Shown here: positions 1 through 64,000 of the stretch, one piece after another
Position numbering within the stretch: position 1 is the first letter of the stretch
How the letters are laid out: the number at the start of each line of letters is the position of its first letter
Assembly (NCBI GenBank): GCA_043756865.1
Contig: JAYUQG010000030.1
Location: 30,703-94,702, forward strand
Origin: a bacterium
GTDB taxonomy: Bacteria; Patescibacteriota; Minisyncoccia; Phycocordibacterales; UBA6899
Direction of reading: 5' to 3'
Length of the DNA: 64,000 bases
Position numbers and translations under genes: made by a program
Notes under the pieces: model-generated
Database searches by the model: none
The model's input: the letters and a program-made list of their open reading frames with translations, nothing else
What the model was told of the DNA's origin: nothing

Positions 1-129
1 CCCGATGGACACAATCAGCATAATGGCGGTAATACCTATCACAATACCGAGAACCGTAAGCCCAGAACGCACGCGGTTCGCCTGTACTGCGCGATATGCT
101 GTTTTTGTTGTGTAGTAGAAGGATGCCAT
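1..129 (-). CDS. ABC transporter permease (MacB/FtsX family), N-terminal fragment; the gene continues beyond the window start
   Basis: A minus-strand ATG at 129..127 translates to MASFYYTTKTAYRAVQANRVRSGLTVLGIVIGITAIMLIVSIG, the canonical N-terminal TM1 segment of MacB/FtsX permeases. It begins 10 bp after the stop of the ABC ATPase gene, consistent with an operon. Confidence 0.6.
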   Translation of the reverse strand, partial: MASFYYTTKTAYRAVQANRVRSGLTVLGIVIGITAIMLIVSIG

Positions 130-139
130 AGTGTAGTGT

Positions 140-838
140 CTATAATTCTGGAATATGCTTTGCTTCGCCACGCCAAAAAATTGCCCCGTCTTTCATCATG
201 ATTGCTTTGTCTGCGCGCTTTGCTAAGTTGCGGTCGTGGGTAATCAACACAACAGTCTTGCCGCTCGCATGCAGTGACTCAAGCGTTTCCATTACGACCA
301 TCCCAGAATTCGAATCAAGATTCCCCGTTGGTTCATCCGCAAAAAGTATTTCAGGGTCTGTGACGAGTGCGCGAGCAATCGCAACGCGTTGCTTCTCCCC
401 CCCAGAAAGCTGAGCAGGCTCGTGCATCAAACGGTGAGTGAGGCCAACCAAATCTAAGCTTTTTTTGGCACGCTCATCCCATTCCTTGGGATTTATCTGC
501 GAATACGCGAGCGGAAGTTTTACGTTCTCAAGTACGGACGTACGTGGCAGCAAATTAAATGACTGGAAAACGAAGCTCATTACTTCGTTGCGCTGACGAG
601 CGAGTTCTTCTTCGGAAAATCCGCGAGTTTCTTTTCCATTGAGTAGATACAATCCGGTCGAATAATCATCGAGCAGTCCGAGAATCTGGAGTAAGGTAGA
701 TTTGCCCGAACCGGACGCACCGACAATGGCGAGAAAGTCCCCCTTCTCAATACTGAGGTCTACTTCGCGAAGTGCAATAGTGGGTGCATCTGTAGGAGGA
801 TAAATCTTGCCGAGCTGTGTAATTGAAATCAGCGACAT
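140..838 (-). CDS. ABC transporter ATP-binding protein (MacB/LolD-type efflux ATPase)
   Basis: 232-aa ORF with Walker A GASGSGKST, ABC signature LSGGEKQR and Walker B ILFADEP; typical MacB-type ATPase. Confidence 0.9.
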   Translation of the reverse strand: MSLISITQLGKIYPPTDAPTIALREVDLSIEKGDFLAIVGASGSGKSTLLQILGLLDDYSTGLYLLNGKETRGFSEEELARQRNEVMSFVFQSFNLLPRTSVLENVKLPLAYSQINPKEWDERAKKSLDLVGLTHRLMHEPAQLSGGEKQRVAIARALVTDPEILFADEPTGNLDSNSGMVVMETLESLHASGKTVVLITHDRNLAKRADKAIMMKDGAIFWRGEAKHIPEL

Positions 839-846
839 GGTGCATT

Positions 847-2409
847 CTATTTGGGTGTGAATGTCACAATGGTCTCCCCTTCACTTAGTCCACTCATAAC
901 CTCTATCGAACCGTCCGAGCCCCGAAGACCTACAGTGACCTCTTTTTCCGACACTGCGAGGCCATTAGGAATCCTGACGTACTTTTTTCCGTCCCGAGTA
1001 ATCACCGTACGTGCTGAGACATAAATAACGTCGCTTCGCTCGTCAGTTGAAATATCAATATTGGCGGTCATGCCTGAACGAATGCGCCCGTCCTGAGTAT
1101 TGAAACGCAGCGTAACCTTGTATGTCGACACGCCTCCAATTATTGTCTCTGCGGGATCAAGCGATGCAACACTCGCGGGAAACATCGTGTCGGCACCATA
1201 TGCGTCGAGCGTCACTTGAGCATTATCTCCCACGGTGATTTTCGCCACATCAACTTCGGGGATATTTGCGGTAATCTTAAACGCCCCGTCACTCATCAGC
1301 GAAACGAGGGGCTGATTTGGCGCCACGGTCTCACCGAGCTTTGCGTCTTGTTTCGTTATCACACCTGAAAACGGTGCAAGTAAAACCCCTTTTGCTATTT
1401 GAGCATCATAGTTCACGATCTGTGCTCGGACCGATGCGATTTTGGCTTCCTGCGCACTCAGCGCATCCTCTGTTGGGCCGGCTTTCTTGAGCGCAAGATC
1501 TGCATCCGCAATGCGCAGTGCCGCAAATGCACTGCGATAGGATTGTTCGGCTGCGAGGAGGGCGGTGAGTGCGGCATTCATGTTGGTTCGTGCATGCGAA
1601 ACATCCAGCTTCCACGAGTCTATTGTTGCCTGTGTGTATGCCGAAGAAACATTGAGCGAGTTAACCGCAAATGCTAAATCATCGAGATGCTCCTTGAGGT
1701 GGCTAAAATAGGTCTTGTGTGCCGATATATATGTTTCAAAAGTAGTTCTTCGAAATGTGAGAAGTGTTTCCTGCTCGCCCGTGAGTCCAAGTCTTCATCC
1801 TTCGATGGTTGTCGTCAATTTAAAGTCAGCAACCGTAAAATTAAGTTTGGGGTTGCCTGTACGCGGGTTATCAAAAAAACGGTCTGTTTTCGTAAAGAGA
1901 CTCTCTTCTGAGACAGCGATTGCATTCTCCAGTTTGTCCTCGAGGGTAAGCTTCGCATCCGCCACCACCGAAGCGGCACTTACCTGCCTCGCTTCTGATA
2001 TGGCAACATCCTCTGGTCGTGAGCCTTTTTTAATTTCGTTTAAACGTATAAGCTCATACTCAAGGTTCGCTTTTGCTTGGCCTCGCAATGCAGCAATTTC
2101 ACTTATATCTAAACGCACAAGCGTGTCGCCCCTGCGTACGCGCGCGCCGACAGGACGAGGTTCGGAGGACACCCGCCCAGAGCGTTCGAATGAGAGGGCG
2201 ACTTCTGATTCAGATTCCACACGGCCTGTCACCGAGACAACTTGCACTACTTTCCCTTTTTGCACTACTGCCGTGTCATACGAGGGTGCAACTTCACGCT
2301 GTGTGTAATAGACCCCTCCGCCCACCAATCCAACAAGGATAAGGGTAAGAAATTTATGCTGACCGAGGCGAGTAAAAAGTGCGTTCATATATACATTATG
2401 CCACAACAT
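847..2409 (-). pseudogene. HlyD/MacA-family periplasmic adaptor (membrane fusion protein) interrupted by a single in-frame TGA at 1795..1797
   Basis: ORFs 1795..2409 (N-terminal TM anchor and coiled coil) and 847..1581 (beta-barrel and MP domain) are in the same frame. I translated the 71 intervening codons by hand and found no other stop, giving ...TTIEG*RLGLTGEQETLLTF...SHARTNMNAAL.... There is no SD before the Met at 1581. TGA is used as a genuine stop elsewhere in the window (4443, 17934, 20904, 23155). Confidence 0.6.
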
Positions 2410-2444
2410 ATCTGATAAATAAATCAGCGGAGTGTGGCGATTCG

Positions 2445-3260
2445 CTAGCTATTCAAAAAGGTGGCGATGCGCGTACGAAGTCTTTTGTCGAGCATAAATG
2501 AGCTCGAAAGGTGTCCGCCTGTCTTGTACTCCGCGTATGTTGCGCGAATCATCTTTGCGAGTTTTTTTGTTGGGAGATAGGAAACGGAAGGGTCGTCTTT
2601 AGCATGCACCAGAAAAATCTTTTTGCCGTTTAATTTGTGCACCCAGTCAATCGGGTTATAAAATCGTTTCCTGAGTAGTTTCTTAAAGTTTTTTGCTTGT
2701 GTACGATATGCTCCTGGAAATCCCGCGGTTAATTGATACACAAACTCTTCAAACGGCTCGGCCTTTGTCTCAATACTCCAATCTACAACAGGAGCGACTG
2801 CGACAACTTTTGTTACCAGCGGATTTCGTGCTGCAAGTATCGCCGCAGCGCCGCCAAAGCTCGCTCCAACCACAACCACTTCGTGAAGTTCCAAGAAATA
2901 CGTTATTCCTGAATACACATCTTGAAATCCTTGAGGAATCGCAGAAATAACGTCGTCGACATCTTGCGCGGGGCTATACTTCAAAAACTCACCTTGTGAT
3001 TCCCATGTCCCTCGGTAGCGCATATGAAAAACCCAATACCCTTTGCGCACAAAATATTCCGCAAGCTTGCGCTTCGCGGGCATCGCGGGTGCACCGTCAC
3101 AAATGATTATCGCCCTGCCAGATGGCCTACGCGGTATCCAATACTCGGCAATAATCTCTCCACAAAGTAGCGTACGTCCGGATTGTAGTGGTGCTCTAGT
3201 CATGTGCGTGAGGAGACTCAACTGAACAGACGGAACAGGTGTCACAAATGCTTTGGCCAT
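2445..3260 (-). CDS. alpha/beta-hydrolase fold esterase/peptidase (dienelactone-hydrolase or prolyl-oligopeptidase-like)
   Basis: GxSxG nucleophile elbow VVVGASFGGAAA plus the downstream Asp/His region. The ORF track starts at a TTG at 3323; I prefer the ATG at 3260 (MAKAFV..., GGAAGG SD 13 nt upstream). An alternative ATG lies at 3203. The gene overlaps the 3' end of NDH-2. Confidence 0.55.
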   Translation of the reverse strand: MAKAFVTPVPSVQLSLLTHMTRAPLQSGRTLLCGEIIAEYWIPRRPSGRAIIICDGAPAMPAKRKLAEYFVRKGYWVFHMRYRGTWESQGEFLKYSPAQDVDDVISAIPQGFQDVYSGITYFLELHEVVVVGASFGGAAAILAARNPLVTKVVAVAPVVDWSIETKAEPFEEFVYQLTAGFPGAYRTQAKNFKKLLRKRFYNPIDWVHKLNGKKIFLVHAKDDPSVSYLPTKKLAKMIRATYAEYKTGGHLSSSFMLDKRLRTRIATFLNS

Positions 3261-4446
3261 TCTTGAAGGCCTTCCATGCTTTCGGAAATGGGAGTATCGC
3301 CATAAATATGTGCAGGTCTTCAAGGCGGCGGAGCCACCACCCGATGCGTCCGTAAAATTTCATTCCACCCCAAAGCACGCCCGCCCACTCGGGGCCTGCA
3401 GGAATTGCATTAATCGGCATCGTCGGGGCGTATGCAGGAAGTGCCGTGTCCGTCAGAATCGTGCGTGCAATCACCTCTCCTGCGTGCTTGCCATCGTACA
3501 TGGCAGTTTGTGCCCAGCCGGAGAATTTTGTCGCTGCGCCATCGCCAACAACAAACACCTGTGGGGTATCCTTGAGGCGAAGATGCTCGTCTACTTCCAC
3601 CTTGCCACGCTTATCTATAGGGAGTTTCCAGTTCTCGTAATGCATATTTGCGCGTACACCGGCAGTCCAAATAACTGTACGTGCCCGCATCTTCATGTCT
3701 TTGAGAAACACCTCTTCACATTCTGCACGCTCAATTGAGCGATTGAGGAAAATATTGATACCGAGGCCACGCAAATGATGCTCAATGCGGTCGGTGAATT
3801 CCTTTGGGAGTGCAGGGAGAATCTTCGGTGCTCCTTCGATAAGTTCGACAGAAACGAGTGCTGGGTCGATACCGTATTCATTCGCAAGTGCGCGTGCGTA
3901 TACAATGAGCTGCCCCGCCATTTCTACACCTGTCGCGCCTGCCCCGATGACCACAAAATGTGCGTCACAAATCTGCTCGACTTTGTTAGTGAAATCTATT
4001 TTGCAGGTGAGCAGCGTTTCGGTAATATGCTGTTTCAGTCTCAATGCTTCGGTAATCGACTTCATACCATAGGAATACTCCTTCAAGCCGGGAATATTAA
4101 AATAGTTTGTCTCGGAGCCAAGTCCGAGAATTAGATAGTCATAGTGATACCGAGAGCCGGATGAGCCAACAAGGGTCTGATTTTCTCTTTGTAGTTCAGT
4201 AATGCGATCTTCAATTACTTCGACATGCTTTCCTTCAAAAATCTCGCGCAGTGGGATGCATACTTCGAGCGGTGAGCTTCCTGTGACAAGGCGATAGAGC
4301 GCGGCGTGGTATTCAAAGTGCGGCTTATCTGCGACAAGAACAATCTTTGTATTAGAAAGCCGCTTCTTTTCGAGATGGAGTGCGGCGGTAATACCTGCAA
4401 ATCCTCCCCCGGCAATAACGATGCGCTTTTGTGTGTCAGTTGTCAT
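3196..4446 (-). CDS. ndh: type II NADH dehydrogenase (NDH-2), FAD-dependent pyridine nucleotide-disulfide oxidoreductase
   Basis: 416 aa. N-terminal dinucleotide-binding motif IVIAGGGFAGI, a second Rossmann motif VVIGAGATGVE, and an overall NDH-2 architecture. Confidence 0.8.
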   Translation of the reverse strand: MTTDTQKRIVIAGGGFAGITAALHLEKKRLSNTKIVLVADKPHFEYHAALYRLVTGSSPLEVCIPLREIFEGKHVEVIEDRITELQRENQTLVGSSGSRYHYDYLILGLGSETNYFNIPGLKEYSYGMKSITEALRLKQHITETLLTCKIDFTNKVEQICDAHFVVIGAGATGVEMAGQLIVYARALANEYGIDPALVSVELIEGAPKILPALPKEFTDRIEHHLRGLGINIFLNRSIERAECEEVFLKDMKMRARTVIWTAGVRANMHYENWKLPIDKRGKVEVDEHLRLKDTPQVFVVGDGAATKFSGWAQTAMYDGKHAGEVIARTILTDTALPAYAPTMPINAIPAGPEWAGVLWGGMKFYGRIGWWLRRLEDLHIFMAILPFPKAWKAFKNGQSICDTCSVCSVESPHAHD

Positions 4447-4988
4447 TGTGTGCGTCGCATTCCTGCGTACATCACAATGATAATCCAGATAAATGCATTC
4501 AGAGCGATCATGGGAATTGTAATGTAGCCGTATTCGAGCATATATATTTTATCACAAGATGGAAGCAAGGAGACGGCCGGACAAGGGATATTAACGTCCC
4601 CATAGAGTGCAAGCATGTCTTTTATCCATTGATAGAGCGCGACTCCCCCGCCGAGCACCGAAAGGAGGAGTGCGTACACCATAATCATGCGTTCCTTGCG
4701 CCAGAGTGCGAGACCAAAAAGAAACATCTGCGGATACATAAAAATGCGCTGTATCCAACAAAGGATGCATGCGGGAAAGCCAACAACTTCAGAGTAAATT
4801 AAGCTGCCTATGGTGGAGCCTCCTGAAATGAACAACCCAAGCCAAAGAGACCACTTCCCAAGAAAGGCCATGGCGCGATCATGTAGCGGGCGGGACAACA
4901 CGTATGACAACAAAAATGCTAGAGCGAAGACATTCCCGAAGAGTGTCGTTAGCGCAAGTGCTTTTGTAAAAAGATATGGTATGTCCAT
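4443..4988 (-). CDS. dsbB: DsbB-like disulfide bond formation protein (membrane thiol oxidase)
   Basis: 181 aa, 4 predicted TM helices. CxxC in the first periplasmic loop (ACILCWIQR, compare E. coli DsbB CVLCIYER) and a second Cys pair CPAVSLLPSC in the second loop. Confidence 0.65.
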   Translation of the reverse strand: MDIPYLFTKALALTTLFGNVFALAFLLSYVLSRPLHDRAMAFLGKWSLWLGLFISGGSTIGSLIYSEVVGFPACILCWIQRIFMYPQMFLFGLALWRKERMIMVYALLLSVLGGGVALYQWIKDMLALYGDVNIPCPAVSLLPSCDKIYMLEYGYITIPMIALNAFIWIIIVMYAGMRRTQ

Positions 4989-4995
4989 ACCGCTA

Positions 4996-5490
4996 TTAAA
5001 TGGGGCTGGGTACAGTCATATCAGGAGCAGCCTCGAGTGGAACTGTGGCACTTGTCGAAGCGGTGACTGAGGTGCCGTCAGTCGGCTTGGTGGGGTCTGC
5101 GCACCCGCTTTTTTCTGCAAGCGTACTGAATGTCTGCACACCGGTTGTCCTTGTCCCATCTTTGAATTCCCATGTTGGATAGCTTTCTACCTTCTTGCTC
5201 GCGCAGACCGCATTCTGTCCTTTCCCGTCAGCGGTCGAACACTCAACATACGGCAGCACGGAAACGGCTGAACCAAAATTTTCCTTTTGTTGTTTGCAAT
5301 GTACACACCAAAATGCGCCATAAAATGTCGCACCGCTGTCCTTCAAACACTGCGCGAGCGGAAGTGCACCCTCTGGCGCATTCTTCGATGAGGCACCTCC
5401 CGAAGTTGTGCCGCCGCTCAGCGCGAACATAATCCCTCCTACAATAAGAAGTAATAATACTACTCCACCGATGATTCCTTTGTCATTCAT
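4996..5490 (-). CDS. membrane-anchored thioredoxin-fold protein (DsbA/BdbA-like thiol-disulfide oxidoreductase)
   Basis: N-terminal TM or signal anchor and a CxxC active site FWCVHCK; immediately adjacent to the DsbB-like gene. Confidence 0.6.
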   Translation of the reverse strand: MNDKGIIGGVVLLLLIVGGIMFALSGGTTSGGASSKNAPEGALPLAQCLKDSGATFYGAFWCVHCKQQKENFGSAVSVLPYVECSTADGKGQNAVCASKKVESYPTWEFKDGTRTTGVQTFSTLAEKSGCADPTKPTDGTSVTASTSATVPLEAAPDMTVPSPI

Positions 5491-5510
5491 ATAGATTGGT
5501 AAATCCTTAA

Positions 5511-6557
5511 TTAATCAAGTTTATGCTTAAATACCACATCTCCCTTTTTCTCATGTGCAAGAAAGTTAAAGAATTGCTTCTCATTCAAGAAAGAACGATC
5601 GTAATAGTATATCAAAAACGGACTTGCAAGTTTCGAAGGATAGATAATCCACGCTTCTTTGTTCGTCTCATGTGCCTCACGCAACTCGTTCACCACCCCT
5701 GGACTGGCAGTGGGCTTAGGAAAGAACACAATAATTCTTTTTGATTGATGCAAGAGTATGTCGAGGTCAACTTTTACCGTTTGATATGTATTTGTGTACT
5801 CTGTATGATTTTTCTTTGAAAGCACCTGATTGGTGTCGGGGAATTTCCCCTTGGTAATCATTGGCACAAACACGACAAAGTACTCTTCAAGTTTCTTGAT
5901 AAAGTTATCAATTTTTTTTCTGTTTGGGCCATCCATCATGTGGGTCATCGGCATCGATATGTAGGTGGAATCCATTTCAGGGATAAATGCAAGCTTGAAA
6001 AGCGTGCACATGCGCTGTTTGTCGTAAAACCCATAGTATGGGCACTTCGAAAGTTCCGCCCACGTGGGGATTACTTCTGTCTCTACGTTCTGCCAGAGCG
6101 AAACCTCGGATTCGGTAAGGCGCTCGCGTTTCCACTGATCACGAGTACTAAGCTCCTGCACAATATCTACAGGATCACGCATAATGGTGATAAACATATC
6201 AGGCTTAAATCGCGTGATGAAATGGTGGTCGAATGAATGATGAAATGTTTTTTTCCAATAAAAAAACCCGTGGATTGAAACAACGATCAAATCGTAATTT
6301 TTATGATCATCCTTAAAACCTCGTAGCACACTTTCGTACACCCCACTGCGCAGTGCCTGCATCGTATGCTTATTGGTATTCAAAATATTCTTGGGAGTAA
6401 TATTCAGTCCATCACGCTTTGCGCGTTCAAGCATAAGTTGCCCCACATGATATACCTTTACTTTTTTTCCTAACTTTTTTGAATACTCAGCAAACCTGTC
6501 AAGATATTCTTTTCTTCCCGACCCTGATATCCCCGTACAAATGATGACTTTAGCCAT
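5511..6557 (-). CDS. P-loop kinase-like protein (adenylate/nucleoside-kinase-like N-terminus) with a C-terminal domain of unknown function
   Basis: Walker A CTGISGSGRKEY at the N-terminus. The C-terminal half has an SPGVVNELREA motif faintly reminiscent of nucleoside 2-deoxyribosyltransferase-like folds. No confident family assignment. Confidence 0.45.
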   Translation of the reverse strand: MAKVIICTGISGSGRKEYLDRFAEYSKKLGKKVKVYHVGQLMLERAKRDGLNITPKNILNTNKHTMQALRSGVYESVLRGFKDDHKNYDLIVVSIHGFFYWKKTFHHSFDHHFITRFKPDMFITIMRDPVDIVQELSTRDQWKRERLTESEVSLWQNVETEVIPTWAELSKCPYYGFYDKQRMCTLFKLAFIPEMDSTYISMPMTHMMDGPNRKKIDNFIKKLEEYFVVFVPMITKGKFPDTNQVLSKKNHTEYTNTYQTVKVDLDILLHQSKRIIVFFPKPTASPGVVNELREAHETNKEAWIIYPSKLASPFLIYYYDRSFLNEKQFFNFLAHEKKGDVVFKHKLD

Positions 6558-6788
6558 ATGTATTCAGCGTATACCAAAGGTTGGAGCGGGTCAAAAAATC
6601 TCCCAATACTTTATTGCAAATGCGCATTTCCGTCTCTGTGCGCACGTTCAATTTTCCAAAACTTCATAATTCCTTACGATATTGTGGAGCCAGCGGGCAC
6701 TCAAACTTGTCACATAGCACATAAACACAACATTAAATATTTAGTGTCAAATCTACCAATTTTTATAAGCATGATATACTTTAAACCT

Positions 6789-7175
6789 ATGGCAGAACAC
6801 AAAATACTTATCGTTGAAGACAGCGAATCACTCCGCAAAGTCCTTTCAGAAAAGCTCCGTGATGAAAAATTTGAGGTCATTGAAGCAAGTGGGGGCGAAG
6901 ATGGCGCGAAGACTGCTGAGACTGCACGCCCCGACATGATCATCACCGATATTGTGATGTTCCCTGTTGATGGACTCGAGATGGCAAAACAAATCCGACA
7001 GTCAGGAACGTGGGGGGCGGGAGTGCACATTATTGCCCTCACAAACCAAAACAGTGCAGAAGAGGAGCAGCGACTCGCCGGACTCAATCTTACTGCATAT
7101 CTCGTCAAAGCAGAGACTGGTCTTGATGAAGTAGTAAAACATGTAAAGGAGGTGCTCAAGGAAAAAAAGAAATAA
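6789..7175 (+). CDS. stand-alone response regulator receiver domain (CheY-like)
   Basis: Start moved to the ATG at 6789 (MAEHKILIVEDSE...). Has the acidic pocket DD, the phospho-acceptor Asp in MIITDIVMP-like context, and a conserved Thr/Lys; 128 aa with no output domain. Confidence 0.8.
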   Translation: MAEHKILIVEDSESLRKVLSEKLRDEKFEVIEASGGEDGAKTAETARPDMIITDIVMFPVDGLEMAKQIRQSGTWGAGVHIIALTNQNSAEEEQRLAGLNLTAYLVKAETGLDEVVKHVKEVLKEKKK

Positions 7176-7182
7176 CCACCGT

Positions 7183-7572
7183 ATGGAAAAAGACAAAAAA
7201 ACCATTCTTATTGTTGAAGATGACCTTGCACTCCGAAAGGTGCTCGTTGACAAACTCACCGATGAAGGGTTTGACGTACTGGAAGCACAAGATGGAATAC
7301 AAGGACTCAAACAGGCGACCGAAAAACATCCTGAGCTTATTTTGCTTGATATTTTTATGCCAAACATGGATGGAATCACCATGCTCTCCAAACTAAGAAG
7401 TCTCGATGCGTGGGGAAAACACATCTCTGTTATTGTGCTCACCAACTCCACAGACGCACAAACAATTGCAAAAGTCTCAGGGTTTGGTGGAACTGACTTT
7501 CTTATAAAATCTGAGTGGTCTCTCGAAGCACTCGTTGCGAGAATTCGAGAACGCCTAGCTCCGCACGAGTAA
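7183..7572 (+). CDS. stand-alone response regulator receiver domain (CheY-like), tandem paralog
   Basis: 129 aa, ILIVEDD...LILLDIFMPNMDG...VIVLTN...K; 8 bp after the previous receiver gene. Confidence 0.85.
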   Translation: MEKDKKTILIVEDDLALRKVLVDKLTDEGFDVLEAQDGIQGLKQATEKHPELILLDIFMPNMDGITMLSKLRSLDAWGKHISVIVLTNSTDAQTIAKVSGFGGTDFLIKSEWSLEALVARIRERLAPHE

Positions 7573-7595
7573 GAGGGGGATTCCATTCACCCCCC

Positions 7596-8093
7596 ATGAA
7601 CTACTGGCTAATGAAAAGCGAGCCGCAACCAAATGCGGAAGGTCGCTTATTGCACGACAGACCCGAGGAATATCTTTCTATAGATGACCTTCGTGTTATA
7701 AAACGTGCACCATGGATTGGTGTGCGTGGTTACGCTGCGCGCAATTTCATGCGAGACGATATGCAAATAGGTGACCTTATCATCTTTTACCACTCGAGTG
7801 CATCACCGTCCGGCCCCGCAGGTGTTGCGATGGTCTGCTCTCTATCCTACCCCGACTTTACGCAATTTGATAAGCATTCGAAATATTTTGATATCAAAGC
7901 GACCCCAGAAAAACCTCTATGGTACATGGTTGATGTTGAATTTGTAGAACAATTTGCACGCACCATTTCTCGTGAAGTACTTCGTGCGGTGCCACAGCTC
8001 GCAGACATGAAGCTTTGGAAACAACCTCGACTCTCAATATCAGATATCACAAAAAGTGAATTCGAAAAGATTGTTGCGCTTGGTAAAAATTAA
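7596..8093 (+). CDS. EVE (PUA-like) domain protein
   Basis: MNYWLMKSEPQ... start with the typical EVE N-terminus. 165 aa with IIFYHSS and WYMVDVEF motifs. Confidence 0.6.
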   Translation: MNYWLMKSEPQPNAEGRLLHDRPEEYLSIDDLRVIKRAPWIGVRGYAARNFMRDDMQIGDLIIFYHSSASPSGPAGVAMVCSLSYPDFTQFDKHSKYFDIKATPEKPLWYMVDVEFVEQFARTISREVLRAVPQLADMKLWKQPRLSISDITKSEFEKIVALGKN

Positions 8094-8136
8094 ATCAATA
8101 ACAGCACACTCTGTAGTTGTAATTCAGCAAATTTTT

Positions 8137-8793
8137 CTATTCGGGAACTATTCCAAATTTTTCAACGAGCGTGCACAGGTCTTCAATTGTTTGCTGAAGC
8201 ACCACAGGCTCCACGTAAACGTTGGTCTGCGCATAGTACCTCATAATTTGGGGGTGGCGCACTATAAACTCTCTGCTCATGTGTATTTCTTTTCCTGAAC
8301 GGAAATATGATGACTCTTTAAGAAAATATTTTGAAATTTTTTGAGCCAAATCATCGTTCTGCATGAGCACACTTTCTATGCGCTCCAGAAACTGCTCATC
8401 ACTTGAACCAATGAGTAGATTTACTCCTCCTATCATCAAATTCTTACGATGATTTTTTGCCCGAAGATTCCAGTCAAACTGAAACTTTGTCGCCTCAGCA
8501 TTCGCAATAAGGAATTCAGCTGGGGAACGGACTTTTGCCCACAACACTGGGGTTTTCAGAATAAACCCATATGAGATCGCACCACTGCCTTGAATCTTAT
8601 AATGAAAATCATAGCCACGCGCGCGAAATTGTAATCCAGATTCTAAGCACGAGTAGCTTGCATTAAAATGAGTTTGCAGTTTTTGTAATGCACTCTTTGT
8701 TTGAATACATAAGTACCACATTAATACAAAACCTATGCCGAGTAAAAACATGGCCCCCCATGGTGAAACTAAAAAATCGAGTGTTGCTAGCAT
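8137..8793 (-). CDS. hypothetical membrane-anchored protein
   Basis: 218-aa ORF with an N-terminal hydrophobic helix; no recognised motif. Confidence 0.4.
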   Translation of the reverse strand: MLATLDFLVSPWGAMFLLGIGFVLMWYLCIQTKSALQKLQTHFNASYSCLESGLQFRARGYDFHYKIQGSGAISYGFILKTPVLWAKVRSPAEFLIANAEATKFQFDWNLRAKNHRKNLMIGGVNLLIGSSDEQFLERIESVLMQNDDLAQKISKYFLKESSYFRSGKEIHMSREFIVRHPQIMRYYAQTNVYVEPVVLQQTIEDLCTLVEKFGIVPE

Positions 8794-9024
8794 GGCATAA
8801 TTATTATGATACTGAAATTATACACAAATCTTTCTAGGAGCATAACGCTCAAACAATGCGCAACTTGCAATTTTTTCACAAATGAATAGCCGCGTCTCGT
8901 GAGAGAACGCGGCATCTTCCTTTGGCCCAAACGGGAAAAAGAAACTACAAACAGAACGGGGCTGTTTCAATTCTACACCTAAGTGAGGATAAGCGCAACA
9001 GTGCTTTCGGTGTACAATGTAACC

Positions 9025-9441
9025 ATGATACAGGTTGCAGGTGGAGTAGTATGGAACCCCAAATTGGGCATTGCTGTCGTGAGTCAAAACCACGATTCTT
9101 GGTCACTTCCCAAGGGGCACGTAGAGGACGGAGAAAGCACACTAGAGGCTGCTAGACGCGAAATAGAGGAAGAAACGGGCATTCCCCACACCGCACTGAC
9201 ATTGGTGAGAGAAATCGCTAGTTATGAGCGTGCGCGCATAAAAAGACATCATAAAGATACGCCTGAAATGCGCCATATTACTCTCTTTTTCTTCACCACA
9301 GGCCATGAAACCCTCGCACCAACAGACTCCATTAACCCCGAAGCCCGGTGGGTGGATCCAAAAGATGTCCCCTCTTTTTTGACCCATCCTATTGATAAAA
9401 AAGAATTCGAGCGTATCATTCAGCTAGATTTATTTCGCTAA
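9025..9441 (+). CDS. NUDIX hydrolase
   Basis: Nudix box GHVEDGESTLEAARREIEEETGI (Gx5Ex7REUxEExGU); start taken at MIQVAGGVVWN. Confidence 0.8.
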   Translation: MIQVAGGVVWNPKLGIAVVSQNHDSWSLPKGHVEDGESTLEAARREIEEETGIPHTALTLVREIASYERARIKRHHKDTPEMRHITLFFFTTGHETLAPTDSINPEARWVDPKDVPSFLTHPIDKKEFERIIQLDLFR

Positions 9442-9472
9442 AAAAGGATACCTACAAACGTAGGGAAAAATC

Positions 9473-9994
9473 ATGCCCCCCACCGGTGAAGAACAAAATC
9501 ATGTTCAGTACGCAATGCTCGAGAACGAACTTGCTGCGCAAATGGCCGATGCGGAGCTTTTTGTACGTACGCTCGAAGATCGCGCAAAGGAAGAAGGTCG
9601 CGTACTTACGGGCGACGAGCGTAATCTCGCGCAAAAAATTCTGAATGCTCCCGCAGAGAGGGTTATTCCAATGGAAAGCGCGAAACTGCGCTCTTTCCTT
9701 AACCACATCGAGCCAAAGGAGTGGGCAAGATTTAATACTCTAGCGGCGGCCGTTGCAGAAGACCGTGAGGACGAGGCTGAGGTTGCATACTTTGTTGACC
9801 TCTACCACAATTTCTGTGCTGAATATGATGAATGGGTTAAAAGCTGGATTGGCACACTCGATCCCGATACCCTCACCGCATTGAGCGACGCATTGGCGGA
9901 CAAGGACAATCCGGAAGCACTTGTAACCGTCCAGCATATCACCGAGTCGCTTGTACTACGCAGAGAACGCCAGATTGACCGCATCGAAGAATAG
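9473..9994 (+). CDS. hypothetical acidic protein
   Basis: 173-aa ORF with good coding compositional signal, followed by a bidirectional terminator at 10003..10030. Confidence 0.45.
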   Translation: MPPTGEEQNHVQYAMLENELAAQMADAELFVRTLEDRAKEEGRVLTGDERNLAQKILNAPAERVIPMESAKLRSFLNHIEPKEWARFNTLAAAVAEDREDEAEVAYFVDLYHNFCAEYDEWVKSWIGTLDPDTLTALSDALADKDNPEALVTVQHITESLVLRRERQIDRIEE

Positions 9995-10002
9995 CCAAGA
10001 AC

Positions 10003-10030
10003 AAAAACCACCCAAGTGGGTGGTTTTTTT
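10003..10030. terminator. bidirectional rho-independent terminator
   Basis: AAAAA-ccacccaagtgggtgg-TTTTTTT, a perfect hairpin flanked by A and T runs, between convergent genes 9473..9994 (+) and copZ (-). Confidence 0.8.
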
Positions 10031-10033
10031 GTA

Positions 10034-10246
10034 TTATTTGGCTTTGTATCCGAGCGTTTCAATTTCTTTGATGATAGCTTCTTTCGAAGTCTTCTCATCA
10101 TCGAACTCCCAATCACCATTCTTTGCGTCATATGACACAAACACACTACTGACACCCTCAACACCCTCAGTGACCATCTGTATACCCGTCGCGCATGCAC
10201 CGCAGTGCATACCCTCTATGTCCATGTGTAATTTTTGTACTGCCAT
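10034..10246 (-). CDS. copZ: copper chaperone CopZ (HMA domain)
   Basis: 70 aa with the MxCxxC metal-binding motif GMHCGACA. Confidence 0.85.
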   Translation of the reverse strand: MAVQKLHMDIEGMHCGACATGIQMVTEGVEGVSSVFVSYDAKNGDWEFDDEKTSKEAIIKEIETLGYKAK

Positions 10247-10287
10247 ATAAATGTGAATAAATTAAGGTTACTTGTAATAAGTATATC

Positions 10288-10551
10288 CTATCTTTTAAAT
10301 TTTCTGAAAAGCATTAAGCATAGCATGCCGATTCCATAGAAAAGTGCGCAATTCAAGCCCGCTTCTACTGCAGCAACAAACCAATAAAGCGCGTCGTTGT
10401 TCCAACCCCAAGATGGAGCTAGCACGAGCGACCAAGGAAGGAGGCTCAGCATGAGACCAAGGTCGCCGAGAAACACTCTGTCGTAATCAATGATCGCCCA
10501 TGCAAAAACACATCCGTAGATCCCGACAAAGATAAGTGGAATATGTCTCAT
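10288..10551 (-). CDS. small hypothetical membrane protein
   Basis: 87 aa with two hydrophobic helices, between copZ and copA. Confidence 0.35.
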   Translation of the reverse strand: MRHIPLIFVGIYGCVFAWAIIDYDRVFLGDLGLMLSLLPWSLVLAPSWGWNNDALYWFVAAVEAGLNCALFYGIGMLCLMLFRKFKR

Positions 10552-10569
10552 GTAGCATCGTCGGTATAC

Positions 10570-13086
10570 CTAAACCTTCTTTGCAGCCAGTTCTTCTTCC
10601 TTCTTCGATTTCATGATTTGCTTTTCAATTGGTGGAACGAAGCGTTTCAATGTAAGCGAGTTCACCACAACCGAAATTGAGCTAAATGCCATGGCAAATC
10701 CTGCTATCTCAGGGCGTAGTGTTGCTTGCGAGAGGTTGAGGAAAGGTTGCCCAAGCCAGCCCAGATTCTCTTTGAGGCCGATGACCCAAAGAGCCGCCTG
10801 TCCTGCCGTTTGCGTGACCATAAGATGCGCTCCGGCGGCAACGGGAATAGCAACCACATTGTAGAAAAATGCCCAGAAAAGATTTTGCCACACCTTCTTG
10901 ATAGTCTTTGAAGAGAGCTGAATGGCCGTTGCTACGTCACGCAGGTCGTCTTTCACAAGAATGATTTCTCCGGTTTCTAGCGCAACGTCAGAGCCCGATC
11001 CAATAGCGATTCCGAGGTCACTCTGCGCAAGTGCAGGTGAGTCGTTGATACCGTCGCCCACCATAGCGACAACCTTCCCTTCTGCTTGCAGTTCTTTGAT
11101 TTTCTTCGCCTTATCCTGTGGAAGCACTTCTGCAAGGAAGCGATCGATGCCAACCTGCTTTGCAATCGCTGCTGCGGTACGAGGATTATCACCCGTAATC
11201 ATGATGATTTCTTTGCCCATGCGCTGTAGTTCTTGGATTGCTTCACGAGCGTAGGGCTTGAGTGCATCTGCCATTGCAATGAGCGCAACGAGCTTCCCGT
11301 CTACAACCATATAAACTGTGGTTTTGGCCTCTTCTTGTAGACGCGTCATGAGTGCCTCATGTGCCGTGGTGTCGACATTCAGCGTTTCCATGTACTTCTG
11401 ATTTCCAATGGCAATCTGCTTACCATTTACGTTTGCATGAAGTCCCATTCCTGCTACAGCCTCAAAATCTTTCGGTTCAAGGAGTTTCTTGCCCCCTTCT
11501 TTGCCCTTCTCCACCACTGCGCGTGCGAGTGGGTGCTCTGAGCCTGTTTCAAGCGATCCGGCGAGAAGGATTGCTTCTTCCTTGTCGAATGATGCGTCCA
11601 CCATTTCAAAGTCTGTAACAATTGGTTTTCCTATGGTAAGTGTACCGGTCTTGTCGAATGCCACTGCGGTAACACGATATGCCTTCTCAAGCGCCGCACC
11701 ACCTTTCAAAATTATGCCAAACTTTGCCGCCCGCCCAATACCCACCACCAGCGCCGTCGGAGTCGCGAGACCCATCGCACATGGACAAGAAATTACGAGT
11801 ACGGCGATCATCTTCGTGAGTGCGGGGCGGATTTGGTCTGGAACAAAGATAAAGTACCATACGCAAAATGTCAGCACCGAGAGAAATACTACTGCAGGAA
11901 CGAAGTATTCACTTATCTTATCTACGAGATCCTGAATGGGTGCTTTACGAGCCTGCGCCTCTTCAACCATGCGAATGATCTGGTAGAGGAGTGTGTCTTT
12001 CCCAATCTTCTCTGCTTTGACCTTTATAAGGCCTTCTTGATTGATGGTGGCTCCAATGACCTGATCACCGATGGTCTTGCCAACCGGAAATGACTCGCCC
12101 GTGACCACCTTCTCATCTAAATGTGTTTTTCCCTCAACAATAACCCCATCCACGGGTACTTTCTCACCGGGACGCACAAGGAGGACATCTCCCACAATGA
12201 GTTCAGCAAGTGGGACCGTGACTTCTTCGCCATTTCGCATGACATGCGCTTCTTTTGCCTCAAGCTTCATGAGCTCCTTGATCGCAGCTGATGCACGACC
12301 CTTGGCGACGATTTCTACATATCGCCCAAGCAAAATGAACACGAGGAGGGCTGCGGAGGATTCCCAGAACGGGTGGTCGATATTGAAGAACAGGAAGCCG
12401 AGCATGGAATAGAAGTACGCAGCTGAAGTACCGAGTGCGACAAGCACGTCCATGTTCGCAGACCCAACGCGAATCGATGTAAATGCATTGCGGTAAAACT
12501 GGTAGCCGATAATGAACTGAATTGGAGTAGAAAGGATCCAGTAGATCCAGTTGAGGTCTATGCGGATAGGAGGATTCATTGGATCTATTCCAAAGAGTAA
12601 GACAATGGCCTTCAACGGTTGTGCAATAAGCCAGAAAAGCCATTGAATACCGAATGAAATTGTACCCAAGATTCCGGACTCTGCTGTTGCAGGATACGAA
12701 AGCGACATGAAATCAAAGAGCTCATGCACATGTGTGAGGTTAAACATGTGAATCGCCATGTAATACGAGATGATAGGAAGCGCGAGTACAAGCGCAGCGA
12801 CAAAACGGCGTCGTGCCTCTTCTATTTTCCGAGCATCTTTGGCTTCATCTTCTTCAATAGAGGCAGATTCTTCGTCCGGACGAATAATATCGTACCCGAG
12901 CTGATTCATGAACTTGTCTATTTTCACAAGATCAATCTTTGTCTCGTCGTACTCAATCGCGGTTTTTTCCGCCCCATACGAGGTAGTCACGGACTGCACT
13001 CCCAGTTGCTTCCCGACAAGTTTGTCGATGAGCACCGAGCACGATGCGCAATGCATTCCTTTGACCTTGAGTACAACTTTTTGCAT
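10570..13086 (-). CDS. copA: copper-translocating P1B-type ATPase CopA
   Basis: 838 aa. N-terminal HMA GMHCASCS, the CPC motif in TM6 (ISCPCAMGLATP), the phosphorylation site DKTGTLT, and the hinge GDGINDSPAL. Confidence 0.95.
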   Translation of the reverse strand: MQKVVLKVKGMHCASCSVLIDKLVGKQLGVQSVTTSYGAEKTAIEYDETKIDLVKIDKFMNQLGYDIIRPDEESASIEEDEAKDARKIEEARRRFVAALVLALPIISYYMAIHMFNLTHVHELFDFMSLSYPATAESGILGTISFGIQWLFWLIAQPLKAIVLLFGIDPMNPPIRIDLNWIYWILSTPIQFIIGYQFYRNAFTSIRVGSANMDVLVALGTSAAYFYSMLGFLFFNIDHPFWESSAALLVFILLGRYVEIVAKGRASAAIKELMKLEAKEAHVMRNGEEVTVPLAELIVGDVLLVRPGEKVPVDGVIVEGKTHLDEKVVTGESFPVGKTIGDQVIGATINQEGLIKVKAEKIGKDTLLYQIIRMVEEAQARKAPIQDLVDKISEYFVPAVVFLSVLTFCVWYFIFVPDQIRPALTKMIAVLVISCPCAMGLATPTALVVGIGRAAKFGIILKGGAALEKAYRVTAVAFDKTGTLTIGKPIVTDFEMVDASFDKEEAILLAGSLETGSEHPLARAVVEKGKEGGKKLLEPKDFEAVAGMGLHANVNGKQIAIGNQKYMETLNVDTTAHEALMTRLQEEAKTTVYMVVDGKLVALIAMADALKPYAREAIQELQRMGKEIIMITGDNPRTAAAIAKQVGIDRFLAEVLPQDKAKKIKELQAEGKVVAMVGDGINDSPALAQSDLGIAIGSGSDVALETGEIILVKDDLRDVATAIQLSSKTIKKVWQNLFWAFFYNVVAIPVAAGAHLMVTQTAGQAALWVIGLKENLGWLGQPFLNLSQATLRPEIAGFAMAFSSISVVVNSLTLKRFVPPIEKQIMKSKKEEELAAKKV

Positions 13087-13112
13087 AACAGAATAATGAA
13101 ATGATTAAATAA

Positions 13113-13850
13113 TTACGGCAACATGCGCACGTCAGCTTTCTCGTCAGTGTGATATTCGTATTTCTTGTCACCAGCTTCAAGCACGACGCGGTACCCAGGA
13201 ACGAGCGCGGCTGTACACGCCCCTTCGGGAAATGGGATGTCGAGACATCCGTTTGACCAAGTGATTGCACTAAAGCTTACAATTTTGACATTTGTTTCGC
13301 CAATTTTTAATTCTGCGGCAAGCGATTTTTGAGCCAATACCACCACTGGAGGTGTTGGTCCTGCGGGTTCAATAATAGCTACCGTGTCATCCTCGATCTT
13401 CGGCGCTACTCCAATTTCATTGACATGGAGTACTCCAATTTGGTCAAAATGACTACGTTTCTGTCCCTTATATTTTCCTGACTCCGCTACACCTTCGTTA
13501 CATGATACTGAACAATAAAATTGGAAGTTGCCTGCTTTCGTAACTACAAACGGTGGTACATCAAGTGTGGCGCGGGCTGGGATACGCTGTGACACACCGT
13601 AGGCATCGATACCCACCCCGTGATCGTATTCATCTTCGTTCACAAACTTCATTTTCACCGTATCACCGCGAGTCGCATAAATGTGCTCAGGCTCAAATAC
13701 CCATGAATTTTTGAGAATGGTAATAGTAAACTCCTTGACCGATCCAGTGTCCACCGGTTTTTGTGAATCGGGAATAAGAAATGAGCGATAGATAACTCCT
13801 GATGCAATCAGGGCGACTAAGACGATCATCAATGTTATGTATTTGTTCAT
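13113..13850 (-). CDS. secreted/membrane-anchored cupredoxin-like domain protein (atypical copper-site ligands)
   Basis: N-terminal signal anchor. The domain GDTVKMKFVNEDEYDHGVGI...NFQFYCSVSCNEG parallels the plastocyanin-like C-terminus of ORF 38957..40267 (FEYYCSVGDHRAQGM), but has C-x-x-x-C in place of C-x-x-H-x-x-x-x-M. It is adjacent to copA. Confidence 0.45.
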   Translation of the reverse strand: MNKYITLMIVLVALIASGVIYRSFLIPDSQKPVDTGSVKEFTITILKNSWVFEPEHIYATRGDTVKMKFVNEDEYDHGVGIDAYGVSQRIPARATLDVPPFVVTKAGNFQFYCSVSCNEGVAESGKYKGQKRSHFDQIGVLHVNEIGVAPKIEDDTVAIIEPAGPTPPVVVLAQKSLAAELKIGETNVKIVSFSAITWSNGCLDIPFPEGACTAALVPGYRVVLEAGDKKYEYHTDEKADVRMLP

Positions 13851-13878
13851 ACGTGCTGTATATATCTATCAACTAAAA

Positions 13879-14259
13879 TTATGCTACGGGCTTTTCTTCA
13901 TTTTTTGCTTCTGACGTCAACTTGACTGGAGGAACTTGCAAATACTTCCAGACCCCAACCGAGAGCAACGCCATGAGTGTGAGAGAAGTCATCATTACGC
14001 CCCACCAGGGTCCAGTACCAGGCTTGAGTATGCTGGATCCCCCCTGTGCATGCGAGTGGTCCGTATGACCGTCTCCCACCCCGTCCGCGACAGGTGCAGG
14101 TGCATGATCATGCCCAGCTGCGCCCACCCCGCCCAAAAGCTCATAATTTGCTCCCACAGAAATATAGTGCGCACTCGCAGACATTGGCACAAATGCGCTC
14201 GCAGTAACGATCTGTATTGCAACGACGAGAAATGTGATTTTTTTAGCAGAGTTTTTCAT
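13879..14259 (-). CDS. His-rich putative metal-binding protein with signal peptide and C-terminal TM anchor
   Basis: 126 aa: signal peptide, a HDHAPAPVADGVGDGHTDHSH His cluster, and a C-terminal hydrophobic helix. Confidence 0.4.
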   Translation of the reverse strand: MKNSAKKITFLVVAIQIVTASAFVPMSASAHYISVGANYELLGGVGAAGHDHAPAPVADGVGDGHTDHSHAQGGSSILKPGTGPWWGVMMTSLTLMALLSVGVWKYLQVPPVKLTSEAKNEEKPVA

Positions 14260-14281
14260 ACGTAAGTCAGAAATAAATAAA

Positions 14282-15829
14282 TTAATGTCCGTGAGGCATC
14301 GACTCCTTCACCACTGGAGCTACATTTGGCGCAGACACACCTGCGTCGATCTTCTTGATCGCGTCACTCACTGTAGTTGCTGTTACTGCAGGCGCACCAT
14401 GATTCATAGACCCCATTTCCGCTCCACCTCCTGCTTGGCCTCCATGCCCCTTCACTCCCTCAAAGTTCATAAACCAAAATGGAAGGAAGACTGCGAATAC
14501 TGCAATTAGGAGAAGTGAGAGTGTGAGATACCAGTTCCTGCGCACATGCAGGAGCTGCTCTTCATATGCTTGCGAAGTTGCATCACGAAGTCCGCTTTCT
14601 GCTCCATAGCGCATTGCCTCTTCGAGTGCCAAACGCTCTTTTACAACCCCATCAAACTGGTTCTCTAATTCTTTTACCCGATTCCCCTGCTCACCTTCAG
14701 GAATGTGCAATACTACTTCGATACCGCGACGCTCTTCTTCAATCTTTGCAAGTTGTCTCTCAAGTTTTTGAATTTGGAGCGCAGGTGTTCCCAGTACGCG
14801 TTTCTTCTCCCTTGCATATGACCACCAAAATGGAAGGAGCCACAAAAACACGATGAACCAGTTGCCCCACTCAAGTGGCTGACCAAATATACCGCGGGAG
14901 TCTCCTTTGGCTACGCCATGGGCGTGAGCAACCTCAGTATTCAACTGCTCATTCATGCGCGTATTAAAGGCCTGCTCGTTGGTGATTTTTTCAAGAATGT
15001 TGTGTTGACCCGAATTCGTCCACCAATCATGAGTGAAGAGCCCAAGGGTGAGGATGAATCCTGCCACAAAGACCATCGCCCAACCGTTCACGCGCTCAAT
15101 CTTATCTTTGCGCGCAACGAGCCAATTAAGTCCATTCACCCCAAGCACTCCAAGCACCGCGAGAAGAATGAGCGGCAATACACGCCCAATCGCATGCACA
15201 AAGAACATTGACCATCCGTAGAATACATCTGCAGAAGAAGCAATTTCAATCAATATAAGTGGTGTTGCGGGGTGTGGACATCCAACACCGACATTACCGA
15301 GGAACATGCCGAGCAGAAATGCTTTGGCGTAATCTTTTCGCTTCTGAATGAAGTCGGGCGCAGAACCTGTATAGGAAGGCATGTGGAACTTCACAAGTCC
15401 TATCTCAGCAAGTGCGAAGGTATATGCAAATATACCCGCAAAGAAATATACCCAGTTCTTGATGTCATCTACTTGTGCTCCCATCATCGAAAGACCGGCT
15501 TTGCCTGCGAGCGCGGCGAGCACTCCGTACACAGAGAGCATGAGCGCGACACCAAGACCAAATGAGAGTGCTGTGCCGAGACCTTTGACGAGGCCTTTGC
15601 CCATGGAAAGTGGAACAATGACAAAAGCGAGAGGAAGCGTACACGGAAGCACAATCATCGTTAGCCCTGCCGCAAATGAGAAGAGATACCAGCCGAGTTT
15701 ACCCAGCTCTGCTCCTGCCTGTGGTGCAAGAAAAAGAAACCAGAAAAGCCCGACACCAATAACCGCAGTAATAATGAGTGCCGTAACTGCAATTATCGCC
15801 TTCAGTCTACTGTTTGATTGTTGTTCCAT
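14282..15829 (-). CDS. CcdA/DsbD-like transmembrane thiol-disulfide transporter domain fused to a coiled-coil region and a His-rich tail
   Basis: 515 aa. N-terminal ~270 aa polytopic with Cys-in-TM motifs LPCTLPLAF and GVGCPHP (compare CcdA PCVLPL). It is followed by a coiled coil, two more TM helices and a C-terminal ...MNHGAP...MPHGH. Confidence 0.45.
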   Translation of the reverse strand: MEQQSNSRLKAIIAVTALIITAVIGVGLFWFLFLAPQAGAELGKLGWYLFSFAAGLTMIVLPCTLPLAFVIVPLSMGKGLVKGLGTALSFGLGVALMLSVYGVLAALAGKAGLSMMGAQVDDIKNWVYFFAGIFAYTFALAEIGLVKFHMPSYTGSAPDFIQKRKDYAKAFLLGMFLGNVGVGCPHPATPLILIEIASSADVFYGWSMFFVHAIGRVLPLILLAVLGVLGVNGLNWLVARKDKIERVNGWAMVFVAGFILTLGLFTHDWWTNSGQHNILEKITNEQAFNTRMNEQLNTEVAHAHGVAKGDSRGIFGQPLEWGNWFIVFLWLLPFWWSYAREKKRVLGTPALQIQKLERQLAKIEEERRGIEVVLHIPEGEQGNRVKELENQFDGVVKERLALEEAMRYGAESGLRDATSQAYEEQLLHVRRNWYLTLSLLLIAVFAVFLPFWFMNFEGVKGHGGQAGGGAEMGSMNHGAPAVTATTVSDAIKKIDAGVSAPNVAPVVKESMPHGH

Positions 15830-15863
15830 GAATACGCGTGAATAATAAAAAATAACACACCCC

Positions 15864-16136
15864 CTATGCAGGAAGTGCGGAAAGTGACTTTAATTTTTCG
15901 ACAAATTTCTCCTTGTTGAAACCTCCTGTTGCAAATACTTCGTTATCCAAAATAATTCCTGGTGAAGCGAAAATCTGGTACTTGCTGACCATTTCCTGGC
16001 CTTCTGGTGTGATAATAGAGAGCTCCTTCATGGCGACGTTCTTCCACTCGCCTTCAATCGTCTTCCAGTATTCTAAAAATTCATGGCAGTGGGTACAGCC
16101 AGGAGCGGTCAATACTTCGAGTGTAATGTTCTTCAT
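15864..16136 (-). CDS. small thioredoxin/glutaredoxin-like protein
   Basis: 90 aa with a CxxC active site APGCTHCH; adjacent to the CcdA-like gene. Confidence 0.65.
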   Translation of the reverse strand: MKNITLEVLTAPGCTHCHEFLEYWKTIEGEWKNVAMKELSIITPEGQEMVSKYQIFASPGIILDNEVFATGGFNKEKFVEKLKSLSALPA

Positions 16137-16292
16137 TCCTCATATTATATGCCATTTTTGACAAAATACTTGAAATCTTATCCACATTCATAATTTCCGA
16201 TTACACCCCTAGCTTATCGTTATCTTTTTCCGTATAGTTAATTAAGCAACTTCTTTACATGTGTAGTTTTTACCTTTTGAAAGGGGCAATAT

Positions 16293-17021
16293 ATGGCTAC
16301 GACCCCAAAACGTGCCGCACCGGCTGTTCCGCCCGCAAAAGACAGACGCAGACGCAAAAATCTGAGTCCCAGTGACACCTTGTGGTATTGGGCAACTTCT
16401 GGTTTTCATCTCACGCAACGCACGATTTACCTCGGCAGTGCGACAACTGATGTGGAGGGTAGCGAGAGTTCTGTCGACTCGGCAATGGCAAAGAACTTCG
16501 AAATTGCGATGCGCGCAGTCGAGCATGCTGACCCCAAAGGGCCGATCACCGTACTCATGAACAACCCCGGCGGCGATTGGTACCACGGTATGGCAATCTA
16601 CGACCGCATCACGGATTCGTCTTGCCATGTCACCATTTTGGCAACTGGATACGTCATGAGCATGGCGAGCGTTATCTTGCAGGCTGCTGACAAGCGCTTG
16701 TTGACGCGTAATGCGACGATGATGATTCACAGTGGGACTAACGGATTTTCCGGACATTCCCACGACTTTGTCCGCGCTGCAAAAGAAAACGAACGCATGA
16801 CGCTTGATATGGAGCAAATCTATCTTGGGCGCATGCTCGCAAAAGACCCGACGATGACAATCGACAAGATTCGTCAAATGCTCTTGTTCGATACGTTTAT
16901 CGATGCACCCAAAGCTATTAGGCTTGGTCTCGCAGACTGCCTTAATCCGCGCACCAAACACAAGCGGACGAAGGCGACTACGACTCCACCACCGCCTGTC
17001 CCGACAACCCCTCTATCTTGA
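16293..17021 (+). CDS. ClpP/S14-family serine peptidase homolog with basic N-terminal and Pro/Thr-rich C-terminal tails
   Basis: Core ...MNNPGGDWYHGMAIYD...GYVMSMASVIL...MIHSG... matches ClpP (GxxxSMGS nucleophile, MIHQP His motif). Extra tails MATTPKRAAPAVPPAKDRRRRK and ...KATTTPPPPVPTTPLS. No clpX is adjacent. Confidence 0.55.
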   Translation: MATTPKRAAPAVPPAKDRRRRKNLSPSDTLWYWATSGFHLTQRTIYLGSATTDVEGSESSVDSAMAKNFEIAMRAVEHADPKGPITVLMNNPGGDWYHGMAIYDRITDSSCHVTILATGYVMSMASVILQAADKRLLTRNATMMIHSGTNGFSGHSHDFVRAAKENERMTLDMEQIYLGRMLAKDPTMTIDKIRQMLLFDTFIDAPKAIRLGLADCLNPRTKHKRTKATTTPPPPVPTTPLS

Positions 17022-17096
17022 GGGGTTTTTTAATATCATAGACGGCTCACTTTTTTGTGTTAGGGTAACACGAGTAATGTACTCAAGGAGATTCGT

Positions 17097-17591
17097 GTGG
17101 AAAAACTCCGCATTCGCCGCATTAATCGCGGAAACTGGAGCAAGTGGTCGAGGGTTGTCATGAAAACAATGCGCGCGGTGCTCCCAAAGGCAACTTGCCT
17201 CAGCGCAGCGCAAATGCGTTCAATATTTTCGGAATGTAGTTACGCTGCGTTCGTCGCGACAAAAGGAAAAAACTTTGCGGGATTTTCACTGGGATTCTTT
17301 CACGCTTTCGTGGACGATCCAGAAATTGCGGCACTCAAAGACAAAAATATTTTCCACCTTTGTCTCAACATCATCGAACCTAAGTTTCAAGGGGGCGGAA
17401 TCGGACTCGCCCTACTCCAGACTCGCATCAACGAGGCGAAGAGGCGCGGTGCACGCAACTGCACCTGCTTCGCAAGAAGCGGAGCGTCACTCCACAACCT
17501 AAAGAAAGTTGGTGGAAAAACCATCGGCATACGTAAAAACTATGGCGAAAGTGGCGAGACATTTCATATTGTACGCATCAATATTGCGTGA
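17097..17591 (+). CDS. GNAT-family N-acetyltransferase
   Basis: GTG start with an AAGGAG SD 6 nt upstream; acetyl-CoA motif QGGGIGLALL. Confidence 0.55.
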   Translation: MEKLRIRRINRGNWSKWSRVVMKTMRAVLPKATCLSAAQMRSIFSECSYAAFVATKGKNFAGFSLGFFHAFVDDPEIAALKDKNIFHLCLNIIEPKFQGGGIGLALLQTRINEAKRRGARNCTCFARSGASLHNLKKVGGKTIGIRKNYGESGETFHIVRINIA

Positions 17592-17870
17592 CAAAAAAGC
17601 ACACTCACAATACGATAATTGACAAAATGACTGTGGCGGGTTAGTGTGCAAGAAGTAACTGGCAGTTCGATTCGTGTATCCATCTCTATATATAGAGACT
17701 TTCGGTGCAGTCATATATCTCCCGAACACAGGGCATGGGACCAAGACACCACCCCTTATGGATACGCCAATCTACTGCGCATACTCGCGTGAGTATTCCG
17801 CGAGTTCCGCGACCCCGGGGCAGGCACGCGAGTGTAGATGCACTCACCTGCCCCGGCCGCCACCCACAGA

Positions 17871-17893
17871 CCACACCTGCGTGTGGTTTTTTT
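17871..17893 (+). terminator. rho-independent terminator (plus strand)
   Basis: ccacacctgcgtgtgg followed by TTTTTTT. Confidence 0.7.
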
Positions 17894-17896
17894 GCA

Positions 17897-17927
17897 TAAA
17901 AAAACCGCGCCATGTTTATGGCGCGGG
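17897..17927 (-). terminator. rho-independent terminator (minus strand) for gene 17934..20726
   Basis: On the minus strand, ccgcgccataaacatggcgcgg followed by TTTTTTT. Confidence 0.75.
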
Positions 17928-17933
17928 GTTCTA

Positions 17934-20726
17934 TCAAACAGGCTTCGGAATAATTGCCTTCCAATCGACCTTTCGCGGTTTCTTGAACCATTCTCTGATC
18001 CAATCCTCCGGGATGAAGGTAATTTTGATGGGGGCAAAGTTTTCCCCGACTGCGGGGAGAGACACTACGACTCCACCGACGTGACTTCGTGCGAATCCAT
18101 GTTTACCGAACGGGTCGCCTGACGTCGCCGCAGGACACGAGATGTGCAGATAGTTTGGCACAAAGACATAGCCACCCTTGTGGATGTCTCCGGTCATCTG
18201 CACCTCCAGTGACAGATCGTGGAAGGCTCCCGTATGGTTGCCTCGTTCAACCGCATTTTTCGCTGCGTTTTCGAGTCCAAAGCCATTCGCCGGACCTTTA
18301 CGTGCGGGGTTGCCGCGCATATGCAGTCCATAGCGACCACCCTTGCCCGTTATGAGGCGGGCGAGACCGAGAAAGTCCTGCCCGTGCATCGGGTACCCGA
18401 CATACTTCGAACGCTCCGTGAGCATTTCATCACGAAACTCCTTGGGGAGATCGAGCGCGATACGGGGTTTCGCCACCTCGCCCAAAATGCAGCCTTCAGA
18501 AATGGTGTTCATTCCCTTTTGGCCGTGTGCATTTTGCCAATGGTTTCCGTTCGGAAACCACAGCACAGGAAGGTCGCGCGAATCCTCGATCAGCGGGTTT
18601 TTCCCGATGCTCTCGAGCTTAAGTCCGCTTTTGTTGAACGTCTGGATGACGCTTGCAAAACCAGCGCTACAGTTGTTGAGCATTCCGTAGATGAGCTTCA
18701 GAATCTGCTCTTGTCCACGGTATTCACCGCTGTAGACCTTCTGCCACATGACAAGTTCGTCACGCTCTGCTTCGAGTTCTTCAACGCGATCAAGCTTGCC
18801 GGTAGTGCGTGCACGTGCAATTCGCCCACGGAAGGAAGCTAACGTTCGCTGCATGTTGCTAAGCGACATGCGCTGCTCGTGCGGTTCGAGATAGTACGCA
18901 TGGTTCAAACCGTGCGACATATCGTCTTCAAAACCGTAGAGGGACAATCGTCCGAATCCGTCCGAATGGCCCATAACCTTGAACCACGCACTGGTGAAGT
19001 CGAGGAGCTTCCGTTCCTCTTTGTCGAAAACGTGAAACTCCCACGCTTGTCCCGAGTGCAGATCAGAGGTTGACCCGATATTCACATACTTGTCGATATC
19101 GGGAAGTTTCACCTTGTCACGCACTTTTTGCGGACCACCGAGGTACTGAACAGCCGGTACCGTATGCGTCGCAAACTGGACAAGTCCTTCGGGAACACTA
19201 ACCACAACTGCGGCAGGCTGGAACAGCGGATCGCCGACCAAGCGCTCAATTGTGGTTGCGCCTGAACCAATGAGGCCAGCTTCGCCAAACTTCTTCTTGA
19301 CGTATGCACCATCAAAAGCAGGTGCGAGCGTCAGCGCATGTACCACCCGAGGCTCACTAAAGTGACCGTCGGAAATAAGCGAGTGCGAGTGGTGTGTCGT
19401 CCATCGATTGACCACAGTTTCGATATCCGCGAGACCGCTGGATTTCGTTTTATGGTTTGCACGACGCTTGATGTACCCGTCCAAGTGATTGCCCGAAGGG
19501 ATGTCTCCGCCAAATTCGGCGAAGTGGAACACCTTTCCGCGGTAGATGCAGTACGAACTGCCGATGCCGAGAAGCTTCGCCCCGGGAATCGCCTCAATGA
19601 GTCGCCCGACGTAGTACGAGCGCACGCGCTCCGTAGCCCTGCGGTCGTTGTCCTTGCTCATGTTGGTCTGCACAGTACGCGAGAGTTCGTCAATGTGCGA
19701 ACGAAATTCGGCATCCAGCACGAGATTAAACGGGTCATGCTTCATTTCCGCACGCACCATGGCAATCTTCCGCTGCACTTCTGCGCGCGCTTTGAGCGTT
19801 TGTGAGCGCAATTCCCAATGTGTGAGCATGCGCACCAGCTCTTCTTCGCCTGCGCCCAATTGCAGATAGACGGGTACAGTGAATCGCGGAAGGCCACCTG
19901 ATTCTGCGGAGTGGAAAAAGTTTTTCTTGAAGCCACCCAGTAGATTCTCAAGGTCCTCAAGGAGTGTCGTGAAGATGGGTGTTTGATCACCGCTCTTCAT
20001 GATTTCTTTCACGCGTTCGGCGTAAATCGGATCAATGACCTCAAGGTCAAGATCGATTGCTGACGTGTGTGCGTGTCGATTACGCGTATTTGCATGCGAC
20101 ATTTTCACACGCAAGTGCATGAGTCCACCGGTGAACACCACTGCGTAACGCTCACGTTCTGCATACTCCATCAAACAACGAAGGAAGTTGTGCGACATCC
20201 GCCCGTCATAAGGTAGCCCCAAAAGAAGCGCACCGATAACAAACACACCGTTCATGTCGTCAGGAATGACGATGGGAGCAGAGAGGCTCGTTTTCGGCAT
20301 CTCGAGAATCTTGACGTTGTGTCCCTCGGGAATCACGCGAAGAATCCCGGGAATGTGCCCAGCGGGTTTCTTCTGCTGACTCTTTCCGCGAAGGTATTTG
20401 ATCTTGCGATCAACTTCCTCTTTGGGAATATGGTTAAACGTTTTATACAAACGCTCAACGGGCCAACCCTCACGAACATACTCGTCCAAGAGTGCGTTCT
20501 CGGCTTTCCCCCAGATGAGGGAGTCAAGGCGCGACAGGAGTGAGGTCTTGGTGAAGCGGTATCCACCGGTTGAGAGGAAGGGTCCAAGGGTCTTGTGGTT
20601 TGCAACGAGCGCGATGAGGTTGTTTATCGCATTCGGCTTTTTGAGTGCACCGGCTTGGATGCTCTCGCGAATAAAATGCAACAAGGGCTCGTGTTCCCAA
20701 TAGCTTTGCTTTTTGACTCGAGTCAT
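17934..20726 (-). CDS. large (930 aa) hypothetical protein with scattered metallophosphoesterase-like motifs
   Basis: Continuous 2.8-kb ORF with GDIHKGGY, GNH and D-x-H-type motifs, but not in canonical calcineurin-like order; no confident family. Confidence 0.5.
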   Translation of the reverse strand: MTRVKKQSYWEHEPLLHFIRESIQAGALKKPNAINNLIALVANHKTLGPFLSTGGYRFTKTSLLSRLDSLIWGKAENALLDEYVREGWPVERLYKTFNHIPKEEVDRKIKYLRGKSQQKKPAGHIPGILRVIPEGHNVKILEMPKTSLSAPIVIPDDMNGVFVIGALLLGLPYDGRMSHNFLRCLMEYAERERYAVVFTGGLMHLRVKMSHANTRNRHAHTSAIDLDLEVIDPIYAERVKEIMKSGDQTPIFTTLLEDLENLLGGFKKNFFHSAESGGLPRFTVPVYLQLGAGEEELVRMLTHWELRSQTLKARAEVQRKIAMVRAEMKHDPFNLVLDAEFRSHIDELSRTVQTNMSKDNDRRATERVRSYYVGRLIEAIPGAKLLGIGSSYCIYRGKVFHFAEFGGDIPSGNHLDGYIKRRANHKTKSSGLADIETVVNRWTTHHSHSLISDGHFSEPRVVHALTLAPAFDGAYVKKKFGEAGLIGSGATTIERLVGDPLFQPAAVVVSVPEGLVQFATHTVPAVQYLGGPQKVRDKVKLPDIDKYVNIGSTSDLHSGQAWEFHVFDKEERKLLDFTSAWFKVMGHSDGFGRLSLYGFEDDMSHGLNHAYYLEPHEQRMSLSNMQRTLASFRGRIARARTTGKLDRVEELEAERDELVMWQKVYSGEYRGQEQILKLIYGMLNNCSAGFASVIQTFNKSGLKLESIGKNPLIEDSRDLPVLWFPNGNHWQNAHGQKGMNTISEGCILGEVAKPRIALDLPKEFRDEMLTERSKYVGYPMHGQDFLGLARLITGKGGRYGLHMRGNPARKGPANGFGLENAAKNAVERGNHTGAFHDLSLEVQMTGDIHKGGYVFVPNYLHISCPAATSGDPFGKHGFARSHVGGVVVSLPAVGENFAPIKITFIPEDWIREWFKKPRKVDWKAIIPKPV

Positions 20727-20845
20727 GACAGTCTCCTATCCAGTTGGATTTCAAAAAACTACGTCTGATGCCATTCTAGGCCGACGAAACAAAATGCCTA
20801 TCTTGACAATAGAAAGAAAGAAACCCGTGGTAGAAAAATTACTGC

Positions 20846-20881
20846 CAAAAAAACCTTATGGTTGCTCGCACCATAAAGGTT
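20846..20881 (-). terminator. rho-independent terminator for engB (minus strand)
   Basis: On the minus strand, aacctttatggtgcgagcaaccataaggtt followed by TTTTTTT. Confidence 0.7.
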
Positions 20882-20903
20882 ATCCCCAACATTACGATTC
20901 GGG

Positions 20904-21554
20904 TCACTTGATACCAAGTACTCCAAACAACATCTTGCGCACTGCGGCAATATGAGTTCTTTTCACAGCGGAAAATGGAATGATGTCGATATCGGGAAAC
21001 TCGTCTATGAGTGCCTGCATTGCCTTCGGAAATTCATTACCGGAAAGTTTATCAACCTTATTTGCGAGCACCACGAGTGGGTGACCTTCATCATGCGCGA
21101 CACCGATCAGCTCACGATCGTGCTCGGTAATACCGACACGAATATCTATGATGAGTACAATAAGCTTGGGTTTTGCCTCCCCTCCTGAGAGATACCACAA
21201 AATATGTTTTCTCACTTTGTCTTGGTCGGCTGCAGGCATGCGTGCATATCCATATCCCGGCAAGTCGACAAAGTAGCCCTTCGCACCGACCTCAAAAAAA
21301 TTTATTTCCTGAGTCTTTCCGGGAGTTGTACTCGTACGCGCAACCGCACTTCCCAGAATCGCATTAATAGAGGAAGACTTCCCTACATTTGAGCGTCCCA
21401 CAAAGGCAATCGACGGACGCCCATCAAAGAGAATGTTGTCTGTTCCTTTGATGCCACGACGAAATTGCACAGCAACCCCTGCGGCGGTTTGCTGTTTCAT
21501 GTATGCAGGCTTTGGGGGCCGTTTGGTGGTGTGCTTCTTGCGTACCTGTTTCAT
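20904..21554 (-). CDS. engB: ribosome biogenesis GTP-binding protein EngB/YsxC
   Basis: G1 motif GRSNVGKSSSINAILG and G4 NKVD, with EngB family organisation. Confidence 0.85.
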   Translation of the reverse strand: MKQVRKKHTTKRPPKPAYMKQQTAAGVAVQFRRGIKGTDNILFDGRPSIAFVGRSNVGKSSSINAILGSAVARTSTTPGKTQEINFFEVGAKGYFVDLPGYGYARMPAADQDKVRKHILWYLSGGEAKPKLIVLIIDIRVGITEHDRELIGVAHDEGHPLVVLANKVDKLSGNEFPKAMQALIDEFPDIDIIPFSAVKRTHIAAVRKMLFGVLGIK

Positions 21555-21633
21555 TGTTAGATACTAGCGGAGTGTGGAATATTGCGCAACAAAAAGCCGC
21601 TTTCTTCAAGCGGCGAGTTTTATTTCACTGCAC

Positions 21634-21885
21634 TTAGCGTGCGTCATTCTCTTTTGCTGCGCATTCCGCACACGTCTGGCCTGCACCCTCGGTGTAGTAG
21701 GCACCGTCCTTCCAACGCTTCTGGTCGTGAATATGTGTCGCGAGTGCGAGATATCCCAGCGTACTCCAACAACTCACACAGAATTCAGGACCACCTCTTT
21801 TGGCGTCGTCGATAATCCGCTGTCGGTCATCAGAACTCGAAATATTCCGACGAATTGCGTTTTCAATTAAACTCAGAATGCTCAT
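21634..21885 (-). CDS. small Cys-containing hypothetical protein
   Basis: 83-aa ORF followed (minus strand) by a hairpin terminator at 21590..21615. Confidence 0.35.
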   Translation of the reverse strand: MSILSLIENAIRRNISSSDDRQRIIDDAKRGGPEFCVSCWSTLGYLALATHIHDQKRWKDGAYYTEGAGQTCAECAAKENDAR

Positions 21886-22010
21886 ATGGATCCCTCAAGA
21901 AAGTGCTCGACTATCCGCATTATTCAGGATTTGTCGCGGGTGTCAACAGTCATATTTATTCCGCACGTGTTATACTCTTGCACATACATTAATCTACTAG
22001 CGTATTCATC

Positions 22011-22805
22011 ATGGAAGAGCAAACACCTAAGTCTGATAAGACTCATGTAGCGACACCAACCCCAAAACGTAGGGGCGACGATTTGAGTATCCCACTCGCT
22101 ATTATCTTTGCGGGAGTCTTGGTTGCAGGCGCAATTATTTTCTCGGAACGCGCAACTCCTGTGGTGAAACAACCCGTGGTAGAGGCGGGCGTACGCGACA
22201 CTGTTGGCGCCGATGAAGCAAATGCCCCAGTTGAGTTGCTCGCACTTGTTGCGGATGATCACATTCTCGGTAACCCCAATGCCGAAGTACTTATCATTGA
22301 ATATTCCGACCCCGAGTGCCCTTTCTGTAAACGTTTTCATGAAACAATGGTTCAAGTCATGGAACAATACGGAAAATCGGGACAAGTCGCTTGGGTCTAT
22401 CGCCACTTCCCTCTTGATCAAATTCACCCCAAAGCCCGAAAGGAAGGTGAGGCGCAAGAATGTGCAGCAGAGCTTGGTGGAAATGAAGCCTTCTGGAAAT
22501 ATACCGACAAGTTATTTGAGATCACCCCCGCCAATAATGGCCTTGACCTCGCACAGCTACCAAAACTTGCCCAGACCATTGGCCTCGATGGAGTTGCGTT
22601 TACCGCATGTCTCGACAGTGGCAGATATGCAGCGCGTGTGCAGCGCGACTTTGAAAACGGCGCAAATGTTGGTGTACGTGGTACACCATATACAATCGTC
22701 TGGAATAAAACGACTGGAAAACAAATGCCACTCAATGGTGCATATCCATTCGAGAATATGAAAACAATCCTTGGGCTTATGATAGAGGCTCCTAAAGCAA
22801 AGTAA
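22011..22805 (+). CDS. DsbA-family thiol:disulfide interchange protein with N-terminal membrane anchor
   Basis: CPFC active site in SDPECPFCKRFH, a thioredoxin fold, and a hydrophobic N-terminus. Confidence 0.8.
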   Translation: MEEQTPKSDKTHVATPTPKRRGDDLSIPLAIIFAGVLVAGAIIFSERATPVVKQPVVEAGVRDTVGADEANAPVELLALVADDHILGNPNAEVLIIEYSDPECPFCKRFHETMVQVMEQYGKSGQVAWVYRHFPLDQIHPKARKEGEAQECAAELGGNEAFWKYTDKLFEITPANNGLDLAQLPKLAQTIGLDGVAFTACLDSGRYAARVQRDFENGANVGVRGTPYTIVWNKTTGKQMPLNGAYPFENMKTILGLMIEAPKAK

Positions 22806-22813
22806 TTGTGTTC

Positions 22814-22848
22814 AAAAAAATCACCGACTCCATCGGTGATTTTTTTTA
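22814..22848. terminator. bidirectional rho-independent terminator
   Basis: AAAAAA-atcaccgactccatcggtgat-TTTTTTTT between convergent dsbA-like (+) and sufT (-). Confidence 0.8.
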
Positions 22849-22870
22849 TGGAAATTTTTTAAACACAATA

Positions 22871-23158
22871 TTAGATACCCAGTGCAATACGAATATCCTC
22901 AGGGGGCACCCACTCGGGCTCAAAGGTCACGTCAACGCGCACTTCAACACCGAGGGCTCCGAGCGCCTTTTCTACAGAGGCAATAATTTCTTCGCCATAG
23001 GGGCAAAATGGTGTGGTAAGTGTCATGAGTATATCAATACCGTCCTCACCGATAGCGATGTTGTAAATCAACCCAAGGGAGTAAATGTCGATATGGATCT
23101 CAGGGTCCTCGACGGTCTTGAGCGCCTTTATAATGTCTTCTTTAGTTGGGTTGTTCAT
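22871..23158 (-). CDS. sufT: Fe-S cluster assembly protein SufT-like (DUF59/MIP18 family)
   Basis: 95 aa with the conserved DPE...TTPFCP Cys motif of the DUF59 family. Confidence 0.75.
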   Translation of the reverse strand: MNNPTKEDIIKALKTVEDPEIHIDIYSLGLIYNIAIGEDGIDILMTLTTPFCPYGEEIIASVEKALGALGVEVRVDVTFEPEWVPPEDIRIALGI

Positions 23159-23886
23159 ACTATTGATTCAAATCCCTCCCGCTCAACCCTCGCGACTAGC
23201 TCCATGCCACCTGAGGCAACAATCTTTCCGCCGCGCATGATATGTACGTGGTCGGGGGTGATGTGCTCGAGCAGTTTTGTGTAATGCGTCACAAGCAGAA
23301 ACCCAACTCCTTTTTTGCGCAGTGCCTCAATCACTGCAAACACTTTTTTCAGTGCATCGATATCGACACCCGAATCAATTTCATCAAGGAGTGCAAACTT
23401 TGGTTCGAGAGCCAGCAGTTGCAGCACTTCACTTTGTTTCTTCTCACCTCCTGAAAGGCCGGTATTCAAATGTTTTTTGAGAAATGTCGAATCAATACCG
23501 AATTCTTTTGCACGTGCTTCCATCTGTTTATAAAAATCCAGTGGAGTAGTGTCTCCGCCTTTGATGCTTTTGTGTGCGCGAAATAGAAAGTTCGTAAGAG
23601 TAACACCAGCAATCTCGGGTAAGTGTTGCAGGGAAAGAAAAACTCCTGCGCGCGCTTTTTTCTCTGTGGGGAGTGCGGTAATATCTTCTCCATCGAGTGT
23701 GAAGGTGCCACTGGTAATTGCGTAGGTGGGGTGTCCCATGAGGGCATTTAAGAGCGAGGTTTTGCCGGAGCCGTTTGGCCCCATCAGAATATGTACTTCT
23801 CCGCTTTTGAGTGCGAAAGAAATCCCCTCGAGCACGCTTGTGTCTCCGGCACTCACGGACAGGTCATGTATTTGTAGTTCACTCAT
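23155..23886 (-). CDS. sufC: Fe-S cluster assembly ATPase SufC
   Basis: Walker A GPNGSGKTS, ABC signature LSGGEKK and Walker B LLDEIDSG; 243 aa with no TM domain. Confidence 0.9.
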   Translation of the reverse strand: MSELQIHDLSVSAGDTSVLEGISFALKSGEVHILMGPNGSGKTSLLNALMGHPTYAITSGTFTLDGEDITALPTEKKARAGVFLSLQHLPEIAGVTLTNFLFRAHKSIKGGDTTPLDFYKQMEARAKEFGIDSTFLKKHLNTGLSGGEKKQSEVLQLLALEPKFALLDEIDSGVDIDALKKVFAVIEALRKKGVGFLLVTHYTKLLEHITPDHVHIMRGGKIVASGGMELVARVEREGFESIV

Positions 23887-23958
23887 TGGTTGGACTATTA
23901 CACACTAAAATAGCAAAAAAGGCAAGTAAATACCCGCGCGGTGCGCGGGTATGACGAT

Positions 23959-25134
23959 TCAGGAAACAAAGAACAAGTATGGACCGAATTTTTCGTGATT
24001 CTGCATCAAGTGCTGAACAACGAAGTATCCGATGCCACAACCAATTGCGGTGAGAAACGAGTATCCAAGCACGCTTCCAGCTGGGATCTCAAACCACTTC
24101 TCGAGTGCCCAAAGCACAAGGAATGAGCCGGCCATTTTCGCAAGGTCTGGTACACCAAGCACTCCGCCCAGCCAAATCGCGGCGAATGCAGCGACGAGCA
24201 TGACGGCATTCCAGACAACATACGACGAGTCCCTATAGAACTTCGACGAAAGAATCAGGAGGCCAAGGAAAAAAACGAAACTTCCGAGGAAGAAAACCGC
24301 CGGCGCGAATACCGAAAGATATGCATCGGGGAAACCGAAGGCACGGGAACCGACGTAGAAGAAGAGGAGGAGAAACGCGACTCCTGTACCACGCGGAACG
24401 GCCGCCTCGTCTTTGAATCCAATTGCATAGCACAGGCCACCCATCGATGCGGCGAATCCACCCATGCCAAGGAGTGCGAGCACGGCGACGTAGCCGATAA
24501 GCGTACTCTGATGCAAGAATGCTGCAATGATTGCGTACACCATCACAAAGAAGCAAAAGCGCATTGGGCTCGACTTGAGTTTGTGTACCCACGCAGAGAA
24601 CATGAGCGAGCCACCGAAGCCGAGTGTTCCGACCAACGCGGCGTAATGACCACCCCAGCCAAACAGGAAACTGCCGAAGGTGAGTCCGAGCGATGTGACG
24701 TAAAACAACACCTCGTAAAGCCCCTTCGGAATCCATTTGAATACGGGCACGCAATGGAACAGGAAAATTGCTCCTGCGATGGCTCCCACGACTGCGAAGA
24801 ACCCCTGCATCCAAGAAAGCGATGAAAGCGCACCAGCAAACTTTTGTGCCGCGGTGAGTTCGTAGGCCATGCCCACCTTCTGCGTCAAATCAGCTGCGCT
24901 GATATCACGACCGAGCGCAACCCTTGCTTGGGTCAAGCATTCTGCGACTGCAGTGGCGTATGCCTCTCCCACGAGCACTCCTTTTTTCTGGAAACGCAGC
25001 GCGCTGTCAAGGCAAATGCGCGACGGTACGAGCTGATTGTGTTCCGATATCGAAAGCGGCTCAGCAGGTGCCGCGTACACAAAAAATGAGCACAAAAGTG
25101 CGAGAGTGCATGCGAGCAAATTCTTCCAAATCAT
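23959..25134 (-). CDS. polytopic integral membrane protein with N-terminal signal peptide and periplasmic domain, function unknown
   Basis: Start set to MIWKNLLACTLALLCSFFV (ATG 25134) rather than the upstream in-frame extension; about 9 hydrophobic helices. Confidence 0.5.
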   Translation of the reverse strand: MIWKNLLACTLALLCSFFVYAAPAEPLSISEHNQLVPSRICLDSALRFQKKGVLVGEAYATAVAECLTQARVALGRDISAADLTQKVGMAYELTAAQKFAGALSSLSWMQGFFAVVGAIAGAIFLFHCVPVFKWIPKGLYEVLFYVTSLGLTFGSFLFGWGGHYAALVGTLGFGGSLMFSAWVHKLKSSPMRFCFFVMVYAIIAAFLHQSTLIGYVAVLALLGMGGFAASMGGLCYAIGFKDEAAVPRGTGVAFLLLFFYVGSRAFGFPDAYLSVFAPAVFFLGSFVFFLGLLILSSKFYRDSSYVVWNAVMLVAAFAAIWLGGVLGVPDLAKMAGSFLVLWALEKWFEIPAGSVLGYSFLTAIGCGIGYFVVQHLMQNHEKFGPYLFFVS

Positions 25135-25231
25135 GGTTACTCCTTCTGAAATGTATTGAACATTGAGCCGTAATATTACTACCACATATTTATAAAAAGT
25201 AAATCCCCGCGCATATGCGCGGGGTCTTTCA

Positions 25232-26884
25232 TTAACCTGCTGGGAAGAAGTAGGGCTCGGCGGGTGCGGCGAGTGCCTGCAAGTCTGCACGAATAACTCG
25301 TGCAACGTTATATCCGGATGCTCCCGTCACTCCCCCACCCGGGTGAGTCCCCGCACCACAAAGATAGAGGCCGGGGAATTCCCTCACACGATAATCTGCC
25401 ATTCCTGAAACAGGCCGGAATGAGAACAGTTGGGACAACCCCATTGCGCCATGAAAAATATTGCCGCCGGGCATACCCAACTCGGCTTCGATGTCGCGCG
25501 GTGTCAGAATTTGTACTCCGTCGCGTATCGCATCCCAGTTTGTCACGTATTCGCGCATGAGTGGCCAAACAACATCGTTGATGTATGCATGCTTCTGACG
25601 CTCGTCGACTTCTGGATTCCCCTCGTACAGGTAGAACTGCAGAAAGATGTTCATCACGTGGCGTCCGGGGGGCGCTAGCGTGTTGTCGAGCGCTGAGGGA
25701 AGTGTGATTTCGAGTATCGGAAACTTGTGTACACGACCTCCGTGGAATGCCTCGAGTGCGTCAAGGATGTAACGCACCGTTGGAGCGATATGGATTGTAC
25801 CGAAGTGTTGTGGCCCCGGAGTTGTACCAGGAACTACTTTCCAATTCGGAAGTCCCTTGAGCGTGCAATTGATTTTCATCGTTGCACTCTTGGTATCCCT
25901 CAAGCGCATGCGTGTCCCCATTTCATGTGCCCCCTTTGCCGAGCGCATGAGCTTCCCGAAGGTATGTGCGGGGTCTACACCCGAAACAACAATATCTGCG
26001 GGAAATACTTTCAGCGTTCCTTGCTTCCAGTCACTTTCGAATATGCGCGCAGAGACACCGGTCACCGCGCGATTGTCGTTAGTGTGAATCCATGACACCC
26101 GCGCACGAGTAATCATCTCTACGCCAAGTACCTCACACGCTGCACGTAGAGATTCTGAAATCCCACCCATGCCACCACGCATGTATCCCCAGACGCCACG
26201 AGCACCACCCGCCTCCCCCATCACATGATGCAAGAGTACATAACCATTCAACTCGACCGCACCTATGAGTGCGTCAGTTAAGAGCGTTGCCTTGACCACG
26301 TCTGATTCAAACCAATCACTCAAATAGTCGACGGGGTCCGAAATCAGCAGTTTCCGCAGTCGTGCCATTTGTCGAAAGGAAAGCTTGAGTGTGTGACGTG
26401 CAACGCCAAGCAATGAGCTGATGTCGCTTAAGCTACGCGGTGGAATATTCGGCGGAATCATGGTCATCAGTTTTGACATCCAGTCGCCGAGCTCACCCAG
26501 CTCGTGCTCATAACGCGGATACGCTTCTGCGTCCTTTGCGGAGAATTTTGCAATCTCGCGCTTATTGGCCTCCATGTCGGGACCGAGAAACAAGTATCTC
26601 CCGTCAGGAAGCGGGGTGAACGAAGACGGGTTCCTCGGAATCACCTCGTATCCATAACGCACAAGGTCAAGATCGCGCACAACCTCAGGAAGAAACAAGC
26701 TGTTCAAGTATGAAAACGAAGAAAGCTTGTAGCCCTTAAAAGTAGTGCTGTCTGTGGATGCTGCACCTCCGACCACATTACGAGCTTCAAGCACGGTCAC
26801 ATCGTGGCCGTCTTTTGCTGCATATGCCGCTGCGACGAGGCTGTTGTGCCCACCTCCGACAAAAACCATTTTTTTGCGTTCCAT
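25232..26884 (-). CDS. phytoene-desaturase-family (CrtI-like) FAD-dependent oxidoreductase
   Basis: N-terminal FAD Rossmann VFVGGGHNSLVAAAYAAKDGHDVTVLEARNVVGGAA; 550 aa, typical of CrtI-related oxidoreductases. Confidence 0.8.
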   Translation of the reverse strand: MERKKMVFVGGGHNSLVAAAYAAKDGHDVTVLEARNVVGGAASTDSTTFKGYKLSSFSYLNSLFLPEVVRDLDLVRYGYEVIPRNPSSFTPLPDGRYLFLGPDMEANKREIAKFSAKDAEAYPRYEHELGELGDWMSKLMTMIPPNIPPRSLSDISSLLGVARHTLKLSFRQMARLRKLLISDPVDYLSDWFESDVVKATLLTDALIGAVELNGYVLLHHVMGEAGGARGVWGYMRGGMGGISESLRAACEVLGVEMITRARVSWIHTNDNRAVTGVSARIFESDWKQGTLKVFPADIVVSGVDPAHTFGKLMRSAKGAHEMGTRMRLRDTKSATMKINCTLKGLPNWKVVPGTTPGPQHFGTIHIAPTVRYILDALEAFHGGRVHKFPILEITLPSALDNTLAPPGRHVMNIFLQFYLYEGNPEVDERQKHAYINDVVWPLMREYVTNWDAIRDGVQILTPRDIEAELGMPGGNIFHGAMGLSQLFSFRPVSGMADYRVREFPGLYLCGAGTHPGGGVTGASGYNVARVIRADLQALAAPAEPYFFPAG

Positions 26885-26978
26885 GTTGTCTCCACAAATT
26901 CAAAGAATCTCACCTTGGTCTATCATGACCAAAGGTGAAAAACAAACCCAAAACGTTATGTAATATTGTTTTGCAAAA

Positions 26979-27674
26979 GTGCACGTCGTGTGCGATATTC
27001 AGTGCAGATTAAATGCAATGAGGTGTGGAGTGATTACTGTACAAAAGCTACCTGACTACCCCATTTGGCACGTGGAATCGGATGACCGATGGGAACTTGC
27101 GATGACGTTTTTGCGCATCGAAGAGTTCTACGAATGTCCCAATCCACGTTTTCAAGGAAACGTATTTTTACTCGAAACATACATGGACTGGTATGTTCAG
27201 GAATATTCAAAGTCGAAAAGGTCATACGGCACATTTACGTATGCATCCGACTGGTTAGCGTTCAACGTCCCAGAGAGTGCTGTGCGTGCAGTCAGGGACA
27301 CCTTTACCAATCACTCAGCCAAAGAGTCGTGGCTGTTTGATGAATTGCACAAGCAGGGCGCATTTGCCGAAGAACGGTTTTATGTTATTGGAAACAAGCG
27401 CGGTGCACATGCATATTTTGCACACGAATATCGGCATGCATTGTTTGCTCTTAACGATGCATACCGTGACGAGATGCGCGCGGCAATTGCGCAGTTCAAA
27501 ATTCCTGAATTGCGCGAATGGATATTGTCATGCTATGCACCATCAGTGCTTGAGGATGAAATCCAAGCGTACGCACTCACCGGTTGGCCAAATGAGGTCG
27601 CCATCACAGGTCACATGCGTAAACTCCAGCGTGCTCTAAAGCGCATCGAAAAAAAATATATCTCCGCCATATAG
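26979..27674 (+). CDS. hypothetical protein
   Basis: 231-aa ORF with uncertain start (GTG at 26979; internal ATGs at 27018 and 27102); terminated by hairpin 27664..27685. Confidence 0.4.
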   Translation: MHVVCDIQCRLNAMRCGVITVQKLPDYPIWHVESDDRWELAMTFLRIEEFYECPNPRFQGNVFLLETYMDWYVQEYSKSKRSYGTFTYASDWLAFNVPESAVRAVRDTFTNHSAKESWLFDELHKQGAFAEERFYVIGNKRGAHAYFAHEYRHALFALNDAYRDEMRAAIAQFKIPELREWILSCYAPSVLEDEIQAYALTGWPNEVAITGHMRKLQRALKRIEKKYISAI

Positions 27675-27685
27675 GCGGTTTTTTT
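27664..27685 (+). terminator. rho-independent terminator
   Basis: ccgccatataggcgg followed by TTTTTTT. Confidence 0.75.
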
Positions 27686-27725
27686 GCAACTCAACACGCA
27701 AATATATCAACAATAGTACAGGGGC

Positions 27726-28088
27726 TTAGCCCCGCAAAGCCTGATGCAGTGTTGAAAGCGCGAGGAGTGCACACTTTTCTCGTTGTGGAGAAATCACGGT
27801 TCCATAGAGCTTATATATATCGTTTTCATTCAATTTTGCAATGTCCAACTTCGTCCTGCCTTTTATTTTGTCGGTAAGCATCGAAGCTCCCGACTGAGAA
27901 ATGGCACATCCGAACCCCTCAAAGGAAACGTCCTCGAGTACATCACCATTCCATTTCAGATAAAGCACCAAGTCGTCACCGCAGGATATATTCTCTCCTT
28001 TTTGTCTCACATCAAAATCTTCCATCCGCCGTCGATTGTGCGGATGCTTGTAGTGTTCGAGAATGTGTTCTTGGTAGAGGGGGTCCAT
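27726..28088 (-). CDS. sufU: Fe-S cluster scaffold SufU (NifU/IscU-like)
   Basis: Start at MDPLYQEHILEHYKHP. Has GCAISQSGASM and the conserved Cys residues of SufU. The upstream in-frame extension in the ORF track is not supported. Confidence 0.8.
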   Translation of the reverse strand: MDPLYQEHILEHYKHPHNRRRMEDFDVRQKGENISCGDDLVLYLKWNGDVLEDVSFEGFGCAISQSGASMLTDKIKGRTKLDIAKLNENDIYKLYGTVISPQREKCALLALSTLHQALRG

Positions 28089-28119
28089 ATTTATACAAGA
28101 GAATAGTCGGTAGTAAGCA

Positions 28120-29340
28120 CTATGTGGGTGCAAAAATCTTTTTTGCTTTTTCGACGCCGAGCACCAATGCGTCAACATCCTCTCTTGTGTTGTAAATATG
28201 AAAACTGGCGCGCAAGGTGGCGGGAATGCCAAGCGCAGTATGCACCGGTATTGCACAGTGGTGCCCCGGACGCACAGCGACGTTGTCACGTGCAAGGATT
28301 TCGGCGATATCGTGCGGGTGAGCAAAGTCTGCTGCGAAACTTACAATGCCCACATTCTTTGCTGGGTCGCAGGGAGAAAACACTTTTATTCCTTTTATTT
28401 GCTCAAGTCGGTGAATGGCATAAAATGCGAGTGTTGCATTGTGCTTATGGATTGCAGGGAGTCCGATGTCGTTTATATAATCAGTCGCCGCGCCTAGGCC
28501 GATTGCTCCGCCAATATCTTTAGTGCCAGCCTCAAATCGCTCAGGAATAGGAGCCCACGTCGACTTACCTTCTTCGATATGCGCAACCATGTGTCCCCCG
28601 AATGCTGCCGGCTCGAGTGTTTCAAGCAGTGGCATGGTGACCCACAATGCGCCAATACCTGTCGGTGCAAACATTTTATGTCCAGAAAAATAAAGCGCGT
28701 CTGCACCAAGTGCGGTCACACTTACAGGTATATGTCCCATTGCCGCAGTCGCATCAACCACAACAATTGCGCCATGTTGGTGAGCGAAATCTGCAATACG
28801 ACGCACGTCATTTATTGTACCCGTGACATTTGAAGCAAGAATAATCCCAACAATAGCGGTGTCGGACGTGATGAGTGTTTCTGCTTTTGCGTAAGCAAGC
28901 TCCATCTCCACTATGGGAATTATCCGCAACTCCAACCCCGCACGCTTCGCGAGCTGCTCTAGTGGCAAGAGTGAACCATGGTGTTCCATTGCAGTAGTGA
29001 CAATATTCGTTTTTCCTTTTAGCTTTCCTGATTCTTCAAGCATGCGCATGAACATATTTGAGGAGTCCGTTGCCCCCGCAGTAAACAGGACCTCACTTCC
29101 AGAGGTGGCGCCGATAAAGCGAGCGATTTTTTGCCTTGAATCCTCGTACATCTCCGTGGCACGCACCGCCTCTTTAAACATCCCACGGTGCACATTTGCT
29201 CGTGCTGTTTCATAATATGCGCGCACCGCTTCCAATACGGGTGTGGGGGTAAGCGAAGTTGCCGCAGCATCGAGATAGTGAAATGCTTCGGTTGTTCCGT
29301 ATTGCGGAAAATCTCCACGGATGTGCTTTATGTCTTTCAT
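28120..29340 (-). CDS. sufS: cysteine desulfurase SufS (class V aminotransferase)
   Basis: PLP-lysine motif FSGHKMFAPTGIGAL and the catalytic Cys region GHHCA. Confidence 0.9.
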   Translation of the reverse strand: MKDIKHIRGDFPQYGTTEAFHYLDAAATSLTPTPVLEAVRAYYETARANVHRGMFKEAVRATEMYEDSRQKIARFIGATSGSEVLFTAGATDSSNMFMRMLEESGKLKGKTNIVTTAMEHHGSLLPLEQLAKRAGLELRIIPIVEMELAYAKAETLITSDTAIVGIILASNVTGTINDVRRIADFAHQHGAIVVVDATAAMGHIPVSVTALGADALYFSGHKMFAPTGIGALWVTMPLLETLEPAAFGGHMVAHIEEGKSTWAPIPERFEAGTKDIGGAIGLGAATDYINDIGLPAIHKHNATLAFYAIHRLEQIKGIKVFSPCDPAKNVGIVSFAADFAHPHDIAEILARDNVAVRPGHHCAIPVHTALGIPATLRASFHIYNTREDVDALVLGVEKAKKIFAPT

Positions 29341-30545
29341 AGAGTGGTGGTTTCTATGCGTTGGCTCTGGAGCGTGGCGAGCTTTTCAGTGACCTGCAAC
29401 ATAATGTCGGTGTTTGCGTCACCCACAAATGCCTGAGCAAAATGTCCCTCCAAGAAGAGCGCGCGACTTTCATCATCAGAAAGCCCCCGTAATTTCGGAT
29501 AGAATATATCCCCATCACGAATATGTGAGATTGATAGCTTGTGGGCACAAGTCACGTCATTGGACGCTATGTCGAGTGCAGGTATCGCATCAACTTTAGC
29601 CCCTTTGGAAAGTACGAGGAATCTTCCGTCTTGTGCTCCCACTACCTTGTGTACTCCTTCTTTCATGTCGACGAGTCCGCGATAGAGAGTGCGCGAAGTG
29701 TCGCATGCAATGCCCGCAGTACGAATCGACGAGTGTGTATCATCGGCGAGGTGTCGTGCAGAAACTTCAATGTCGTGAATGGCATGCGCCTCACCTACTA
29801 CCCCTTGCAGTACGGTCGCACGAGCACCCACACCAATCAGAAGGCTTTCATTTATCGTTGAAGTGAGTGCGTCACCAGAGAAAATCTCTCTCCATGTCAC
29901 TTTGGAGTTTCCTGCGACAATTGCGCGGGCAGACTTCATGAGCATCCCGCCCGTAGCAAGATTCGTGCCCTCAGTTATCCGCACCTGGGTATCCCGCTCA
30001 GTCACCACCACCAATGTCCTTGAAAACACACTTCCCTCACCTCCTCCCGTCACATTGCTAACCAAATCAAGTTTGGCGCCTTCTTTGAGAATGACCACAA
30101 CGATATCTGCGCCAGAAGTTGTCGGAACCATTGTATCGAGCACGAGACGCTCTTCAATAAACGTGTCATCGATCGCCATATTGGGTTGTACATAAACCAC
30201 AATCCCTGAGGCGAAGCATGCTTGTCCGAATGCGCGAAAGTGATCACCCGCAATCGGAAAAAATTCACTATTAAGCAGTCCGTTAAGCACGGGCACGATT
30301 TCTTCCTGTGTGACCGCCTCCTTCCACGTATAGAGCTCTAACCCCTTGGATGCATCGACATGGTACTGTGCCACTCCCGCGTAGTCTGGTTCAGATTCAG
30401 GAAATAGTGCAGTTATCGCGATGCCATGCTTAATAGCCTTTGGCAGTATGCCTGCATCAACAAAGCGTTTTTCTCTCCACGACAAAAGCCAATCGGGTTC
30501 AGCGAGGGTTTGGGAGATATCTTTTATGTGTGCGTTGTTTGACAA
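29337..30545 (-). CDS. sufD: Fe-S cluster assembly protein SufD
   Basis: 402 aa with a SufB/SufD-family beta-helix core, lacking the SufB Cys motif. Overlaps sufS by 4 bp. Confidence 0.8.
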   Translation of the reverse strand: MSNNAHIKDISQTLAEPDWLLSWREKRFVDAGILPKAIKHGIAITALFPESEPDYAGVAQYHVDASKGLELYTWKEAVTQEEIVPVLNGLLNSEFFPIAGDHFRAFGQACFASGIVVYVQPNMAIDDTFIEERLVLDTMVPTTSGADIVVVILKEGAKLDLVSNVTGGGEGSVFSRTLVVVTERDTQVRITEGTNLATGGMLMKSARAIVAGNSKVTWREIFSGDALTSTINESLLIGVGARATVLQGVVGEAHAIHDIEVSARHLADDTHSSIRTAGIACDTSRTLYRGLVDMKEGVHKVVGAQDGRFLVLSKGAKVDAIPALDIASNDVTCAHKLSISHIRDGDIFYPKLRGLSDDESRALFLEGHFAQAFVGDANTDIMLQVTEKLATLQSQRIETTTL

Positions 30546-30597
30546 TGTGAAAAAAATATACTATATTATGCTCGGACTGTAAACCCCATACGAAAGG

Positions 30598-30855
30598 TTG
30601 GAAATGCACACACTCTTCGCAGCCCTTGCAGCTGTACTCGCCCTTGTGGTCGGATGGTGGCTCCTCGGAAAAGTCATTGTCGTCGGCGCGCTAGGTGCCG
30701 GTGTTTTCTTTCTCTTCTGGAAGAAGACGCTCATCCCCGCAGGCATTGCCTTCGGAGTTGCTGCATTCTTTCTCTTTGGTTTTTGGCTTTGCGTGATCAC
30801 CGTGGGCGCTTTCAGTGCAGCTCACTTTATCAGCGGAAACCGCAGTGGGAACTGA
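30598..30855 (+). CDS. possible small two-TM membrane protein in the sufB-sufD gap
   Basis: 85-aa ORF, strongly hydrophobic, with a weak SD; lies antisense between sufD and sufB and may be spurious. Confidence 0.25.
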   Translation: MEMHTLFAALAAVLALVVGWWLLGKVIVVGALGAGVFFLFWKKTLIPAGIAFGVAAFFLFGFWLCVITVGAFSAAHFISGNRSGN

Positions 30856-31170
30856 ACGCACCGCACACAATAGGGTTGTCGTCATAAAGTCTTGGCGCAA
30901 GCACGGCAACGGCGCAAAAGGTGGCGGACGACAAGGCTCCACCGGCAAGAAAGGTCAAATCTTTCAAGTCGCTACTGACGGCACACGGACTGCACTCAAA
31001 CTCAGCAAGGATGCTGACACACTGACGGGTGCGACATTCGCAGACCTTTCGCGCAAGCTGCGCGGCACGGGACTGATTCCCCGACATGTCGCATTGAATT
31101 CCCGCGGCGATACACACTTCTAACCAGCACAAACACCATCCTTCGGGTGGTGTTTTCTTTTTCTCAATAT

Positions 31171-32529
31171 CTAACCTACAGAATCTTCCATTTCGAGCTC
31201 AATCAATTTATTTAACTCAACCGCATACTCGAGTGGGAGTGCCTTTATGATCGGTTCCATGAACCCACCCACAATCAATCGCAGTGCTTCTTCTTCAGAA
31301 TATCCTCGTGTTTTTAAATAAAATACTTCTTGCTCACCGATCCGCCCGACCCGCGCTTCGTGAGAAAGGTCGGAGTGTGCGTTTTCGTTCTTGATGGAAG
31401 GATAGGTATTCGACACCGAGGCATCGTCTAGGATAAGTGCATCACAAGAAACCGACGAAGAGGCATTTTCCGCCCCCGGCAATATACGCACGAATCCGCG
31501 ATAGTTTGAAACTCCCCCACCTTTTGAAACAGACTTTGAGCGAATCACGGATACCGTGTCAGGTGCCATGTGTATGGCTTTACTTCCCGTGTCCTGCACC
31601 TGCCCCGCGTTTGCCATGACGATTCCCAACGAGTCACTACGCGCACCGCGCTCAAGTAATACTGACGAGGGGTACAGCATCGTTGCGCGCGATCCCATAT
31701 TGCCGTTCACCCATTCCACATGTCCGCGCTCAAACACCAATGCCTTTTTTGTATTTAAGTTGTAGGTATTCTTGGACCAGTTCTCGACACTGATGTATTT
31801 CACCCGCGCGTTTTTCTTTACCCAAAGTTCAACACATCCCGCGTGCAGTGATGATTCTGTATATTGCGGAGCAGAACACCCTTCTATGTAGGTAATCTCG
31901 GCGCCTTCGTCTGCGATAATGAGCGTGTGTTCAAATTGTGCAGAGCGTGCTTTATTCATGCGAAAATACGCCTGAAGAGGAAGCTCCACTGAAACACCCT
32001 TGGGCACATAAATGAATGTACCCCCACTCCACACTGCCGCGTGGAGCATGGTGAACTTGTGGTCGGTAATAGGCACGCACTTTGTCATGAAGTGTTCTTT
32101 GACTAAATCAGGATATTTTTCGAGTGCAACATCCATGTTCTCAAATATCACTCCTTTCTTCGCGAGCGAATCTTGGATGCGGTGATACACAATACCCGAA
32201 TCAAACTGCGCACCAACTCCGCCCAAGTAATCACGTTCCGCTTTAGGAATTCCCAGCTTTTCAAACGTATCACTTATTTCTTTGGGAAGTGCTTTCCAGT
32301 CATCTGTTTCTTTTACATTCGGGTCGACATAGTAGGTCATGCCATCCAAATCGAGTCCTGAAAGGTCCGGACCCCAGTTCGGCATAGGGGTTACCTTCCA
32401 CAGCGCGAGCGCGCGAAGACGAAGCTCGAGCATCCACTCGGGTTCTTTTTTTGTAGCAGAAATCTGACGTACCAACGCCTCGTCGGGGCCAAACCGCTCA
32501 TGATAGGTTATTTTTGCATTTCCCTGCAT
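31171..32529 (-). CDS. sufB: Fe-S cluster assembly protein SufB
   Basis: 452 aa with the full SufB signature including ...IEGCSAP... and the C-terminal beta-helix. Confidence 0.95.
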   Translation of the reverse strand: MQGNAKITYHERFGPDEALVRQISATKKEPEWMLELRLRALALWKVTPMPNWGPDLSGLDLDGMTYYVDPNVKETDDWKALPKEISDTFEKLGIPKAERDYLGGVGAQFDSGIVYHRIQDSLAKKGVIFENMDVALEKYPDLVKEHFMTKCVPITDHKFTMLHAAVWSGGTFIYVPKGVSVELPLQAYFRMNKARSAQFEHTLIIADEGAEITYIEGCSAPQYTESSLHAGCVELWVKKNARVKYISVENWSKNTYNLNTKKALVFERGHVEWVNGNMGSRATMLYPSSVLLERGARSDSLGIVMANAGQVQDTGSKAIHMAPDTVSVIRSKSVSKGGGVSNYRGFVRILPGAENASSSVSCDALILDDASVSNTYPSIKNENAHSDLSHEARVGRIGEQEVFYLKTRGYSEEEALRLIVGGFMEPIIKALPLEYAVELNKLIELEMEDSVG

Positions 32530-32595
32530 AGGTCTTGACAGTATAGATAAATATTGTGTTTATGCAAGTCTGGCACCCTCGCACGAGCGTGCTAC

Positions 32596-32624
32596 TTGAA
32601 ACTTTGGTGTGCGTTCTCTATAAT
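32596..32624 (+). promoter_or_regulatory. sigma70-type promoter (TTGAAA-17 nt-TATAAT) for gene 32664..32966
   Basis: TTGAAA at 32596..32601, a 17-nt spacer, TATAAT at 32619..32624, an AAGGGA SD and an ATG at 32664. Confidence 0.45.
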
Positions 32625-32663
32625 CGCCCGAGGTCACCGTTTTAGAACACAAGGGAAATCGTA

Positions 32664-32966
32664 ATGCCAGCCAAACGTGGAATTCGAAAAGAAGACAGCA
32701 TCGCTAATCACCTCGCACACACACTCGTCCTCGAGGGGCAGCGCGTACTAGAGGAATACCGCAACTACCTCAAGCAGCTTCCAGAGCTGGTGAGCCAACA
32801 GTCGCAGGCGCGCATCGCTCTGCATACATGGGAAGCCTACGTCACAAGACTCGCCCTTGCATCACTTTCAGGTGAGGATACACTCGTCATCATTGCTGAC
32901 TTCAACCGGCGTTACGTTTTTCCACATCGCGCGGAACAGAACAAATATCGTGAAAGTCTCGGTTAA
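32664..32966 (+). CDS. hypothetical protein
   Basis: 100-aa ORF with a promoter-like sequence and SD; followed by a bidirectional terminator at 33031..33059. Confidence 0.4.
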   Translation: MPAKRGIRKEDSIANHLAHTLVLEGQRVLEEYRNYLKQLPELVSQQSQARIALHTWEAYVTRLALASLSGEDTLVIIADFNRRYVFPHRAEQNKYRESLG

Positions 32967-33030
32967 GCTCAATCGACACCTAGGTGTCGATTTTTGTTAT
33001 ATGCGCGTGGTACAGATATAAAATAGATGT

Positions 33031-33059
33031 AAAAAAGCCCGTCGGAGACGGGCTTTTTT
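33031..33059. terminator. bidirectional rho-independent terminator
   Basis: AAAAAA-gcccgtcggagacgggc-TTTTTT. Confidence 0.8.
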
Positions 33060-33159
33060 AAATTGAGGTGATGAATCACCTCGATGGATATACTATACTC
33101 TTTTAAATTTTGATTGCAAGGGGAAATATTTAATGAAACACAATACGGAAATACGTCAA

Positions 33160-33729
33160 TCATATTACCTTGAGGCGTCGTAGCTCCCAAAAACATTTTG
33201 CGGTAGCCCCTATATCCACTGAGGCATCATGTGCCTCATCGAAGCCAACGCCAAATAATTTTTGGTGGAGCTCAAAAAGTTTTGGCCATTTGTAGCCATA
33301 CTGACCCTCAAGTGCGCAATATTCCGTTGCGCTTTGCATGGTACAAATCTTCTTCTTCCCGTCTACAGGATTACCGAGTCCTGCGCGGAGAAATTCTGCA
33401 CCTGCAATCTTTTCATCAAAGCTCATATTGTGTGCAACAAGATAGTCAGAAGCATTTATGAGTGCGCCAAACTCATCGAGTACCTCTCTGAGCGGTCTTC
33501 CCTCTCCCAGTGCACGCTCTGTCGTGATGCGGTGAATGCGCGAAGCTTCAGCTGGTATTTCAAAGCCGTCGGGGCGGATAATGGCACTGAAATCGCCCAT
33601 TTTATTCCCCGCATCATCAAACTGAAGTGCGGCAATCTGCACCAGCCTTGGCCAATTATTTATGTCAGTGACGGGAGCTTTCCAAGAACGCGGGAGACCT
33701 GTTGTTTCTGTGTCGAAAAAGAGATACAT
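33160..33729 (-). CDS. DEDDh 3'-5' exonuclease (DNA polymerase III epsilon-like)
   Basis: Exo I FFDTETTG, Exo II VAHNMSFD, Exo III HDASVD. Confidence 0.8.
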   Translation of the reverse strand: MYLFFDTETTGLPRSWKAPVTDINNWPRLVQIAALQFDDAGNKMGDFSAIIRPDGFEIPAEASRIHRITTERALGEGRPLREVLDEFGALINASDYLVAHNMSFDEKIAGAEFLRAGLGNPVDGKKKICTMQSATEYCALEGQYGYKWPKLFELHQKLFGVGFDEAHDASVDIGATAKCFWELRRLKVI

Positions 33730-33753
33730 AAGAAGTGATAATTTTTAATTGTG

Positions 33754-34584
33754 CTATTGCAACTTTGTAATTCGCACCTGACGTATATGGATAGTATTAT
33801 CTAAGGCAATGTCAGGATGACGGTACATACCTGCCTTCATATAGTGCTGAAACGCATTCAGCATATTCGGACCCTTCATGTCCACCCATGCCTCTTTATT
33901 GTCATCAATGAAGACTCTGGCCCGTCCGTTATTATCTTGTGACCAGGTGACCTCGAGCGTGATCTTGTACCATTTATTTTTTGAAATAGGTAAACCGCGC
34001 TCTTGGCGTTCACCCACTCCGTATGTAAAACCGATCATATCAGTGTTGTTCAAATATCCGTATCCAATAACGATTGGAGCACTCTGACCAATACCTGCAT
34101 ATGTGTCCCACGTTTCCCCTTTTGTGCGGTCAGGTTGGTCATGCCAGTCTGCCAGCACCCACCATCGGTTTGCTGGAGTATCACTTTGGAAATCTTCCGG
34201 AATCCTGAATTGCCACGAATAGCGCACTGTCTCTCCTTCTTGATATGGATAATCAATAGAAATTTCCGAACGAACGCCGTTGTTCTTTTTGGGTTGTCCT
34301 GTGAATAAGTGTAGTGCCAAGAATGGCCCCCCCTCATCACTGGACGTACTGACGTTCTCAAGCCCTGCCAGCTCAAGGAAAGAAAAATTAAAAAGACTAG
34401 AATCCACCGCGGACTGCAAGTACAAAAGTTCAAGTGCACGTAATCCCTCTGGTGTGGTCGGGAGAGACACTCCACCCACCGTTTGATTGCTGACTTCACT
34501 ATTCTTTGCGGAAGCTAAAAACACAACGGCCCCCACAAAGAGCGCCAGCAATAGCGCCCAACCCATAAGACGTTTAACTTTCAT
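33754..34584 (-). CDS. secreted polysaccharide-lyase-family-7-like (alginate-lyase-type) protein
   Basis: Signal peptide, then motifs resembling PL7 RSEL.., QIH-like and YMKAGMY (compare YFKAGVY); assignment tentative. Confidence 0.4.
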   Translation of the reverse strand: MKVKRLMGWALLLALFVGAVVFLASAKNSEVSNQTVGGVSLPTTPEGLRALELLYLQSAVDSSLFNFSFLELAGLENVSTSSDEGGPFLALHLFTGQPKKNNGVRSEISIDYPYQEGETVRYSWQFRIPEDFQSDTPANRWWVLADWHDQPDRTKGETWDTYAGIGQSAPIVIGYGYLNNTDMIGFTYGVGERQERGLPISKNKWYKITLEVTWSQDNNGRARVFIDDNKEAWVDMKGPNMLNAFQHYMKAGMYRHPDIALDNTIHIRQVRITKLQ

Positions 34585-34858
34585 GATTCAACAAGTATAG
34601 CGACAACACACATGGCCGTCACTATGGTAAGGGTATACAGCGGACATTTTGCATTACACTATAACAACAACTGTTTGCTTTTGTTGCACTCAGGTGATGC
34701 GGAACAAAAATATGCTTATCGAGATGTAGAAAAGCCCGCGCGATGCGCGAGCTTTTGATTAGTACCGAACGAATCGGTACATAATGAATATGCACCTGCT
34801 CCACATATGCGCAAGAGCAAATTGTCATCACAAAAAACAGTTTTGTCAACAATAATAG

Positions 34859-35152
34859 TTAATTCATCGTTTCTCTGCGATATGTTTGTTCAAGTTTTTG
34901 TCGCAGGGCGCGAGCCTCTGGATCATTGGAGATCGCGATTGCCGTATCGAGGTCAGATAGTATTCCGTCAAGTTGTTCGGCAGATTGTATGTCATATCGG
35001 TCTACAAACTCCTTCACTTCGTGCATAATATCTTCTGCAACGGCGCGCGGTGCGGCATTCACACCATAAAAGCGTGGGGTGCGACGCGATGCAGAGATGT
35101 CTTCGTTGAATGCTTCCGGTGTTTTTGTTACTGGAGTAGGTTCTTGTTCCAT
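34859..35152 (-). CDS. small acidic hypothetical protein (paralog of 45735..46040)
   Basis: 97 aa. Its C-terminal segment LDTAIAISNDPEARALRQKLEQTY aligns with LNTAIAINNEPYARELRQRLLERY of ORF 45735..46040. Confidence 0.45.
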   Translation of the reverse strand: MEQEPTPVTKTPEAFNEDISASRRTPRFYGVNAAPRAVAEDIMHEVKEFVDRYDIQSAEQLDGILSDLDTAIAISNDPEARALRQKLEQTYRRETMN

Positions 35153-35278
35153 TGCTATAGACTACACAAAAGTACTTAACTTCTCAATACAAAAGCTGTG
35201 GAGTATGTTTGACAGTTGGGTACTTTTGCAGTATTTTGTTCGCTAGGTGTTTCGTTCCCAACCACAAGGAGATCGCAA

Positions 35279-36166
35279 ATGAGCGATAACAGAGATTCTG
35301 ACTACCCACGCTTCGTTACCTGCACCGGTTGCGGAGAGCACGGCTACTTCCGAATGAACGGCAAAAAGACACCGGATGTCGATTCCAAGGAAGAAGGTCG
35401 CGCACTGCTCGATGCGTCCATCACCAGTGGTGAGATTTCTGAAGTAGACAAGTCCGTCCTCTTGCCGCTGCTTGAGGCATCACCCATACCAGAAGTGAGC
35501 GAGAGCGACGACTTGACAAACGAAAAAGCAATTGCGCAAATGTTTTCATCGGTGTTTCCATCGGTGGATGAATTCATTGAGATGCTGATGGGTGGTGGTA
35601 TCCCCGAACGCGAAGATGCGCCAGGTGTAGCAACAATGTTCGCCGCGGGCTTTCGGATGGCGCCGGATACTCTAGGCGAAGTTCCGCATGGTTCCTTCTA
35701 TACGCAGCACGAAGAAATCCTCCCCGTTGTGTTCTCCAAGAACGACGGACGGGTGATGCTCGAGAATGCGAAAGTAATGGAGATGGCTGACGAGGAAACG
35801 CTCGCGCAACTCTTGACCGACCTGGAAGCCTCTTCCCTCCCTGGTGAGCGTCCGAAGTACTCGGAGTTTCTCGCAAAGCGTGAGGGAACGCCGGAAGCTT
35901 TGGACGGTGCATGTCTTGTGGTGTGTGATTGCGGAAGCCCCATCACCCATGCGTACTACTGCATAAATGATGAGGAAGTCTCGCTGTCTATCGCCTCGAA
36001 GCGTGAAGGCCGCCACGAACTCTTCTCCTTGATGGAAGAAGGGCAAATCAGCCACTACGTCCACGCAGCACTACTCGTAGGACTCGAGGAATCCAGCTTT
36101 CCCGACGAACCCCCCACTCCGACAGACCGCACACCGCCGAACGAAGCGAGCGCCCTCTTTCACTGA
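35279..36166 (+). CDS. hypothetical acidic protein
   Basis: ATG at 35279 with an AAGGAGA SD, strong C-ending codon bias and a terminator at ~36170..36195. Confidence 0.45.
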   Translation: MSDNRDSDYPRFVTCTGCGEHGYFRMNGKKTPDVDSKEEGRALLDASITSGEISEVDKSVLLPLLEASPIPEVSESDDLTNEKAIAQMFSSVFPSVDEFIEMLMGGGIPEREDAPGVATMFAAGFRMAPDTLGEVPHGSFYTQHEEILPVVFSKNDGRVMLENAKVMEMADEETLAQLLTDLEASSLPGERPKYSEFLAKREGTPEALDGACLVVCDCGSPITHAYYCINDEEVSLSIASKREGRHELFSLMEEGQISHYVHAALLVGLEESSFPDEPPTPTDRTPPNEASALFH

Positions 36167-36297
36167 AACAAAACTCCCTTGGTGGAGTTTTTTTATACTG
36201 CAAAAAATAGTGATGTGCATTTTTGACATTTCGTTCATGTATGGTAATTTTTAAGTAGCATGAACCTTGAGCATCGCGCTCGGAAAAGGAAAAAGAA

Positions 36298-36759
36298 GTG
36301 GACATTATCGGGAATGCACCCTATCCCGCTTCGGCGCTTTCAAACTTTGCACCACACTACTTCGTATTTGAAGGAGTACCGTGTGCATCCATGGAAGGAC
36401 TGTTGCAGTCATTCAAAGAAGAGGACAGTGGCGCGCAACAGCGCGCTTGCCTGCTTGTCGGACTTACTGCTAAGAAGCATGGCCAGCAAAGAAACACCAT
36501 CTGGAAACAAGCGCAGCGTCTGTGGTGGAAAGGTATTGGCTACCCGCGACACGGAACCGCGTATCAGGACTTACTCGACAGAGCGTTCGTAGCACTCTTT
36601 AGCAACGTCGACTTCCGCAATGCGTTGCTCCTCACCGGAAATGAGCTACTCACGCACTCGATTGGTAACCATGATCTGAGAGAAACCGTGCTGACCGAAA
36701 CTGAATTCTGCTCGCGACTACTCCTGTTGCGCTCACGACTTTCACAGAGCGGACCATAA
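36298..36759 (+). CDS. NADAR-domain (YbiA/DUF1768-like) protein
   Basis: Motifs LSNFAP..F.FEG..C.S.E...Q..K and LLLTGNELL resemble the NADAR family; alternative start codon; terminator at 36761..36789. Confidence 0.45.
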   Translation: MDIIGNAPYPASALSNFAPHYFVFEGVPCASMEGLLQSFKEEDSGAQQRACLLVGLTAKKHGQQRNTIWKQAQRLWWKGIGYPRHGTAYQDLLDRAFVALFSNVDFRNALLLTGNELLTHSIGNHDLRETVLTETEFCSRLLLLRSRLSQSGP

Positions 36760-36865
36760 ACCCACGAAACTTACTACGTGGGTTTTTTTATATAAATTTG
36801 ACTTTTTTCATTATTTGTGATACAAAAATGCTAGCGTCATACACCCACTACGAAAGGCTCTTCTC

Positions 36866-37342
36866 ATGAATGCTCAGACTGTTTCCCGCACACTTGCTCC
36901 AAAGCTCGTGCGTCCCGTCGTCATCGTCAACGGCCTTATCGGTTATCCGCATGTGTTCGGCACGGACTACGAGCGTGGCGCTGAACACAATGCCGTCCGC
37001 GCACTTCTCGCGCGTGGCTTCACGACATCTGGGCTCACTGTTTCAAAATATGCTTCTGTGCAGCGCCTCTACGTCATTGCGCCACCCGATTTTGACGCTG
37101 ATGTGTACCAGCGGCATATGCAAGACATTGCCGATGGCGCAACTGTCCTCGGTGCTGAATGTGGATTTACGCAGTTCTTGTGTGGTCTCACCTACGACGC
37201 CGGTGCCCAGTCTGGCCCGCATGGCAACGCAGATGCGTGGCTCGATTTCACGCAGACAGGCAATGTCCAAAACGCCGTGTTCTGGTCATTTAACGCACAG
37301 ACAATGGGCGCCCTGCTATCCGCGCTCCGACGTCTCGACTAA
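36866..37342 (+). CDS. hypothetical protein
   Basis: 158-aa ORF with an SD-like GAAAGG, followed by terminator 37364..37385. Confidence 0.4.
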   Translation: MNAQTVSRTLAPKLVRPVVIVNGLIGYPHVFGTDYERGAEHNAVRALLARGFTTSGLTVSKYASVQRLYVIAPPDFDADVYQRHMQDIADGATVLGAECGFTQFLCGLTYDAGAQSGPHGNADAWLDFTQTGNVQNAVFWSFNAQTMGALLSALRRLD

Positions 37343-37438
37343 CGACATCGCGCACGACAACATCCCGCTTTGAGCGGGGTTTTTATTTACACTTTTTTAT
37401 TCGCACGAACAGTACAGTGTGCGCTATACTATTTCCCA

Positions 37439-37864
37439 ATGAATAAGAAATCATTTCTTGCCTCACTCCGCGAAGTCTACTGCAGACTGGGTGTGACGAA
37501 ACATGGCGTCGGGGTTATTGCAATCCGCAAGATTCCCAAAGGTACTGACCCATTCAAAAATGCTGACCCCATGGGCGATGTGCTCCGTATCCCCAAAAAT
37601 GAGTTCGATGCATTTGCGGCCCCCGAAGAAGCAAAAGCAATGGTGCGTGACTTCTGTGCACTGCAGAACGGGGTGTATTACGTACCTAACTATGGAATTG
37701 ACGCACTCACAAAGTTTTATTTTCTCAATCACTCCAAGCGCCCAAACTTGACGACTCCTGATAAGGGTGAAACTTTTCTTGCCATGCGCGCAATTAGCGC
37801 AGGAGAGGAGCTTACCGCAGATTACGGTACATATCACGAAACTGATCATTTTGTGCGTAAGTAA
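37439..37864 (+). CDS. SET-domain protein (putative lysine methyltransferase)
   Basis: GVGVIAIRKIPKGT, NHSKRPN (the NHSC.PN-like motif) and GEELTADYG (ELxxDY); start at MNKKSF. Confidence 0.7.
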   Translation: MNKKSFLASLREVYCRLGVTKHGVGVIAIRKIPKGTDPFKNADPMGDVLRIPKNEFDAFAAPEEAKAMVRDFCALQNGVYYVPNYGIDALTKFYFLNHSKRPNLTTPDKGETFLAMRAISAGEELTADYGTYHETDHFVRK

Positions 37865-38294
37865 ATAGCATCCTTTCAGCATCCCTCTTGTACTTCGTCC
37901 GTGTTTCCAGATAAAAGTGGCAGAGTTAGACTATTTTATTTTTAATGACTGCCCACACTGCTCTTCACCTTTGCTTCGCACAACGCGCCCAACTCAGGAT
38001 AATGCCCGACAAACCGAGCGCAATGCTTTCAGATATTGAGCTGACTATCCGTACACTCAAACGGTCAGTGCCCTTCCCGTGTACCAAGGATGGTCACGAG
38101 TTGCGATATATTTCACGTGGAATACACCGCGGAAAATTTTGAGTGTCGCTTTTGGTCAATTACAAAAAATAAGTACACAGACAGAAGATCCCGTGCGGCA
38201 TCTGCGAAACTCAGGTTCTACACACGCCATACGCGTGTGTACTTCCGCAAACAAGTAACAACCGCACTTCATGCGGTTTTTTGTTGGCTAAAAA

Positions 38295-38528
38295 TTATTT
38301 GTAAGTACGACTGATAGTCTCGAGGTAGAGCCCCTCTACTTTCTCACGTGCCCACGGAGTTTTGCGGAGAAATGTGAGACTTGAAGTGACGCTCGGATTT
38401 AGCAAAAAACACTTAATTTTGATACGACGCCCAAGCTCTTCCCAGCCGTACTGCTCGACAAGATACTCCATTATAAATTTTAGAGTTTTGCCGTGGAGTG
38501 GATTATTTGGCTGCGGGTGCATGTGCAA
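38295..38528 (-). CDS. DUF2132 (VF530-like) small conserved protein
   Basis: [24 protein letters not shown]...[21 protein letters not shown] matches the family consensus. Confidence 0.6.
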
Positions 38529-38798
38529 TCACTTTTTAACTGGCGTTGAAACAACGGAAGTACTGTTGCGTGGAAGCCAGTCAAATACTTTTTTGCGATG
38601 GAGGTCCAAGGACCACATATCACCGTGCTTAAACAACATTTGGTGAGCATCACGAAAACGTTCCAAAAGTGCAACCGTGGCACTGGGGAACGCAGGGGGC
38701 ATGTTTGCGTTGTATGATTTCAGGAAATCTGAAAGCGATATTTGCATTTCGCTCACTTTTGGTGCGGGTGGGGTTTTCATAAGTAGTGATAGTACCAC
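38529..38798 (-). CDS. hypothetical protein
   Basis: 89-aa ORF directly upstream of, and contiguous with, the DUF2132 gene. Confidence 0.3.
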   Translation of the reverse strand: MVLSLLMKTPPAPKVSEMQISLSDFLKSYNANMPPAFPSATVALLERFRDAHQMLFKHGDMWSLDLHRKKVFDWLPRNSTSVVSTPVKK

Positions 38799-38956
38799 AT
38801 ATCAATAAAAAAATCAACCGCTCATAACTATGCGTGAAACAGGTCCAATTTTCTCAAAAAATTACATAACGAGTACATGAATTTTTTATTCCTCCGGTCA
38901 TATGCAGCTGTGATACAATAGCTTCGAGTTCTATTATTTATTCATCACTATTCTCT

Positions 38957-40267
38957 ATGAAAAAAACATTCATTGCAGGGGCAATACTTCTTGCGATTAT
39001 CGCAGGTGGTGTGACAACGGCGTCGGCAGAGACCGTGGCAACGACCATGTCCACTGACCAGATGTCTGTGCTTATGAAACAGATTGAGATGCTCCAGTCA
39101 CAAATTGCGGAGCTAAAAAAAGCAAACATAGTCCTTCAGTCGGACGTAACTTTGCTCCGAGAGGAAATGAAAATTGCGCGCACCCTCAGGCAGGGTGACA
39201 AGGGAGATGACGTCAAAATGCTCCAAGAAATGCTGGGGACTGACTCTGCTATTTTTAGCGGAGGTACCACCGGCTATTACGGACCAAAAACCGCAGAAGC
39301 GATTCGCAGGCTCCAAGAAAAAATGGGGCTTGAGAAGGTGGGTCATGTAGGCCCAAAGACACTCGAGAAAATTAATAAAATCCTTTCTGAAGGTGCTGGT
39401 AATTCTGGGAAAATTCCCCCCGGAATGCTCAAGGAGCACGGCCGTGGAATGATGGTTGCACTCAAGCCGGTGGGAGAGAGCGGAGTAAAGGGTTTTGCAG
39501 GACTGTCATTTACAATGAAGACGTCTGTGACTACTACCGGCTCATCGACGGGCATAGTAAAGGTGAAGATTGAGCTTTGGGAAAAAGGGGTGATGCACGA
39601 TAGGCCTGAGCATATGCCTGCAGCCTCGACAACAACCACGACCCCCGTTGCAATGGCACACCCCGCACATATTCACAGTGGGTCATGCGCAGCACAAGGC
39701 CCTGTCAAGTGGCCACTAACTCCCGTTATAAATGGTCGCTCCGAGACCACAATTGAGCTTCCACTAAAGGACTTGGTTGCAGCAATGCCTCTCTACATAA
39801 ACGTGCATAAATCAGCTGCGGAGATTGCGACGAGTATTGCCTGTGGCGACATCAAAAAGCCATCCAGCGTGTGGAAAGGCCATGAAATGGATGAGGACGA
39901 GGACGAAGATGATGATCGTGACGACATGAAGGGACACATGAATAGCGAGAAGCCGAAGTCCGATACGACACACAATGACATGGCAGGTGTGACAAAGAAG
40001 TTTGAACTTGTTGCAGCAAACTTCTCGTACAGTCTCAAGGAAATAAAAGTGAAGAAAGGAGACAAAGTGGGAATAAATCTGAAAGTTTCAGATGGATTCC
40101 ACGATCTCGTCATTGACGAAATGAAGGCCCGCACCGCGAAGGTCTCTGCAGGACAGATAACGAGTGTTGTCTTCACTGCAGACAAAGTAGGAACATTCGA
40201 ATACTACTGTTCGGTGGGCGATCACCGCGCACAAGGTATGGTCGGAAAAATCGTTGTGGAGGAATAA
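38957..40267 (+). CDS. secreted protein with signal peptide, coiled coil, peptidoglycan-binding domain (PG_binding_1), acidic linker and C-terminal plastocyanin-like type-1 copper (cupredoxin) domain
   Basis: PG-binding repeat TGYYGPKTAEAIRRLQEKMGL..VGPKTLEKI, a DEDEDEDDDRDD linker, and a C-terminus GFHDL...FEYYCSVGDHRAQGMVGKIVV (H, C, H, M ligands; compare plastocyanin YSFYCSPHQGAGMVGKVTV). Confidence 0.7.
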   Translation: MKKTFIAGAILLAIIAGGVTTASAETVATTMSTDQMSVLMKQIEMLQSQIAELKKANIVLQSDVTLLREEMKIARTLRQGDKGDDVKMLQEMLGTDSAIFSGGTTGYYGPKTAEAIRRLQEKMGLEKVGHVGPKTLEKINKILSEGAGNSGKIPPGMLKEHGRGMMVALKPVGESGVKGFAGLSFTMKTSVTTTGSSTGIVKVKIELWEKGVMHDRPEHMPAASTTTTTPVAMAHPAHIHSGSCAAQGPVKWPLTPVINGRSETTIELPLKDLVAAMPLYINVHKSAAEIATSIACGDIKKPSSVWKGHEMDEDEDEDDDRDDMKGHMNSEKPKSDTTHNDMAGVTKKFELVAANFSYSLKEIKVKKGDKVGINLKVSDGFHDLVIDEMKARTAKVSAGQITSVVFTADKVGTFEYYCSVGDHRAQGMVGKIVVEE

Positions 40268-40449
40268 GCCACTTAGAGCCTATCCCAAAAGGAACTTTCC
40301 TACTACAACATCCGATCTCCGGCAATGCCGCGCAAAACCCATCAAAGCACTGTCTCGACAATGCTCCTCGGGATTTCGCACGTCCTTACAGCGAAGCTCG
40401 TATGTTTCGCGACGGAGGCCTTATTGGGATAGGCTCTTATACTCGGTAC

Positions 40450-40481
40450 AAAAAACCACTCCTTATAAGGAGTGGTTTTTT
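40450..40481. terminator. bidirectional rho-independent terminator
   Basis: AAAAAA-ccactccttataaggagtgg-TTTTTT. Confidence 0.8.
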
Positions 40482-40869
40482 ATTGCTCATCAATCGCAAG
40501 GCCACCCCGCCACGACACCTGTGGATTCTCCGATTTCTTTCCGCCATGCGTTACAAGCTTAAATCGCGGGGTTGCAGTGACACTCACGTCTTGTAGCGCA
40601 TCAACAACATCGGGGGATTCATCTTCTTCAAAAAGGACTTCAGCTTCTCCTCGTCTGACAAACTCACCTAAAATCCCAAACGCAATTTTGTACTGCTCCA
40701 ATTCGCCACTTGTATATGTCCCACGAGGTTTGTTGGGCAAATACCCGGGAAGAAGTTCCTGCGTGGACTTCGCCCATGTTGGCGAAAGTGCTTTATGAAT
40801 TTCTCGAGCAAAAATCTGCTCAATGCTTTCACTGGACTCGTTTGGTTCTCGCATTTGCTCCTGTTTCAT
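40480..40869 (-). CDS. hypothetical protein
   Basis: 129-aa ORF. Confidence 0.35.
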   Translation of the reverse strand: MKQEQMREPNESSESIEQIFAREIHKALSPTWAKSTQELLPGYLPNKPRGTYTSGELEQYKIAFGILGEFVRRGEAEVLFEEDESPDVVDALQDVSVTATPRFKLVTHGGKKSENPQVSWRGGLAIDEQ

Positions 40870-40905
40870 AAAAAAAGTATAGCAGAGTACGCCGTGTCCG
40901 CCACC

Positions 40906-42009
40906 TTAAGGATTTGCAGTCGTCGTACTTTCCACTAACCCATCCGTGCATGCACGCTGGTTTGCCGCCGTTTCGAGAGCGCGACAATACCCCCCTGCTC
41001 GCTCTTTTCCGTTCTCTGATTGAGAAATTTCCTTTGCACTTTTCACCAGCCAACACGACTCCTGATCTCCGAGCATATAGATACAGGTCTGAGATAAATC
41101 CACCGCACTCCCCTCGCGCTCACCGCGTAATTCTTCGGCAAACCAGTGCTGCATAAATGCACCCGTGGCACACTGACTACGATGCTCATCTGTGGCCATA
41201 TCTCCACAGCGGAGTAAAGACTCGGGAAGGTTGTCGCCCGTCATATATATCAAGGCATGCCCAATACCGTGCACACAGTTCAAGGTCGCGAGTGTGGATG
41301 ATGAATAGTAGGTTGCATTGGCACAGAAACCGCGCAGCTCAGCGGGGGACACCGATGCGACAGAACGATTGCGGAGCAACTCTTCGACAACACCATGGTA
41401 ATAACCGTTCTGACACAAATCAGAGCCCTGAAAAAATGCGGAACCCAGCGAGCCGTACTCGTGTGCGGCGCGATGTCCGATTTCATGCATTACTGCATGA
41501 CACCGCACGCCAAAATGTTCTTCACGTTTTACTTGCCCCGAGATAAGTGCGAGCGCACGCGCCGTTCCTGCGGTCTTTGCAAATTCTGCATAATACTGCT
41601 CCAAACACGCTTGGCGCGAAGGCTTTGATTCTGGTGTACAGATTTGAGTAAGGCTGGCCAGTCGCAGCGCAGTGCGCGTTTTCGGACCCACCTGTCCGTA
41701 CCCCGTTGTCTCCCTGCTCCCTGATTGGACGATACCCTCTTTTTGCTGAATGTGCTTAACGGCGTTCTCTGTTTTTACACCAAAATAACCGGTAGGGGTG
41801 AATCGCAATGCAGAGGACACGACCGCACTAAGTTCAGTCTGCAATACATAGACATCGTCACCTTGCATGCCGAGACGCATAATACGTTCAGTTGGAGTAC
41901 CTAGTGAGTTTTGAGCAGACATAGTACCGCTCACTACACCCGCCATGGCAACGCTGGGAAAGAGGAGCACGAAAAAAATAAGCGACCGCAACATCACCAT
42001 ATTATGCAC
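40906..42009 (-). CDS. membrane-anchored peptidoglycan-binding-domain protein with Cys-rich C-terminal domain containing an HExxH (zincin-like) motif
   Basis: N-terminal TM, PG_binding_1 (GDDVYVLQTELS...TGYFGVKTENAVKHIQQKEGI), then 13 Cys and CHAVMHEIGH. Confidence 0.5.
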   Translation of the reverse strand: MHNMVMLRSLIFFVLLFPSVAMAGVVSGTMSAQNSLGTPTERIMRLGMQGDDVYVLQTELSAVVSSALRFTPTGYFGVKTENAVKHIQQKEGIVQSGSRETTGYGQVGPKTRTALRLASLTQICTPESKPSRQACLEQYYAEFAKTAGTARALALISGQVKREEHFGVRCHAVMHEIGHRAAHEYGSLGSAFFQGSDLCQNGYYHGVVEELLRNRSVASVSPAELRGFCANATYYSSSTLATLNCVHGIGHALIYMTGDNLPESLLRCGDMATDEHRSQCATGAFMQHWFAEELRGEREGSAVDLSQTCIYMLGDQESCWLVKSAKEISQSENGKERAGGYCRALETAANQRACTDGLVESTTTANP

Positions 42010-42065
42010 GAAATTATAGAAAAAGAGCAGTGTGCACTGCTCTCGTTCTATTCCTGTAGTAGTGC

Positions 42066-42506
42066 TTAATTAAATGCAATATGGGGGTGCTTGGCGATTA
42101 TTGCGTCGACCGCACTTATGGCTCCAATCATGCGCAATGACTCAACCAAGAGTGCTTGGTCGGACATCGCACCATGGTGATATTCAACACCTGTCGGTTT
42201 CTCGTCGTGGCGAAGGATTCCATACACACAGCGTGGATCAACACCGAATTCGTCGCGCACCGCATCCAGATCAACTCCGGAGATTTCTGCGGTAATGCCC
42301 GTTTGGTTTTTTGAAAAACCCTCACCGCGTGTAGTATTCGTTTCTACTTGAGCTCTGGCCATCACACGTGTGAAATCCTTTTCGTTGATTCGGCCACCCA
42401 GAGCAACATAATTCCCATAGCTGAATCCTGATTCATTTTCTCCCACCGCTTCTTCGGGGGGTGTTTCGGGTACTACTTCTTCTGCAATTTTTTCTTTTTC
42501 ATTCAT
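42066..42506 (-). CDS. hypothetical protein
   Basis: 146-aa ORF, separated from the upstream ORF by several stop codons. Confidence 0.35.
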   Translation of the reverse strand: MNEKEKIAEEVVPETPPEEAVGENESGFSYGNYVALGGRINEKDFTRVMARAQVETNTTRGEGFSKNQTGITAEISGVDLDAVRDEFGVDPRCVYGILRHDEKPTGVEYHHGAMSDQALLVESLRMIGAISAVDAIIAKHPHIAFN

Positions 42507-42572
42507 ATAATTATGCTACGGCGAATATGGGTTGTTGCAAAAAATTTATTAGCAACAGGTTATTAATATTGT

Positions 42573-43016
42573 CTAATTGGCTCCTCGTTCTGCGATATGT
42601 GCGTCGAGCGCTGCAAGCATGCCCTCAAGTTTGGCATCTTCTGCGGTGTCCCCAGCAAGCTGTGCAACAATCTTTTTTTCCAAAAGAATGACCTTCATGT
42701 CGTTGTCTTTCTCTGCGCGCGACTTCTCTGCAAGAGCAGCCTCTGCGTCCGGAGTCTTGAGCGCAAGTATCTTATCAGCCGTTGCGATCTGCTCTGCGGT
42801 GCGTCCCTCGAAGTCGTCTGTAGGTGCGCGGTTTGCACGACCATCAATTACACGACCTGTTGCGGCAGCATCTGACTCGAGCTCCAGCGTGGAACCCGCA
42901 CCAAAGAATTCGACTGCTGCAATCTGGTCGGCAGAAAGCGTGTCTGCACCCCCGTAAATCAAGTCTTCTTTGTTACGATCCCCTGCTTTTCCAAATTCCA
43001 TTTCTTCTTTATGCAT
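42573..43016 (-). CDS. hypothetical protein
   Basis: 147-aa ORF. Confidence 0.35.
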   Translation of the reverse strand: MHKEEMEFGKAGDRNKEDLIYGGADTLSADQIAAVEFFGAGSTLELESDAAATGRVIDGRANRAPTDDFEGRTAEQIATADKILALKTPDAEAALAEKSRAEKDNDMKVILLEKKIVAQLAGDTAEDAKLEGMLAALDAHIAERGAN

Positions 43017-43226
43017 ATTGTTGTATTTAATAATAAATAATTAGTCACTCCAATTACATAATCATATAATAAATCTCTTTTTGTATTTTGATTATACCAT
43101 AATACAAAAATATAGTCAACTGATGCTAGCAAAAAAGAAAATCATAAATTACTTGACAGAGAGGCATAATTCGTGCTAAAATTTTATTGAACCACTTCTT
43201 TCACTTTCCCAAGCAAGGAGACTTCA

Positions 43227-43823
43227 ATGTCCTCATTCAGCAAGCTCGCCGCCAAGATGCGCACCACAGGGTCAATTTACTGTGACCGTGACCGCAATGT
43301 GTTTGCGGTTGCTGTGCTCGAAATGGCGCACGCAATCTCCCGCGGCAGGAAGCCGAGCTCATGTTCGGTACTTCTGGGCGAGAACACCCACGAGTGGCTC
43401 CACCGCACGTTCGTCGTCATTCATGACTACTGCCACGATCACATGGGCTACAAATGCTCCATCGCCGACGCGGAGCTCGACACTCTCTATGGCTGGTGCT
43501 ACAACGACCCTGACGCGATGAAGATCTGCCAGGCCATCGTCATTTGCAGGAAATACATCCAGCCCATCAAGAAGAACAAGGAATTCCGCGGCGACTGGAG
43601 GTATCAAGACCGCAACAAGTCGACGAACTTGAAGCGCAAAGCGGCCTGGCTGGCGCGCAAGAATGGCAGCCACTACGACGACCGCTACGACTACATCTCT
43701 AATGGTGAAGACAACTTCCCGTGGAGCATTCGGCGCGACGAGTTGGACGACGGCAGCGTCGACACGCTTCCGCCGCGGCCCGCAGTCGTTCGGCGCGTTC
43801 GCCGGGTCTCGACCCCCACCTGA
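43227..43823 (+). CDS. hypothetical Cys/His-rich protein
   Basis: AAGGAGA SD 8 nt upstream, very strong C-ending codon bias, 198 aa. Confidence 0.45.
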   Translation: MSSFSKLAAKMRTTGSIYCDRDRNVFAVAVLEMAHAISRGRKPSSCSVLLGENTHEWLHRTFVVIHDYCHDHMGYKCSIADAELDTLYGWCYNDPDAMKICQAIVICRKYIQPIKKNKEFRGDWRYQDRNKSTNLKRKAAWLARKNGSHYDDRYDYISNGEDNFPWSIRRDELDDGSVDTLPPRPAVVRRVRRVSTPT

Positions 43824-43882
43824 ACTTCGGTTCACACACAACCCCCGCATGGCGCTGGGGTTTTCTATATTCACAGTGCGCA

Positions 43883-44584
43883 TTAAATAGACACGCTGCT
43901 ATCCCCTGTTATAGGAATTTTGTCTCCGAGATATTTTGGCTGCCGATGATACAGCACGTTACTCACCGCTTTGACATTCGCCAGCAGTTCGCGCAAATTG
44001 TTGCGCACCCCATATATATGCCGGTCGGCAGATAATCCATATGCATTAATCCCGAGCCGGCGCGCTATAAATACCGAGCGCGGTAAGTGAAATGATTGTG
44101 TTACAATAATTGCGCTATCAACGAGAAATATCACTCGCGCACGGTACATACTGCTATATGTATCGAAACCTGCGTGATCAAGAAATATTGCCTCTGTGGG
44201 TATCCCATTTGCTAGTAAATAGTCGCGAGACGGATTTACTTCATTGTGCGTGACACTTCCATCATCCCCTGTAACCAGAATCGTTTTCACCTTTCCTGTG
44301 TTGTAGAGCACAATTGCGGTATCTACCCTATCTCGGAGTACTGGGGAAAGTTCCCCGTTACGGAGTATTCCTGCACCAAGGACGATGGCCGTATACCGTG
44401 CGGGTACTTCGTCGGATGTTGTCGCGATATACGAGGATGACTCTAGATGTATGAGAAAAAATGCCAAACTCACAAAGAGCAAGGCTAACACAAATCCAAA
44501 TAAACAAAGCCACAAAAATCGCTTCGCATATGTCCTCGTATGATGTATGTGGAATTGCTGTTGTACGGGCATATTGAAAAACAC
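43883..44584 (-). CDS. SanA/YdcF/ElyC-family (DUF218) membrane-anchored protein
   Basis: N-terminal TM, then the DUF218 core IVLGAG..NGELSPVLRDRVDTAIVLY..GKV..ILVTGD..H.EV. Confidence 0.75.
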   Translation of the reverse strand: MFFNMPVQQQFHIHHTRTYAKRFLWLCLFGFVLALLFVSLAFFLIHLESSSYIATTSDEVPARYTAIVLGAGILRNGELSPVLRDRVDTAIVLYNTGKVKTILVTGDDGSVTHNEVNPSRDYLLANGIPTEAIFLDHAGFDTYSSMYRARVIFLVDSAIIVTQSFHLPRSVFIARRLGINAYGLSADRHIYGVRNNLRELLANVKAVSNVLYHRQPKYLGDKIPITGDSSVSI

Positions 44585-44700
44585 GTATTACAAAGATACG
44601 CACTGCACACTATAGCACAATTACAGAATTAGTTGACAATAGTCTATTTTTGTACTATTGTATATTCGGTCTCGAACCTTTCAATTACAGAAGGAGTCTG

Positions 44701-45631
44701 CATGAAGCTAGAACGTATGGTCTTTGGTGTGCTTTTGTTGCTTGCAAGCATGATGGCGAGCGCACTGGAACTTCCCCTGCGCACCACAACTTTCGTCAAC
44801 GACTTTGCGGAAATGCTGAGTCCCGAAGAGGAGCGTGTGCTCAACGCGAAGCTCGGTGAGTTCAAAAACACCAGTCGCGTGAGCATGGTCGTCGCTACCA
44901 TCTCTGCTGCGAGTGACTACGGCTATTCTGGTCTTGTCGAGATGGGCACCTCCCTCTTCGAGCGATGGGCGCCCGGCGAAAAAGGTCTCAATTCTGGCAT
45001 TCTCGTAATCGTCGCAGGCAAGTCTCCGCCTTACAAGATTCGCATCGTCACCGGTCGTGGAGTGGAAGGCGCAGTCCCCGACCTCATCGCGAAGCGCGTC
45101 ATCGAGGACATGATGAAGCCCGTCATGCACAAGGGTGGACAGGGTGCATATGCACTTGGTCTCACCCGCGGTATCGAAGCACTCATGCAGCGGGCGAAGA
45201 ACGAGTTCGCGCCGAAAAGTGCGCCAGCGACGTCGGGTCATTCATCCTCAAGCACTGCCGTGCTTCTCCCCGTGCTCCTTGTGCTCGGCATAGGTGTAGC
45301 CTTGTTCTTCTTCCTCTTCTACCGGAGCAGTACTGTTCGGCGGGCGCAGGAGTTGCGTGAACAGGAAAATGCAGACGCCGAACGACTGCGTGCGTTGCGC
45401 GAGCAAAACCATTACGCAACCACTCGTCAGCCGACCCAGTACCGTGAACCGGCACGACACACACCAAAGCGGCAACCTCCCACGCGCCGTATGCCAGCAC
45501 GTGACGATGTTGTCGTTGTTGCAATACCCACATCAACGTATCAGGCATCCGAACCCGATGCTCCCGATACGGATACAAGCTCGCCCGACACAGGAGGCGA
45601 AACTTCTGGCAGTGGCTCCGGCGACAACTGA
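44701..45631 (+). CDS. TPM-domain (TLP18.3/Psb32/YgcG-like) protein with signal peptide, C-terminal TM and Gly/Ser/Pro-rich tail
   Basis: Start MKLERMVFGVLLLLA with an AAGGAG SD; TPM core FVNDFAEMLSPEE..L...L..F...T....VV.T; terminator 45650..45675. Confidence 0.75.
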
Positions 45632-45734
45632 AACAGTAGACGTACAAGCCCCCGCATAGCGCGGGGGTTTTCTTTGTGTGTGATACGCAACAAAACAGTG
45701 CGCGATACTCTGTACGCGGATTTTCTATCTCCAT

Positions 45735-46040
45735 TTAATCGTACCGTTCAAGGAGGCGTTGGCGTAGCTCGCGTGCATAGGGCTCGTTGTTGATAGCTAT
45801 CGCAGTGTTAAGTTTTTGGAGCAAACTATTGAGTTCAAGACGGGAAGTTAATTCTCCATTTTCTTTTTCCAAAAAATTATCCACCTCAAGAATTAGCTCG
45901 GCGGCGTCTTCCTCCGCATGGTCGTTACCCTCAGCAAACTGTGGTCTTACTTGCGTGTTTGTGATGTCGAGTTCGCGCACCAACATGCGCGTATGTTCGT
46001 CTCCAGGAAGCTCTTCGGGGATTTCGGAGTGTATTGCCAT
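45735..46040 (-). CDS. small acidic hypothetical protein (paralog of 34859..35152)
   Basis: 101 aa; shares the C-terminal motif L..LNTAIAINNEPYARELRQRL with ORF 34859..35152. Confidence 0.45.
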   Translation of the reverse strand: MAIHSEIPEELPGDEHTRMLVRELDITNTQVRPQFAEGNDHAEEDAAELILEVDNFLEKENGELTSRLELNSLLQKLNTAIAINNEPYARELRQRLLERYD

Positions 46041-46149
46041 ATGGGTTATTCTTCCTTACCTCCACTGCTTTTGCAATACATTAATGAGTTGTGTACTTTC
46101 GCTACACTGGATATCATAGGAAAATAGCAATGACTAACTCCCAAATAAA

Positions 46150-46455
46150 ATGAAAGAAAATTTAGCAGTTCAGCCCATATACGAAGACGAGTGCGAGGAT
46201 TTTCGGGACGCGGCAAACGATCCACAGATCAACAGCGCGGAAATTGTGGCCATCGACGCACTTCCCACAAGCAAGCTACGCGAACGCAAAAAAGCTTTTC
46301 TTTGGCTTGCGGATCCCGGTAACGGCTCATCAAAGGAACTACGTGCCAAATCACAGGCGATGATTGACCATATCGACATGCTCCTCAGTGATCGTGGAGA
46401 GATGGCGGATACCGAAGTACAAACAGAGGATTCAGTCAAAAAAGAGGCTAACTAA
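46150..46455 (+). CDS. hypothetical acidic protein
   Basis: 101-aa ORF divergent from 45735..46040. Confidence 0.35.
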   Translation: MKENLAVQPIYEDECEDFRDAANDPQINSAEIVAIDALPTSKLRERKKAFLWLADPGNGSSKELRAKSQAMIDHIDMLLSDRGEMADTEVQTEDSVKKEAN

Positions 46456-46637
46456 TGTTTTTTTCTGTGCATGGAGAGAAATATGTTGATGAAGTTGTCT
46501 GTGTGACAATTACCCACATGAGCTTGTCCCTGTATAATAAAATTACGGGGGTATTGACATACCTTACTATTTATGCTATCATCTTAGTGTAAGCACATTC
46601 ACTTCTTTTCAGTCACATCACCACGAAGGAGTCAGCT

Positions 46638-46856
46638 ATGGACACACTGAGCATGCTTCTCTACTCGCCGGGCGCAGCCCAAGGTCACCTCGACGAGAAC
46701 TTCGGCAACAATGACGGCGGCCGCTACTACGGCAGCGACGGCGAGGCCACCAACGTGAACCACGCCCAATTCCAAGAAGGCGCCGACTGCGGCCGAGCTT
46801 CCGGTAGCTACATCCCCGTCGACAACCTGCGCGGCCGGCGTATCGCTTCCAACTGA
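46638..46856 (+). CDS. small Gly/Asp-rich hypothetical protein
   Basis: 72 aa, AAGGAG SD, extreme C-ending codon usage. Confidence 0.3.
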   Translation: MDTLSMLLYSPGAAQGHLDENFGNNDGGRYYGSDGEATNVNHAQFQEGADCGRASGSYIPVDNLRGRRIASN

Positions 46857-47052
46857 TTCACCGCCGCCTCAACTTACTGAAAAGGAGACTCCAATGAGAT
46901 AACGATGACGGTTTCTCCCGTCACCAACTCTTCGCACCAGCGGGCGCCCCAAAGCGCCCGCTTCATTTTTTATATGTGGGAGCGTTGTAATAGGTCACTA
47001 GCTCAAACGGCATTACGCTTAGGAAATACTTTGCCTATTACGAGCCTATCTC

Positions 47053-47937
47053 ATGATATCTATGTCACTTCGTCACACAACAGTAACAAAACAGGTTCAC
47101 CCGAAACAAAAACAAACGAAGCAACCGGGGCAAGAATACAAAATGACTCCGCAACCTGAAGCGGATAATGGGAATACAAAAAATACTCCGAGACTCGGAG
47201 GCAAGGTTGCCCTTATCACCGGTGGCGATAGTGGCATCGGAAGAGCAGTCGCAATCGCCTTTGCAAAAGAGGGAGCGAACGTTGCAATCGTCTACCTGAG
47301 TGAGCACAAAGACGCGAAGGAAACAAAAAAGCTTGTTGAGGACTACGGGAAAAAGTGCTTGCTACTCTCCGGTGATATTGGGAGGGAGATATTTGCAAAG
47401 CAAGCAGTACGCAAAACCATAAAGGAATTTGGAAAACTCAACATCCTTGTGAACAATGCCGCAGAACAGCGTCCACAAAAATCCATATTGAATATTTCTC
47501 AGCGGCAACTCGAAAAAATATTTCGTACAAATATTTTTTCGTTTTTTTACTTTGTGAAGGCTGCACTTCCCTACCTGAAGAAAGGTGACACCATTATTAA
47601 TACGTCCTCGGTGGTGGCCTATCGTGGGAGCTGGCACTTGCTTGATTACGCAGCGTCAAAAGGAGCAATTATCAGTTTCACACGCTCACTCTCGGCATCA
47701 CTCATCGAGAAAGGTATCCGCGTCAACGGTGTAGCACCGGGTGCGGTGTGGACTCCTCTTATTCCCTCTACATTTACAAAAAAACAAGTTGCAACATTTG
47801 GTACAGACAACCCGATGAAGCGGGCAGGTGAACCGAGTGAAATCGCACCTGCATTTGTCTTTCTTGCGTCGGAAGATTCGTCGTTCATGACGGGGCAGGT
47901 ACTCCACCCAAACGGTGGAGAGATCATTAACGGTTGA
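47053..47937 (+). CDS. YghA/YhdF-type short-chain dehydrogenase/reductase (SDR)
   Basis: Full-length similarity to E. coli YghA, including the N-terminal HPKQKQ...KMTP segment, TGGDSGIGRA, NNAA and Y-x-x-x-K. Confidence 0.85.
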   Translation: MISMSLRHTTVTKQVHPKQKQTKQPGQEYKMTPQPEADNGNTKNTPRLGGKVALITGGDSGIGRAVAIAFAKEGANVAIVYLSEHKDAKETKKLVEDYGKKCLLLSGDIGREIFAKQAVRKTIKEFGKLNILVNNAAEQRPQKSILNISQRQLEKIFRTNIFSFFYFVKAALPYLKKGDTIINTSSVVAYRGSWHLLDYAASKGAIISFTRSLSASLIEKGIRVNGVAPGAVWTPLIPSTFTKKQVATFGTDNPMKRAGEPSEIAPAFVFLASEDSSFMTGQVLHPNGGEIING

Positions 47938-47972
47938 CCGCAACTCCAAACGTTCACCCGTGTGTATACATG

Positions 47973-48224
47973 TTAACGATGCGGGCAACCAGACCAACAA
48001 CAAGGTCGACGCTTCCCTTCTGCGATTTCTGTATACGTCCGAATGATGCGATGTACCCTCGTTTCAGGCTTCTTCGCATCTTCTATCCAGCAGAGGAACT
48101 CATTGCGCGCCAAGGGCGTAATATCCTCCCATGCAACAAGTGATTTGGCGTGAGAGACAAGCGCCTCACGTAAATCTGAGGGAACTTTGTGTACAACGCC
48201 CTGTGCAATTCGTTTTTGTGCCAT
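47973..48224 (-). CDS. YdeI/OmpD-associated (bacteriocin-protection) family small protein
   Basis: VP.DL..AL....W..I....R.EFL.WIEDAKKPETR..RI consensus. Confidence 0.55.
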   Translation of the reverse strand: MAQKRIAQGVVHKVPSDLREALVSHAKSLVAWEDITPLARNEFLCWIEDAKKPETRVHRIIRTYTEIAEGKRRPCCWSGCPHR

Positions 48225-48298
48225 GGGTCTATTTTACATCAAATTGTATAATGAAGTTGCAGAATGGGACTTATGTCTATTTTTGCTATAATTGCACC

Positions 48299-48541
48299 AT
48301 GAATGAAGAAGAGCAGAACAATGACATACTGAAGGAGTTAAAAAAACTCAATTCGAGTATTCACAAGCAAAACTCTAAGGGACATATTTTTAGCTCCGGG
48401 ATTATCCACGGTCTAGGATTTTTTATTGGTTCTGCGATACTCGCGACGATAGCGCTCGGTATACTGGGCCCGATAGTCGGAAAAATCTCCTGGGTTAAAG
48501 AATACTTTGATAAAGGAGTCTCAATCGTCCAACCGCACTAA
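48299..48541 (+). CDS. small membrane protein
   Basis: 80 aa: MNEEEQNND..., a KELKKL helix, then one TM helix. Confidence 0.3.
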   Translation: MNEEEQNNDILKELKKLNSSIHKQNSKGHIFSSGIIHGLGFFIGSAILATIALGILGPIVGKISWVKEYFDKGVSIVQPH

Positions 48542-48925
48542 AAAACCGAAATGGGCAAAGGGCTGGCGTTTCATTACAATATGCCCGTTTTTAATATTAT
48601 TCTCCTGTCACTAGAGGGGTAGTTTAAACTTATCTCCATTCTGTCATAAATCATAGGTTGCCCAAGATCTCTCATTCGAAAAAAATTGACAAATTTAAAA
48701 AAAATTATAGGCTGATTCTCAGCACCAACGGAGTCTATATGATCCTTACTCTCGCGATTGTCATTCGTGCCACTGACAGCTATCACGTCAACTACATCTG
48801 CCACACGCAGGTGAGCGAAGTTCCCAATGAGCCCAACCGGCGCGCATCGATCATCGCTCAGACCATGACTAAATTCATCAGTGACAACATCGGTAACGGC
48901 GATACGCTCATCTCTGCGACCCCGC

Positions 48926-48949
48926 TTCTCAGCTAAAAGCCCATGTTGG
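48926..48949 (+). terminator. rho-independent terminator immediately upstream of the first repeat copy
   Basis: AAAA-gcccatgttgggc-TTTTTTT. Confidence 0.7.
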
Positions 48950-48964
48950 GCTTTTTTTATGCAA

Positions 48965-49053
48965 AACTATTCGCCTATTCACCACATCACCACAGAGAGT
49001 ACTTCCATCTCTAACTCGCTTTGCTCGAAGGGGCTTAGATAGCTAGAGAATAG
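48965..49053 (+). repeat. MITE-like imperfect palindromic repeat, long form (copy 1)
   Basis: aactattcgcctattcaccaca...actcgctttgctcgaagg...agagaatag; left arm ctattcgcctattc, right arm (a)gagaatag. Confidence 0.8.
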
Positions 49054-49102
49054 AAAAAACCCCAGCGCGGTGGCTGTGGTTTCACTCGACGAAGCCTCGG
49101 GC

Positions 49103-49459
49103 TTACAACTGAAAGAACGGGGAAAGGGACGGTGGTGTGGAAACAATGGGCTTGAACTGAATAGCGGTCCACGGATCATCCTTCTCCTTCCCATGAAGGA
49201 GCAATGTGCTCTGCGCAAAGTCGAGACGCGGGTCCTCCGGATAACCAGCGGAAACGGCAACCTCAAACCATGATGGACACATCAGTGCGTCCACAAAGGA
49301 CAACGGCTGGATGTGTGTCCTCGGACCCTTAGTCGCAATCAGACTTTTGACGCCCTCGAAGGTGAGGTTCTGTTCCACGTCGTAGGCAATGCCCCTTTCG
49401 GCCGCCAACTGTGTCAGAGACTTTTCGGTATTCGCTCCCAATACAAAGATTGCAGACAT
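49103..49459 (-). CDS. hypothetical protein
   Basis: 118-aa ORF between repeat copies 1 and 2. Confidence 0.35.
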   Translation of the reverse strand: MSAIFVLGANTEKSLTQLAAERGIAYDVEQNLTFEGVKSLIATKGPRTHIQPLSFVDALMCPSWFEVAVSAGYPEDPRLDFAQSTLLLHGKEKDDPWTAIQFKPIVSTPPSLSPFFQL

Positions 49460-49572
49460 CTGTTCCTTTCAGTTAAATGAACAAGCAAACTTTAGCATGA
49501 TTATCAATTTTGTCAATATTTTATACCCTCCTTTAGTTTCTCGCTCCAAAGGACTGGTGCTTTGTAAGTGCT

Positions 49573-49762
49573 CTTCGCCTATTCACAAGAGAGTACTTCC
49601 AAATTCTAATATAAAAAACTATTCGTCTATTTGCCGCGAGGGTGCTGCAAAATTTTAGCACTCCGGGCACCACGGAGAGTATTTCCATTTTTATAAATGG
49701 ACTACCATTAAGAAAAATTAAGTCACTCGATGAAATTTTTGGTCGCGCGAGAATTAGGAATA
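49573..49762 (+). repeat. MITE-like repeat, degenerate extended copy (copy 2)
   Basis: cttcgcctattcacaagagagtacttccaa...aactattcgtctatttgccgcgagg...ggtcgcgcgagaattaggaatag; contains two left-arm units and one right arm. Confidence 0.65.
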
Positions 49763-49796
49763 GAAAAACCGGGGCATTGCCCCGGGTCGAGAAAGT

Positions 49797-50027
49797 TCAG
49801 TCGAATGCGTCGCGCAATGCCTCGGTCAGCTCCTGTAGTGACTCGTTGTCGCGGGGATGTGCGTTAGCGTGTCCCCCAACGATAAGCGAGACATCGTGGC
49901 AGGGATCGGAACCTTGGCAGATCTGTTCCTTGAGTTTGCACGAAGCTTTCGTAGAGAGGTCGATGCGGTGTTCGCGCCCCTGATCATCGACGACAACGAT
50001 TCTGAGTGTCGACATAGTTAACTCCAT
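49797..50027 (-). CDS. small hypothetical protein
   Basis: 76-aa ORF with a hairpin terminator (ccggggcaatgccccgg-TTTTT on the minus strand) at 49767..49790. Confidence 0.3.
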   Translation of the reverse strand: MELTMSTLRIVVVDDQGREHRIDLSTKASCKLKEQICQGSDPCHDVSLIVGGHANAHPRDNESLQELTEALRDAFD

Positions 50028-50078
50028 TCATTGGGGCAAAACGCCCCGAGTGAATCTAACCTGCTACTTCTTTTTTGT

Positions 50079-50198
50079 CAAAAATATTCGCCTATTTGCC
50101 AGTTACATCCTTATTCGCCTATTCACCACACAGAGTACTTCCAATCCCTAACTCGCTTTGCTCGAAGGGATTTAGGTCGCGCGCGAATTAGAGAATAG
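50079..50198 (+). repeat. MITE-like repeat, long form with duplicated left arm (copy 3)
   Basis: aaaatattcgcctatttgcc-agttacatcc-ttattcgcctattcaccacacagagtacttccaatccctaactcgctttgctcgaagggatttaggtcgcgcgcgaattagagaatag. Confidence 0.8.
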
Positions 50199-50448
50199 AC
50201 AACATGTGCCTTGCGACAGGGTGTGCTGTTTTTGAGAGGCGATAATGAATCGTGAGGCTCCGCTGGTCTTTCTCAAGCATACCGACTGCGTACAAGATAC
50301 CGAGATGTTTGGAGGTGGCCTTGAAGGAAAGCTTAATTTCCTCCGCAATATCCCCTACTGTCGCCTCACGTGACTTCTTTAAGTATTTGAGAATTGCGAG
50401 GCGGCGCGCGTTCGCTAGCGCTTTCATCTGCTTTTCGATGTCTTTCAT
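50188..50448 (-). CDS. ArsR/SmtB-family HTH transcriptional regulator
   Basis: LANARRLAILKYL...ATVGDIAEEIKLSFKATSKHLGILYAVGML is a typical ArsR winged HTH. Confidence 0.75.
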   Translation of the reverse strand: MKDIEKQMKALANARRLAILKYLKKSREATVGDIAEEIKLSFKATSKHLGILYAVGMLEKDQRSLTIHYRLSKTAHPVARHMLSIL

Positions 50449-50470
50449 TTCCCGATAATATCATCTCCAA

Positions 50471-50504
50471 AACTATTCGCCTATTCGCGCGAATTAGAGA
50501 ATAG
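50471..50504 (+). repeat. MITE-like repeat, short 34-bp form (copy 4)
   Basis: aactattcgcctattcgcgcgaattagagaatag. Confidence 0.85.
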
Positions 50505-50640
50505 AAAGTGGAGGGTATTGAGGCTTGTCTTGATTCAAATCAATACTCTCCCTCCCACTCACATCACCATTGACAAATTAATTTGTTATGGTATTTTTTT
50601 CACAGACAACCTGTTTCACTCGACCGCAAGGACCAGCAGT

Positions 50641-50961
50641 ATGAGCAACATCTCTCTTTCCCCCATCGACTTTATCGCTGCTTCATTCGCAGCAGGCAAA
50701 GAACCGGATCTCTACAACTGCGGCTGGAGTACTGAGGCGGTGTTCGAAACACTGCAGTCAGCAAAACAGATGGGCAAACCCTGGGCTGAACTCATGGCAA
50801 AGCGAATCACCGAGCTCTCAGGTGGCACCGTCCAAGTGACGATCGCCGACGGTCGCGGGCCGTACAAAAGCCCCAGCTTGGTACTCCAAGCCGTATATCC
50901 CGACAGCACCCGCATGATTGTGATCGGCGCAGGCATGAATGCCGTCCGCTTCCTCGATTGA
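50641..50961 (+). CDS. hypothetical protein
   Basis: ATG 50641 (MSNISLSPIDF...) with an AAGGAC SD, C-ending codon bias and terminator 50982..51009. Confidence 0.35.
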   Translation: MSNISLSPIDFIAASFAAGKEPDLYNCGWSTEAVFETLQSAKQMGKPWAELMAKRITELSGGTVQVTIADGRGPYKSPSLVLQAVYPDSTRMIVIGAGMNAVRFLD

Positions 50962-50981
50962 CTGCACACGAACCTACCACA

Positions 50982-51009
50982 CCCCGCTCCGGCGGGGTTT
51001 GTTTTTTAT
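50982..51009 (+). terminator. rho-independent terminator abutting repeat copy 5
   Basis: ccccgctccggcgggg-TTTGTTTTTTAT. Confidence 0.75.
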
Positions 51010-51023
51010 CTGAGAAACAACAA

Positions 51024-51116
51024 AACTATTCGCCTATTCACCACACAGAGTACTTCCAATCCCTAACTCGCTTTGCTCGAAGGGATTTAGGTCGCGCGCG
51101 AATTAGAGAATAATAG
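51024..51116 (+). repeat. MITE-like repeat, long form (copy 5)
   Basis: aactattcgcctattcaccacacagagtacttccaatccctaactcgctttgctcgaagggatttaggtcgcgcgcgaattagagaataatag. Confidence 0.85.
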
Positions 51117-51130
51117 AAAATACGAGGAAA

Positions 51131-51178
51131 TTAATTATTCATTATAATACGCCATGGCGTATTATAATGAATAATTAA
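51131..51178. repeat. 48-bp perfect palindrome (copy A of 2)
   Basis: ttaattattcattataatacgccatggcgtattataatgaataattaa is exactly self-complementary, centred on CCATGG, with two TATAAT hexamers; identical to 53925..53972. Confidence 0.9.
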
Positions 51179-51223
51179 ATACGTTTAAAAAAGCGGAAAA
51201 GGTTGTGGAGGGGTGGTTGGTCG

Positions 51224-51242
51224 GGCGCGAATTAGAGAATAG
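51224..51242 (+). repeat. MITE right-arm fragment (solo)
   Basis: ggcgcgaattagagaatag without a paired left arm. Confidence 0.6.
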
Positions 51243-51246
51243 TTTG

Positions 51247-51271
51247 AACTATCCGCAAATTCCGGATAGTT
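51247..51271. promoter_or_regulatory. perfect 9-bp inverted repeat (candidate operator) upstream of the NYN gene
   Basis: aactatccg-caaattc-cggatagtt, 100 bp upstream of ATG 51373. Confidence 0.35.
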
Positions 51272-51372
51272 GCCGACTTGGCAGTATGTGCATTACTTGC
51301 AAGGACTGAATTTCGAATTAATTTTGTTTGCTCAAACATATGATACTGCAACCCACAGGAGAACAACACGAA

Positions 51373-51900
51373 ATGATTCCTTTTGATATACTCTTATACG
51401 TGCAACCTCAGAAAAAAATACACATCTATATTGACGGCAACAACCTTTATCGAGGCGCGAAAGAGCTTGGTTTTGAAATCGACTACAAAAAATTTCGTAA
51501 TTGGCTCCGACAAAAATATAACGCAACAAATGTATATCTGTTCATCGGCCTCGTTCCCGATCGTGTAAAGTTTTACGAGCATCTACAAGAATGCGGTTTT
51601 ATTCTTGTGTTCAAGCAAACAATATCTGTCGAAGGGCGCATAAAAGGAAATTGCGACGCTGAACTTGTCTTGAAAGCAGTGTCAGATTTTTACACCAAAA
51701 CTTTTGACAAATGTATTCTCGTAACAGGAGACGGCGACTTCGGGTGCTTGGTTGAATTCTTGGCGCGCGAAAAGTCGCTTTTGGGTATTATTGCTCCTGA
51801 CAAGAAAAAATGTTCAATCTTGCTGAGAAATAAGAACGTTGAAATCACCTTTCTCAATGACCTTTATCACAAGTTTTCCACAAAAACTGATAAAGCATAA
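51373..51900 (+). CDS. NYN-domain (LabA/PIN-like) predicted ribonuclease
   Basis: Start MIPFDILLYVQPQKKIHIYIDGNNLY with an AGGAGA SD; NYN catalytic Asp residues in IDGNN, DAEL and TGDGDF. Confidence 0.7.
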   Translation: MIPFDILLYVQPQKKIHIYIDGNNLYRGAKELGFEIDYKKFRNWLRQKYNATNVYLFIGLVPDRVKFYEHLQECGFILVFKQTISVEGRIKGNCDAELVLKAVSDFYTKTFDKCILVTGDGDFGCLVEFLAREKSLLGIIAPDKKKCSILLRNKNVEITFLNDLYHKFSTKTDKA

Positions 51901-52083
51901 AAAGAAAAAGCCCCCAATGCATACGTATATGCACCAGGGTCTCTTTCATGGTTATGGGCAAATTATATCAATATTTAGCCATAACGCAAGGATCCAAAAA
52001 TCAACCAAAGTTAGGCAAAAGTATGCCATTAAATCATATCAATACCACTGTGCATTTTTTGCACATTCCTAGTTCCATTAGGA

Positions 52084-52170
52084 CTTTTCGCCTATTCCAC
52101 CACACAGAGTACTTCCAATCCCTAACTCGCTTTACTCAAAGGGATTTAGGTCGCGCGAATTAGAGAATAG
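52084..52170 (+). repeat. MITE-like repeat, long form (copy 6)
   Basis: ttttcgcctattccaccacacagagtacttccaatccctaactcgctttactcaaagggatttaggtcgcgcgaattagagaatag. Confidence 0.85.
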
Positions 52171-52360
52171 AAATGGGGGGAAGAATTTGACTACTGATTT
52201 ACTAATAAAATCGTGACTCGATTTTCGTTTTCATAACAATTCTGCATGGAAGGGCTCCATGAAATTTTGTGTCTCACCATATTAAAAAATATTAGGTATT
52301 GACAAATACAAATTTGTTTGTTATTATATATTTGTTCTTTTCTTCAAACGGAGACTCGCA

Positions 52361-52756
52361 ATGAGCTACAACGGCTACACGGTTCCCACGTACACCATAG
52401 TCACCGCCAACTTCGCAATCATGCCGGCTGACCTCCCGACCAAATTCGAGCACCTCTGGGAGGCCTTCGACGAAAGCGAGACGGAAGTCTCGGCAGCCTA
52501 CATCTTGCGCTACTGCCAAGTACAAGGCAGCTGGGCACCGTTCTCGTTCGAGCAGATCAACGCCTTCTATCAGCGGAAGCCGAAGCGTGGCAACTTCACG
52601 TTCAACCGACTGATCGAACCGGGCATGCACTACGGAATGCCCGGCGAACGTCACCTGACTGGCGGTGGCTGGATCGTGAAGAACGAGTCCGACGGCCTGT
52701 ACTACATCACAGACGACTTCATCAGCTGCGTGCATCGTTCCCTGACGAAGCGCTAG
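52361..52756 (+). CDS. hypothetical protein
   Basis: 131 aa with a GGAGA SD, extreme C-ending codon bias and terminator 52774..52804. Confidence 0.4.
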   Translation: MSYNGYTVPTYTIVTANFAIMPADLPTKFEHLWEAFDESETEVSAAYILRYCQVQGSWAPFSFEQINAFYQRKPKRGNFTFNRLIEPGMHYGMPGERHLTGGGWIVKNESDGLYYITDDFISCVHRSLTKR

Positions 52757-52773
52757 CGCATCACTTTCCCCAT

Positions 52774-52804
52774 CCCGTGCATCCGTGCACGGGGTTTGTT
52801 TTTT
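52774..52804 (+). terminator. rho-independent terminator abutting repeat copy 7
   Basis: cccgtgcatccgtgcacggg-GTTTGTTTTTT; the junction sequence is near-identical to that at 50982..51023. Confidence 0.75.
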
Positions 52805-52821
52805 ATCAAAGATCAAACAAA

Positions 52822-52854
52822 ACCATTCGCCTATTCGCGCGAATTAGAGAATAG
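52822..52854 (+). repeat. MITE-like repeat, short form (copy 7)
   Basis: accattcgcctattcgcgcgaattagagaatag. Confidence 0.85.
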
Positions 52855-52890
52855 ATAAGTGGGGAGAAATAGAGAGTAGAGAATGGAAAA

Positions 52891-53298
52891 CTAGTTCTTG
52901 GTGTAGGTGAAGGTGTGGGGGGAGGTGCCGTGGAGGGTGATTTTGTTTTCGTGGCGCAGGAGGGTGAGGAGGCGGGTGGCGGTAGTGCTCGGAAAATCAA
53001 GGTCTTCCATGACGTCTTTGTGGGTGATTGAAGACTTCGTGTCGAACAGGCTCATGATGAGGTCGGTCTTTAGCGCCATGATCTCATCGCGCTTTGCTGT
53101 CCCCTGTTTGCTCATGTCGATAAGGAAATCGTGTTTGATAGCCTCGACCTCATCATCTGTGGGTGGCGGGCAGACCTGCGAGGCTGGCTCTCGGTCGCGA
53201 TAGACTATTTTTTCCACTTCTACGATTTTTTCTACCACTCGTTCAACAACACGTTCTATTACCTGTGCCTCTGGTGTTGATGGAGTAGAACTGTGCAT
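52891..53298 (-). CDS. hypothetical protein with a C-terminal winged-helix-like region; N-terminal boundary uncertain
   Basis: The ORF track extends to 53823, but the upstream 175 codons traverse three repeat copies and an 18-bp tandem repeat. ATG at 53298 (MHSSTPSTPEAQVIERVVER...) is proposed as the start. The C-terminal ~100 aa look globular. Confidence 0.35.
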   Translation of the reverse strand: MHSSTPSTPEAQVIERVVERVVEKIVEVEKIVYRDREPASQVCPPPTDDEVEAIKHDFLIDMSKQGTAKRDEIMALKTDLIMSLFDTKSSITHKDVMEDLDFPSTTATRLLTLLRHENKITLHGTSPHTFTYTKN

Positions 53299-53301
53299 GG
53301 A

Positions 53302-53326
53302 ACCATTCGCGCGAATAGGAGAATAG
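53302..53326 (+). repeat. MITE-like repeat, truncated short form (copy 8a)
   Basis: accattcgcgcgaataggagaatag. Confidence 0.65.
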
Positions 53327-53360
53327 TTTGAGGTATCCGGGGCTTGAGTTGGTGGGGTGG

Positions 53361-53394
53361 AACTATTCGCCAATTCGCGCGAATTAGAGAATAG
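53361..53394 (+). repeat. MITE-like repeat, short form (copy 8b)
   Basis: aactattcgccaattcgcgcgaattagagaatag. Confidence 0.85.
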
Positions 53395-53427
53395 ATTTGG
53401 GGAGGGTGGGGTGGGACTAGGGCTGGA

Positions 53428-53505
53428 ACCATTCACCACAGGAGTACTTCCATTTTCATCTCCCTCCGGTCGTGAAAATTTGGTCGCGCTCTCATTAGGG
53501 AATAG
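53428..53505 (+). repeat. MITE-like repeat, degenerate long form (copy 8c)
   Basis: accattcaccacaggagtacttccattttcatc...ggtcgcgctctcattagggaatag. Confidence 0.6.
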
Positions 53506-53630
53506 ATCGGAGGGGTCGATGATGGGAAGGTTGGAGACGGAGGTGGGTTCAGTTACCACAGGTATCGCCCCTGTTGCATCTAGCACGGGCAGTTGTGAAA
53601 CGGTGGACTCCCCCACGCCTTCCTGACTTA

Positions 53631-53684
53631 CATGGCTTTCAGGAGTTGCATGACTTTCAGGAGTGGCATGACTCTCCAGACTCC
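53631..53684. repeat. 3 x 18-bp tandem direct repeat
   Basis: catggctttcaggagttg / catgactttcaggagtgg / catgactctccagactcc; encodes ESHATP x3 if the minus-strand ORF is translated. Confidence 0.7.
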
Positions 53685-53865
53685 CAGCTGGTGCCACAGG
53701 CACCACCTCAATCTCAATGGGTATCACCTCGATTGTCTCGGGTGTCATGGGCGTGTCGAGTGTCGCAAGCGTCGCAGTTGTCGCTGGCGGTACCCCATTA
53801 GCATTGGTATTGGTCTCATCCATAACGACATTGTATCAAAAAAAATTCGTTGTAACCCCACATAA

Positions 53866-53899
53866 AACTATTCGCCTATTCGCGCGAATTAGAGAATAG
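53866..53899 (+). repeat. MITE-like repeat, short form (copy 9)
   Basis: aactattcgcctattcgcgcgaattagagaatag. Confidence 0.85.
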
Positions 53900-53924
53900 A
53901 AAGGTGGTAAAAAAACGAGGGAAA

Positions 53925-53972
53925 TTAATTATTCATTATAATACGCCATGGCGTATTATAATGAATAATTAA
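53925..53972. repeat. 48-bp perfect palindrome (copy B of 2)
   Basis: Identical to 51131..51178, again preceded by aaa(a)acgagg(g)aaa following a MITE copy. Confidence 0.9.
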
Positions 53973-54098
53973 TTTAACTACTTTTGTGAGGGTATGTGCG
54001 GTAAATCCAACAAATAACAAAGATTATATCAAAAAAAATCACCACACTTTTCTGCAAAAAACTGTACTTATCCCCGATTCTTATCCCCGAATCCGGTT

Positions 54099-54953
54099 TT
54101 ATTCTTCTTTTCGAACCACTTGATCAAGGGTTTTGCCATCAGATTCCCTTTTCCACTCAGTCCATCCATTTGCATTCCTACCGAGTACATTCTGTGCTGC
54201 GCCTGAGGGACTACTGAATACATAGTCACTCACAAATACATAAGACTCAGGTCCGTCGTCGCGCAACACGCCGTCTTCCATGAGTATTGGACGTAGTTTG
54301 AGATAGCGCTCCTTGGCGCTATCAACAATTTCTTTTCTTGCTCTTGAGCCCGCACGCACAACCATTCCTTCACTGGTGTAGAGTCCCCTCGCCTCTGCTC
54401 CAGGGCCACGGCAAATATATATTTCTTCAGGATTCTTCTCAAAATCTGTAACCTTTTTTAGAAACGTCCATCCGATCGTTGCTAGGATAAGTTTTATGTA
54501 TTCCGCGAAAGTCTCCACGTCTGCACGATCCGACTCGTTCAGCCTTGTTTGACTAGGCTCATTGCCATTTTCAAGACGGACGCGGTTTGCTTCCTTTGTT
54601 TCTCTAATGAGTAGCTCTTCGAGATATTTTGCGTGCGCTTTATTTAGAGAGCCCTGTGTGGAGACAAAACACACTGCGGTACCCCAAAAGTCTTTATTTT
54701 TGTTGTGGCTCCTGATCCGTTCTTTTACGTTCTCACTTTCACCGATATACAGTGAGCCGGTTTCCTGCCCTATATCATTTTCAAGTAGAAAGTAGACTCC
54801 TTGTGCATCTAAGTCAACACGTTGCATCGCCAAATCGATACTATCGCGAGGAATGACGATGGCACGCCCTGTCCAGTTCATGGTTTCAATAGTACGCAGC
54901 CCTGTAGGATTCCCCTCCGCGAGAAAAACCTTGATAGTTGGTCGTGTCTCCAT
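54099..54953 (-). CDS. GIY-YIG nuclease domain protein with C-terminal DUF4357
   Basis: GIY-YIG motif GVYFLLENDIGQETGSLYIGESENVKERIRSHN; the C-terminal ~100 aa match the DUF4357 pattern typical of RM-associated genes. Confidence 0.7.
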   Translation of the reverse strand: METRPTIKVFLAEGNPTGLRTIETMNWTGRAIVIPRDSIDLAMQRVDLDAQGVYFLLENDIGQETGSLYIGESENVKERIRSHNKNKDFWGTAVCFVSTQGSLNKAHAKYLEELLIRETKEANRVRLENGNEPSQTRLNESDRADVETFAEYIKLILATIGWTFLKKVTDFEKNPEEIYICRGPGAEARGLYTSEGMVVRAGSRARKEIVDSAKERYLKLRPILMEDGVLRDDGPESYVFVSDYVFSSPSGAAQNVLGRNANGWTEWKRESDGKTLDQVVRKEE

Positions 54954-55043
54954 CTCTCGATTAGATCACGCGTGGATATTTGACACAAGTCTAATTTCCC
55001 ATGAAATGCTTCAATTCCCTATTTTTTCTACACTTTGATTGAA

Positions 55044-57422
55044 TTACGACGGGGTTTTGTCGTACAGGTATGGCTGGAAGTCTACGAATGCTCGGCTGAT
55101 CTCTTCAGGATCACCGAGATCGGCTACGGCATCAGAAATTGAATTGTTGTATTTGAGACGAAGCAACGGATTAAGCTGTTCTTGACTAAGCTCCTCCACA
55201 CCCACAGTCACATAGTGAGAAAGCACGAAATCAAGAAATGCTTGCTGCTGTGTCTTTAAGTGCGATGTGATGTGCAATCTTGCCTTCGCCGCACGTTCTT
55301 CTCGCGTCATTGGTGGGATTGCATATGCCACGTTAGCAAGCACATCAAAGATGTCACTCTTCTCTGCCTCAATAATCTTTTGCATCTCGGCAAGTTGGTC
55401 ACGACCAAATCCCTTCTCGGCTAGTCCTGCCAAGAGTTTCGCTCGGGTATCCGGTGCACTCCAAATAGTGCGGAGTTCATCTTCGTTCTTGAAGAAATCA
55501 GGTAGCTTACCAAATAGCATTTCCATGAACTGTTGTGCAGACATGGGCTTGCCGTCCGGATGCCAGAACGTTGTCATCATCATGTGTTGAATAGCGCGCT
55601 CTTTCCCGTCGGCAAGTTTCACCTTGATCTTCGACTTCTTGTTGCACACACACGGATCTTGTCCGCACACTGGGCATGCTTCCTTCGGGCATTCACAAGG
55701 AGTTTTGCCACACTTAGTACATGGTTTGGGCGGAGGAACTTTACACACGCATGGTTTCTGCCCGCACTTCTTGCATTGCTCGTCTTCCTCTGGAGGACCA
55801 TCCCATGCAGGGTCGTTGAAATGATGGTATGCCTTCACAAAGTCGTAGATGGTGAAATAATCCTTGCCGTCAAAGAGACGTGTGCCACGTCCAATGATCT
55901 GCTTGAACTCGATCATAGAATTAATGGGGCGCATCAGCACGATGTTGCGAATGTTTCGTGCATCAACACCAGTCGAAAGTTTTTGCGAAGTGGTGAGAAT
56001 GGTGGGAATGGACATTTCATTGTCCTGAAAATCGCGCAAGTGCTGGTCGCCAATTGCTCCATCATTGGCAGTAACACGCTGACAATAATTCGGGTCAGTA
56101 CTTGTCTTCACCTGATTGATGAAGTCGCGAACCAAAAGTGCGTGTGCTTGGTTTGCACAAAATACGAGCGTCTTCTCGTTCTGGTTGATTTGGTTCATGA
56201 ATACCTTCACGCGATGCATTTCACGCTCACGAATCACAATGAGTCTATTAAACTCTGCTTCCTCGTAGCGTTTCCCTGCTTCAATATCTCCCTCCACAAC
56301 TGTGTCATCGGGCGTATAGACGTACTCATCCATCGTCGTTGAGATCTGCTTCACTTTGAATGGGGTGAGAAATCCATCATTGATCCCCTCCTTTAGTGAG
56401 TATACATAGACTGGCTCACCAAAATAGGCATACGTGTCTACGTTGTCTTTGCGCTTTGGTGTTGCAGTGAGTCCGAGCTGCACAGCGGGCTCAAAATACT
56501 CAAGAATTGCACGCCAATTGCTCTCGTCCTTCGCGCCACCACGATGACATTCGTCGATGATGATGAAATCAAAGAAATCCTTGGGGTATTCACCAAAGTA
56601 TGGAGTATCCCCCGGACCACTCAAGAAGGTCTGAAATATGGTAAAGAAGATGCTCCCGTTTGTCGGCACTCTCCCCTTTTGTCGTATTGAGCTGGGGTCA
56701 ATGCGCACGAGTGCATCTTCGGGAAAAGCAGAGAAAGCGTTATATGCCTGATTGGCGAGAATGTTTCTGTCTGCAAGAAAAAGAATGCGGGACTGACGCG
56801 TTGCTTCACGACTCAGATTCCATCGACTCTTAAACAACTTCCATGCAATCTGGAAAGCAATGAAGGTCTTCCCTGTTCCTGTCGCAAGCGTGAGCAACAC
56901 GCGCTGCTTGCTGTCCGCTATGGCATCTAAGGTCTTCTCGACAGCAATATCTTGATAGTAGCGGGCGGGATGACTGCCACCTTTGTCTTCAAACGGAATG
57001 GCGGCAAATTGGTCTCTCCATGTATTTTGCTCAGAGAAGGTCTGATTCCAGAGCTCTTCAGGGGTTGGATATTGTGCAATTTCTCCCTCTGTGACCTCTC
57101 CCGCCATATCAATCGCATAGATACCCTTTCCGTTCGTTGCATAGGTATACCGAATGGCCATCTTTTCTGCGTAGCTCTTTGCTTGCCCTACTCCCTCGGT
57201 CAGTTCTTCGTCCCACGCCTTGGCCTCCACGACCGCGAGCTTATGATTGCGATAGACCAAAACATAATCAGCGATTTGTGGTTTTGCTCGACGACCTTGT
57301 CCTTCAAGGCGACCCTGTGTGATGTGATACTCGCGCAAGATACGACTGCCATCAACAACACCCCAGCCTGCCGCCTTCAGTGCTGGATCAATGTGCTCTG
57401 CTCGTGTTTCTGCTTCATTCAT
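55044..57422 (-). CDS. hsdR: type I restriction enzyme R subunit HsdR, with an inserted triple Cys-rich repeat
   Basis: N-terminal HSDR_N (MNEAETRAEHIDPALKAAGW), helicase motifs I (LTLATGTGKT) and II DECHRG, motifs III-VI, and a unique insert CKKCGQKPCVC...CTKCGKTPCEC...CPVCGQDPCVC. Confidence 0.9.
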   Translation of the reverse strand: MNEAETRAEHIDPALKAAGWGVVDGSRILREYHITQGRLEGQGRRAKPQIADYVLVYRNHKLAVVEAKAWDEELTEGVGQAKSYAEKMAIRYTYATNGKGIYAIDMAGEVTEGEIAQYPTPEELWNQTFSEQNTWRDQFAAIPFEDKGGSHPARYYQDIAVEKTLDAIADSKQRVLLTLATGTGKTFIAFQIAWKLFKSRWNLSREATRQSRILFLADRNILANQAYNAFSAFPEDALVRIDPSSIRQKGRVPTNGSIFFTIFQTFLSGPGDTPYFGEYPKDFFDFIIIDECHRGGAKDESNWRAILEYFEPAVQLGLTATPKRKDNVDTYAYFGEPVYVYSLKEGINDGFLTPFKVKQISTTMDEYVYTPDDTVVEGDIEAGKRYEEAEFNRLIVIREREMHRVKVFMNQINQNEKTLVFCANQAHALLVRDFINQVKTSTDPNYCQRVTANDGAIGDQHLRDFQDNEMSIPTILTTSQKLSTGVDARNIRNIVLMRPINSMIEFKQIIGRGTRLFDGKDYFTIYDFVKAYHHFNDPAWDGPPEEDEQCKKCGQKPCVCKVPPPKPCTKCGKTPCECPKEACPVCGQDPCVCNKKSKIKVKLADGKERAIQHMMMTTFWHPDGKPMSAQQFMEMLFGKLPDFFKNEDELRTIWSAPDTRAKLLAGLAEKGFGRDQLAEMQKIIEAEKSDIFDVLANVAYAIPPMTREERAAKARLHITSHLKTQQQAFLDFVLSHYVTVGVEELSQEQLNPLLRLKYNNSISDAVADLGDPEEISRAFVDFQPYLYDKTPS

Positions 57423-58075
57423 GATCTTCGTTTCTTTACTGGATACTGTTTCACTGAAACTCCGTCGTACCGCTCCTTGAGCCCCTGATAAATGAGACCA
57501 ACCAGTGGCTTGTAGTCATTAGCGGAATCGATCTGCGCGAGCGCCTGACGATAACGATTCTTGTTTTCTTGCTCTACTTTTATGGAGATACCGATCAGTC
57601 CATAGCGCTCCAAGATCAAGTTTGCTGCTAGGCGTGCAGTGCGTCCATTGCCATCTCGGAATGGATGCACACAGGTAATAGTGTAGTGCACCCAAGCCGC
57701 AAGCTGAATAACCTGCTCAACCATCTTGTGTACTTTCTGTGTATTTCCATTTCTCCCCTTGATGACCCCTTCGGCCTTTTCTATCGCTTGGAGTTTTTGC
57801 GCTAATTCTGCTGCTCGTTCCTCCATGAGGAAAGGCACTCTCGAGTGATGCGGTGGGATGTGCTTGGAATTCGTGATCTCTAGGTTTTCTGTACGATACT
57901 TTCCCGCGATCTCAGTCCACGCATCCCTAAATATTTCCTTGTGAATCTCTTTGATAGTTTCGACGGAAATCGGCTTATGCAACTGAGCAAACTTACGCAC
58001 AAAACGAGAGGCTCGAATGACTCCGATTGCCTCTCGTTTTTGCAGCTCCTCCTCAGTGCGTGGTCGCTCAGCCAT
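57419..58075 (-). CDS. Fic-family protein (AMPylation/Doc-like toxin domain)
   Basis: Fic motif HPFRDGNGRTARL; 218 aa; sits between hsdS and hsdR. Confidence 0.85.
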   Translation of the reverse strand: MAERPRTEEELQKREAIGVIRASRFVRKFAQLHKPISVETIKEIHKEIFRDAWTEIAGKYRTENLEITNSKHIPPHHSRVPFLMEERAAELAQKLQAIEKAEGVIKGRNGNTQKVHKMVEQVIQLAAWVHYTITCVHPFRDGNGRTARLAANLILERYGLIGISIKVEQENKNRYRQALAQIDSANDYKPLVGLIYQGLKERYDGVSVKQYPVKKRRS

Positions 58076-58082
58076 GGAATGA

Positions 58083-58277
58083 CTAGGCTACCTTTTGTGC
58101 AAGTTTTTCGAATTCTCCGCGATCAAGCTTGCTCCCCTCGAGGGCACTGGAATAATAGGCGTGTTCAATATCCCAACCCTTCTCAAGGGCGGACTTCTCT
58201 TTCGGCGTGAGCTTCGAAATCTGCTTCTCTGCTTGTTTCTTACTCGCCATGAGGTGTACGAGCTGTAGATTCTTCAT
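58083..58277 (-). CDS. small ORF carrying the Fic inhibitory alpha-inh motif (VbhA-like antitoxin, or split N-terminus of a class II Fic)
   Basis: 64 aa with the S/T-x-x-x-E-G/N motif SSALEGS. The stop is 7 nt before the fic ATG, in a different frame. Confidence 0.45.
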   Translation of the reverse strand: MKNLQLVHLMASKKQAEKQISKLTPKEKSALEKGWDIEHAYYSSALEGSKLDRGEFEKLAQKVA

Positions 58278-58357
58278 ATATCGACTATACCGACTAATGG
58301 GTAATTTGACAAGTTCTCTTGAAATGGCCTTCTTTGCATAGGGCTCATCTCATTATA

Positions 58358-59548
58358 TTACAATTTCCCTGTGAAGGCCTGATGGAGAAGCGACTTCTTC
58401 AGCGCCTTCAGCGCGTCGAGTTTGCGTTTGTAGATGGATTCGAGGTGTTGGGTTTCGGATTCGAGTTTCCTGATTATTGTTACGACTCTTTCTTGTTCAG
58501 TATGAGATGGGAGAGCAATTGGGTAAGGTTCGAGAGTTTCTTTGGTCACCCCGATCTGACCTGCCGCTCGCTCAGAATGGTAAATAATGTATTCGAGGAT
58601 TGTGGAGTGCTTCAGGAAGTAAAAAAGGAAGTCGCGGGAGATTTTTGATTCATCTGGCACTGCTTTCATCAATGCGACGTTATAAGCCCCTTCTAGTCCA
58701 CGGAGGATTTGAAAAAGTGGGGGGCCGTAGCGTCCAATCATTACGTCATCAGCGTTGCAGAATCGTCTTGCCTGAGCGCGCGGAATGTAAACGACATGGT
58801 TGTCGCTCTTGTAGTCACGAATCTGAATGAGGCGGATGTTATCTTCCTGCTTGGTTTTCGAGAATACCAGCTTCGGTGGCTGTGAGCCACCGATAAACTC
58901 ACAAACTTCTCCCAGGGATGACTCCGCCCACCCCGGGCCGCGCTGTGTGAAGACAGATTGGAGGTGGCTTTCAAAGAGGGCGCGTGCGTTTTGCAGGTTT
59001 TTCTCGGCATTGGCTTTTGCTGTGGCGATGCCCTTAAACGCTTCGTCGAGCAGACCAACGATCCGCTGCTGTTCGTCCAGCGGTGGGACGGGAATAGTGT
59101 AATCCTCGATGAAATCCTTGGACACTCGCTTGTGCCCGACTGCGCCTGTCATCCGCGCCGAACCTTCGACCCGAAATGTTTCACGAGAAAGGAAGTAGTA
59201 GAGCCATTCCTTGCTGACTGTTGGGTCGGGGCGAAACACATAGTATTCGCTCGAACCGAAGCCGATTCCGTTCTTCAGCCCATCTGCGATTCCAAGTTTC
59301 CCGTTTTCAAAGCAAGGCGTGATTTTCGCGAGAAGAACATCACCATCGGCGAAGTAAGTGTAGCTTCCGACGACTGCGGACAGCGGCTTCGTTTGAGTCG
59401 CCTGCACGAACTTCACGTCAATACCCATGTCCTCCATCGGCAGGAACGAGACCAGCGAAGAAGATGAAACCTTTTCACGTGCTTCGCTTTTCGGGGGCTT
59501 TATCTGGCACACCTCCGCGAGCGCCTTTGTATGCCACCCCTTCTTCAT
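58358..59548 (-). CDS. hsdS: type I restriction-modification specificity subunit HsdS
   Basis: Start MKKGWHTKALAEV overlaps the hsdM stop by 4 bp (ATGA). Two target-recognition domains are separated and followed by the conserved LPPL.EQ..I and coiled-coil repeats. Confidence 0.85.
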   Translation of the reverse strand: MKKGWHTKALAEVCQIKPPKSEAREKVSSSSLVSFLPMEDMGIDVKFVQATQTKPLSAVVGSYTYFADGDVLLAKITPCFENGKLGIADGLKNGIGFGSSEYYVFRPDPTVSKEWLYYFLSRETFRVEGSARMTGAVGHKRVSKDFIEDYTIPVPPLDEQQRIVGLLDEAFKGIATAKANAEKNLQNARALFESHLQSVFTQRGPGWAESSLGEVCEFIGGSQPPKLVFSKTKQEDNIRLIQIRDYKSDNHVVYIPRAQARRFCNADDVMIGRYGPPLFQILRGLEGAYNVALMKAVPDESKISRDFLFYFLKHSTILEYIIYHSERAAGQIGVTKETLEPYPIALPSHTEQERVVTIIRKLESETQHLESIYKRKLDALKALKKSLLHQAFTGKL

Positions 59549-61002
59549 AGCAGCGCTTTGATATTCTCCAGCACTTCTGCGCTCTCGGCGTCCAGCGCGG
59601 CGATTTCCTTCATAATGTCTTTTGGACTCTTGTGCACGATTTCTTCTCCGCCGTTCGGATTCTTTACGGAGAGATCGAAAGTCTTCTGGTCGATGGTGGA
59701 AATATCTACGGACCACGACTTCAGTGAGTCGGCCTTTGTTTTTTGAAGCTTGATGAACTCTGCAAGATCGGCATCATTCAAGGGATTAGTCTTTCCCATG
59801 TTGCGACCGGGCTCCAGCTGGTAGTACCAGACCTTGCGGGTCTTTGATCCTTTCTCGAAGAAGAGCACGACCGTCTTCACTCCCGCACCCTGGAATGTAC
59901 CACTCGGCATATCGAGCACAGTATGGAGGTTGCAACTCTCCAAAAGGAGCTTCCGCAAGCTGACTGAGGCATTGTCTGTGTTTGAGAGGAACGTGTTCTT
60001 GATGACCACGCCACCGCGTCCCCCCGCTTTGAGCATCTTGATGAAATGCTGAAGGAAAAGAAACGCAGTCTCGCCGGTACGAATAGGAAAATTTTGCTGC
60101 ACTTCTGGTCGCTCTTTCCCACCAAATGGCGGATTGGCGAGGACTACTTCATAGCGATCCTTTTCTTGAATGTCAGCAAGGTTTTCAGTAAGCGTGTTGG
60201 TGTGGATGATGTTGGGCGCTTCTATACCATGGAGGATCATATTCATGATTGCAATCACGTAGGCGAGGGACTTCTTTTCCTTGCCGTAAAACGTGCCCTC
60301 CTGCAGTTTTTTGTCTTGCGCAACGGTACGCTTGGGATTCATTTCCTGTAGATAGTCGTACGCCTCACAAAGGAAGCCCGCGGAGCCAACTGCAGCGTCG
60401 TAAACACGCTCACCGAGCTTGGGTGCAGTCACCGCCACCATGGCGCGAATGAGTGGGCGTGGCGTGTAATACTCGCCACCGTTTCTGCCAGCATTCCCCA
60501 TGTTCTTGATCTTGGTTTCGTAGAGGTGTGAGAGCTCGTGCTTCTCAGTCTGGGAACGAAATCGGAGTTCATCGATATGGTCGATGACTTCGCGGAGATT
60601 ATACCCACTCTGCATGCGGTTTTTTATCTCGCCGAAAATCTCACCGATCTTGTATTCGATGGTGTTCGGACCGCTCGCCTTTTGCTTGAAAGCGTGGAGA
60701 TACGGGAAAAGCTTTTGATTCACAAACGCGAGCAAATCCTCGCCTTTCATTGAGGTGTTATGGTCGAGCTTTCCATCATTTCCCCGCGGAGCTGCCCACG
60801 TGCCCCAACGATATTCTGGATCGAGGATGTAGGAGTATTTCTTGCCGTCTACCTTGGCCTCCATGGCCTTGTCGTGCTCCAGATCGTCGAGGTATTTTAG
60901 GAAGAGGAGCCAAGAAGTCTGCTCGGTATAGTCGAGTTCGCTCGATGATCCGGCATCCTTATGCAGTATGTCGTCGATATTCTTGAAAGTTTGCTCAAAC
61001 AT
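59545..61002 (-). CDS. hsdM: type I restriction-modification N6-adenine DNA methyltransferase HsdM
   Basis: N-terminal HsdM_N region, an AdoMet motif and the catalytic NPPFGG. Confidence 0.9.
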   Translation of the reverse strand: MFEQTFKNIDDILHKDAGSSSELDYTEQTSWLLFLKYLDDLEHDKAMEAKVDGKKYSYILDPEYRWGTWAAPRGNDGKLDHNTSMKGEDLLAFVNQKLFPYLHAFKQKASGPNTIEYKIGEIFGEIKNRMQSGYNLREVIDHIDELRFRSQTEKHELSHLYETKIKNMGNAGRNGGEYYTPRPLIRAMVAVTAPKLGERVYDAAVGSAGFLCEAYDYLQEMNPKRTVAQDKKLQEGTFYGKEKKSLAYVIAIMNMILHGIEAPNIIHTNTLTENLADIQEKDRYEVVLANPPFGGKERPEVQQNFPIRTGETAFLFLQHFIKMLKAGGRGGVVIKNTFLSNTDNASVSLRKLLLESCNLHTVLDMPSGTFQGAGVKTVVLFFEKGSKTRKVWYYQLEPGRNMGKTNPLNDADLAEFIKLQKTKADSLKSWSVDISTIDQKTFDLSVKNPNGGEEIVHKSPKDIMKEIAALDAESAEVLENIKALL

Positions 61003-61257
61003 AATTGGCTAAGTATCTATTGAGCAAGCATAAGCTTTTTACCCCTCTTTTACAATCAGTAATGCTTGCGCCTAGTTAAAGGAGGCTTTAACAGAAGGCG
61101 TGAGCAAATTGCATATCTTATTATGCGACGCAATTAAAAGAATAACTGACTTATGCCCGCTCACATGCAACCTAACAAATTTTAGTAGTTACAAAGGTAT
61201 GTTAAATTTACTAAATTTACTTAAAGCTACAGAGATTTATCTAGACCTTGTCCTGTT

Positions 61258-61842
61258 TCAGTATTGCTGAGCAACAACAAAGTCGTACAATTCTTTAAAT
61301 GACGGGCATCTAGTCTTAAGTACGTCCAAGGATACGTGGGCAGCGATGATGCTGTTGTGGGTAGTGTTTAAATACCTTTTTTCTTTGTTAGAACATAAAA
61401 AAACCAAATCTCTCAGCTTCTGAGAAAGTATGTTTTCTGGCAAACCCTTTGTTTTGGGTAGTTTTTTTAGATTTAATGCTCTTTTGATACCCGATGGATC
61501 ACTCAAAAACCAAGCCTCAATTTCTTCTGTTGGTATACAAATTAGGTATTTTGGGAATGGATTTGCTTTTAAAATAGAGCTGAGCTCAAGCCTGAGACTT
61601 TTTAAGTCGCTTCTGTCGCGGTCATGAACTAAAATGAGAATATCACAGCCCCTACTTTTAAGATTAAGTGCATAATCTCCAGCCTTTCTGCGCAACTTGG
61701 CGCAGCCACCCGCAATTGACTGCTTAAAAGCAATATTCTGTTTCGTAGTAATTCGCCTAATTATTATTTTTGTCGACTCAAAATCACTCAAATCTTCAGC
61801 AATGATTCCGATGCATTTAACTTTACTCATATGCAAATCCAC
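61258..61842 (-). CDS. small TOPRIM-like (DUF4276-like) protein, predicted nuclease partner of the upstream ATPase
   Basis: 194 aa. A conserved Glu in IGIIAEDLSD and a DxD in ILILVHDRD match TOPRIM/OLD-type catalytic residues. Overlaps the ATPase gene by 20 bp and is AT-rich. Confidence 0.55.
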   Translation of the reverse strand: MDLHMSKVKCIGIIAEDLSDFESTKIIIRRITTKQNIAFKQSIAGGCAKLRRKAGDYALNLKSRGCDILILVHDRDRSDLKSLRLELSSILKANPFPKYLICIPTEEIEAWFLSDPSGIKRALNLKKLPKTKGLPENILSQKLRDLVFLCSNKEKRYLNTTHNSIIAAHVSLDVLKTRCPSFKELYDFVVAQQY

Positions 61843-63040
61843 TTTCCTTCCAATATTCCCCCAAATTACCAGATTTTTCTAAATATTCACGAAGTGCTCT
61901 AAAGTCATTTTTTGACAACGACTGAGTCAGGGATTTAACTTGAGTACCCTTTCCTTTCTGTTTATTCACCAATAAAACATTTTCAGGCTTAAGCATATCC
62001 AACACATAATCTGAATGTGTACTTAAGATAATTTGCTTGTGTGCCGACTCTTGTTTAATTAATTCAATTACGCTACTCAGTAATCCGTGATGAACACAGA
62101 CCTCAGGTTCTTCAATTAGTAGCAGATTACTTTGATCATTTAGTATATAAAATATAAGTGCAAGTGTCTTAAAAGTACCCTCGGAAAGCTGATTTAGCGA
62201 CAAGGAGAGGCCGTCGATCTTGATTGTCGGAATAACAATGTGTTTACTCCTCTCGATAATTTTTACTTTGCCACCAGACTTAACTTCATGCGAATTACTT
62301 GGCAATTCATGCTCGATAAAATCGAGTTCTTCAATAAGCCCAATTCCATTTTTCCCAACTGTATTCACGTATTGCCTAAATTTACCGGCGTTGTTCTTCT
62401 TTATGGTATATAAATCAAAGATAAATTTATCGTGAGTTCTTTCTGACCTAATATTTCTAAAATGCGACCCCGAATTCTCTGATTCAATTTCAATTGAAAC
62501 TGGACATCTGCTCGGGTCTGAAAACTGTGTTGCACCATAATAGCTTATGTTTAATAGGTATTTCAATATTTCAAATGCCGTACCTCGATCAGGGTCGTTT
62601 TTGCCCTGTTTAATGAAATAGCCACGACTAGTTAATCCACTCTTGTGTCGAAACGGAAAATTTTGCATCTCGGGCGGGATTTCTTTCCACTTAGATTTGA
62701 CGCCAGTTTTTCGATAATTAATTTGAATTGAATAGATTTGATCTCGACTACTTTCATCTGGATCATAAAAGATAGTCGCTTTTACATCTAGTAATACTTT
62801 ATTTATTTCTAACTTAAGATTTATTGTAGCTTTTGAAAAAGAAAGCCTTCGCGCAACTTGCATTATGTTCCTGCCAAATCTGGACCTGGGTAAATTTTGA
62901 AAAAGGAGGAAACTATTTAATATATTGCTCTTACCTGCACCGTTAGTTCCTATTAACACCGTGAGATTTTCGCTGATATTTAACTTAGTACTAATACAGG
63001 ATTTATAGTTCGTTATGCTGTATTTTTGTAATTTAATCAT
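61823..63040 (-). CDS. ABC/SMC-like AAA ATPase (AAA_21/AAA_15-type), candidate abortive-infection ATPase
   Basis: Walker A GTNGAGKSN, Walker B LLLIEEPE, a D-loop/H-motif STHSDYVL, and a long helical insert between them. Very AT-rich relative to the neighbours. Confidence 0.75.
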   Translation of the reverse strand: MIKLQKYSITNYKSCISTKLNISENLTVLIGTNGAGKSNILNSFLLFQNLPRSRFGRNIMQVARRLSFSKATINLKLEINKVLLDVKATIFYDPDESSRDQIYSIQINYRKTGVKSKWKEIPPEMQNFPFRHKSGLTSRGYFIKQGKNDPDRGTAFEILKYLLNISYYGATQFSDPSRCPVSIEIESENSGSHFRNIRSERTHDKFIFDLYTIKKNNAGKFRQYVNTVGKNGIGLIEELDFIEHELPSNSHEVKSGGKVKIIERSKHIVIPTIKIDGLSLSLNQLSEGTFKTLALIFYILNDQSNLLLIEEPEVCVHHGLLSSVIELIKQESAHKQIILSTHSDYVLDMLKPENVLLVNKQKGKGTQVKSLTQSLSKNDFRALREYLEKSGNLGEYWKESGFAYE

Positions 63041-63307
63041 TTTTTGATTTTATCATTAAGAATTCATCCTGGCTTTATCCGCTCATACGATAAATGATCT
63101 TGGCGAAAACAAGGTTTGGTTCGGCGCAAAGAATGAGACGTCCTGGTGGAGTTTCCAAAAAACCCAACCTCGCTCGGAGGTTCAGATTTTGGATGCAATC
63201 CGACGGCGGTTTTGCGCAGTGTGTCAGCGGGAATAGTCGGCTATTTCCGCGACACCGAGCACAAAACCAGCTAGGAGTGCGCCAAAATTGGACGTCCCTC
63301 CAACCAA

Positions 63308-64000
63308 CTAGTAAGACCTAAGTTTGTTTATGTTGCCGTGTTGGCGAATCTTTTCATGCGCCTTGGCCTCAATTTGGCGAATACGTTCACGAGTCACACC
63401 AAACTCCTTGCCAACCTCTTCTAATGTGTGTGTAACACCATCTAGGAGGCCGTGGCGCATTTCAAGGATTTTGCGTTCCTTCGGGCTAAGATCCGAAAGT
63501 ATCTCCCCCACTTGATCCGAAAGAATACGGCGGGAAGATTCTGCATCGGGAGAGAGAATTTTGTCGTCGGCGATGAATTCACCGAGTGTCGACTTCTCAT
63601 CGTCATCACCAATCGGCTTCTCGAGTGACACCGTGTCTTGGTCGATATTTTCGATGATGCGGACGCGCTCGACATCGATACCCATCTCGGTCGAAACTTC
63701 CTCGGCCATTGGCTCGCGTCCAAGGTCTTGGGTCAGACGGCGGACCACCTGCTTGTATTTCGCAATGGTCTCCACCATGTGCACAGGAATACGGATGGTG
63801 CGGCTTTGGTCGGCGAGTGCGCGGGTAATAGCCTGACGAATCCACCATGTGGCGTACGTCGAGAATTTAAAACCTTTCGACCAGTCGAATTTGTCTACTG
63901 CTCTAAAGAGTCCGAGGTTCCCCTCTTGAATGAGGTCAAGGAGTGTGAGGTCGGGAGAGCGTCCTACATACTTCTTCGCAACGGAAACCACGAGGCGGAG
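63308..64000 (-). CDS. rpoD: primary RNA polymerase sigma factor (sigma-70/RpoD family), 3' portion; the 5' end lies beyond the window
   Basis: Region 2 ([34 protein letters not shown]), region 3 and region 4 ([21 protein letters not shown]). The ORF is open to the window edge. Confidence 0.85.

Follow-up and report, generated by a model that had tools for sequence, protein, structure and literature searches.

Two questions are raised by this locus: whether the neighbouring thiol-redox and copper genes form one unit, and what kind of metal site the encoded cupredoxin carries. An earlier note described them as a single 12-kb cluster in the window (the whole stretch of DNA analysed, 64 kb in length). 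All of the ORFs it named were found where it placed them and in the families it gave (Pfam/NCBIfam matches, motifs), but they fall into two units, separated by about 4.5 kb of unrelated genes. The latter encode an AAA_17 protein, two receiver domains, EVE and NUDIX proteins, a 173-aa ORF, and a 218-aa ORF (8137-8793) for which no family was found.

Copper operon and oxidative-folding genes

The core unit is a seven-gene operon on the minus strand (16136→10034) with intergenic gaps of 18-41 nt. From 5′ to 3′, its genes and the hairpin beyond them are:

15864..16136, minus strand: mini-thioredoxin Trx3, first operon gene, 90 aa; PF13192 (Thioredoxin_3), 29.3 bits (GA 24.8)
14282..15829, minus strand: CcdA/DsbD-type thiol-disulfide transporter, 515 aa; PF02683, 37.9 bits (GA 27.1)
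13879..14259, minus strand: His-rich protein, 126 aa; signal-like at its N-terminus, with a cluster of His and a TM anchor at the C-terminus
13113..13850, minus strand: cupredoxin, a 245-aa membrane-anchored protein
10570..13086, minus strand: CopA, 838 aa, Cu(I)-exporting ATPase of the P1B-1 type; TIGR01511, 595 bits (cut-off 397)
10288..10551, minus strand: hydrophobic 87-aa ORF between copA and copZ
10034..10246, minus strand: CopZ, last operon gene, a 70-aa cytoplasmic HMA copper chaperone; PF00403, 44.5 bits (GA 24.8)
10003..10028, no strand assigned: likely bidirectional terminator, an 11-bp-stem hairpin between A and T runs, AAAAACCACCCAAGTGGGTGGTTTTT

The hairpin likely closes both the copper operon and a convergent ORF (9473-9994). 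No copper-sensing regulator was found beside the operon. CopA has a single N-terminal HMA domain (Cys13 and Cys16) and the motifs TGES329, CPC434, DKTGT478, YN742 and MAFSS799, and the HMA cysteines of CopZ are Cys15 and Cys18. Trx3 is cytoplasmic, lacks a signal peptide and carries a CTHC motif (Cys14-Thr-His-Cys17); its orthologues are typically 87 aa long, retain CxxC in 66 of 70 cases, and it presumably supplies the CcdA-like protein with electrons. The 87-aa ORF has no Pfam/NCBIfam family and gave zero tblastn matches across 87 related loci, copZ follows copA directly in close relatives, and it is doubtful whether the ORF belongs to the operon.

The 126-aa His-rich protein, likewise with no Pfam or NCBIfam family, has six His within residues 31-70 (His31, 50, 52, 65, 68 and 70) and stays a separate ORF in nine loci of the Lloydbacteria clade. 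Its last 48 residues (GDGHTDHSHA…PWW…TM) resemble the tail of a 377-aa protein of a relative (locus L004; 48% identity, E 1e-9), and it amounts to a pared-down form of the FxHxHP protein (377-400 aa) found in relatives.

The second unit (3196..5490, minus strand) consists of three genes, and a DsbA-like gene lies further along the window:

4996-5490, minus strand: VKOR-type Trx-like protein with a CVHC motif; PDB 3kp8, E 3e-19
4443-4988, minus strand: DsbB/BdbC-like protein, Cys74/77 and Cys136/145; PF02600, 31 bits (GA 22.1)
3196-4446, minus strand: NDH-2-like flavoprotein, member of the oxidative-folding unit
22011..22805, plus strand: membrane-anchored DsbA/BdbD-like oxidoreductase, CPFC with Cys103/106; PF13462, 83 bits

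The thioredoxin-fold partner proposed for DsbB does have that fold and the CVHC motif, and is more exactly a VKOR-type Trx-like domain. The DsbB/Trx pair occurs near the copper module in 2/54 loci, both from the closest Lloydbacteria, while DsbA is encoded no more than 10 kb upstream in 7/55, in most cases on the other strand. Both lie outside the conserved copper module, DsbA being loosely syntenic at most, so that their earlier inclusion in a copper cluster is not upheld; block conservation holds only for 16136→10034.

Conservation of the gene set

The operon is the form taken in Lloydbacteria by a copper-handling operon common to Candidate Phyla Radiation (CPR) bacteria, and its gene set is almost invariant among 80 related Patescibacteria loci. 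Counted over independent, species-level genomes (54 or 55 loci), the CcdA-like gene lies upstream of the cupredoxin gene on the same strand in 55/55 and a Trx3 homologue in 51/55; CopA and CopZ are each encoded downstream in 52/54, and FxHxHP or a multicopper oxidase (MCO) is present in 49/55. The cupredoxin gene sits immediately 5′ of copA in nearly all loci. Microgenomates carry the identical set in another order, together with DoxX, and this reshuffling indicates that selection acts on the set rather than on the neighbourhood. The linkage between thiol-redox and copper genes in the operon is thus far stronger than chance would give. In L018 and L019, which have 10 kb of sequence downstream, and in the shorter locus L005, Trx3, CcdA-like and cupredoxin genes occur without a nearby CopA; these weigh against a reading based on copper export.

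The cupredoxin site and the CcdA-like transporter

Within the cupredoxin, the following parts were delimited:

13776-13844, minus strand: TM anchor, residues 3-25 (also helix 3-25 in the AF2 model)
13413-13745, minus strand: β-sandwich, residues 36-146
13440..13514, minus strand: ligand loop Cys113-x3-Cys117-x16-His134-x2-Gln137, aligned with insertion-free, +8 and +13 forms

The protein had been called a lipoprotein, but it has no lipobox cysteine and is anchored by its N-terminal TM helix. Its sole cysteines are 113, 117, 202 and 212, the last two in a clade-specific α+β C-terminal domain (residues 165-245). With the AF2 model (pLDDT 89.7), Foldseek matched nitrosocyanin (4e-7), the B. anthracis Cupredoxin_1 protein, CuA domains and CupA (4f2e, E 2e-5). 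The family profile matched the NosZ CuA domain (E 1e-7) with His/Cys/Cys in register, and a phmmer alignment with Thermus CuA agreed with this register. His77, Cys113 and Cys117 thereby fall on CuA ligands of both N2O reductase and oxidase subunit II, giving a putative CuA-type ligand set of His77, Cys113, Cys117, His134 and axial Gln137.

Relative to canonical CuA spacing, residues 121-133 are a 13-residue insertion that displaces His134 and Gln137. It is predicted to form a β-hairpin (bridges of 120-121 with 131-132 by DSSP of the AF2 model). Insertion-free orthologues read C-x3-C-x3-H-x2-(Q/M), for example CSVPCGEGH-YD-Q/M, which is the exact CuA spacing. Among 146 distant representatives, 101 sites were canonical and 28 expanded; in the related loci that could be scored the loop was always expanded, and the axial position was Met in 63 and Gln in 19 of 82. 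The C-x3-C motif is invariant (80/80 aligned homologues, and all 86 related loci with a cupredoxin match), confirming its expected conservation. It had been taken to replace the His and Met ligands of a type-1 site, but it is the CuA motif, and His134 and Gln/Met137 lie behind the hairpin insertion. Since all of these are retained, the proposal of a Cu(I) trap rather than an electron-transfer centre has no basis in sequence, although biochemically it may yet hold. The widened loop and Gln137 might instead make a mononuclear or non-CuA site.

The cupredoxin domain is predicted to lie outside the cell. This is based on a 40-aa hydrophilic N-terminal extension ahead of the TM helix in some homologues, on the topology of DoxX fusions (four helices, with Lys-Lys ahead of the anchor by sequence inspection), and on extra Cys pairs in C-terminal extensions.

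The CcdA-like protein is divided as follows:

14795-15829, minus strand: CcdA-like core, with an extra N-terminal TM helix, a 6-TM core, an outside loop and a further TM helix
14582-14794, minus strand: cytoplasmic helical hairpin, about residues 349-408
14282-14581, minus strand: last TM helix and outside His-containing tail, ending ESMPHGH

The 6-TM core holds Cys63 in PCTLP and Cys184 in GCPHP, which hhalign placed on the catalytic cysteines of E. coli DsbD (TPCVLP and SPCTT). The outside loop carries His267, His302 and His304. The sole meaningful PDB match of its AF2 model (pLDDT 81) was CcdA 5vkv (prob 0.98). In relatives, the C-terminus bears at the same position either an MCO, with best matches to copper-resistance MCO and CueO, or His-rich Ig-like FxHxHP modules, 8/55 of which have YtkA-like matches of weak similarity. 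No MCO, NirK or FxHxHP module was found within 64 kb in the clade of the window. The fusions tie the CcdA-like protein to copper and, together with its linkage in every locus, make the earlier suggestion that it couples reductant import to copper handling a reasonable one. Paralogues without the cysteines persist, which hints at a role of the scaffold beyond thiol exchange.

Possible functions of the operon

It is tentatively proposed, as the likeliest of the readings and one that could well be correct, that the operon combines copper export with an import of reductant by which a CuA-type site outside the cytoplasm is kept assembled. Going by what is known of their families, CopZ would pass cytoplasmic Cu(I) to CopA, which would pump it out. 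On the outer face, the anchored cupredoxin would carry a CuA-type site with a hairpin-widened ligand loop, its ligands being His77, the bridging cysteines Cys113 and Cys117, His134 and axial Gln137. The cell runs an oxidising DsbB/DsbA pathway, so these two cysteines would tend toward a disulfide; Trx3 (CTHC) and the CcdA-type pair Cys63/Cys184 may import the reducing equivalents that keep them as thiols. Extracytoplasmic CuA cysteines depend on copper chaperones and on a reductase of their own (PMC6669012), and the role proposed here is likened to that of TlpA acting on CoxB and ScoI in CuA assembly. Copper-induced DsbD-like systems provide a precedent (PMC10907172). In the CcdA-like protein the HxH loop and the ES.PH.H tail, together with the 126-aa His-rich peptide, might catch exported copper and pass it on; in relatives this position is taken by Ig-like modules of FxHxHP type or by a fused MCO of copper-resistance type. 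Least certain is the last step, in which the loaded cupredoxin would be redox-active and would buffer or relay copper at the cell surface, helping to convert or retain exported Cu(I) and so to prevent its re-entry. Several points count against the proposal. With two coppers per molecule, the protein would make a poor stoichiometric sink; the clade of the window lacks the MCO and FxHxHP modules; the CcdA-like paralogues without cysteines persist; and no regulator that senses copper was found beside the operon. None of the operons examined encodes a thioredoxin-fold acceptor outside the cytoplasm, and CcdA would then have to act directly on the cupredoxin, which is unprecedented.

The same missing acceptor (of DsbC, ScsC or ResA type) argues against a general repair of envelope thiols under copper stress, similar to Scs or DsbD-DsbC, in which Trx3 and the CcdA-like protein would reduce surface proteins mis-oxidised by copper and the cupredoxin, a copper-binding protein independent of them, would not be their substrate. 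DsbD-type reductive pathways such as Scs are known copper-tolerance factors (PMC10907172, PMC3322552), E. coli dsbD adjoins cutA, and the organism has the oxidising DsbB/DsbA set, but the transporter itself carries fused copper-binding modules and accompanies a CuA-motif cupredoxin in every locus, across two CPR superclades despite reshuffling, making this improbable. More credible, while still unlikely, is a redox-inert Cu(I) chaperone or trap that accepts copper after CopA, in which Cys113 and Cys117, perhaps along with His, bind Cu(I) tightly with neither binuclear CuA chemistry nor electron transfer, and CcdA/Trx3 just keep the thiols reduced. CupA of S. pneumoniae is a Cu(I) chaperone of cupredoxin fold, anchored at its N-terminus, whose site is bis-thiolate and whose gene neighbours copA (PMC7558416); the structural match to it, the position directly upstream of copA, and the deviation of Gln137 and the widened loop from canonical CuA are all consistent with this. 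However, the full CuA ligand set including axial Met/Gln is kept, with exact spacing in insertion-free orthologues, the C…CxMxM motif of CupA is absent, and CupA works on the cytoplasmic side, where CopZ already fills the chaperone role, whereas the cupredoxin is predicted to be outside.

Somewhat less probable again is a module for cuproprotein biogenesis and electron transfer instead of resistance, in which a CuA carrier would serve a surface oxidase or reductase (an MCO or NirK), CopA/CopZ would supply copper like CopA2/CcoI, and CcdA/Trx3 and the YtkA-like FxHxHP would be equivalents of TlpA and PCuAC. Every class of CuA assembly factor is represented (PMC6669012), cupredoxins of Parcubacteria have been proposed as electron donors to NirK (PMC5581439), some relatives have the MCO-CcdA-like fusion, and distant cupredoxin family members are fused to an MCO and Sco-like domain (P0292) or a NirK-like domain (P0302). 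Against this stand the lack of MCO, NirK and FxHxHP modules within 64 kb in the clade of the window, the resistance-type affinities of the fused MCO, the weakness of the YtkA similarity, and the copZ-copA pair, a classical detoxification arrangement. Very improbable is a CcdA-like domain that itself conducts copper, with Cys63, Cys184-Pro-His186, His212 and the His residues on the outside binding the metal and moving it across or along the membrane, and Trx3 as a cytoplasmic metallochaperone. In GCPHP a Cys and a His share one TM segment, resembling the metal sites (CPC/CPH) of P1B ATPases, the outside His are conserved, copper domains are fused, and one relative matched an NCBIfam Ni/Co efflux family (E 0.91, not significant). 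Both cysteines are, however, exactly in register with those of DsbD, the best fold match is an electron transporter, the partner is a CxxC thioredoxin, and CopA already provides export.

The literature searched held no description of a CPR copper-export operon with a surface protein of CuA pattern and its own electron-import machinery. On the reading preferred here, that of copper export with reductant import, an ultra-small CPR bacterium would combine, in one tightly conserved operon, copper export and electron import with a rare ligand pattern, that of two-copper CuA.

Gene content and operon structure

Every open reading frame named in the earlier note is present where that note placed it, and domain searches confirmed the families proposed for them. 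The relevant features are as follows (GA, Pfam gathering score).

Within 3196–5490, minus strand: NDH-2-like flavoprotein, its start overlapping the stop of the DsbB-like gene by 4 nt
4443–4988, minus strand: DsbB-like protein (PF02600, 31 bits against a GA of 22.1), with Cys74/77 and Cys136/145
4996–5490, minus strand: VKOR-type thioredoxin-like protein beside the DsbB-like protein, a homologue of the corresponding domain in bacterial VKOR (3kp8, E 3e-19)
10003–10028: hairpin at the operon end, with an 11-bp stem between A and T runs
10034–10246, minus strand: CopZ (HMA domain PF00403, 44.5 bits; MxCxxC, Cys15 and Cys18)
10288–10551, minus strand: 87-aa hydrophobic ORF between copA and copZ
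10570–13086, minus strand: CopA, a P1B-1 Cu(I) ATPase (TIGR01511, 595 bits, above the cut-off)
13113–13850, minus strand: cupredoxin-like protein
13879–14259, minus strand: His-rich ORF, 126 aa
14282–15829, minus strand: DsbD_TM/CcdA-like protein, 515 aa (PF02683, 37.9 bits against a GA of 27.1, residues 50–226)
15864–16136, minus strand: Thioredoxin_3 protein (Trx3), 90 aa, with CTHC
22011–22805: DsbA-like protein

All genes from 16136 to 10034 share the minus strand and are spaced by 18–41 nt, and we read Trx3, the CcdA-like gene, the His-rich ORF, the cupredoxin, CopA, the 87-aa ORF and CopZ as a single operon. CopA carries the CPC434, DKTGT478, TGES329, YN and MxxSS motifs and an HMA CxxC. 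The 87-aa ORF had no homologue in 87 related loci, and in close relatives copZ follows copA directly. A promoter scan gave 11 candidates against 9.1 expected from shuffled sequence, a number not above expectation.

The DsbB-like protein (under the NCBIfam BdbC cut-off, 94.6 against 124), its VKOR-type partner and the NDH-2-like flavoprotein make up an oxidative-folding unit. It is separated from the operon by 4.5 kb of unrelated genes on both strands, encoding AAA_17, two stand-alone receiver domains, EVE, a 218-aa familyless ORF (8137–8793), NUDIX and a 173-aa ORF. The receiver, NUDIX and AAA_17 portion of this spacer (6558–9994) is also kept in Lloydbacteria GFS_12411, and two spacer ORFs are without families. 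On the other side, a ClpP-like 242-aa ORF with an N-terminal extension (16293–17021, plus strand) is divergent from the operon upstream region, and a 930-aa ORF without a Pfam match (17934–20726, minus strand) coincides with a local rise in GC (0.544 against about 0.47). Homologues of the window proteins belong to Patescibacteria/Parcubacteria, the nearest being 'Candidatus Lloydbacteria' MAGs at 82–91% protein identity.

Linkage was followed by a cupredoxin scan of one genome per species (GTDB representatives), from which 80 loci were kept, all but one labelled Patescibacteria/CPR, and then searched by tblastn using every window protein. Among loci having at least 5 kb upstream, the CcdA-like gene was found upstream on the same strand in 55/55 and a mini-thioredoxin in 51/55; 49 of the 55 have, between the CcdA-like and cupredoxin regions, either a His-rich two-domain Ig-like module (FxHxHP) or a multicopper oxidase (MCO). 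Downstream on the same strand, CopA and CopZ were each present in 52 of the 54 loci having at least 5 kb on that side. DsbB and its partner were near the cupredoxin in only 2/54 loci, both of them closest relatives, and DsbA in 7/55, mostly on the opposite strand. The single 12-kb cluster described in the earlier note therefore resolves into two units. In Microgenomates such as Levybacteria, the order is DoxX, cupredoxin, CopA, CopZ, a small ORF, a CcdA-like gene with FxHxHP modules, and Thioredoxin_3. That two CPR superclades have retained the gene set although its order changed argues strongly for a shared function.

A homologue of the NDH-2-like flavoprotein (31% identity, E 1e-47) was also seen in two Levybacteria loci (L091, L092), divergent beside the DoxX-cupredoxin-CopA operon and Ni-SOD.

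The anchored cupredoxin and its predicted copper site

The 245-aa cupredoxin-like protein scores 25.9 bits with Cupredoxin_1 (PF13473), below the GA of 27 (E 1.1e-5); many orthologues carry a precomputed PF13473 match. Its AlphaFold2 model (80 homologues, pLDDT 89.7) consists of a TM helix (residues 3–25), a β-sandwich (38–144), a disordered linker and a small α+β domain (168–243), the last confined to the closest relatives. The sandwich is of the Greek-key type and matches nitrosocyanin, the B. anthracis Cupredoxin_1 protein 4hcf and CuA domains with a Foldseek probability of 1.00; CuA of ba3 oxidase, CuA of N2O reductase and CupA are also among the matches. The only cysteines are 113, 117, 202 and 212. 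With no lipobox L-x-x-Cys and no Cys before residue 113, the protein is not the lipoprotein it had been taken for, and is anchored by its TM helix.

In some homologues about 40 hydrophilic residues precede the anchor helix, in DoxX-cupredoxin fusions four helices and a Lys-Lys cluster lie ahead of it, and C-terminal extensions of cupredoxins carry extra Cys pairs. These extensions, fusion helices and Cys pairs point to an extracytoplasmic cupredoxin domain, also in the window protein.

His77, Cys113, Cys117 and His134 are invariant in the 80 homologues. The C-x3-C pair is kept in all 80 and in all 86 scored related loci. N2O reductase (E 1e-7) and Thermus both provide CuA domains to which the family profile can be aligned: His77, 36 residues from Cys113, coincides with the His in NosZ DVSHG and with its Thermus counterpart, and Cys113/Cys117 with the bridging Cys pair of NosZ CSWFC and CoxII CSEIC. 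Canonical CuA has its second His at Cys2+4 and an axial Met at His2+3, whereas in the window these are His134, at Cys2+17, and Gln137. Orthologues free of the insertion have the second His at +4, in an exact C-x3-C-x3-H-x2-M/Q loop, and explicit alignment resolves the window sequence CSVSC-NEG-[VAESGKYKGQKRS]-HFDQIG as canonical CSVPC-GEG-HYDQIG plus 13 inserted residues (8 in most Parcubacteria). Short β-bridges at 120–121 and 131–132 of the AlphaFold2 model suggest that the insert is a hairpin able to return His134 to the site.

By this register, the ligand set (His77, Cys113, Cys117, His134 and Gln137) is CuA-type, and with its expanded loop may form a binuclear centre. The earlier note had placed C-x3-C where His and Met ligands are expected; instead, His134 and the Gln/Met position are retained behind the insertion. 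A type 1 (blue) site with missing ligands was rejected on the same grounds, together with the two Cys, the CuA register and the 20-residue Cys1–His2 spacing.

All 82 scorable related loci have the expanded loop; 63 of them carry Met at the axial position and 19 carry Gln, and the distant representatives divide into 101 with Met and 27 with Gln. A profile search run filter-free against 1.84 billion representatives, from a library clustered at 50% identity, returned 1,159 relatives at E≤1e-10. The loop census covered 146 representatives new to that search, of 150 listed: 101 sites have the exact CuA loop, C-x3-C-x3-H-x2 followed by M (86), Q (14) or H (1), and 28 are window-like, C-x3-C-x11-16-H-x2 followed by M (15) or Q (13).

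Several domain combinations were seen among these relatives. In Microgenomates (loci L091–L094, proteins P0412 and P0414), a cupredoxin with canonical CuA spacing is preceded by, or fused to, a DoxX/MauE-type membrane protein. Of three distant representatives, P0292 has a CuA-motif cupredoxin fused to an MCO and a Sco-like CxxxC domain, P0302 has one fused to a NirK-like domain, and P0280 has three repeats of it.

The site shares with CuA of oxidase subunit II and N2O reductase the cupredoxin fold, the His…Cys-x3-Cys register, and a second His followed by Met/Gln at +3. Unlike those proteins, the window cupredoxin is stand-alone, small, N-terminally anchored and encoded in a cop operon, in lineages not known to respire; it also has an insertion between Cys2 and His2 (8–25 residues, 13 in the window) and an axial Gln. 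Nitrosocyanin (1iby/1ibz), another small stand-alone cupredoxin, is the best match in both sequence (profile E 4e-10) and structure, but the alignment places a Glu at the His77 position and it has no C-x3-C. The site of this red copper protein is mononuclear, with one Cys among its ligands.

To our knowledge, natural CuA sites occur only in heme-copper oxidases, N2O/NO reductases and PmoD. Oxidase and N2O reductase are the natural comparators named for PmoD/AmoD, a membrane-tethered cupredoxin of copper-related operons that forms CuA outside oxidases and reductases (PMC6189053). PmoD builds CuA across a homodimer, with Cx7MxH near its N-terminus and no canonical β7-β8 ligand loop, whereas the window cupredoxin has that loop. 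CopI of Rubrivivax gelatinosus, required for copper resistance and encoded together with copA, is a cupredoxin-type protein outside the cytoplasm that a review describes as plastocyanin-like with a single copper (PMC7558416); it differs in having neither C-x3-C nor linked CcdA/Trx genes, and searches detected no homology to the window protein.

The CcdA-like transporter and its partners

The family proposed for 14282–15829 holds, with PF02683 above GA and CcdA (5vkv) the top and sole high-probability match of the AlphaFold2 model in the PDB, on modest statistics (probability 0.98, target TM 0.46, E 0.12); the family sequence profile returned only noise against the PDB. More than 1,400 relatives were found, with TM cores 60–90% identical. 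In an hhalign alignment to E. coli DsbD, Cys63 (PCTLP) falls on the TPCVLP Cys and Cys184 (GCPHP) on the SPCTT Cys, and conservation of each across the family is 90% or more. From the positive-inside pattern, nine helices are predicted, starting from an N-terminus inside; conserved His267 and the loop with His302-x-His304 would then face outwards, as would the C-terminal tail.

Four forms of the protein occur: the core only (about 345 aa); the form of the window, where a cytoplasmic helical hairpin, a TM helix and a His tail follow the core (about 505 aa); the core with a pair of FxHxHP Ig-like domains before a C-terminal anchor (740–880 aa); and the core with a two-domain MCO, whose best matches are copper-resistance MCO and CueO. 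In the window protein, ESMPHGH closes the chain at the point where the long forms carry on; this conserved 'ES.PH.H' motif (14285–14305, minus strand) is C-terminal in the window and internal in the long fusions. The adjacent 126-aa His-rich ORF matches the tail of a separate 377-aa FxHxHP protein of relatives (E 1e-9). Together, the shared end point and the tail match suggest that the window clade has a minimal version from which the Ig-like domains were lost. The FxHxHP modules of relatives had no match in a PDB profile search and, against Pfam/NCBIfam, matched only the YtkA-like family (PF13115) weakly (8/55 at E<0.1, best 2.3e-5).

The mini-thioredoxin carries no export signal, and CxxC is kept in 66 of 70 orthologues; it is the natural cytoplasmic donor to the CcdA-like protein, to which electron transfer is predicted.

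Some CcdA-like paralogues (P0172, P0175, P0168, P0230) have one or both catalytic Cys replaced (Ser/Ser, Cys/Gly, Gly/Ser) and have lost the outside His motifs. At the one paralogue locus read (P0172; loci L089 and L090), the gene still follows a CxxC mini-thioredoxin gene. The Lloydbacteria GFS_12411 locus L089 (JAYSTI010000001.1; paralogue at 7692–9368) has this Trx and Cys-replaced CcdA-like pair in place of the full operon of the window, in a neighbourhood of NUDIX, two receivers, AAA_17, Trx and DsbB.

A possible copper and reductant pathway

In the reading we tentatively favour, at just under an even chance, the operon couples copper export to import of reductant for a CuA-type site. CopZ and CopA would export Cu(I), and outside the cell the anchored cupredoxin would bind copper at a thiolate-bridged CuA-type site. 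Because the cell has DsbB/DsbA-type oxidants, Cys113 and Cys117 would need to be kept reduced, a task for Trx3 and the CcdA-like transporter, whose substrate we infer to be this pair. The outside His-rich segments, or the FxHxHP or MCO modules of relatives, may catch copper and hand it on, and the loaded cupredoxin, at whatever metal stoichiometry, could buffer or relay the exported copper in a redox-active manner.

Known systems offer parallels in the TlpA, ScoI and PcuC line, where an extracytoplasmic CuA Cys pair is kept reduced and copper chaperones are needed for assembly (PMC6669012), and in Scs, whose DsbD-family electron transporter has a link with copper tolerance (PMC10907172, PMC3322552) and whose DsbD-like pathway is induced by copper (PMC10907172). 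Like the TlpA/ScoI/PcuC systems (PCuAC, YtkA), the operon would join a Cys pair in need of reduction to a dedicated reductive route starting in the cytoplasm and to copper chaperones for a CuA cupredoxin. It differs in encoding no TlpA-like or Sco-like protein, so that reduction would fall to the membrane transporter; the chaperone-like modules have been fused to this transporter or shrunk to His-rich tails, and the proposed target is no oxidase subunit.

Some observations count against the favoured reading: none of the operons examined encodes an acceptor of thioredoxin fold outside the cytoplasm, the surroundings of the operon yielded no copper-responsive regulator, CcdA-like paralogues lacking the Cys are retained next to intact Trx3 genes, and the window contains no MCO, NirK or FxHxHP module. 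The idea of the earlier note, that the cupredoxin is a redox-inert Cu(I) trap, has a precedent in CupA of Streptococcus pneumoniae, which combines an N-terminal TM anchor, a cupredoxin fold, thiolate copper ligands and a gene beside copA (PMC7558416). CupA faces the cytoplasm, binds through Cys…Cys-x-Met-x-Met and replaces CopZ, whereas the window protein is predicted to lie outside, has a CuA-type motif and is encoded with CopZ; membership of the CupA-type chaperones was rejected because CxMxM is absent and the topology evidence points outside, despite the shared fold and anchor, and an inert trap is judged unlikely. Quite unlikely, in our estimate, is a biogenesis module for an electron carrier serving an MCO or NirK, an idea favoured by the P0292 and P0302 fusions and by the proposal of cupredoxins as NirK donors in Parcubacteria (PMC5581439).

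General thiol repair of the Scs kind appears improbable. The catalytic Cys are shared with Scs and E. coli DsbD (dsbD, or CutA2, adjoins cutA in E. coli), but the CcdA-like protein is a CcdA-size core without α or γ periplasmic redox domains or a ScsC/DsbC-type partner, and has extra helices, a cytoplasmic hairpin and predicted copper-binding C-terminal modules. Membership of Scs was rejected, since only the TM core matches DsbD and the operon has no ScsC/ScsD thioredoxin-fold partners. That the CcdA-like core itself conducts copper would be a highly improbable role for a protein with this CcdA fold.

A broader form of the favoured reading, which we consider possible if doubtful, is that the anchored cupredoxins are genuine binuclear CuA proteins (canonical in Microgenomates, expanded-loop in Parcubacteria), a large overlooked class outside respiratory oxidases and reductases, relaying electrons at the cell surface in copper detoxification or in oxygen/nitrite reduction, with a CcdA-type transporter acting directly on a non-thioredoxin substrate. 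Their assembly would then be due to a self-contained operon, with copper supplied by CopZ/CopA, Cys reduction by Trx3 and the CcdA-like protein, and fused chaperone-like or MCO modules, and the relay would operate in bacteria thought to lack electron-transport chains.

Full-text literature searches turned up no account of the operon, of CcdA fused to MCO or of copper-resistance cupredoxins bearing a CuA motif, and public annotations go no further than 'cupredoxin domain-containing protein', 'plastocyanin', 'cytochrome c oxidase subunit 2' or 'CcdA'. The parts are each of known kinds; what is new is how they are combined, a CuA-type site with an expanded loop, and the fusion of copper modules to a thiol transporter. 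A family of stand-alone proteins carrying the CuA ligands, counting 1,159 clusters and residing in CPR copper-export operons, would widen both the occurrence and the uses of CuA. Since one transcription unit packs every class of factor for an extracytoplasmic thiolate-copper site, it would be a compact system for studying CuA-type assembly, and one in which to ask if a cupredoxin can be the direct client of a CcdA transporter. In CPR bacteria, to which very few envelope systems have been assigned, the operon would represent an envelope function conserved throughout the lineage, be it defence against copper or a redox activity so far hidden.

Follow-up and report, generated by a model that had tools for sequence, protein, structure and literature searches.

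A 32-bp palindromic site of CPR bacteria forms an array around a small ArsR-type gene

The repeats in the analysed stretch of DNA are copies of a 32-bp palindrome that occurs across the candidate phyla radiation (CPR) bacteria and whose only conserved partner is a gene encoding a small ArsR-type DNA-binding protein, for which the palindrome is probably the docking site. The site has also spread into other genes and marks the borders of small gene modules that are exchanged between genomes. By which mechanism it spreads is not known, and no description of it was found in the literature searched. The best reading is that of a mobile, operator-like palindrome of an ArsR-type protein.

The repeat array in the window

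The analysed window (a stretch of 64,000 nucleotides) contains 13 copies or fragments of one element at positions 48967-53899, all in one orientation although the flanking genes run both ways, and none elsewhere. The right arm GCGCGAATTAGAGAATAG, searched with up to 3 mismatches, gave 12 matches against 0.06 expected, and the left arm CTATTCGCCTATTC, searched with up to 2 mismatches, gave 12 against 0.22 expected; all of these matches lie within the array. The observation of a dense, same-orientation repeat array thus is confirmed, with copies exactly where the original prediction had placed them. The similarity of the terminator-to-site junctions at 50993 and 52790 is also real (47 nt at 87% identity, with predicted terminators at 50981-50998 and 52772-52795), as is the in-frame location of three copies inside ORF 52891-53823. 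Two corrections are necessary: the conserved unit is 32 bp, not 34 bp, because the flanks carry no information, and the asymmetric short form is not a stable hairpin (DNA fold z = -0.8). The features of the array are as follows.

48967-49053 (+), copy 1: long form with left arm CTATTCGCCTATT, the CACCAC hairpin insert and a degenerate right arm (..TAGCTAGAGAATAG), between the convergent terminators of modules A and B
49571-49609 (+), copy 2a: fragment with left arm CTCTTCGCCTATT plus a truncated CACCAC insert
49619-49763 (+), copy 2b: extended long form with left arm CTATTCGTCTATT, a divergent and longer CACCAC-type insert and the right arm GCGCGAGAATTAGGAATAG, between the promoter of module B and the terminator of module C
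50084-50198 (+), copy 3: long form with a duplicated left arm (50084-50096 and 50111-50123); its right arm overlaps the arsR stop codon (..SIL* = tCTATTCTCTAA on the - strand), and its left end abuts the -35 box of module C's promoter
50188-50448 (-), arsR-like gene: encodes an 86-aa, Cys-free ArsR/SmtB-family winged-helix protein
50473-50504 (+), copy 4: short 32-bp form immediately upstream of arsR; on the - strand the variant arm is followed after 13 nt by an extended -10 box (atgaTATTAT) and then the ATG, which is the autoregulatory position
51026-51113 (+), copy 5: long form whose 86-nt core (51027-51112) is 100% identical to 50112-50197 in copy 3; the right arm ends ..AATAA; 3' of module E's terminator
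51212-51242 (+), copy 6: 5'-truncated long form, ..GGTTGGTCGG plus GCGCGAATTAGAGAATAG
52084-52170 (+), copy 7: long form with a 1-nt shifted junction and a 2-nt shorter core, between the NYN module and module G
52823-52854 (+), copy 8: short form (CCATTCGCC..) between the terminator of module G and the 3' end of ORF H; flagged as terminator-like on the - strand
53305-53326 (+), copy 9: left-truncated short form, 7 nt upstream of the internal ATG (53298) of ORF H, in frame in the long ORF
53363-53394 (+), copy 10: short form with a T-to-A change (CCAATT) that removes the - strand stop codon, read as LFSNSRELANS inside ORF 52891-53823
53424-53505 (+), copy 11: degenerate long form, in frame in ORF H; the insert hairpin has a different sequence but keeps its base pairing
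53868-53899 (+), copy 12: short form identical to copy 4, the last copy of the array
48739-53823 (both strands), eight small modules bounded by the copies: A 48739-48936 (+), B 49103-49459 (-), C 49797-50015 (-), arsR, E 50641-50961 (+), NYN nuclease 51373-51900 (+), G 52361-52756 (+), H 52891-53298/53823 (-)

Most of the modules have their own TTGACA-type promoter and terminator. Homologues of H and of the NYN nuclease are joined by a site in another site-containing locus (L044), where NYN is inverted relative to the sites. The form of about 90 bp, which had been taken as a longer version of the element, is the 32-bp site split after the first core base by a separate 57-nt hairpin element that also occurs alone.

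Distribution, partner gene and insertion of the site

The core of the element is a 32-bp dyad, CTATTC[T/G]C[T/C][A/T]ATT-CGCGCG-AATTAGAGAATAG, with an arm-to-arm gap of exactly 6 bp in 201 of 222 sites. The exact 19-mer recurs in at least 238 CPR/Patescibacteria loci from many classes, so that a local tandem duplication, one of the outcomes that would have overturned the original prediction, is ruled out. Since one arm and the core were fixed by the exact 19-mer search, their apparent invariance is partly due to ascertainment, although the loci found via the protein still show TCTCTAATTCGCGCGAAT. The possibility of an already catalogued repeat family, also named in advance as a refutation, was examined by searches of Rfam and of the literature, neither of which found the element.

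The ArsR-like family is the top neighbour of the site, with fixed geometry, and was found bracketed by sites in 28 of 119 loci selected by the site. In the reciprocal test, 5 of 5 homologues chosen independently of the site had it as well and were likewise bracketed by sites. The upstream copy overlaps the core promoter of the gene in 48 loci, where the site is followed by an extended -10 box and then the ATG, and in these 5 of 5 homologues; in one subfamily the variant arm itself is TGnTAGAAT. The assignment of the non-metal protein to the ArsR/SmtB winged-helix family is based on Pfam HTH_5 (5e-10), NCBIfam NF033788 and similarity to the PDB structures of HlyU (9e-7) and NolR, and its family comprises at least 728 clusters. 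No conserved regulon was detected, as no family occurs in more than 2 of 71 downstream genes.

Orphan copies are genuine insertions. A site in uvrC adds 33 nt compared to empty alleles, the loci L165 and L171 form an empty-site pair, and dus exists with and without the site. In-frame copies occur in dus, uvrC, mnmA, fmt and other genes. The comparison of cassette content between relatives, suggested beforehand as a check, revealed breakpoints of homology and cassette indels at the sites: one flank can be 97-99% identical while the other is unrelated. Of 193 unique sites, the 164 non-edge sites were in tandem (81), intragenic (38), convergent (26) and divergent (19) contexts, and terminator-targeted insertion, as inferred from the junctions in the window, thus is not general. 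Target-site duplications, which were also to be looked for, are not a general feature of the sites, and no integrase or transposase is linked to them. The orientation of the sites follows the direction of replication in 44 of 51 loci (44 versus 7, p = 1e-7) and in 31 of 34 loci where GC skew is clear. Polarity follows GC skew 7 to 0 when genes disagree with skew, and the bias persists 28 to 6 in loci without arsR.

Taken together, the interpretation offered by the original prediction is partly supported. It holds for a small, palindromic, MITE-like repeat that no catalogue names, that partitions small gene modules, lacks a canonical attC core and can sit in frame in genes. It does not hold for terminator targeting as a general rule or for the 90-bp form, and it listed ArsR as mere cargo, whereas this gene is the one conserved partner of the element. 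A function of the arms as a hairpin is not supported either, because the common asymmetric form folds no better than shuffled sequence and the sequence is conserved rather than the pairing.

Interpretation of the array

With moderate confidence, the array is explained as copies of a dyad-symmetric DNA site of 13-6-13 architecture, each arm holding two ATTC/GAAT boxes, which is the cognate binding site of the winged-helix protein encoded within the array. The analyses demonstrate the CPR-wide occurrence of the site and protein families, the bracketing of the gene by two copies (the upstream one overlapping its core promoter with the variant arm on the promoter side, the downstream one overlapping the stop codon), the insertion of orphan copies between genes and in frame inside unrelated housekeeping genes, the interrupted nature of the 90-bp form, and the uniform polarity of copies within a locus and its agreement with replication; they also demonstrate that accumulated copies delimit small self-contained accessory modules whose order, content and orientation differ between relatives, with homology breakpoints at the site. 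By contrast, it is only inferred that the protein binds the site as two dimers and autorepresses its own gene, that orphan copies spread by a process that leaves no target-site duplication and needs no linked enzyme (candidates being replication-associated template switching or recombination at the protein-bound palindrome), and that modules are exchanged by recombination between copies. This view is supported by the strict arm spacing and the confinement of information content to the 32 bp; the asymmetric form is not a hairpin, so that recognition is of double-stranded sequence. However, binding is deduced solely from adjacency, geometry and dyad symmetry, and many copies sit where an operator has no obvious use, including the convergent and intragenic ones and 4 copies in the window that follow the 3' ends of + strand genes. 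An 86-aa HTH protein cannot catalyse insertion, and no enzyme was identified. Furthermore, the interrupted long forms would not bind a dimer as drawn, yet they persist with covarying hairpins, and the replication polarity is stronger than predicted by gene co-orientation alone, which hints at a mechanism tied to single-stranded DNA or the replication fork that this model does not specify.

Alternative explanations and related systems

The best of the alternatives, though unlikely, is an integron-like or Xer-like platform, in which the sites would be recombination sites analogous to attC or dif for an unlinked tyrosine recombinase, each module would be a cassette integrated as a circle, and the ArsR protein would be an accessory factor or just the commonest cassette. 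The 13-6-13 layout resembles loxP, FRT and dif cores, sites are uniformly oriented regardless of gene direction, breakpoints and cassette indels fall at sites, and cassette-specific site variants exist. The polarity of the arrays is tied to replication, as reported for chromosomal integrons, where 25 of 30 sedentary chromosomal integrons have attC bottom strands on the leading-strand template (PMC5371416). On the other hand, there is no GTTRRRY core, the 32-bp size is below the attC range, the asymmetric form does not fold, and the modules carry their own promoters and lie in both orientations. A phmmer search with E. coli XerC found only one tyrosine recombinase in 1.59 Mb around the sites and none in the window, and none is enriched in array loci. 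The site also inserts into places that had no prior site (uvrC, the L171 promoter), which site-by-site recombination does not do, and the occurrence of several loci per genome and the lack of a GC-skew switch in the window show that it is not dif.

It is doubtful that the element is a hairpin handled as single-stranded DNA, of the REP/RAYT or IS200/IS605 kind, and mobilized in trans on the lagging-strand template by an HUH tyrosine transposase encoded elsewhere. The lack of target-site duplications, the strong orientation bias relative to replication and the resemblance of the gene flanked by its repeats to a RAYT gene flanked by REPs are consistent with this possibility. Moreover, inserted segments are almost wholly palindromic (about 42 nt in uvrC), palindromy extends 3 nt or more beyond the 32 bp in 18 of 169 sites against 2.6 expected, and a variant palindrome with both arms changed symmetrically is present in locus L255. 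However, the commonest form has three arm mismatches and folds no better than shuffled sequence, sequence rather than pairing is conserved, a GTAG or CGTC tag is lacking, the copy number is a few per genome rather than hundreds, and the flanked gene encodes an HTH protein and not an HUH enzyme, although a proper search for HUH enzymes was not carried out.

Even less likely is a polar replication-fork barrier analogous to Ter sites with RTP or Tus, in which a small winged-helix dimer would bind a ~30-bp site with a strong and a weak half, its gene would abut and be autoregulated by its own sites, and stalled forks would make the sites recombination hot spots. RTP is a winged-helix protein, and the rtp and tus genes adjoin Ter sites. 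The agreement of polarity with GC skew, its uniformity within loci, the low copy number per genome, and the flanking of the protein gene by its sites and its location on the leading strand in 16 of 17 loci would fit. However, about a quarter of the sites are perfect palindromes and so cannot be polar, ten sites in 5 kb are excessive for a fork trap, and the fork meets the consensus arm first. The dus-embedded copy sits beside dnaX in several lineages, which does not suggest a terminus. The position of the sites relative to origin and terminus was not mapped. An ordinary, vertically inherited regulon without mobility, suggested by the autoregulatory layout at arsR, the dyad symmetry and the low copy number, is already largely refuted by the empty-site comparisons. 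The lack of a conserved target gene set, the many convergent and intragenic sites and the pairs of loci with only one related flank also speak against it.

Among known systems, Rickettsia palindromic elements (RPEs) are likewise short palindromic repeats with no known transposase that are inserted between genes and in frame into unrelated housekeeping genes, adding a tolerated peptide (PMC10969869). RPEs are about 100-150 bp, fall into ten families and are confined to Rickettsia, whereas the element described here is 32 bp, is conserved at the nucleotide level across a superphylum, is tied to one DNA-binding protein gene, forms arrays that bound gene modules and has replication polarity. REP/BIME elements with RAYT genes are also imperfect palindromes of 20-40 bp that cluster, and in both cases a gene is flanked by its own cognate repeats, but the present element lacks the GTAG or CGTC tag (described in PMC3733652), has few copies per genome, of which about 20% are intragenic, is not a stable hairpin in its common form and flanks an ArsR-type HTH gene instead of an HUH transposase gene. 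Integron attC arrays without an integrase (CALINs) share the same-oriented imperfect inverted-repeat sites separating single-gene units, the variable site length with a variable middle and the link of array polarity to replication (PMC5371416). They differ in that the present element has no R box (GTTRRRY), is too short, is conserved in sequence rather than structure, inserts de novo into genes and bounds modules that have their own promoters and lie in both orientations, with no IntI present. Operators of the ArsR/SmtB family (for example SmtB 12-2-12 and NolR (A/T)TTAG-N9-A(T/A)) are likewise dyad-symmetric sites overlapping the regulator's own promoter; the consensus arm contains ATTAG (NolR motif from PMC12445080), and HlyU and NolR are the closest solved relatives of the protein. 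Known operators, however, are not dispersed as insertions, embedded in frame in essential genes or conserved base for base across phyla, and binding of the present site by the protein was not tested. Ter sites with RTP or Tus share the ~30-bp site with a strong and a weak half, the polarity relative to replication and the location of the gene of the small DNA-binding protein next to its own sites, but in the present system there is no evidence of a terminus location, many copies are perfect palindromes, the arrays are dense and the protein is ArsR-type.

Distribution and sequence of the palindromic site

The region at 48.9-53.9 kb holds 13 copies or fragments of one element, whereas none were found elsewhere in the 64-kb window. 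The right arm GCGCGAATTAGAGAATAG gave 12 matches against 0.06 expected, and the left arm CTATTCGCCTATTC gave 12 against 0.22 expected. All copies point the same way, while the eight small genes between them run in both directions, and most of these genes have their own TTGACA-type promoter and a terminator. Pfam recognised only an ArsR-type HTH protein and a NYN nuclease among them. The observation behind the original prediction, a dense array of same-orientation repeats, is thus confirmed, including the reported junctions between terminators and sites, which are real. Its interpretation as a MITE-like or integrase-less cassette (CALIN-like) element was only partly supported. The features of the window considered here are the following:

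48.9-53.9 kb, array of 13 copies or fragments of the site, all in one orientation
50188-50448, gene of the ArsR-type HTH protein
52891-53823, ORF containing three copies in frame
50124-50180, 51039-51095, 52097-52153 and 53433-53487, copies of a ~57-nt element with a hairpin
51126-51178 and 53920-53972, two identical copies of a 53-bp AT-rich perfect palindrome
52844-52825 and 53889-53870 (- strand), sites scoring as weak intrinsic terminators
54099-63040, GIY-YIG/DUF4357 protein and further ORFs immediately right of the array

Confinement of the copies to this single locus had been named in advance as an outcome that would speak against a dispersed element, and this was not observed. The exact 19-mer CGCGCGAATTAGAGAATAG occurs in 118 stretches of species-representative genomes, nearly all of which are CPR/Patescibacteria MAGs of many classes (Saccharibacteria, Paceibacteria, Nomura-, Kaiser-, Wolfe-, Lloyd- and Harrisonbacteria and others), and in at least 120 further metagenome stretches. 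Usually one or two loci were found per contig, even on contigs of 250-600 kb. When aligned, the unit is a 32-bp dyad, CTATTC[T/G]C[T/C][A/T]ATT-CGCGCG-AATTAGAGAATAG, with an arm-to-arm gap of exactly 6 bp in 201 of 222 sites and an information content that stops at the 32-bp borders. Each arm carries two ATTC/GAAT boxes. One possible caveat is that the search fixed one arm and the core; however, loci found through the protein instead still show TCTCTAATTCGCGCGAAT. About a quarter of the sites are perfect palindromes, whereas the rest have one variant arm, most often GCCT or GCTT. Variant arms were more homogeneous within than between loci (0.68 versus 0.31), which is suggestive but weak because one allele dominates. 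As single-stranded DNA the asymmetric form folds no better than shuffled sequence (z = -0.8), in contrast to the perfect form (z = -5.8), so the sequence is conserved and not the base pairing, and a hairpin function of the main site was rejected for the asymmetric form. On the strand transcribed in the arsR direction, the asymmetric site plus its flanking T-run at 52844-52825 and 53889-53870 scores as a weak intrinsic terminator (ATTCGC-loop-GCGAAT, then GTTTT), giving the site a possible direction-specific terminator or insulator role.

In the ~90-bp form, which had been described as carrying an insert between the same arms, inserts always lie between the core and one arm. The type found in the window is a ~57-nt unit, CACCACA-RGAGTACTTCCA-hairpin-TWGGTCGC, inserted after the first core base. 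The same unit occurs free of any palindrome in three of the other loci compared (L004, L163 and, twice, L232), was found in the opposite orientation relative to the arms in locus L063, and is also present in loci L210, L249 and L160. Its inner stem shows compensatory changes in 5 of 5 pairs, and one free copy in L232 is followed by a terminator. It could be a small RNA gene or a separate miniature mobile element. The folding of the long form, which had been proposed as a test, showed that the whole structure is not unusually stable (z about -0.2 to -0.3 as single-stranded DNA). The 90-bp form is therefore a site interrupted by a second small element. A GC-rich hairpin, CCCCGTAGTGAGCTTTGCTCTACTACGGGG, has the same GAGCAAAGCTC centre as the loop of the window's insert and was found in promoter spacers next to sites (L123 at ~1910-1945, L042 and L229, about 19 nt outside the site) and, in L206 (323-363), within a site. 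The AT-rich perfect palindrome present twice in the window, GGAAATTAATTATTCATTATAATACGCCATGGCGTATTATAATGAATAATTAA, lies 13-21 nt 3' of a site copy in each case, is a very stable hairpin (z = -8.2) with TATAAT boxes on both strands, and is absent from all 255 other loci and from viral contigs.

The arsR-like partner gene and the dispersed copies

Clustering of all ORFs of the first 118 loci plus the window put one family far ahead, namely homologs of the window's ArsR-like protein, which were found in 28 of 119 loci. The gene (86-90 amino acids, no cysteines) has one site centred 20-57 bp before its ATG, and a second site overlaps its stop codon, since ..SIL* is encoded by tCTATTCTCTAA. The family has at least 728 clusters at 60-75% identity; where a source names the organism nearly all names are CPR MAGs, and one record is labelled Nanoarchaeota. 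Starting from the protein, 5 of 5 independently chosen homologs have the site just upstream, and 3 also have one at the stop. In 48 loci an extended -10 box (TGnTATAAT) lies 4-21 nt after the site and 6-25 nt before the ATG, and in one subfamily the variant arm AATGGTAGAATAG is itself TGnTAGAAT. The dyad-symmetric site therefore overlaps the core promoter of arsR with the variant arm on the promoter side, which is the layout of an autorepressor, although binding by the protein was not assayed here. The protein is a non-metal ArsR/SmtB member (NCBIfam NF033788), and its closest solved relatives are HlyU and NolR. NolR recognises (A/T)TTAG half-sites (PMC12445080) and the consensus arm contains ATTAG, but this resemblance is a lead and not a test. 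In some lineages (L246-L248, with the gene content serS, x, dus, dnaX, arsR) the arsR-like gene lies directly downstream of dnaX and dus, and dus is next to dnaX in about 11 loci; the dus-embedded site and the arsR sites may therefore once have formed a single neighbourhood. A link to phages was rejected, as the ArsR protein has only two weak phage hits and the site is absent from viral contigs.

The other copies do not behave like a regulon. Of 164 non-edge unique sites (of 193), 81 lie between tandem genes, 38 are inside genes, 26 are between convergent genes, and 19 are between divergent genes, and the genes starting next to a site share no family in more than 2 of 71 cases. Intragenic copies are read through in frame, either as LFSNSRELENR or, shifted by one base and with the variant arm that removes the TAG codon, as YSLIRANKRI. 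The hosts include dus (15 or more loci, always after ..GRAIFGNPW), uvrC, mnmA, fmt, a methylpurine glycosylase, and proteins that by motif look like AlaS and YchF. A heat-shock or repair flavour of the cargo (HSP20, glycosylases, NUDIX) did not hold up as enrichment.

Comparison with empty alleles showed that the copies are insertions. Among 120 close UvrC homologs most read ..NCKP-GQL-KPC.., whereas two read ..NCRP-PDYSLIRANKRIVS-KPC.., which is +11 codons. At the DNA level GGG CAA CTC is replaced by a 42-nt, almost wholly palindromic segment containing the site, a net gain of 33 nt without target duplication. A third lineage (L255, JAHFLE010000007.1) carries a perfect 30-bp variant palindrome at the same spot after FPYSNC, TATACCCTAATTC-TGCA-GAATTAGGGTATA, in which both arms and the core are changed symmetrically and which may be a sister family with altered specificity. 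Locus L163 carries the site in the other frame in the same loop. This loop of CPR UvrC (after ..FPYSNC in homologs P0121-P0150; DNA in L015, L253, L254 and L255) is a hot spot for unrelated insertions of 15-50 residues (P0126, P0131, P0134, P0142 and P0146), of which P0134 and P0146 share a SGSRV..GMT motif, suggesting other translated repeat families. Furthermore, a promoter that is intact in L171 (TTGTCC-N17-TATAGT) carries a ~53-bp insertion with the site in L165, and dus genes exist with and without the site. Target-site duplications, a proposed check on mobility, were not general: 11 flanking direct repeats of 7 nt or more were observed against 4.7 expected, nearly all from one lineage. 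In contrast, palindromy extending 3 nt or more beyond the 32 bp was enriched (18 observed against 2.6 expected).

The gene content between sites, whose comparison among relatives had also been suggested beforehand, differs with breakpoints at the sites. Loci L123 and L171 are 99% identical for 300 bp up to a site and unrelated about 18 nt beyond it, and L051 and L105 are 97% identical up to the site and unrelated immediately after it. L123 has rhodanese-[site]-X, where L165 and L171 have rhodanese-[site or none]-S-[half-site]-X. The nearest relatives of the window (L240, with 94% ArsR identity, and L242) share the arsR-plus-site unit, OmdA, Fic, and a homolog of ORF H (the ORF with the in-frame copies), but the modules in between differ. 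The closest loci are L044 and L021 from a Ca. Lloydbacteria MAG, and L044 joins homologs of ORF H and the NYN gene through a site, with NYN inverted relative to the sites compared with the window. Immediately right of the array lie a GIY-YIG/DUF4357 protein identified by Pfam and then ORFs that by inspection of their translations look like a type I restriction HsdR, a Fic protein, and further restriction-modification subunits (54099-63040). If so, the array abuts a defence-type island; a Fic gene is also near the array in the relative L242.

Replication polarity and criteria of known element classes

Asymmetric sites in a locus share one orientation (8 of 8 in the window, 5 of 5 in L105, and in 15 of 16 multi-site loci). 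This orientation is opposite to the sign of local GC skew in 44 of 51 loci (44 versus 7, p = 1.2e-7) and in 31 of 34 where |skew| > 0.03. Where gene direction and skew disagree orientation follows skew 7 to 0, and between convergent or divergent genes it follows skew 17 to 5. The bias persists, 28 to 6, in loci with no arsR. The arsR gene itself lies on the leading strand in 16 of 17 loci, and all 31 asymmetric sites in arsR loci are co-oriented with it. Part of this bias may simply reflect promoter-bearing sites being kept co-directional with replication; however, it exceeds the bias of the neighbouring genes. In the window the + strand has negative skew, and the fork therefore meets the consensus arm first and moves in the direction of arsR transcription.

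With respect to integron attC sites and CALINs, the ends of the element are CTATTC ... GAATAG, and no GTTRRRY, and no pair of conserved R''/R' boxes (RYYYAAC ... GTTRRRY), is present on either strand. The short form of 32 bp and the weak folding of the asymmetric and long forms also do not agree with a single strand folding into an imperfect hairpin of 55-140 nt. The uniform site orientation resembles a cassette array, but the modules have their own promoters and terminators and lie in both orientations instead of being mostly promoterless and co-oriented, so that this criterion points both ways. An integrase or transposase had been named as a partner to look for. A phmmer search with E. coli XerC found no tyrosine recombinase in the window and one in 1.59 Mb of site-bearing loci; whole genomes were not searched, which leaves an integrase elsewhere in the genome neither supported nor excluded. 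Among the 25 most frequent Pfam families of 110 ORFs from 18 array loci there was no recombinase or transposase, although rare single hits could be hidden below these.

Of the features of a MITE, the element has terminal inverted repeats (two 13-bp inverted arms) and insertion polymorphism between relatives (uvrC, L165 versus L171, and dus), but no general target-site duplication and none at the uvrC insertion. The only gene flanked by the arms is arsR, and since no genome-wide search for a transposase was made, derivation from and mobilisation by a related insertion sequence is left undecided by these data. A REP or BIME identity is disfavoured by the absence of a GTAG or CGTC tag, by the common form not being a stable stem-loop, and by the low copy number and 38 intragenic copies among 164 sites instead of hundreds of extragenic copies per genome; a cognate RAYT (HUH Y1) gene was not searched for. 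The covariation of site polarity with replication direction is a property of Ter sites with RTP- or Tus-type fork barriers. Whether the sites form two opposed groups around the terminus was not examined, as their position relative to the terminus was not mapped, and the perfect palindromes argue against a set of exclusively asymmetric sites. A dif site was rejected because several separate loci lie on one contig (L015 and L068; L001 and L025) and because the cumulative skew is monotonic across the window, without the switch that marks the terminus. Rfam at gathering thresholds gave nothing over the whole window, in which no tRNA genes were found either.

Interpretation and comparison with known systems

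The best-supported reading is that the 32-bp dyad is the binding site of the ArsR-type protein. The conservation and polarity of the sites, their insertion relative to empty alleles, and the homology breakpoints were seen directly in the compared sequences, whereas binding is inferred from the invariant adjacency, promoter overlap, and dyad architecture. In this view the operator-like sequence has itself become a small dispersed element, which inserts without target duplication, tolerates translation, accumulates at the edges of accessory modules, and serves as their exchange point. Neither an enzyme nor a mechanism of spread was identified. The replication polarity, the wholly palindromic inserted segments, and the symmetric variant palindrome point to a replication-associated process, for which template switching at a protein-bound or extruded palindrome, or recombination at stalled forks, are candidates, but this step is speculation. 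An integron/Xer-like system with an unlinked recombinase, a REP/IS200-type element handled as single-stranded DNA, and a Ter-like polar barrier are less likely but not excluded, whereas an ordinary regulon is contradicted by the lack of a recurrent downstream gene family.

A more far-reaching possibility, which is considered unlikely but is not ruled out, is that CPR bacteria possess a previously unrecognised system for gene-module capture and shuffling without an integrase, in which the palindrome and its dedicated winged-helix protein would act together as the recombination platform. Protein-bound sites might, for example, stall or redirect replication, so that copies and adjacent modules would be inserted, excised, and exchanged in a replication-oriented way. 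This would be a functional analogue of integrons built from different parts, and would be of high interest if true.

CPR/Patescibacteria have tiny, poorly understood genomes and almost no characterised regulatory or mobile DNA. A 32-bp sequence conserved base for base from Saccharibacteria to Parcubacteria and paired with one small DNA-binding protein gives a directly testable protein-DNA pair for this superphylum. It also explains the recurrent short peptide insertions in essential CPR proteins, and provides a marker for variable accessory islands in MAGs and a possible cause of assembly breaks there. If the sites really drive module exchange, this would be a new route of gene flow in organisms that largely lack classical mobile elements.

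No description of the sequence or of a CPR palindromic element was found in the literature searched. The element works most like Rickettsia palindromic elements, which are in-frame palindromic insertions with no known transposase (PMC10969869), combined with an ArsR-type autoregulatory operator. Its arrays resemble integrase-less attC clusters in outline, including the replication polarity reported for chromosomal integrons (PMC5371416). It does not satisfy the defining criteria of attC, REP, dif, and classical MITEs, and is therefore regarded as a distinct small palindromic repeat with superphylum-wide nucleotide conservation, a dedicated DNA-binding protein partner, and replication polarity as its notable traits.

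Follow-up and report, generated by a model that had tools for sequence, protein, structure and literature searches.

Fic-domain cassettes lying between type I core genes, and the more general concept of genes embedded within type I restriction-modification (RM) operons, have already been described. For the Fic-domain protein Sofic, abortive infection by AMPylation has been proposed, and the SoFic enzyme of S. oneidensis has EF-Tu as a reported target. RAMA domains are predicted to discriminate m6A and have been noted in fusions with URI (GIY-YIG) nucleases (PMC4738411). The PADLOC candidate family PDC-S14 has no member with demonstrated activity, and when a representative of the HEC-01 family was challenged with phages, in the single assay published so far, it protected against none of them. 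DUF4276, the domain of the smaller HEC-01 protein, is classed as TOPRIM (PMC12065111; bioRxiv 2024.01.29.577857).

Members of these families lie together in a bacterium of the Patescibacteria (CPR), on the 64,000-nucleotide stretch of its chromosome analyzed here (the window). We consider it probable that they form a genuine two-unit defense locus, in which an RM unit is accompanied by a HEC-01 pair. Judged by sequence, every part of the locus falls in an already catalogued family, and its immune role is deduced from family membership and context.

The type I RM unit and its embedded Fic pair

The original prediction described a composite defense island on the minus strand, with a GIY-YIG/DUF4357 gene, a type I RM operon containing a fic gene preceded by an alpha-inh mini-ORF, and, beyond a 255-bp AT-rich spacer, an ATPase gene overlapping a small TOPRIM-like gene, all located between a sigma-factor gene and a repeat region. 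The ORF list, Pfam, and PADLOC bore out this content gene for gene, with coordinates exact or a few bases off, and Pfam and PADLOC matches cover every claimed domain in all eight genes. The island is indeed composite, but its parts sort into two units and not three or four, in which the PDC-S14 gene and the Fic pair go with the type I RM genes and the HEC-01 pair is independent.

Unit 1 (54099–61002, minus strand, 49% GC) comprises hsdM, hsdS, antitoxin, fic, hsdR, and PDC-S14, co-oriented in this order. The hsdM gene (59545–61002) encodes the N6-adenine DNA methyltransferase subunit (N6_Mtase, 3e-62; HsdM_N, 4e-10; MTase_I, 2e-163), and its translation contains the NPPF motif in the sequence LANPPFGG. 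The specificity subunit, with two target-recognition domains, is encoded by hsdS (58358–59548; Methylase_S in two stretches; Specificity_I, 4e-105, residues 7–452). Its start was corrected from the GTG at 59716, which is wrong, to the ATG at 59548, where it forms an ATGA overlap with the hsdM stop. The hsdR gene (55044–57422) encodes a restriction subunit of the EcoEI_R_C type (ResIII, 6e-37; EcoEI_R_C, 5e-31; Helicase_C; REase_I, 5e-141). It bears the PD-(D/E)xK nuclease residues D52 and E66-A-K68, the SF2 helicase motifs GTGKT and DECH, and a Cys-rich CxxCGxxPCxC linker; the nuclease and helicase motifs are unchanged in a three-way alignment. At the level of sequence motifs, HsdM, HsdS, and HsdR are thereby shown to bear the hallmarks of an intact type I RM enzyme. 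Such an enzyme would be directed by HsdS to a bipartite site, at which it would methylate the DNA of the host, and would translocate and cut unmethylated incoming DNA. HsdS is only 26–32% identical to the HsdS proteins of sister operons, although their HsdM and HsdR are 64–94% identical.

A putative toxin–antitoxin pair occupies the slot between hsdS and hsdR. The fic gene (57419–58075, minus strand) encodes a 218-residue putative Fic toxin (Pfam Fic, 3e-21; PADLOC PDC-S04, 2e-23), and its stop overlaps the hsdR start through an ATGA. The active-site motif HPFRDGNGRTAR (H137) conforms to the canonical HxFx(D/E)GNGRxxR, and H137, F139, G142, N143, G144, R145, and R148 are invariant in 35 aligned sequences. 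Homologues form at least 120 clusters; those listed are all 203–239 residues long, and the ones among them with a named source all belong to CPR lineages. The putative antitoxin, alpha-inh, is encoded by a 64-codon ORF (58083–58277, minus strand), which precedes fic by 7 nt and is read in another frame. It carries an SxxxEG motif, SSALEG, which fits [ST]xxxE[GN]. The surrounding WD[IV]EHAYYSSxLEGS is invariant, with the inhibitory motif unchanged in six orthologues, and a small ORF with 53–88% identity precedes fic in all six contexts. The closest solved relative of the Fic protein is FICD (2.8e-14), with VbhT scoring only 6e-5. Joined to Fic, the antitoxin aligns to human FICD as one continuous domain across TVAIEG/SSALEG, raising the score from 56.6 to 67.5 bits. 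The pair is thus collinear with the class II protein FICD and does not belong to the VbhT/FicT sequence clade. This collinearity suggests an independent gene fission, and the two proteins would be expected to work like a class I Fic toxin–antitoxin pair although they lie outside that clade. A decayed gene was rejected as an explanation, since the collinearity with FICD, the number of homologue clusters, and the recurrence in all six contexts define a conserved two-gene family.

A promoter-like site, TTGTCA-17-TATAGT (58284–58312, minus strand; 10 of 12 matches in a consensus scan), ends about 7 nt before the antitoxin ATG. The –35 and –10 elements and their spacing are kept in the RM-embedded copy from Lloydbacteria and in one stand-alone copy, and the site probably drives antitoxin–fic–hsdR. 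The module stands alone in four of the six contexts and also occurs RM-embedded. The Lloydbacteria contig has the same hsdS–antitoxin–fic–hsdR order, with identities of 73% for HsdM, 64% for HsdR, and 78% for Fic. A closer operon, L178 (HsdM 94%, HsdR 89%, and PDC-S14 96% identical), carries an unrelated pair of 59- and 184-residue proteins between hsdS and hsdR. Its RM operon DNA is approximately 82–85% identical to that of Unit 1, with break points of this homology at the stop codon of hsdS and 6 nt before hsdR begins. Since this close RM operon accommodates another two-gene module at precisely that position, the slot is exchangeable.

The RM block closes with the gene for PDC-S14 (54099–54953, minus strand), which lies 90 nt beyond the stop codon of hsdR. 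The protein is a GIY-YIG nuclease whose C-terminal part is a DUF4357/RAMA-fold domain, presumed to read DNA. Residues 1–280 match positions 13–295 of the 301-position PADLOC profile (2.2e-97), and Pfam supports both GIY-YIG (6e-6; 27 bits against a cutoff of 22.6) and DUF4357 (4e-21). The GIY-YIG catalytic fold and residues and the RAMA-type domain are present; the protein is conserved over its full length, with the catalytic core invariant in 40 sequences. RM-type clusters with at least three different HsdR types adjoin the gene in all seven contexts examined, and we therefore assigned it to the RM unit. The RAMA-like domain may read the adenine-methylation state, in which case the nuclease would add a second, methylation-aware cutting activity to the unit.

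The ATPase–TOPRIM pair and its genomic setting

Unit 2 (61258–63040, minus strand, 36% GC) consists of the HEC-01 pair and lies between the terminator of the sigma-factor gene and hsdM. HEC-01A (61823–63040) is an ABC/SMC-type ATPase of 405 residues (AAA_21, 4e-21; AAA_15; SMC_N; PADLOC HEC-01A, 6e-29). Its Walker A motif GTNGAGKS, Q172, signature LSEGT, Walker B motif IEEPE, and H342 are invariant in 30 homologues, and its closest solved relative is the GajA head (4.5e-10). HEC-01B (61258–61830) is a putative TOPRIM-type nuclease of 190 residues with a DUF4276 domain (5e-14; 53 bits against a cutoff of 30.2; HEC-01B, 9e-12), in which E12, D70-x-D72, and E102/E103/E105 are conserved. The assignment of its TOPRIM fold is based on Pfam, these motifs, and the literature, whereas a single-sequence structure model reached a pLDDT of only 39. 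As an ORF, the gene spans 61258–61842; the ATG at 61830 agrees with the gene call on an identical Logan contig and with the homologue L084. It is most likely the true start, giving an 8-nt overlap with the ATPase gene; the corresponding overlap in the homologue L083 is 14 nt. In three other contexts, the two genes always occur together and overlap, and are never adjacent to an RM system.

The segment 61003–63040 has a GC content of 35.7%, the lowest in the 64 kb, compared with a mean of 48.0% (sd 2.9%) for equal-size windows. The codon usage of the pair is likewise a strong outlier, at a distance of 0.10–0.115 versus 0.016–0.055 for core genes. The sharp GC drop at 61.0–63.1 kb, which the original prediction took as typical of acquired loci, is therefore real, but it is confined to HEC-01, whereas the RM block is native-like in composition. 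Moreover, the HEC-01 cassette is AT-rich in every host examined, so that the drop cannot simply serve as a clock for recent transfer.

The sigma-70 C-terminus (regions 2, 3, and 4 in Pfam) extends from 63308 to beyond 64000, and a terminator-like hairpin with a T-run (63166–63182, minus strand) follows the sigma gene and delimits the inserted material on the right. The AT-rich spacer between the HEC-01 pair and hsdM (61003–61257, exactly 255 bp, 34.9% GC) forms the junction of the two units, at which a consensus scan and a direct-repeat search gave no consensus promoter and no flanking direct repeat. On the other side, the repeat array ends at about 53975. None of the island genes lies downstream of the sigma gene in 80 of 80 sigma-anchored relatives, and in the nearest one sufB follows approximately 1.15 kb after sigma. 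These relatives are distant (sigma at most 84% and SufB 67% identical), and on this comparison the stretch of approximately 31 kb from sigma to the suf operon seems to be lineage-specific. Because the RM block is native in composition and the order of PDC-S14 and the following orf310 is kept in L178, both of which count against the preferred account, the left edge and the age of the island are undefined. Profile support throughout, the absence of the island from the 80 relatives, and the outlying composition of the ATPase–TOPRIM pair are at odds with a locus that lacks its domains or is uniformly conserved with native composition, and the reading as a horizontally acquired immune locus is supported.

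Alternative readings and a possible mechanism

It might be asked whether the two units are one. HEC-01 (Hma-embedded candidate 01) was discovered embedded in Hma (helicase–methylase–ATPase) systems, DUF4276 has a described homologue in Mad4, the pair adjoins hsdM in the same orientation, and PADLOC gives secondary matches of HsdM to mad2 (5e-50), HsdS to mad5 (1e-30), and the ATPase to mad3 (4e-20); the eight genes could then be a single system of the MADS (methylation-associated defense system)/Hma type with the ATPase–TOPRIM pair as a functional RM subunit. The type I RM models nevertheless match the same proteins far better, as does HEC-01A for the ATPase. The mad1–mad8 set is absent except for these weaker matches, with no mad1 or mad6–8 among the PADLOC matches listed and no mad4 in the complete PADLOC match list of HEC-01B (17 families). 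The pair is also 13 GC points off the RM block, has outlying codon usage, and is separated from hsdM by the spacer. Furthermore, its closest homologues (50–54% identity) stand alone among housekeeping genes in three of three contexts, and in the sister RM operon from Lloydbacteria the 3.9 kb preceding hsdM contain no such pair. The integrated reading is largely refuted, and we regard it as extremely improbable. The same housekeeping surroundings, which are not defense islands, bear on whether the independent pair is immune at all. A repair-type or mobile-element maintenance ATPase–nuclease, or a selfish cassette, would suit them, and the combination of an ABC ATPase with a TOPRIM protein is likewise seen in repair machines, among them RecF/RecR and Rad50-type heads. 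This reading is unlikely, given that the best HMM and structural-sequence relatives of the ATPase are the defense ATPases GajA, PtuA, AriA, OLD, and AbiLi, that the patchy, AT-rich, and horizontally scattered distribution is typical of defense cassettes, and that the pair here lies in a defense context.

Selfishness has also to be weighed for the accessory genes of Unit 1. Class I Fic toxin–antitoxin modules are classic toxin–antitoxin systems, and the pair has its own promoter-like site, occurs mostly as a stand-alone module beside transposases and other mobile or defense genes, and belongs to a family, PDC-S04, that is listed only as a candidate. It could be a plain addiction cassette that stabilizes itself and the RM operon through post-segregational killing. 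That it does only this, with no role against phage, seems rather unlikely to us, as in two diverged RM operons the module is inserted with precision and its translation is coupled to that of hsdR, the same slot is filled by other two-gene modules in sister operons, and Sofic has been reported to protect via AMPylation-mediated abortive infection (PMC12249575). Addiction and antiphage roles are not mutually exclusive. For PDC-S14, the corresponding alternative is a selfish homing-type GIY-YIG endonuclease that parasitizes the 3' ends of RM operons. It has little to recommend it in view of the full-length conservation with an invariant core, the occurrence with unrelated RM families, and the high identity kept in L178 while the neighboring slot and hsdS diverged; moreover, RAMA-fold domains are typical of RM-associated methyl-adenine readers and not of the DNA-binding modules of homing endonucleases.

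In the two-unit defense locus that we favor, the inhibitory glutamate of the small protein would block productive ATP binding by Fic. Loss or displacement of the antitoxin during infection would allow Fic to AMPylate an essential host protein; other Fic toxins target gyrase and topoisomerase IV or EF-Tu. The resulting growth arrest may abort infections that escaped restriction. In Unit 2, the ATPase may be a sensor and regulator that permits the TOPRIM nuclease to act during infection, as the analogy with OLD, Gabija, and PARIS suggests. A further idea, which we put forward as speculative and doubtful, is that a modular RM chassis, present in CPR and other bacteria, offers dedicated docking sites in the hsdS–hsdR gap and behind hsdR, and that the type I enzyme gates the effectors docked there. 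Fic, which would share a transcript and translational coupling with HsdR, would then be set free once restriction had been disabled or bypassed by a phage, in the manner of PrrC-like guarding, while the RAMA-fold domain of PDC-S14 would read the m6A marks made by HsdM. If so, PDC-S14 would be no independent neighbor but would give the RM system a fourth activity, guided by methylation state.

Comparison with known systems

The HEC-01 pair resembles its family in the two domains, gene order, and gene overlap, but it lies as a stand-alone pair beside a type I RM operon and outside any Hma system, and its nearest relatives are no more than 54% identical. No Hma components are present here; such embedding is the setting in which the family was discovered and does not define membership. 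With the OLD-family systems (P2 Old, GajA, and PARIS AriA/AriB), the pair shares an ABC ATPase head and a TOPRIM domain, with HMM matches to AriA, GajA, and Old, and it differs in its IEEPE Walker B motif. Gabija and OLD are set apart by the separate, overlapping genes, in contrast to the single proteins of Old and GajA, and by the absence of an adjacent UvrD-like gene such as the GajB helicase. PARIS is set apart by the partner, which is DUF4276 and not DUF4435 as in AriB (no DUF4435 or AriB match in Pfam or PADLOC).

The PDC-S14 gene shows no material difference from the GIY-YIG(URI)–RAMA architecture (Iyer, Zhang and Aravind 2016) and is a member of the candidate family. The Fic pair shares with the class I modules VbhT/VbhA and FicT/FicA the separate upstream small ORF bearing [ST]xxxE[GN] and the HxFx(D/E)GNGRxxR motif, although its Fic protein is far closer in sequence to class II FICD. 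It has the Fic core in common with Sofic/SoFic (PADLOC SoFic, 1.8e-21), but the match covers only model positions 88–263 of 361, and the full-length architecture of approximately 370 residues, with a cis inhibitory helix and extra domains, is absent from the 218-residue protein. The reported anti-Sofic protein AS1 is encoded downstream, whereas the antitoxin here is encoded upstream.

As a whole, Unit 1 resembles the type I RM systems with embedded genes, namely PrrC in the EcoprrI prr locus, TgvAB in VPI-2 of Vibrio cholerae, and the guilt-by-embedding PDC candidates, in that a toxin-type module lies co-oriented and translationally coupled within a complete hsd operon. The embedded effector differs, being a putative AMP-transferase toxin–antitoxin pair in contrast to an anticodon nuclease or a GmrSD-like enzyme, and physical coupling to the RM complex is documented for PrrC; the host here is a CPR bacterium.

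Gene content, composition and surroundings of the island

ORF listing combined with Pfam and PADLOC searches established eight island genes, all co-oriented on the minus strand. The leftmost encodes a GIY-YIG and DUF4357 protein (54099–54953) that matches the PADLOC candidate family PDC-S14 over its full length (2e-97). It is followed by hsdR (55044–57422; Pfam ResIII and EcoEI_R_C; PADLOC REase_I, 5e-141), fic (57419–58075; Pfam Fic, 3e-21; PADLOC PDC-S04, 2e-23), a 64-aa alpha-inh ORF (58083–58277; denoted as the antitoxin) whose SSALEG segment fits the pattern [ST]xxxE[GN], hsdS (58358–59548; two Methylase_S stretches; Specificity_I, 4e-105), and hsdM (59545–61002; N6_Mtase, 3e-62; MTase_I, 2e-163). 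The hsdS reading frame opens at an ATG (59548) that forms an ATGA overlap with hsdM. Beyond a 255 bp spacer with a GC content of 34.9% lies the HEC-01 pair, comprising a DUF4276 gene (61258–61830; DUF4276, 5e-14; HEC-01B, 9e-12) and an ABC ATPase gene (61823–63040; AAA_21/AAA_15/SMC_N; HEC-01A, 6e-29), whose reading frames overlap. Every element of the originally predicted layout is thus correct, and the RM and ATPase/TOPRIM genes have the family matches sought with PADLOC and HMMs. The predicted placement between the sigma gene and the repeats also holds, with the C-terminal coding portion of a sigma-70 gene and a terminator-like hairpin (63166–63182) on the right and a palindromic-repeat array ending at approximately 53975 on the left. 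No tRNA genes were found in the window, an Rfam search of the window returned no matches, and no integrase or transposase was present among the ORFs scanned.

The window has a mean GC content of 48.0%, and that of the RM block (54099–61002) is 49.0%. The codon-usage distance of this block to the core genes is 0.03–0.06, with 0.10 for the 195-nt antitoxin ORF, as compared with 0.016–0.055 among the core genes. The HEC-01 pair has a GC content of 35–38% and a codon-usage distance of 0.10–0.115, and no other part of the 64 kb is as low in GC as the 2-kb window at this pair, which falls approximately 4 sd short of the mean. The sharp GC drop predicted at 61.0–63.1 kb is therefore real but confined to the ATPase/TOPRIM pair; with this and other refinements, the reading of the locus as an immune island is supported. 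In other hosts, HEC-01 pairs have GC contents of 31–36%, including one from a Parcubacteria genome of 49% GC and one from a contig of 42% GC. AT-richness is thus a trait of the HEC-01 cassette lineage.

The sigma fragment shares 76–84% identity with MAGs labelled Saccharibacteria, Paceibacterota or Kaiserbacteria, which places the host within the Patescibacteria (CPR). The island genes are absent next to sigma in all 80 loci anchored on this gene, as expected from the predicted variable presence. Since these relatives are distant, the comparison shows that presence varies but does not date an insertion. In the nearest relative, sigma is followed, after approximately 1.15 kb, by sufB, sufS and genes equivalent to 20.9–32.5 kb of the window, and a homologue of 21993–22802 follows sigma in two further loci. 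On the basis of this sigma–suf neighbourhood, the stretch of roughly 31 kb separating the suf operon from sigma (32.6–63.3 kb), which takes in the island and the repeat array, appears to be lineage-specific. The interval from 32600 to 63300 also holds genes for a T4 gp30.3-like protein (36298–36759), a SET-domain protein (37370–37864) and an NYN nuclease (51328–51900). An 86-aa Csa3/CARF-like wHTH protein is encoded at 50188–50448, and its homologue lies immediately 3' of sigma in a Kaiserbacteria locus.

Palindromic repeats and the left border

About ten imperfect palindromic repeats occupy 48950–53985. Their arms, CTATTCGCCTATTCGCGC and GCGCGAATTAGAGAATAG, adjoin directly in a 32-nt form and are parted by an insert of approximately 55 nt in an 86-nt form. 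The 11–12 copies counted compare with 0.07 expected by chance. They lie between small ORFs, none within the island, and the 86-nt repeats at 50112–50197 and 51027–51112 are identical to each other. A 53-nt perfect palindrome (51126–51178, identical to 53920–53972) stands beside two of the copies. Comparison with the sister RM operon on contig L178 (window 53830–54039; L178:6358–6438) revealed an insertion of approximately 193 bp between the PDC-S14 stop and the start of a neighbouring 310-aa ORF (denoted as orf310). The insertion contains the 53-nt palindrome together with a single 32-nt repeat, and is bounded by a 17-nt direct repeat (53830–53846 and 54023–54039). The repeats thus act in the manner of small MITE-like mobile elements, not of fixed signals between genes. 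The orf310 gene itself (52891–53823, minus strand) has no Pfam match, but L178 retains the start region and the N-terminus rich in Pro/Thr/Glu just 3' of PDC-S14. It is probably a real gene, and with its start conserved in this position, the island does not simply end at 54099 on the left.

Three other interpretations of the locus and its flanks were considered. An origin of the RM block by insertion into another NYN cassette copy is rejected, as the homology comprises only a 92-nt repeat-plus-palindrome unit. The assignment of the whole locus to MADS/Hma is likewise rejected, since among the PADLOC matches listed mad2, mad3 and mad5 appear only as weaker secondary ones. The sigma-70 fragment (63308–63991) matches PADLOC MzaA at 3e-52 through a common sigma-like domain. 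As a conserved housekeeping sigma factor present in all 80 relatives, it is a domain-level false positive rather than a defence gene. Automated pipelines for defence genes would probably report it wrongly.

The RM operon and its embedded modules

In the RM block, hsdM, hsdS and hsdR form a single unit together with two additions, the Fic pair and PDC-S14. The genes are tightly spaced, with ATGA overlaps at hsdM/hsdS and fic/hsdR and distances of 80 nt between hsdS and the antitoxin, 7 nt between the antitoxin and fic, and 90 nt between hsdR and PDC-S14. A promoter-like TTGTCA-17-TATAGT ends approximately 7 nt ahead of the antitoxin ATG, and its -35 and -10 elements are kept in the Lloydbacteria copy of the pair and in one stand-alone copy. 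The Fic module thus probably carries its own promoter, which would also read into hsdR. In HsdR, the helicase and EcoEI_R_C domains are separated by a linker rich in Cys (residues ~553–606; 55600–55760), in which CxxCGxxPCxC occurs three times. HsdR of L178 and of Lloydbacteria conserves two to three copies, and the linker may be a zinc-binding module.

Fic contains the canonical HPFRDGNGRTAR motif, and among solved structures human FICD is its closest relative (2.8e-14), ahead of the class I toxin VbhT (6e-5). When the 64-aa ORF and Fic are joined, they align to FICD as a single domain through the inhibitory helix (HIYHTVAIEGN versus HAYYSSALEGS), with the score increasing to 67.5 bits, so that the two ORFs are collinear with class II Fic. 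The pair could be read as a frameshifted class II pseudogene. This reading is ruled out by the conservation of the split: at least 120 Fic homologue clusters (56–82% identity) were found, all 120 among the matches listed have the split length of 203–239 aa, and those named by source come from CPR lineages. The small ORF precedes fic in six of six contexts, with 53–88% identity and an invariant WD[IV]EHAYYSSxLEGS. The antitoxin and Fic appear to represent a large split-FICD-type TA family with CPR-named relatives. A metagenome scan with the Fic alignment recovered 1 close and 79 distant Fic loci, dominated by the generic HPFR[ED]GNG pattern.

The Lloydbacteria RM operon exhibits the same hsdS–antitoxin–fic–hsdR embedding with the ATGA overlap (HsdM 73%, HsdR 64% and Fic 78% identity). 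This operon also carries a Shedu SduA (DUF4263) gene (L169:5365–6534) between hsdM and hsdS, and thus three layers in one RM operon. In four other contexts, the antitoxin–Fic pair stands alone. One of them, a CPR locus (L173:5742–13225), also encodes a DpnI-like m6A-dependent endonuclease, a second Fic protein of 294 aa and an AbiEii toxin, and resembles a small defence island in its own right. The L178 operon is far closer to that of the window, with identities of 94% for HsdM, 89% for HsdR and 96% for PDC-S14, but only 32% for HsdS. In L178, the slot between hsdS and hsdR (L178:2217–2956) is occupied by a 59-aa and 184-aa gene pair dissimilar to antitoxin–Fic, and the DNA homology ends at the hsdS stop and restarts 6 nt ahead of the hsdR start. 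These contents and breakpoints show directly that two-gene modules are exchanged in the slot. The L178 pair has no Pfam or PADLOC matches; its 184-aa protein contains RKLRNSQH, possibly a HEPN-like Rx6H, and the pair is a candidate new RM-embedded toxin–antitoxin or defence module.

PDC-S14 yielded a confident AF2 model, with a pLDDT of 91.5. The RAMA domain was proposed to discriminate m6A in RM systems, and its fusions to URI (GIY-YIG) nucleases have been noted (PMC4738411). PDC-S14 homologues are RM-linked in seven of seven contexts inspected. They follow hsdR in L178, lie 3 nt after hsdR in an unrelated type I family (L179–182) with a Fic_N–Fic gene upstream of hsdM, and form the final gene of type I clusters, as plasmid homologues, in Salinibacter and Acinetobacter. 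On plasmids of Fulvitalea and Rhodothermus, they lie near hsdR and beside a helicase/methyltransferase cluster, respectively. With its constant RM adjacency in these contexts and its RAMA fold, PDC-S14 is a good candidate for a nuclease that reads methyl-adenine.

The HEC-01 pair and a proposed layered defence model

Judged from its sequence and contexts, the HEC-01 pair is an autonomous unit. In three independent contexts, HEC-01A and HEC-01B occur together and overlapping, among housekeeping genes and without RM. Their homologues share at most 54% identity, and the named ones are mostly from Bacteroidota, plus one from Parcubacteria. HEC-01A keeps its ATPase motifs in intact and invariant form (GxNxxGKS, Q172, LSEGT, IEEPE and H342), and the acidic residues of the putative TOPRIM protein HEC-01B (E12, D70xD72 and E102/E103/E105) are likewise invariant. 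In the IEEPE Walker B of this HEC-01A subclade, Glu replaces the usual Asp in 30 of 30 aligned sequences. The nearest solved structures to HEC-01A are the GajA, PtuA, Rad50, OLD and AriA heads. For HEC-01B, a PDB profile search with the DUF4276 alignment gave no match, and a single-sequence structure model had an unusably low pLDDT of 39. At the thresholds applied, the plasmid, phage and IMG/VR collections yielded no HEC-01A relatives. Convincing target-site duplications or inverted repeats were not observed around the pair.

The components of the locus all belong to catalogued families, namely type I RM, PDC-S04/Fic TA, PDC-S14 and HEC-01, and the embedding of defence genes in RM operons is already published. 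Current views are thus not overturned. The locus offers a clean, fully annotated instance of a layered defence locus in Patescibacteria/CPR, a group hard to culture and study by experiment. Its most useful by-products are the split-FICD-type TA family, the consistent linkage of PDC-S14, with its RAMA fold, to RM-type clusters, and the slot swap between the window and L178, whose near-isogenic RM operons with differing two-gene modules constitute a natural experiment for "guilt-by-embedding".

From sequences, motifs, folds and contexts, we infer all activities of the locus. The first layer would be classical type I restriction of unmethylated DNA. In the second, a Fic toxin restrained by the alpha-inh antitoxin would AMPylate an essential host protein under infection stress, thereby aborting the infection. 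FicT toxins act on gyrase and topoisomerase IV. Further precedents for this layer are the abortive infection reported for Sofic (PMC12249575) and the EF-Tu AMPylation reported for the S. oneidensis SoFic enzyme. The third layer would be the GIY-YIG nuclease, with its RAMA-like domain reading the methylation state. The HEC-01 pair may add an independent layer, in which a TOPRIM nuclease is licensed by the ATPase, by analogy with OLD, Gabija and PARIS.
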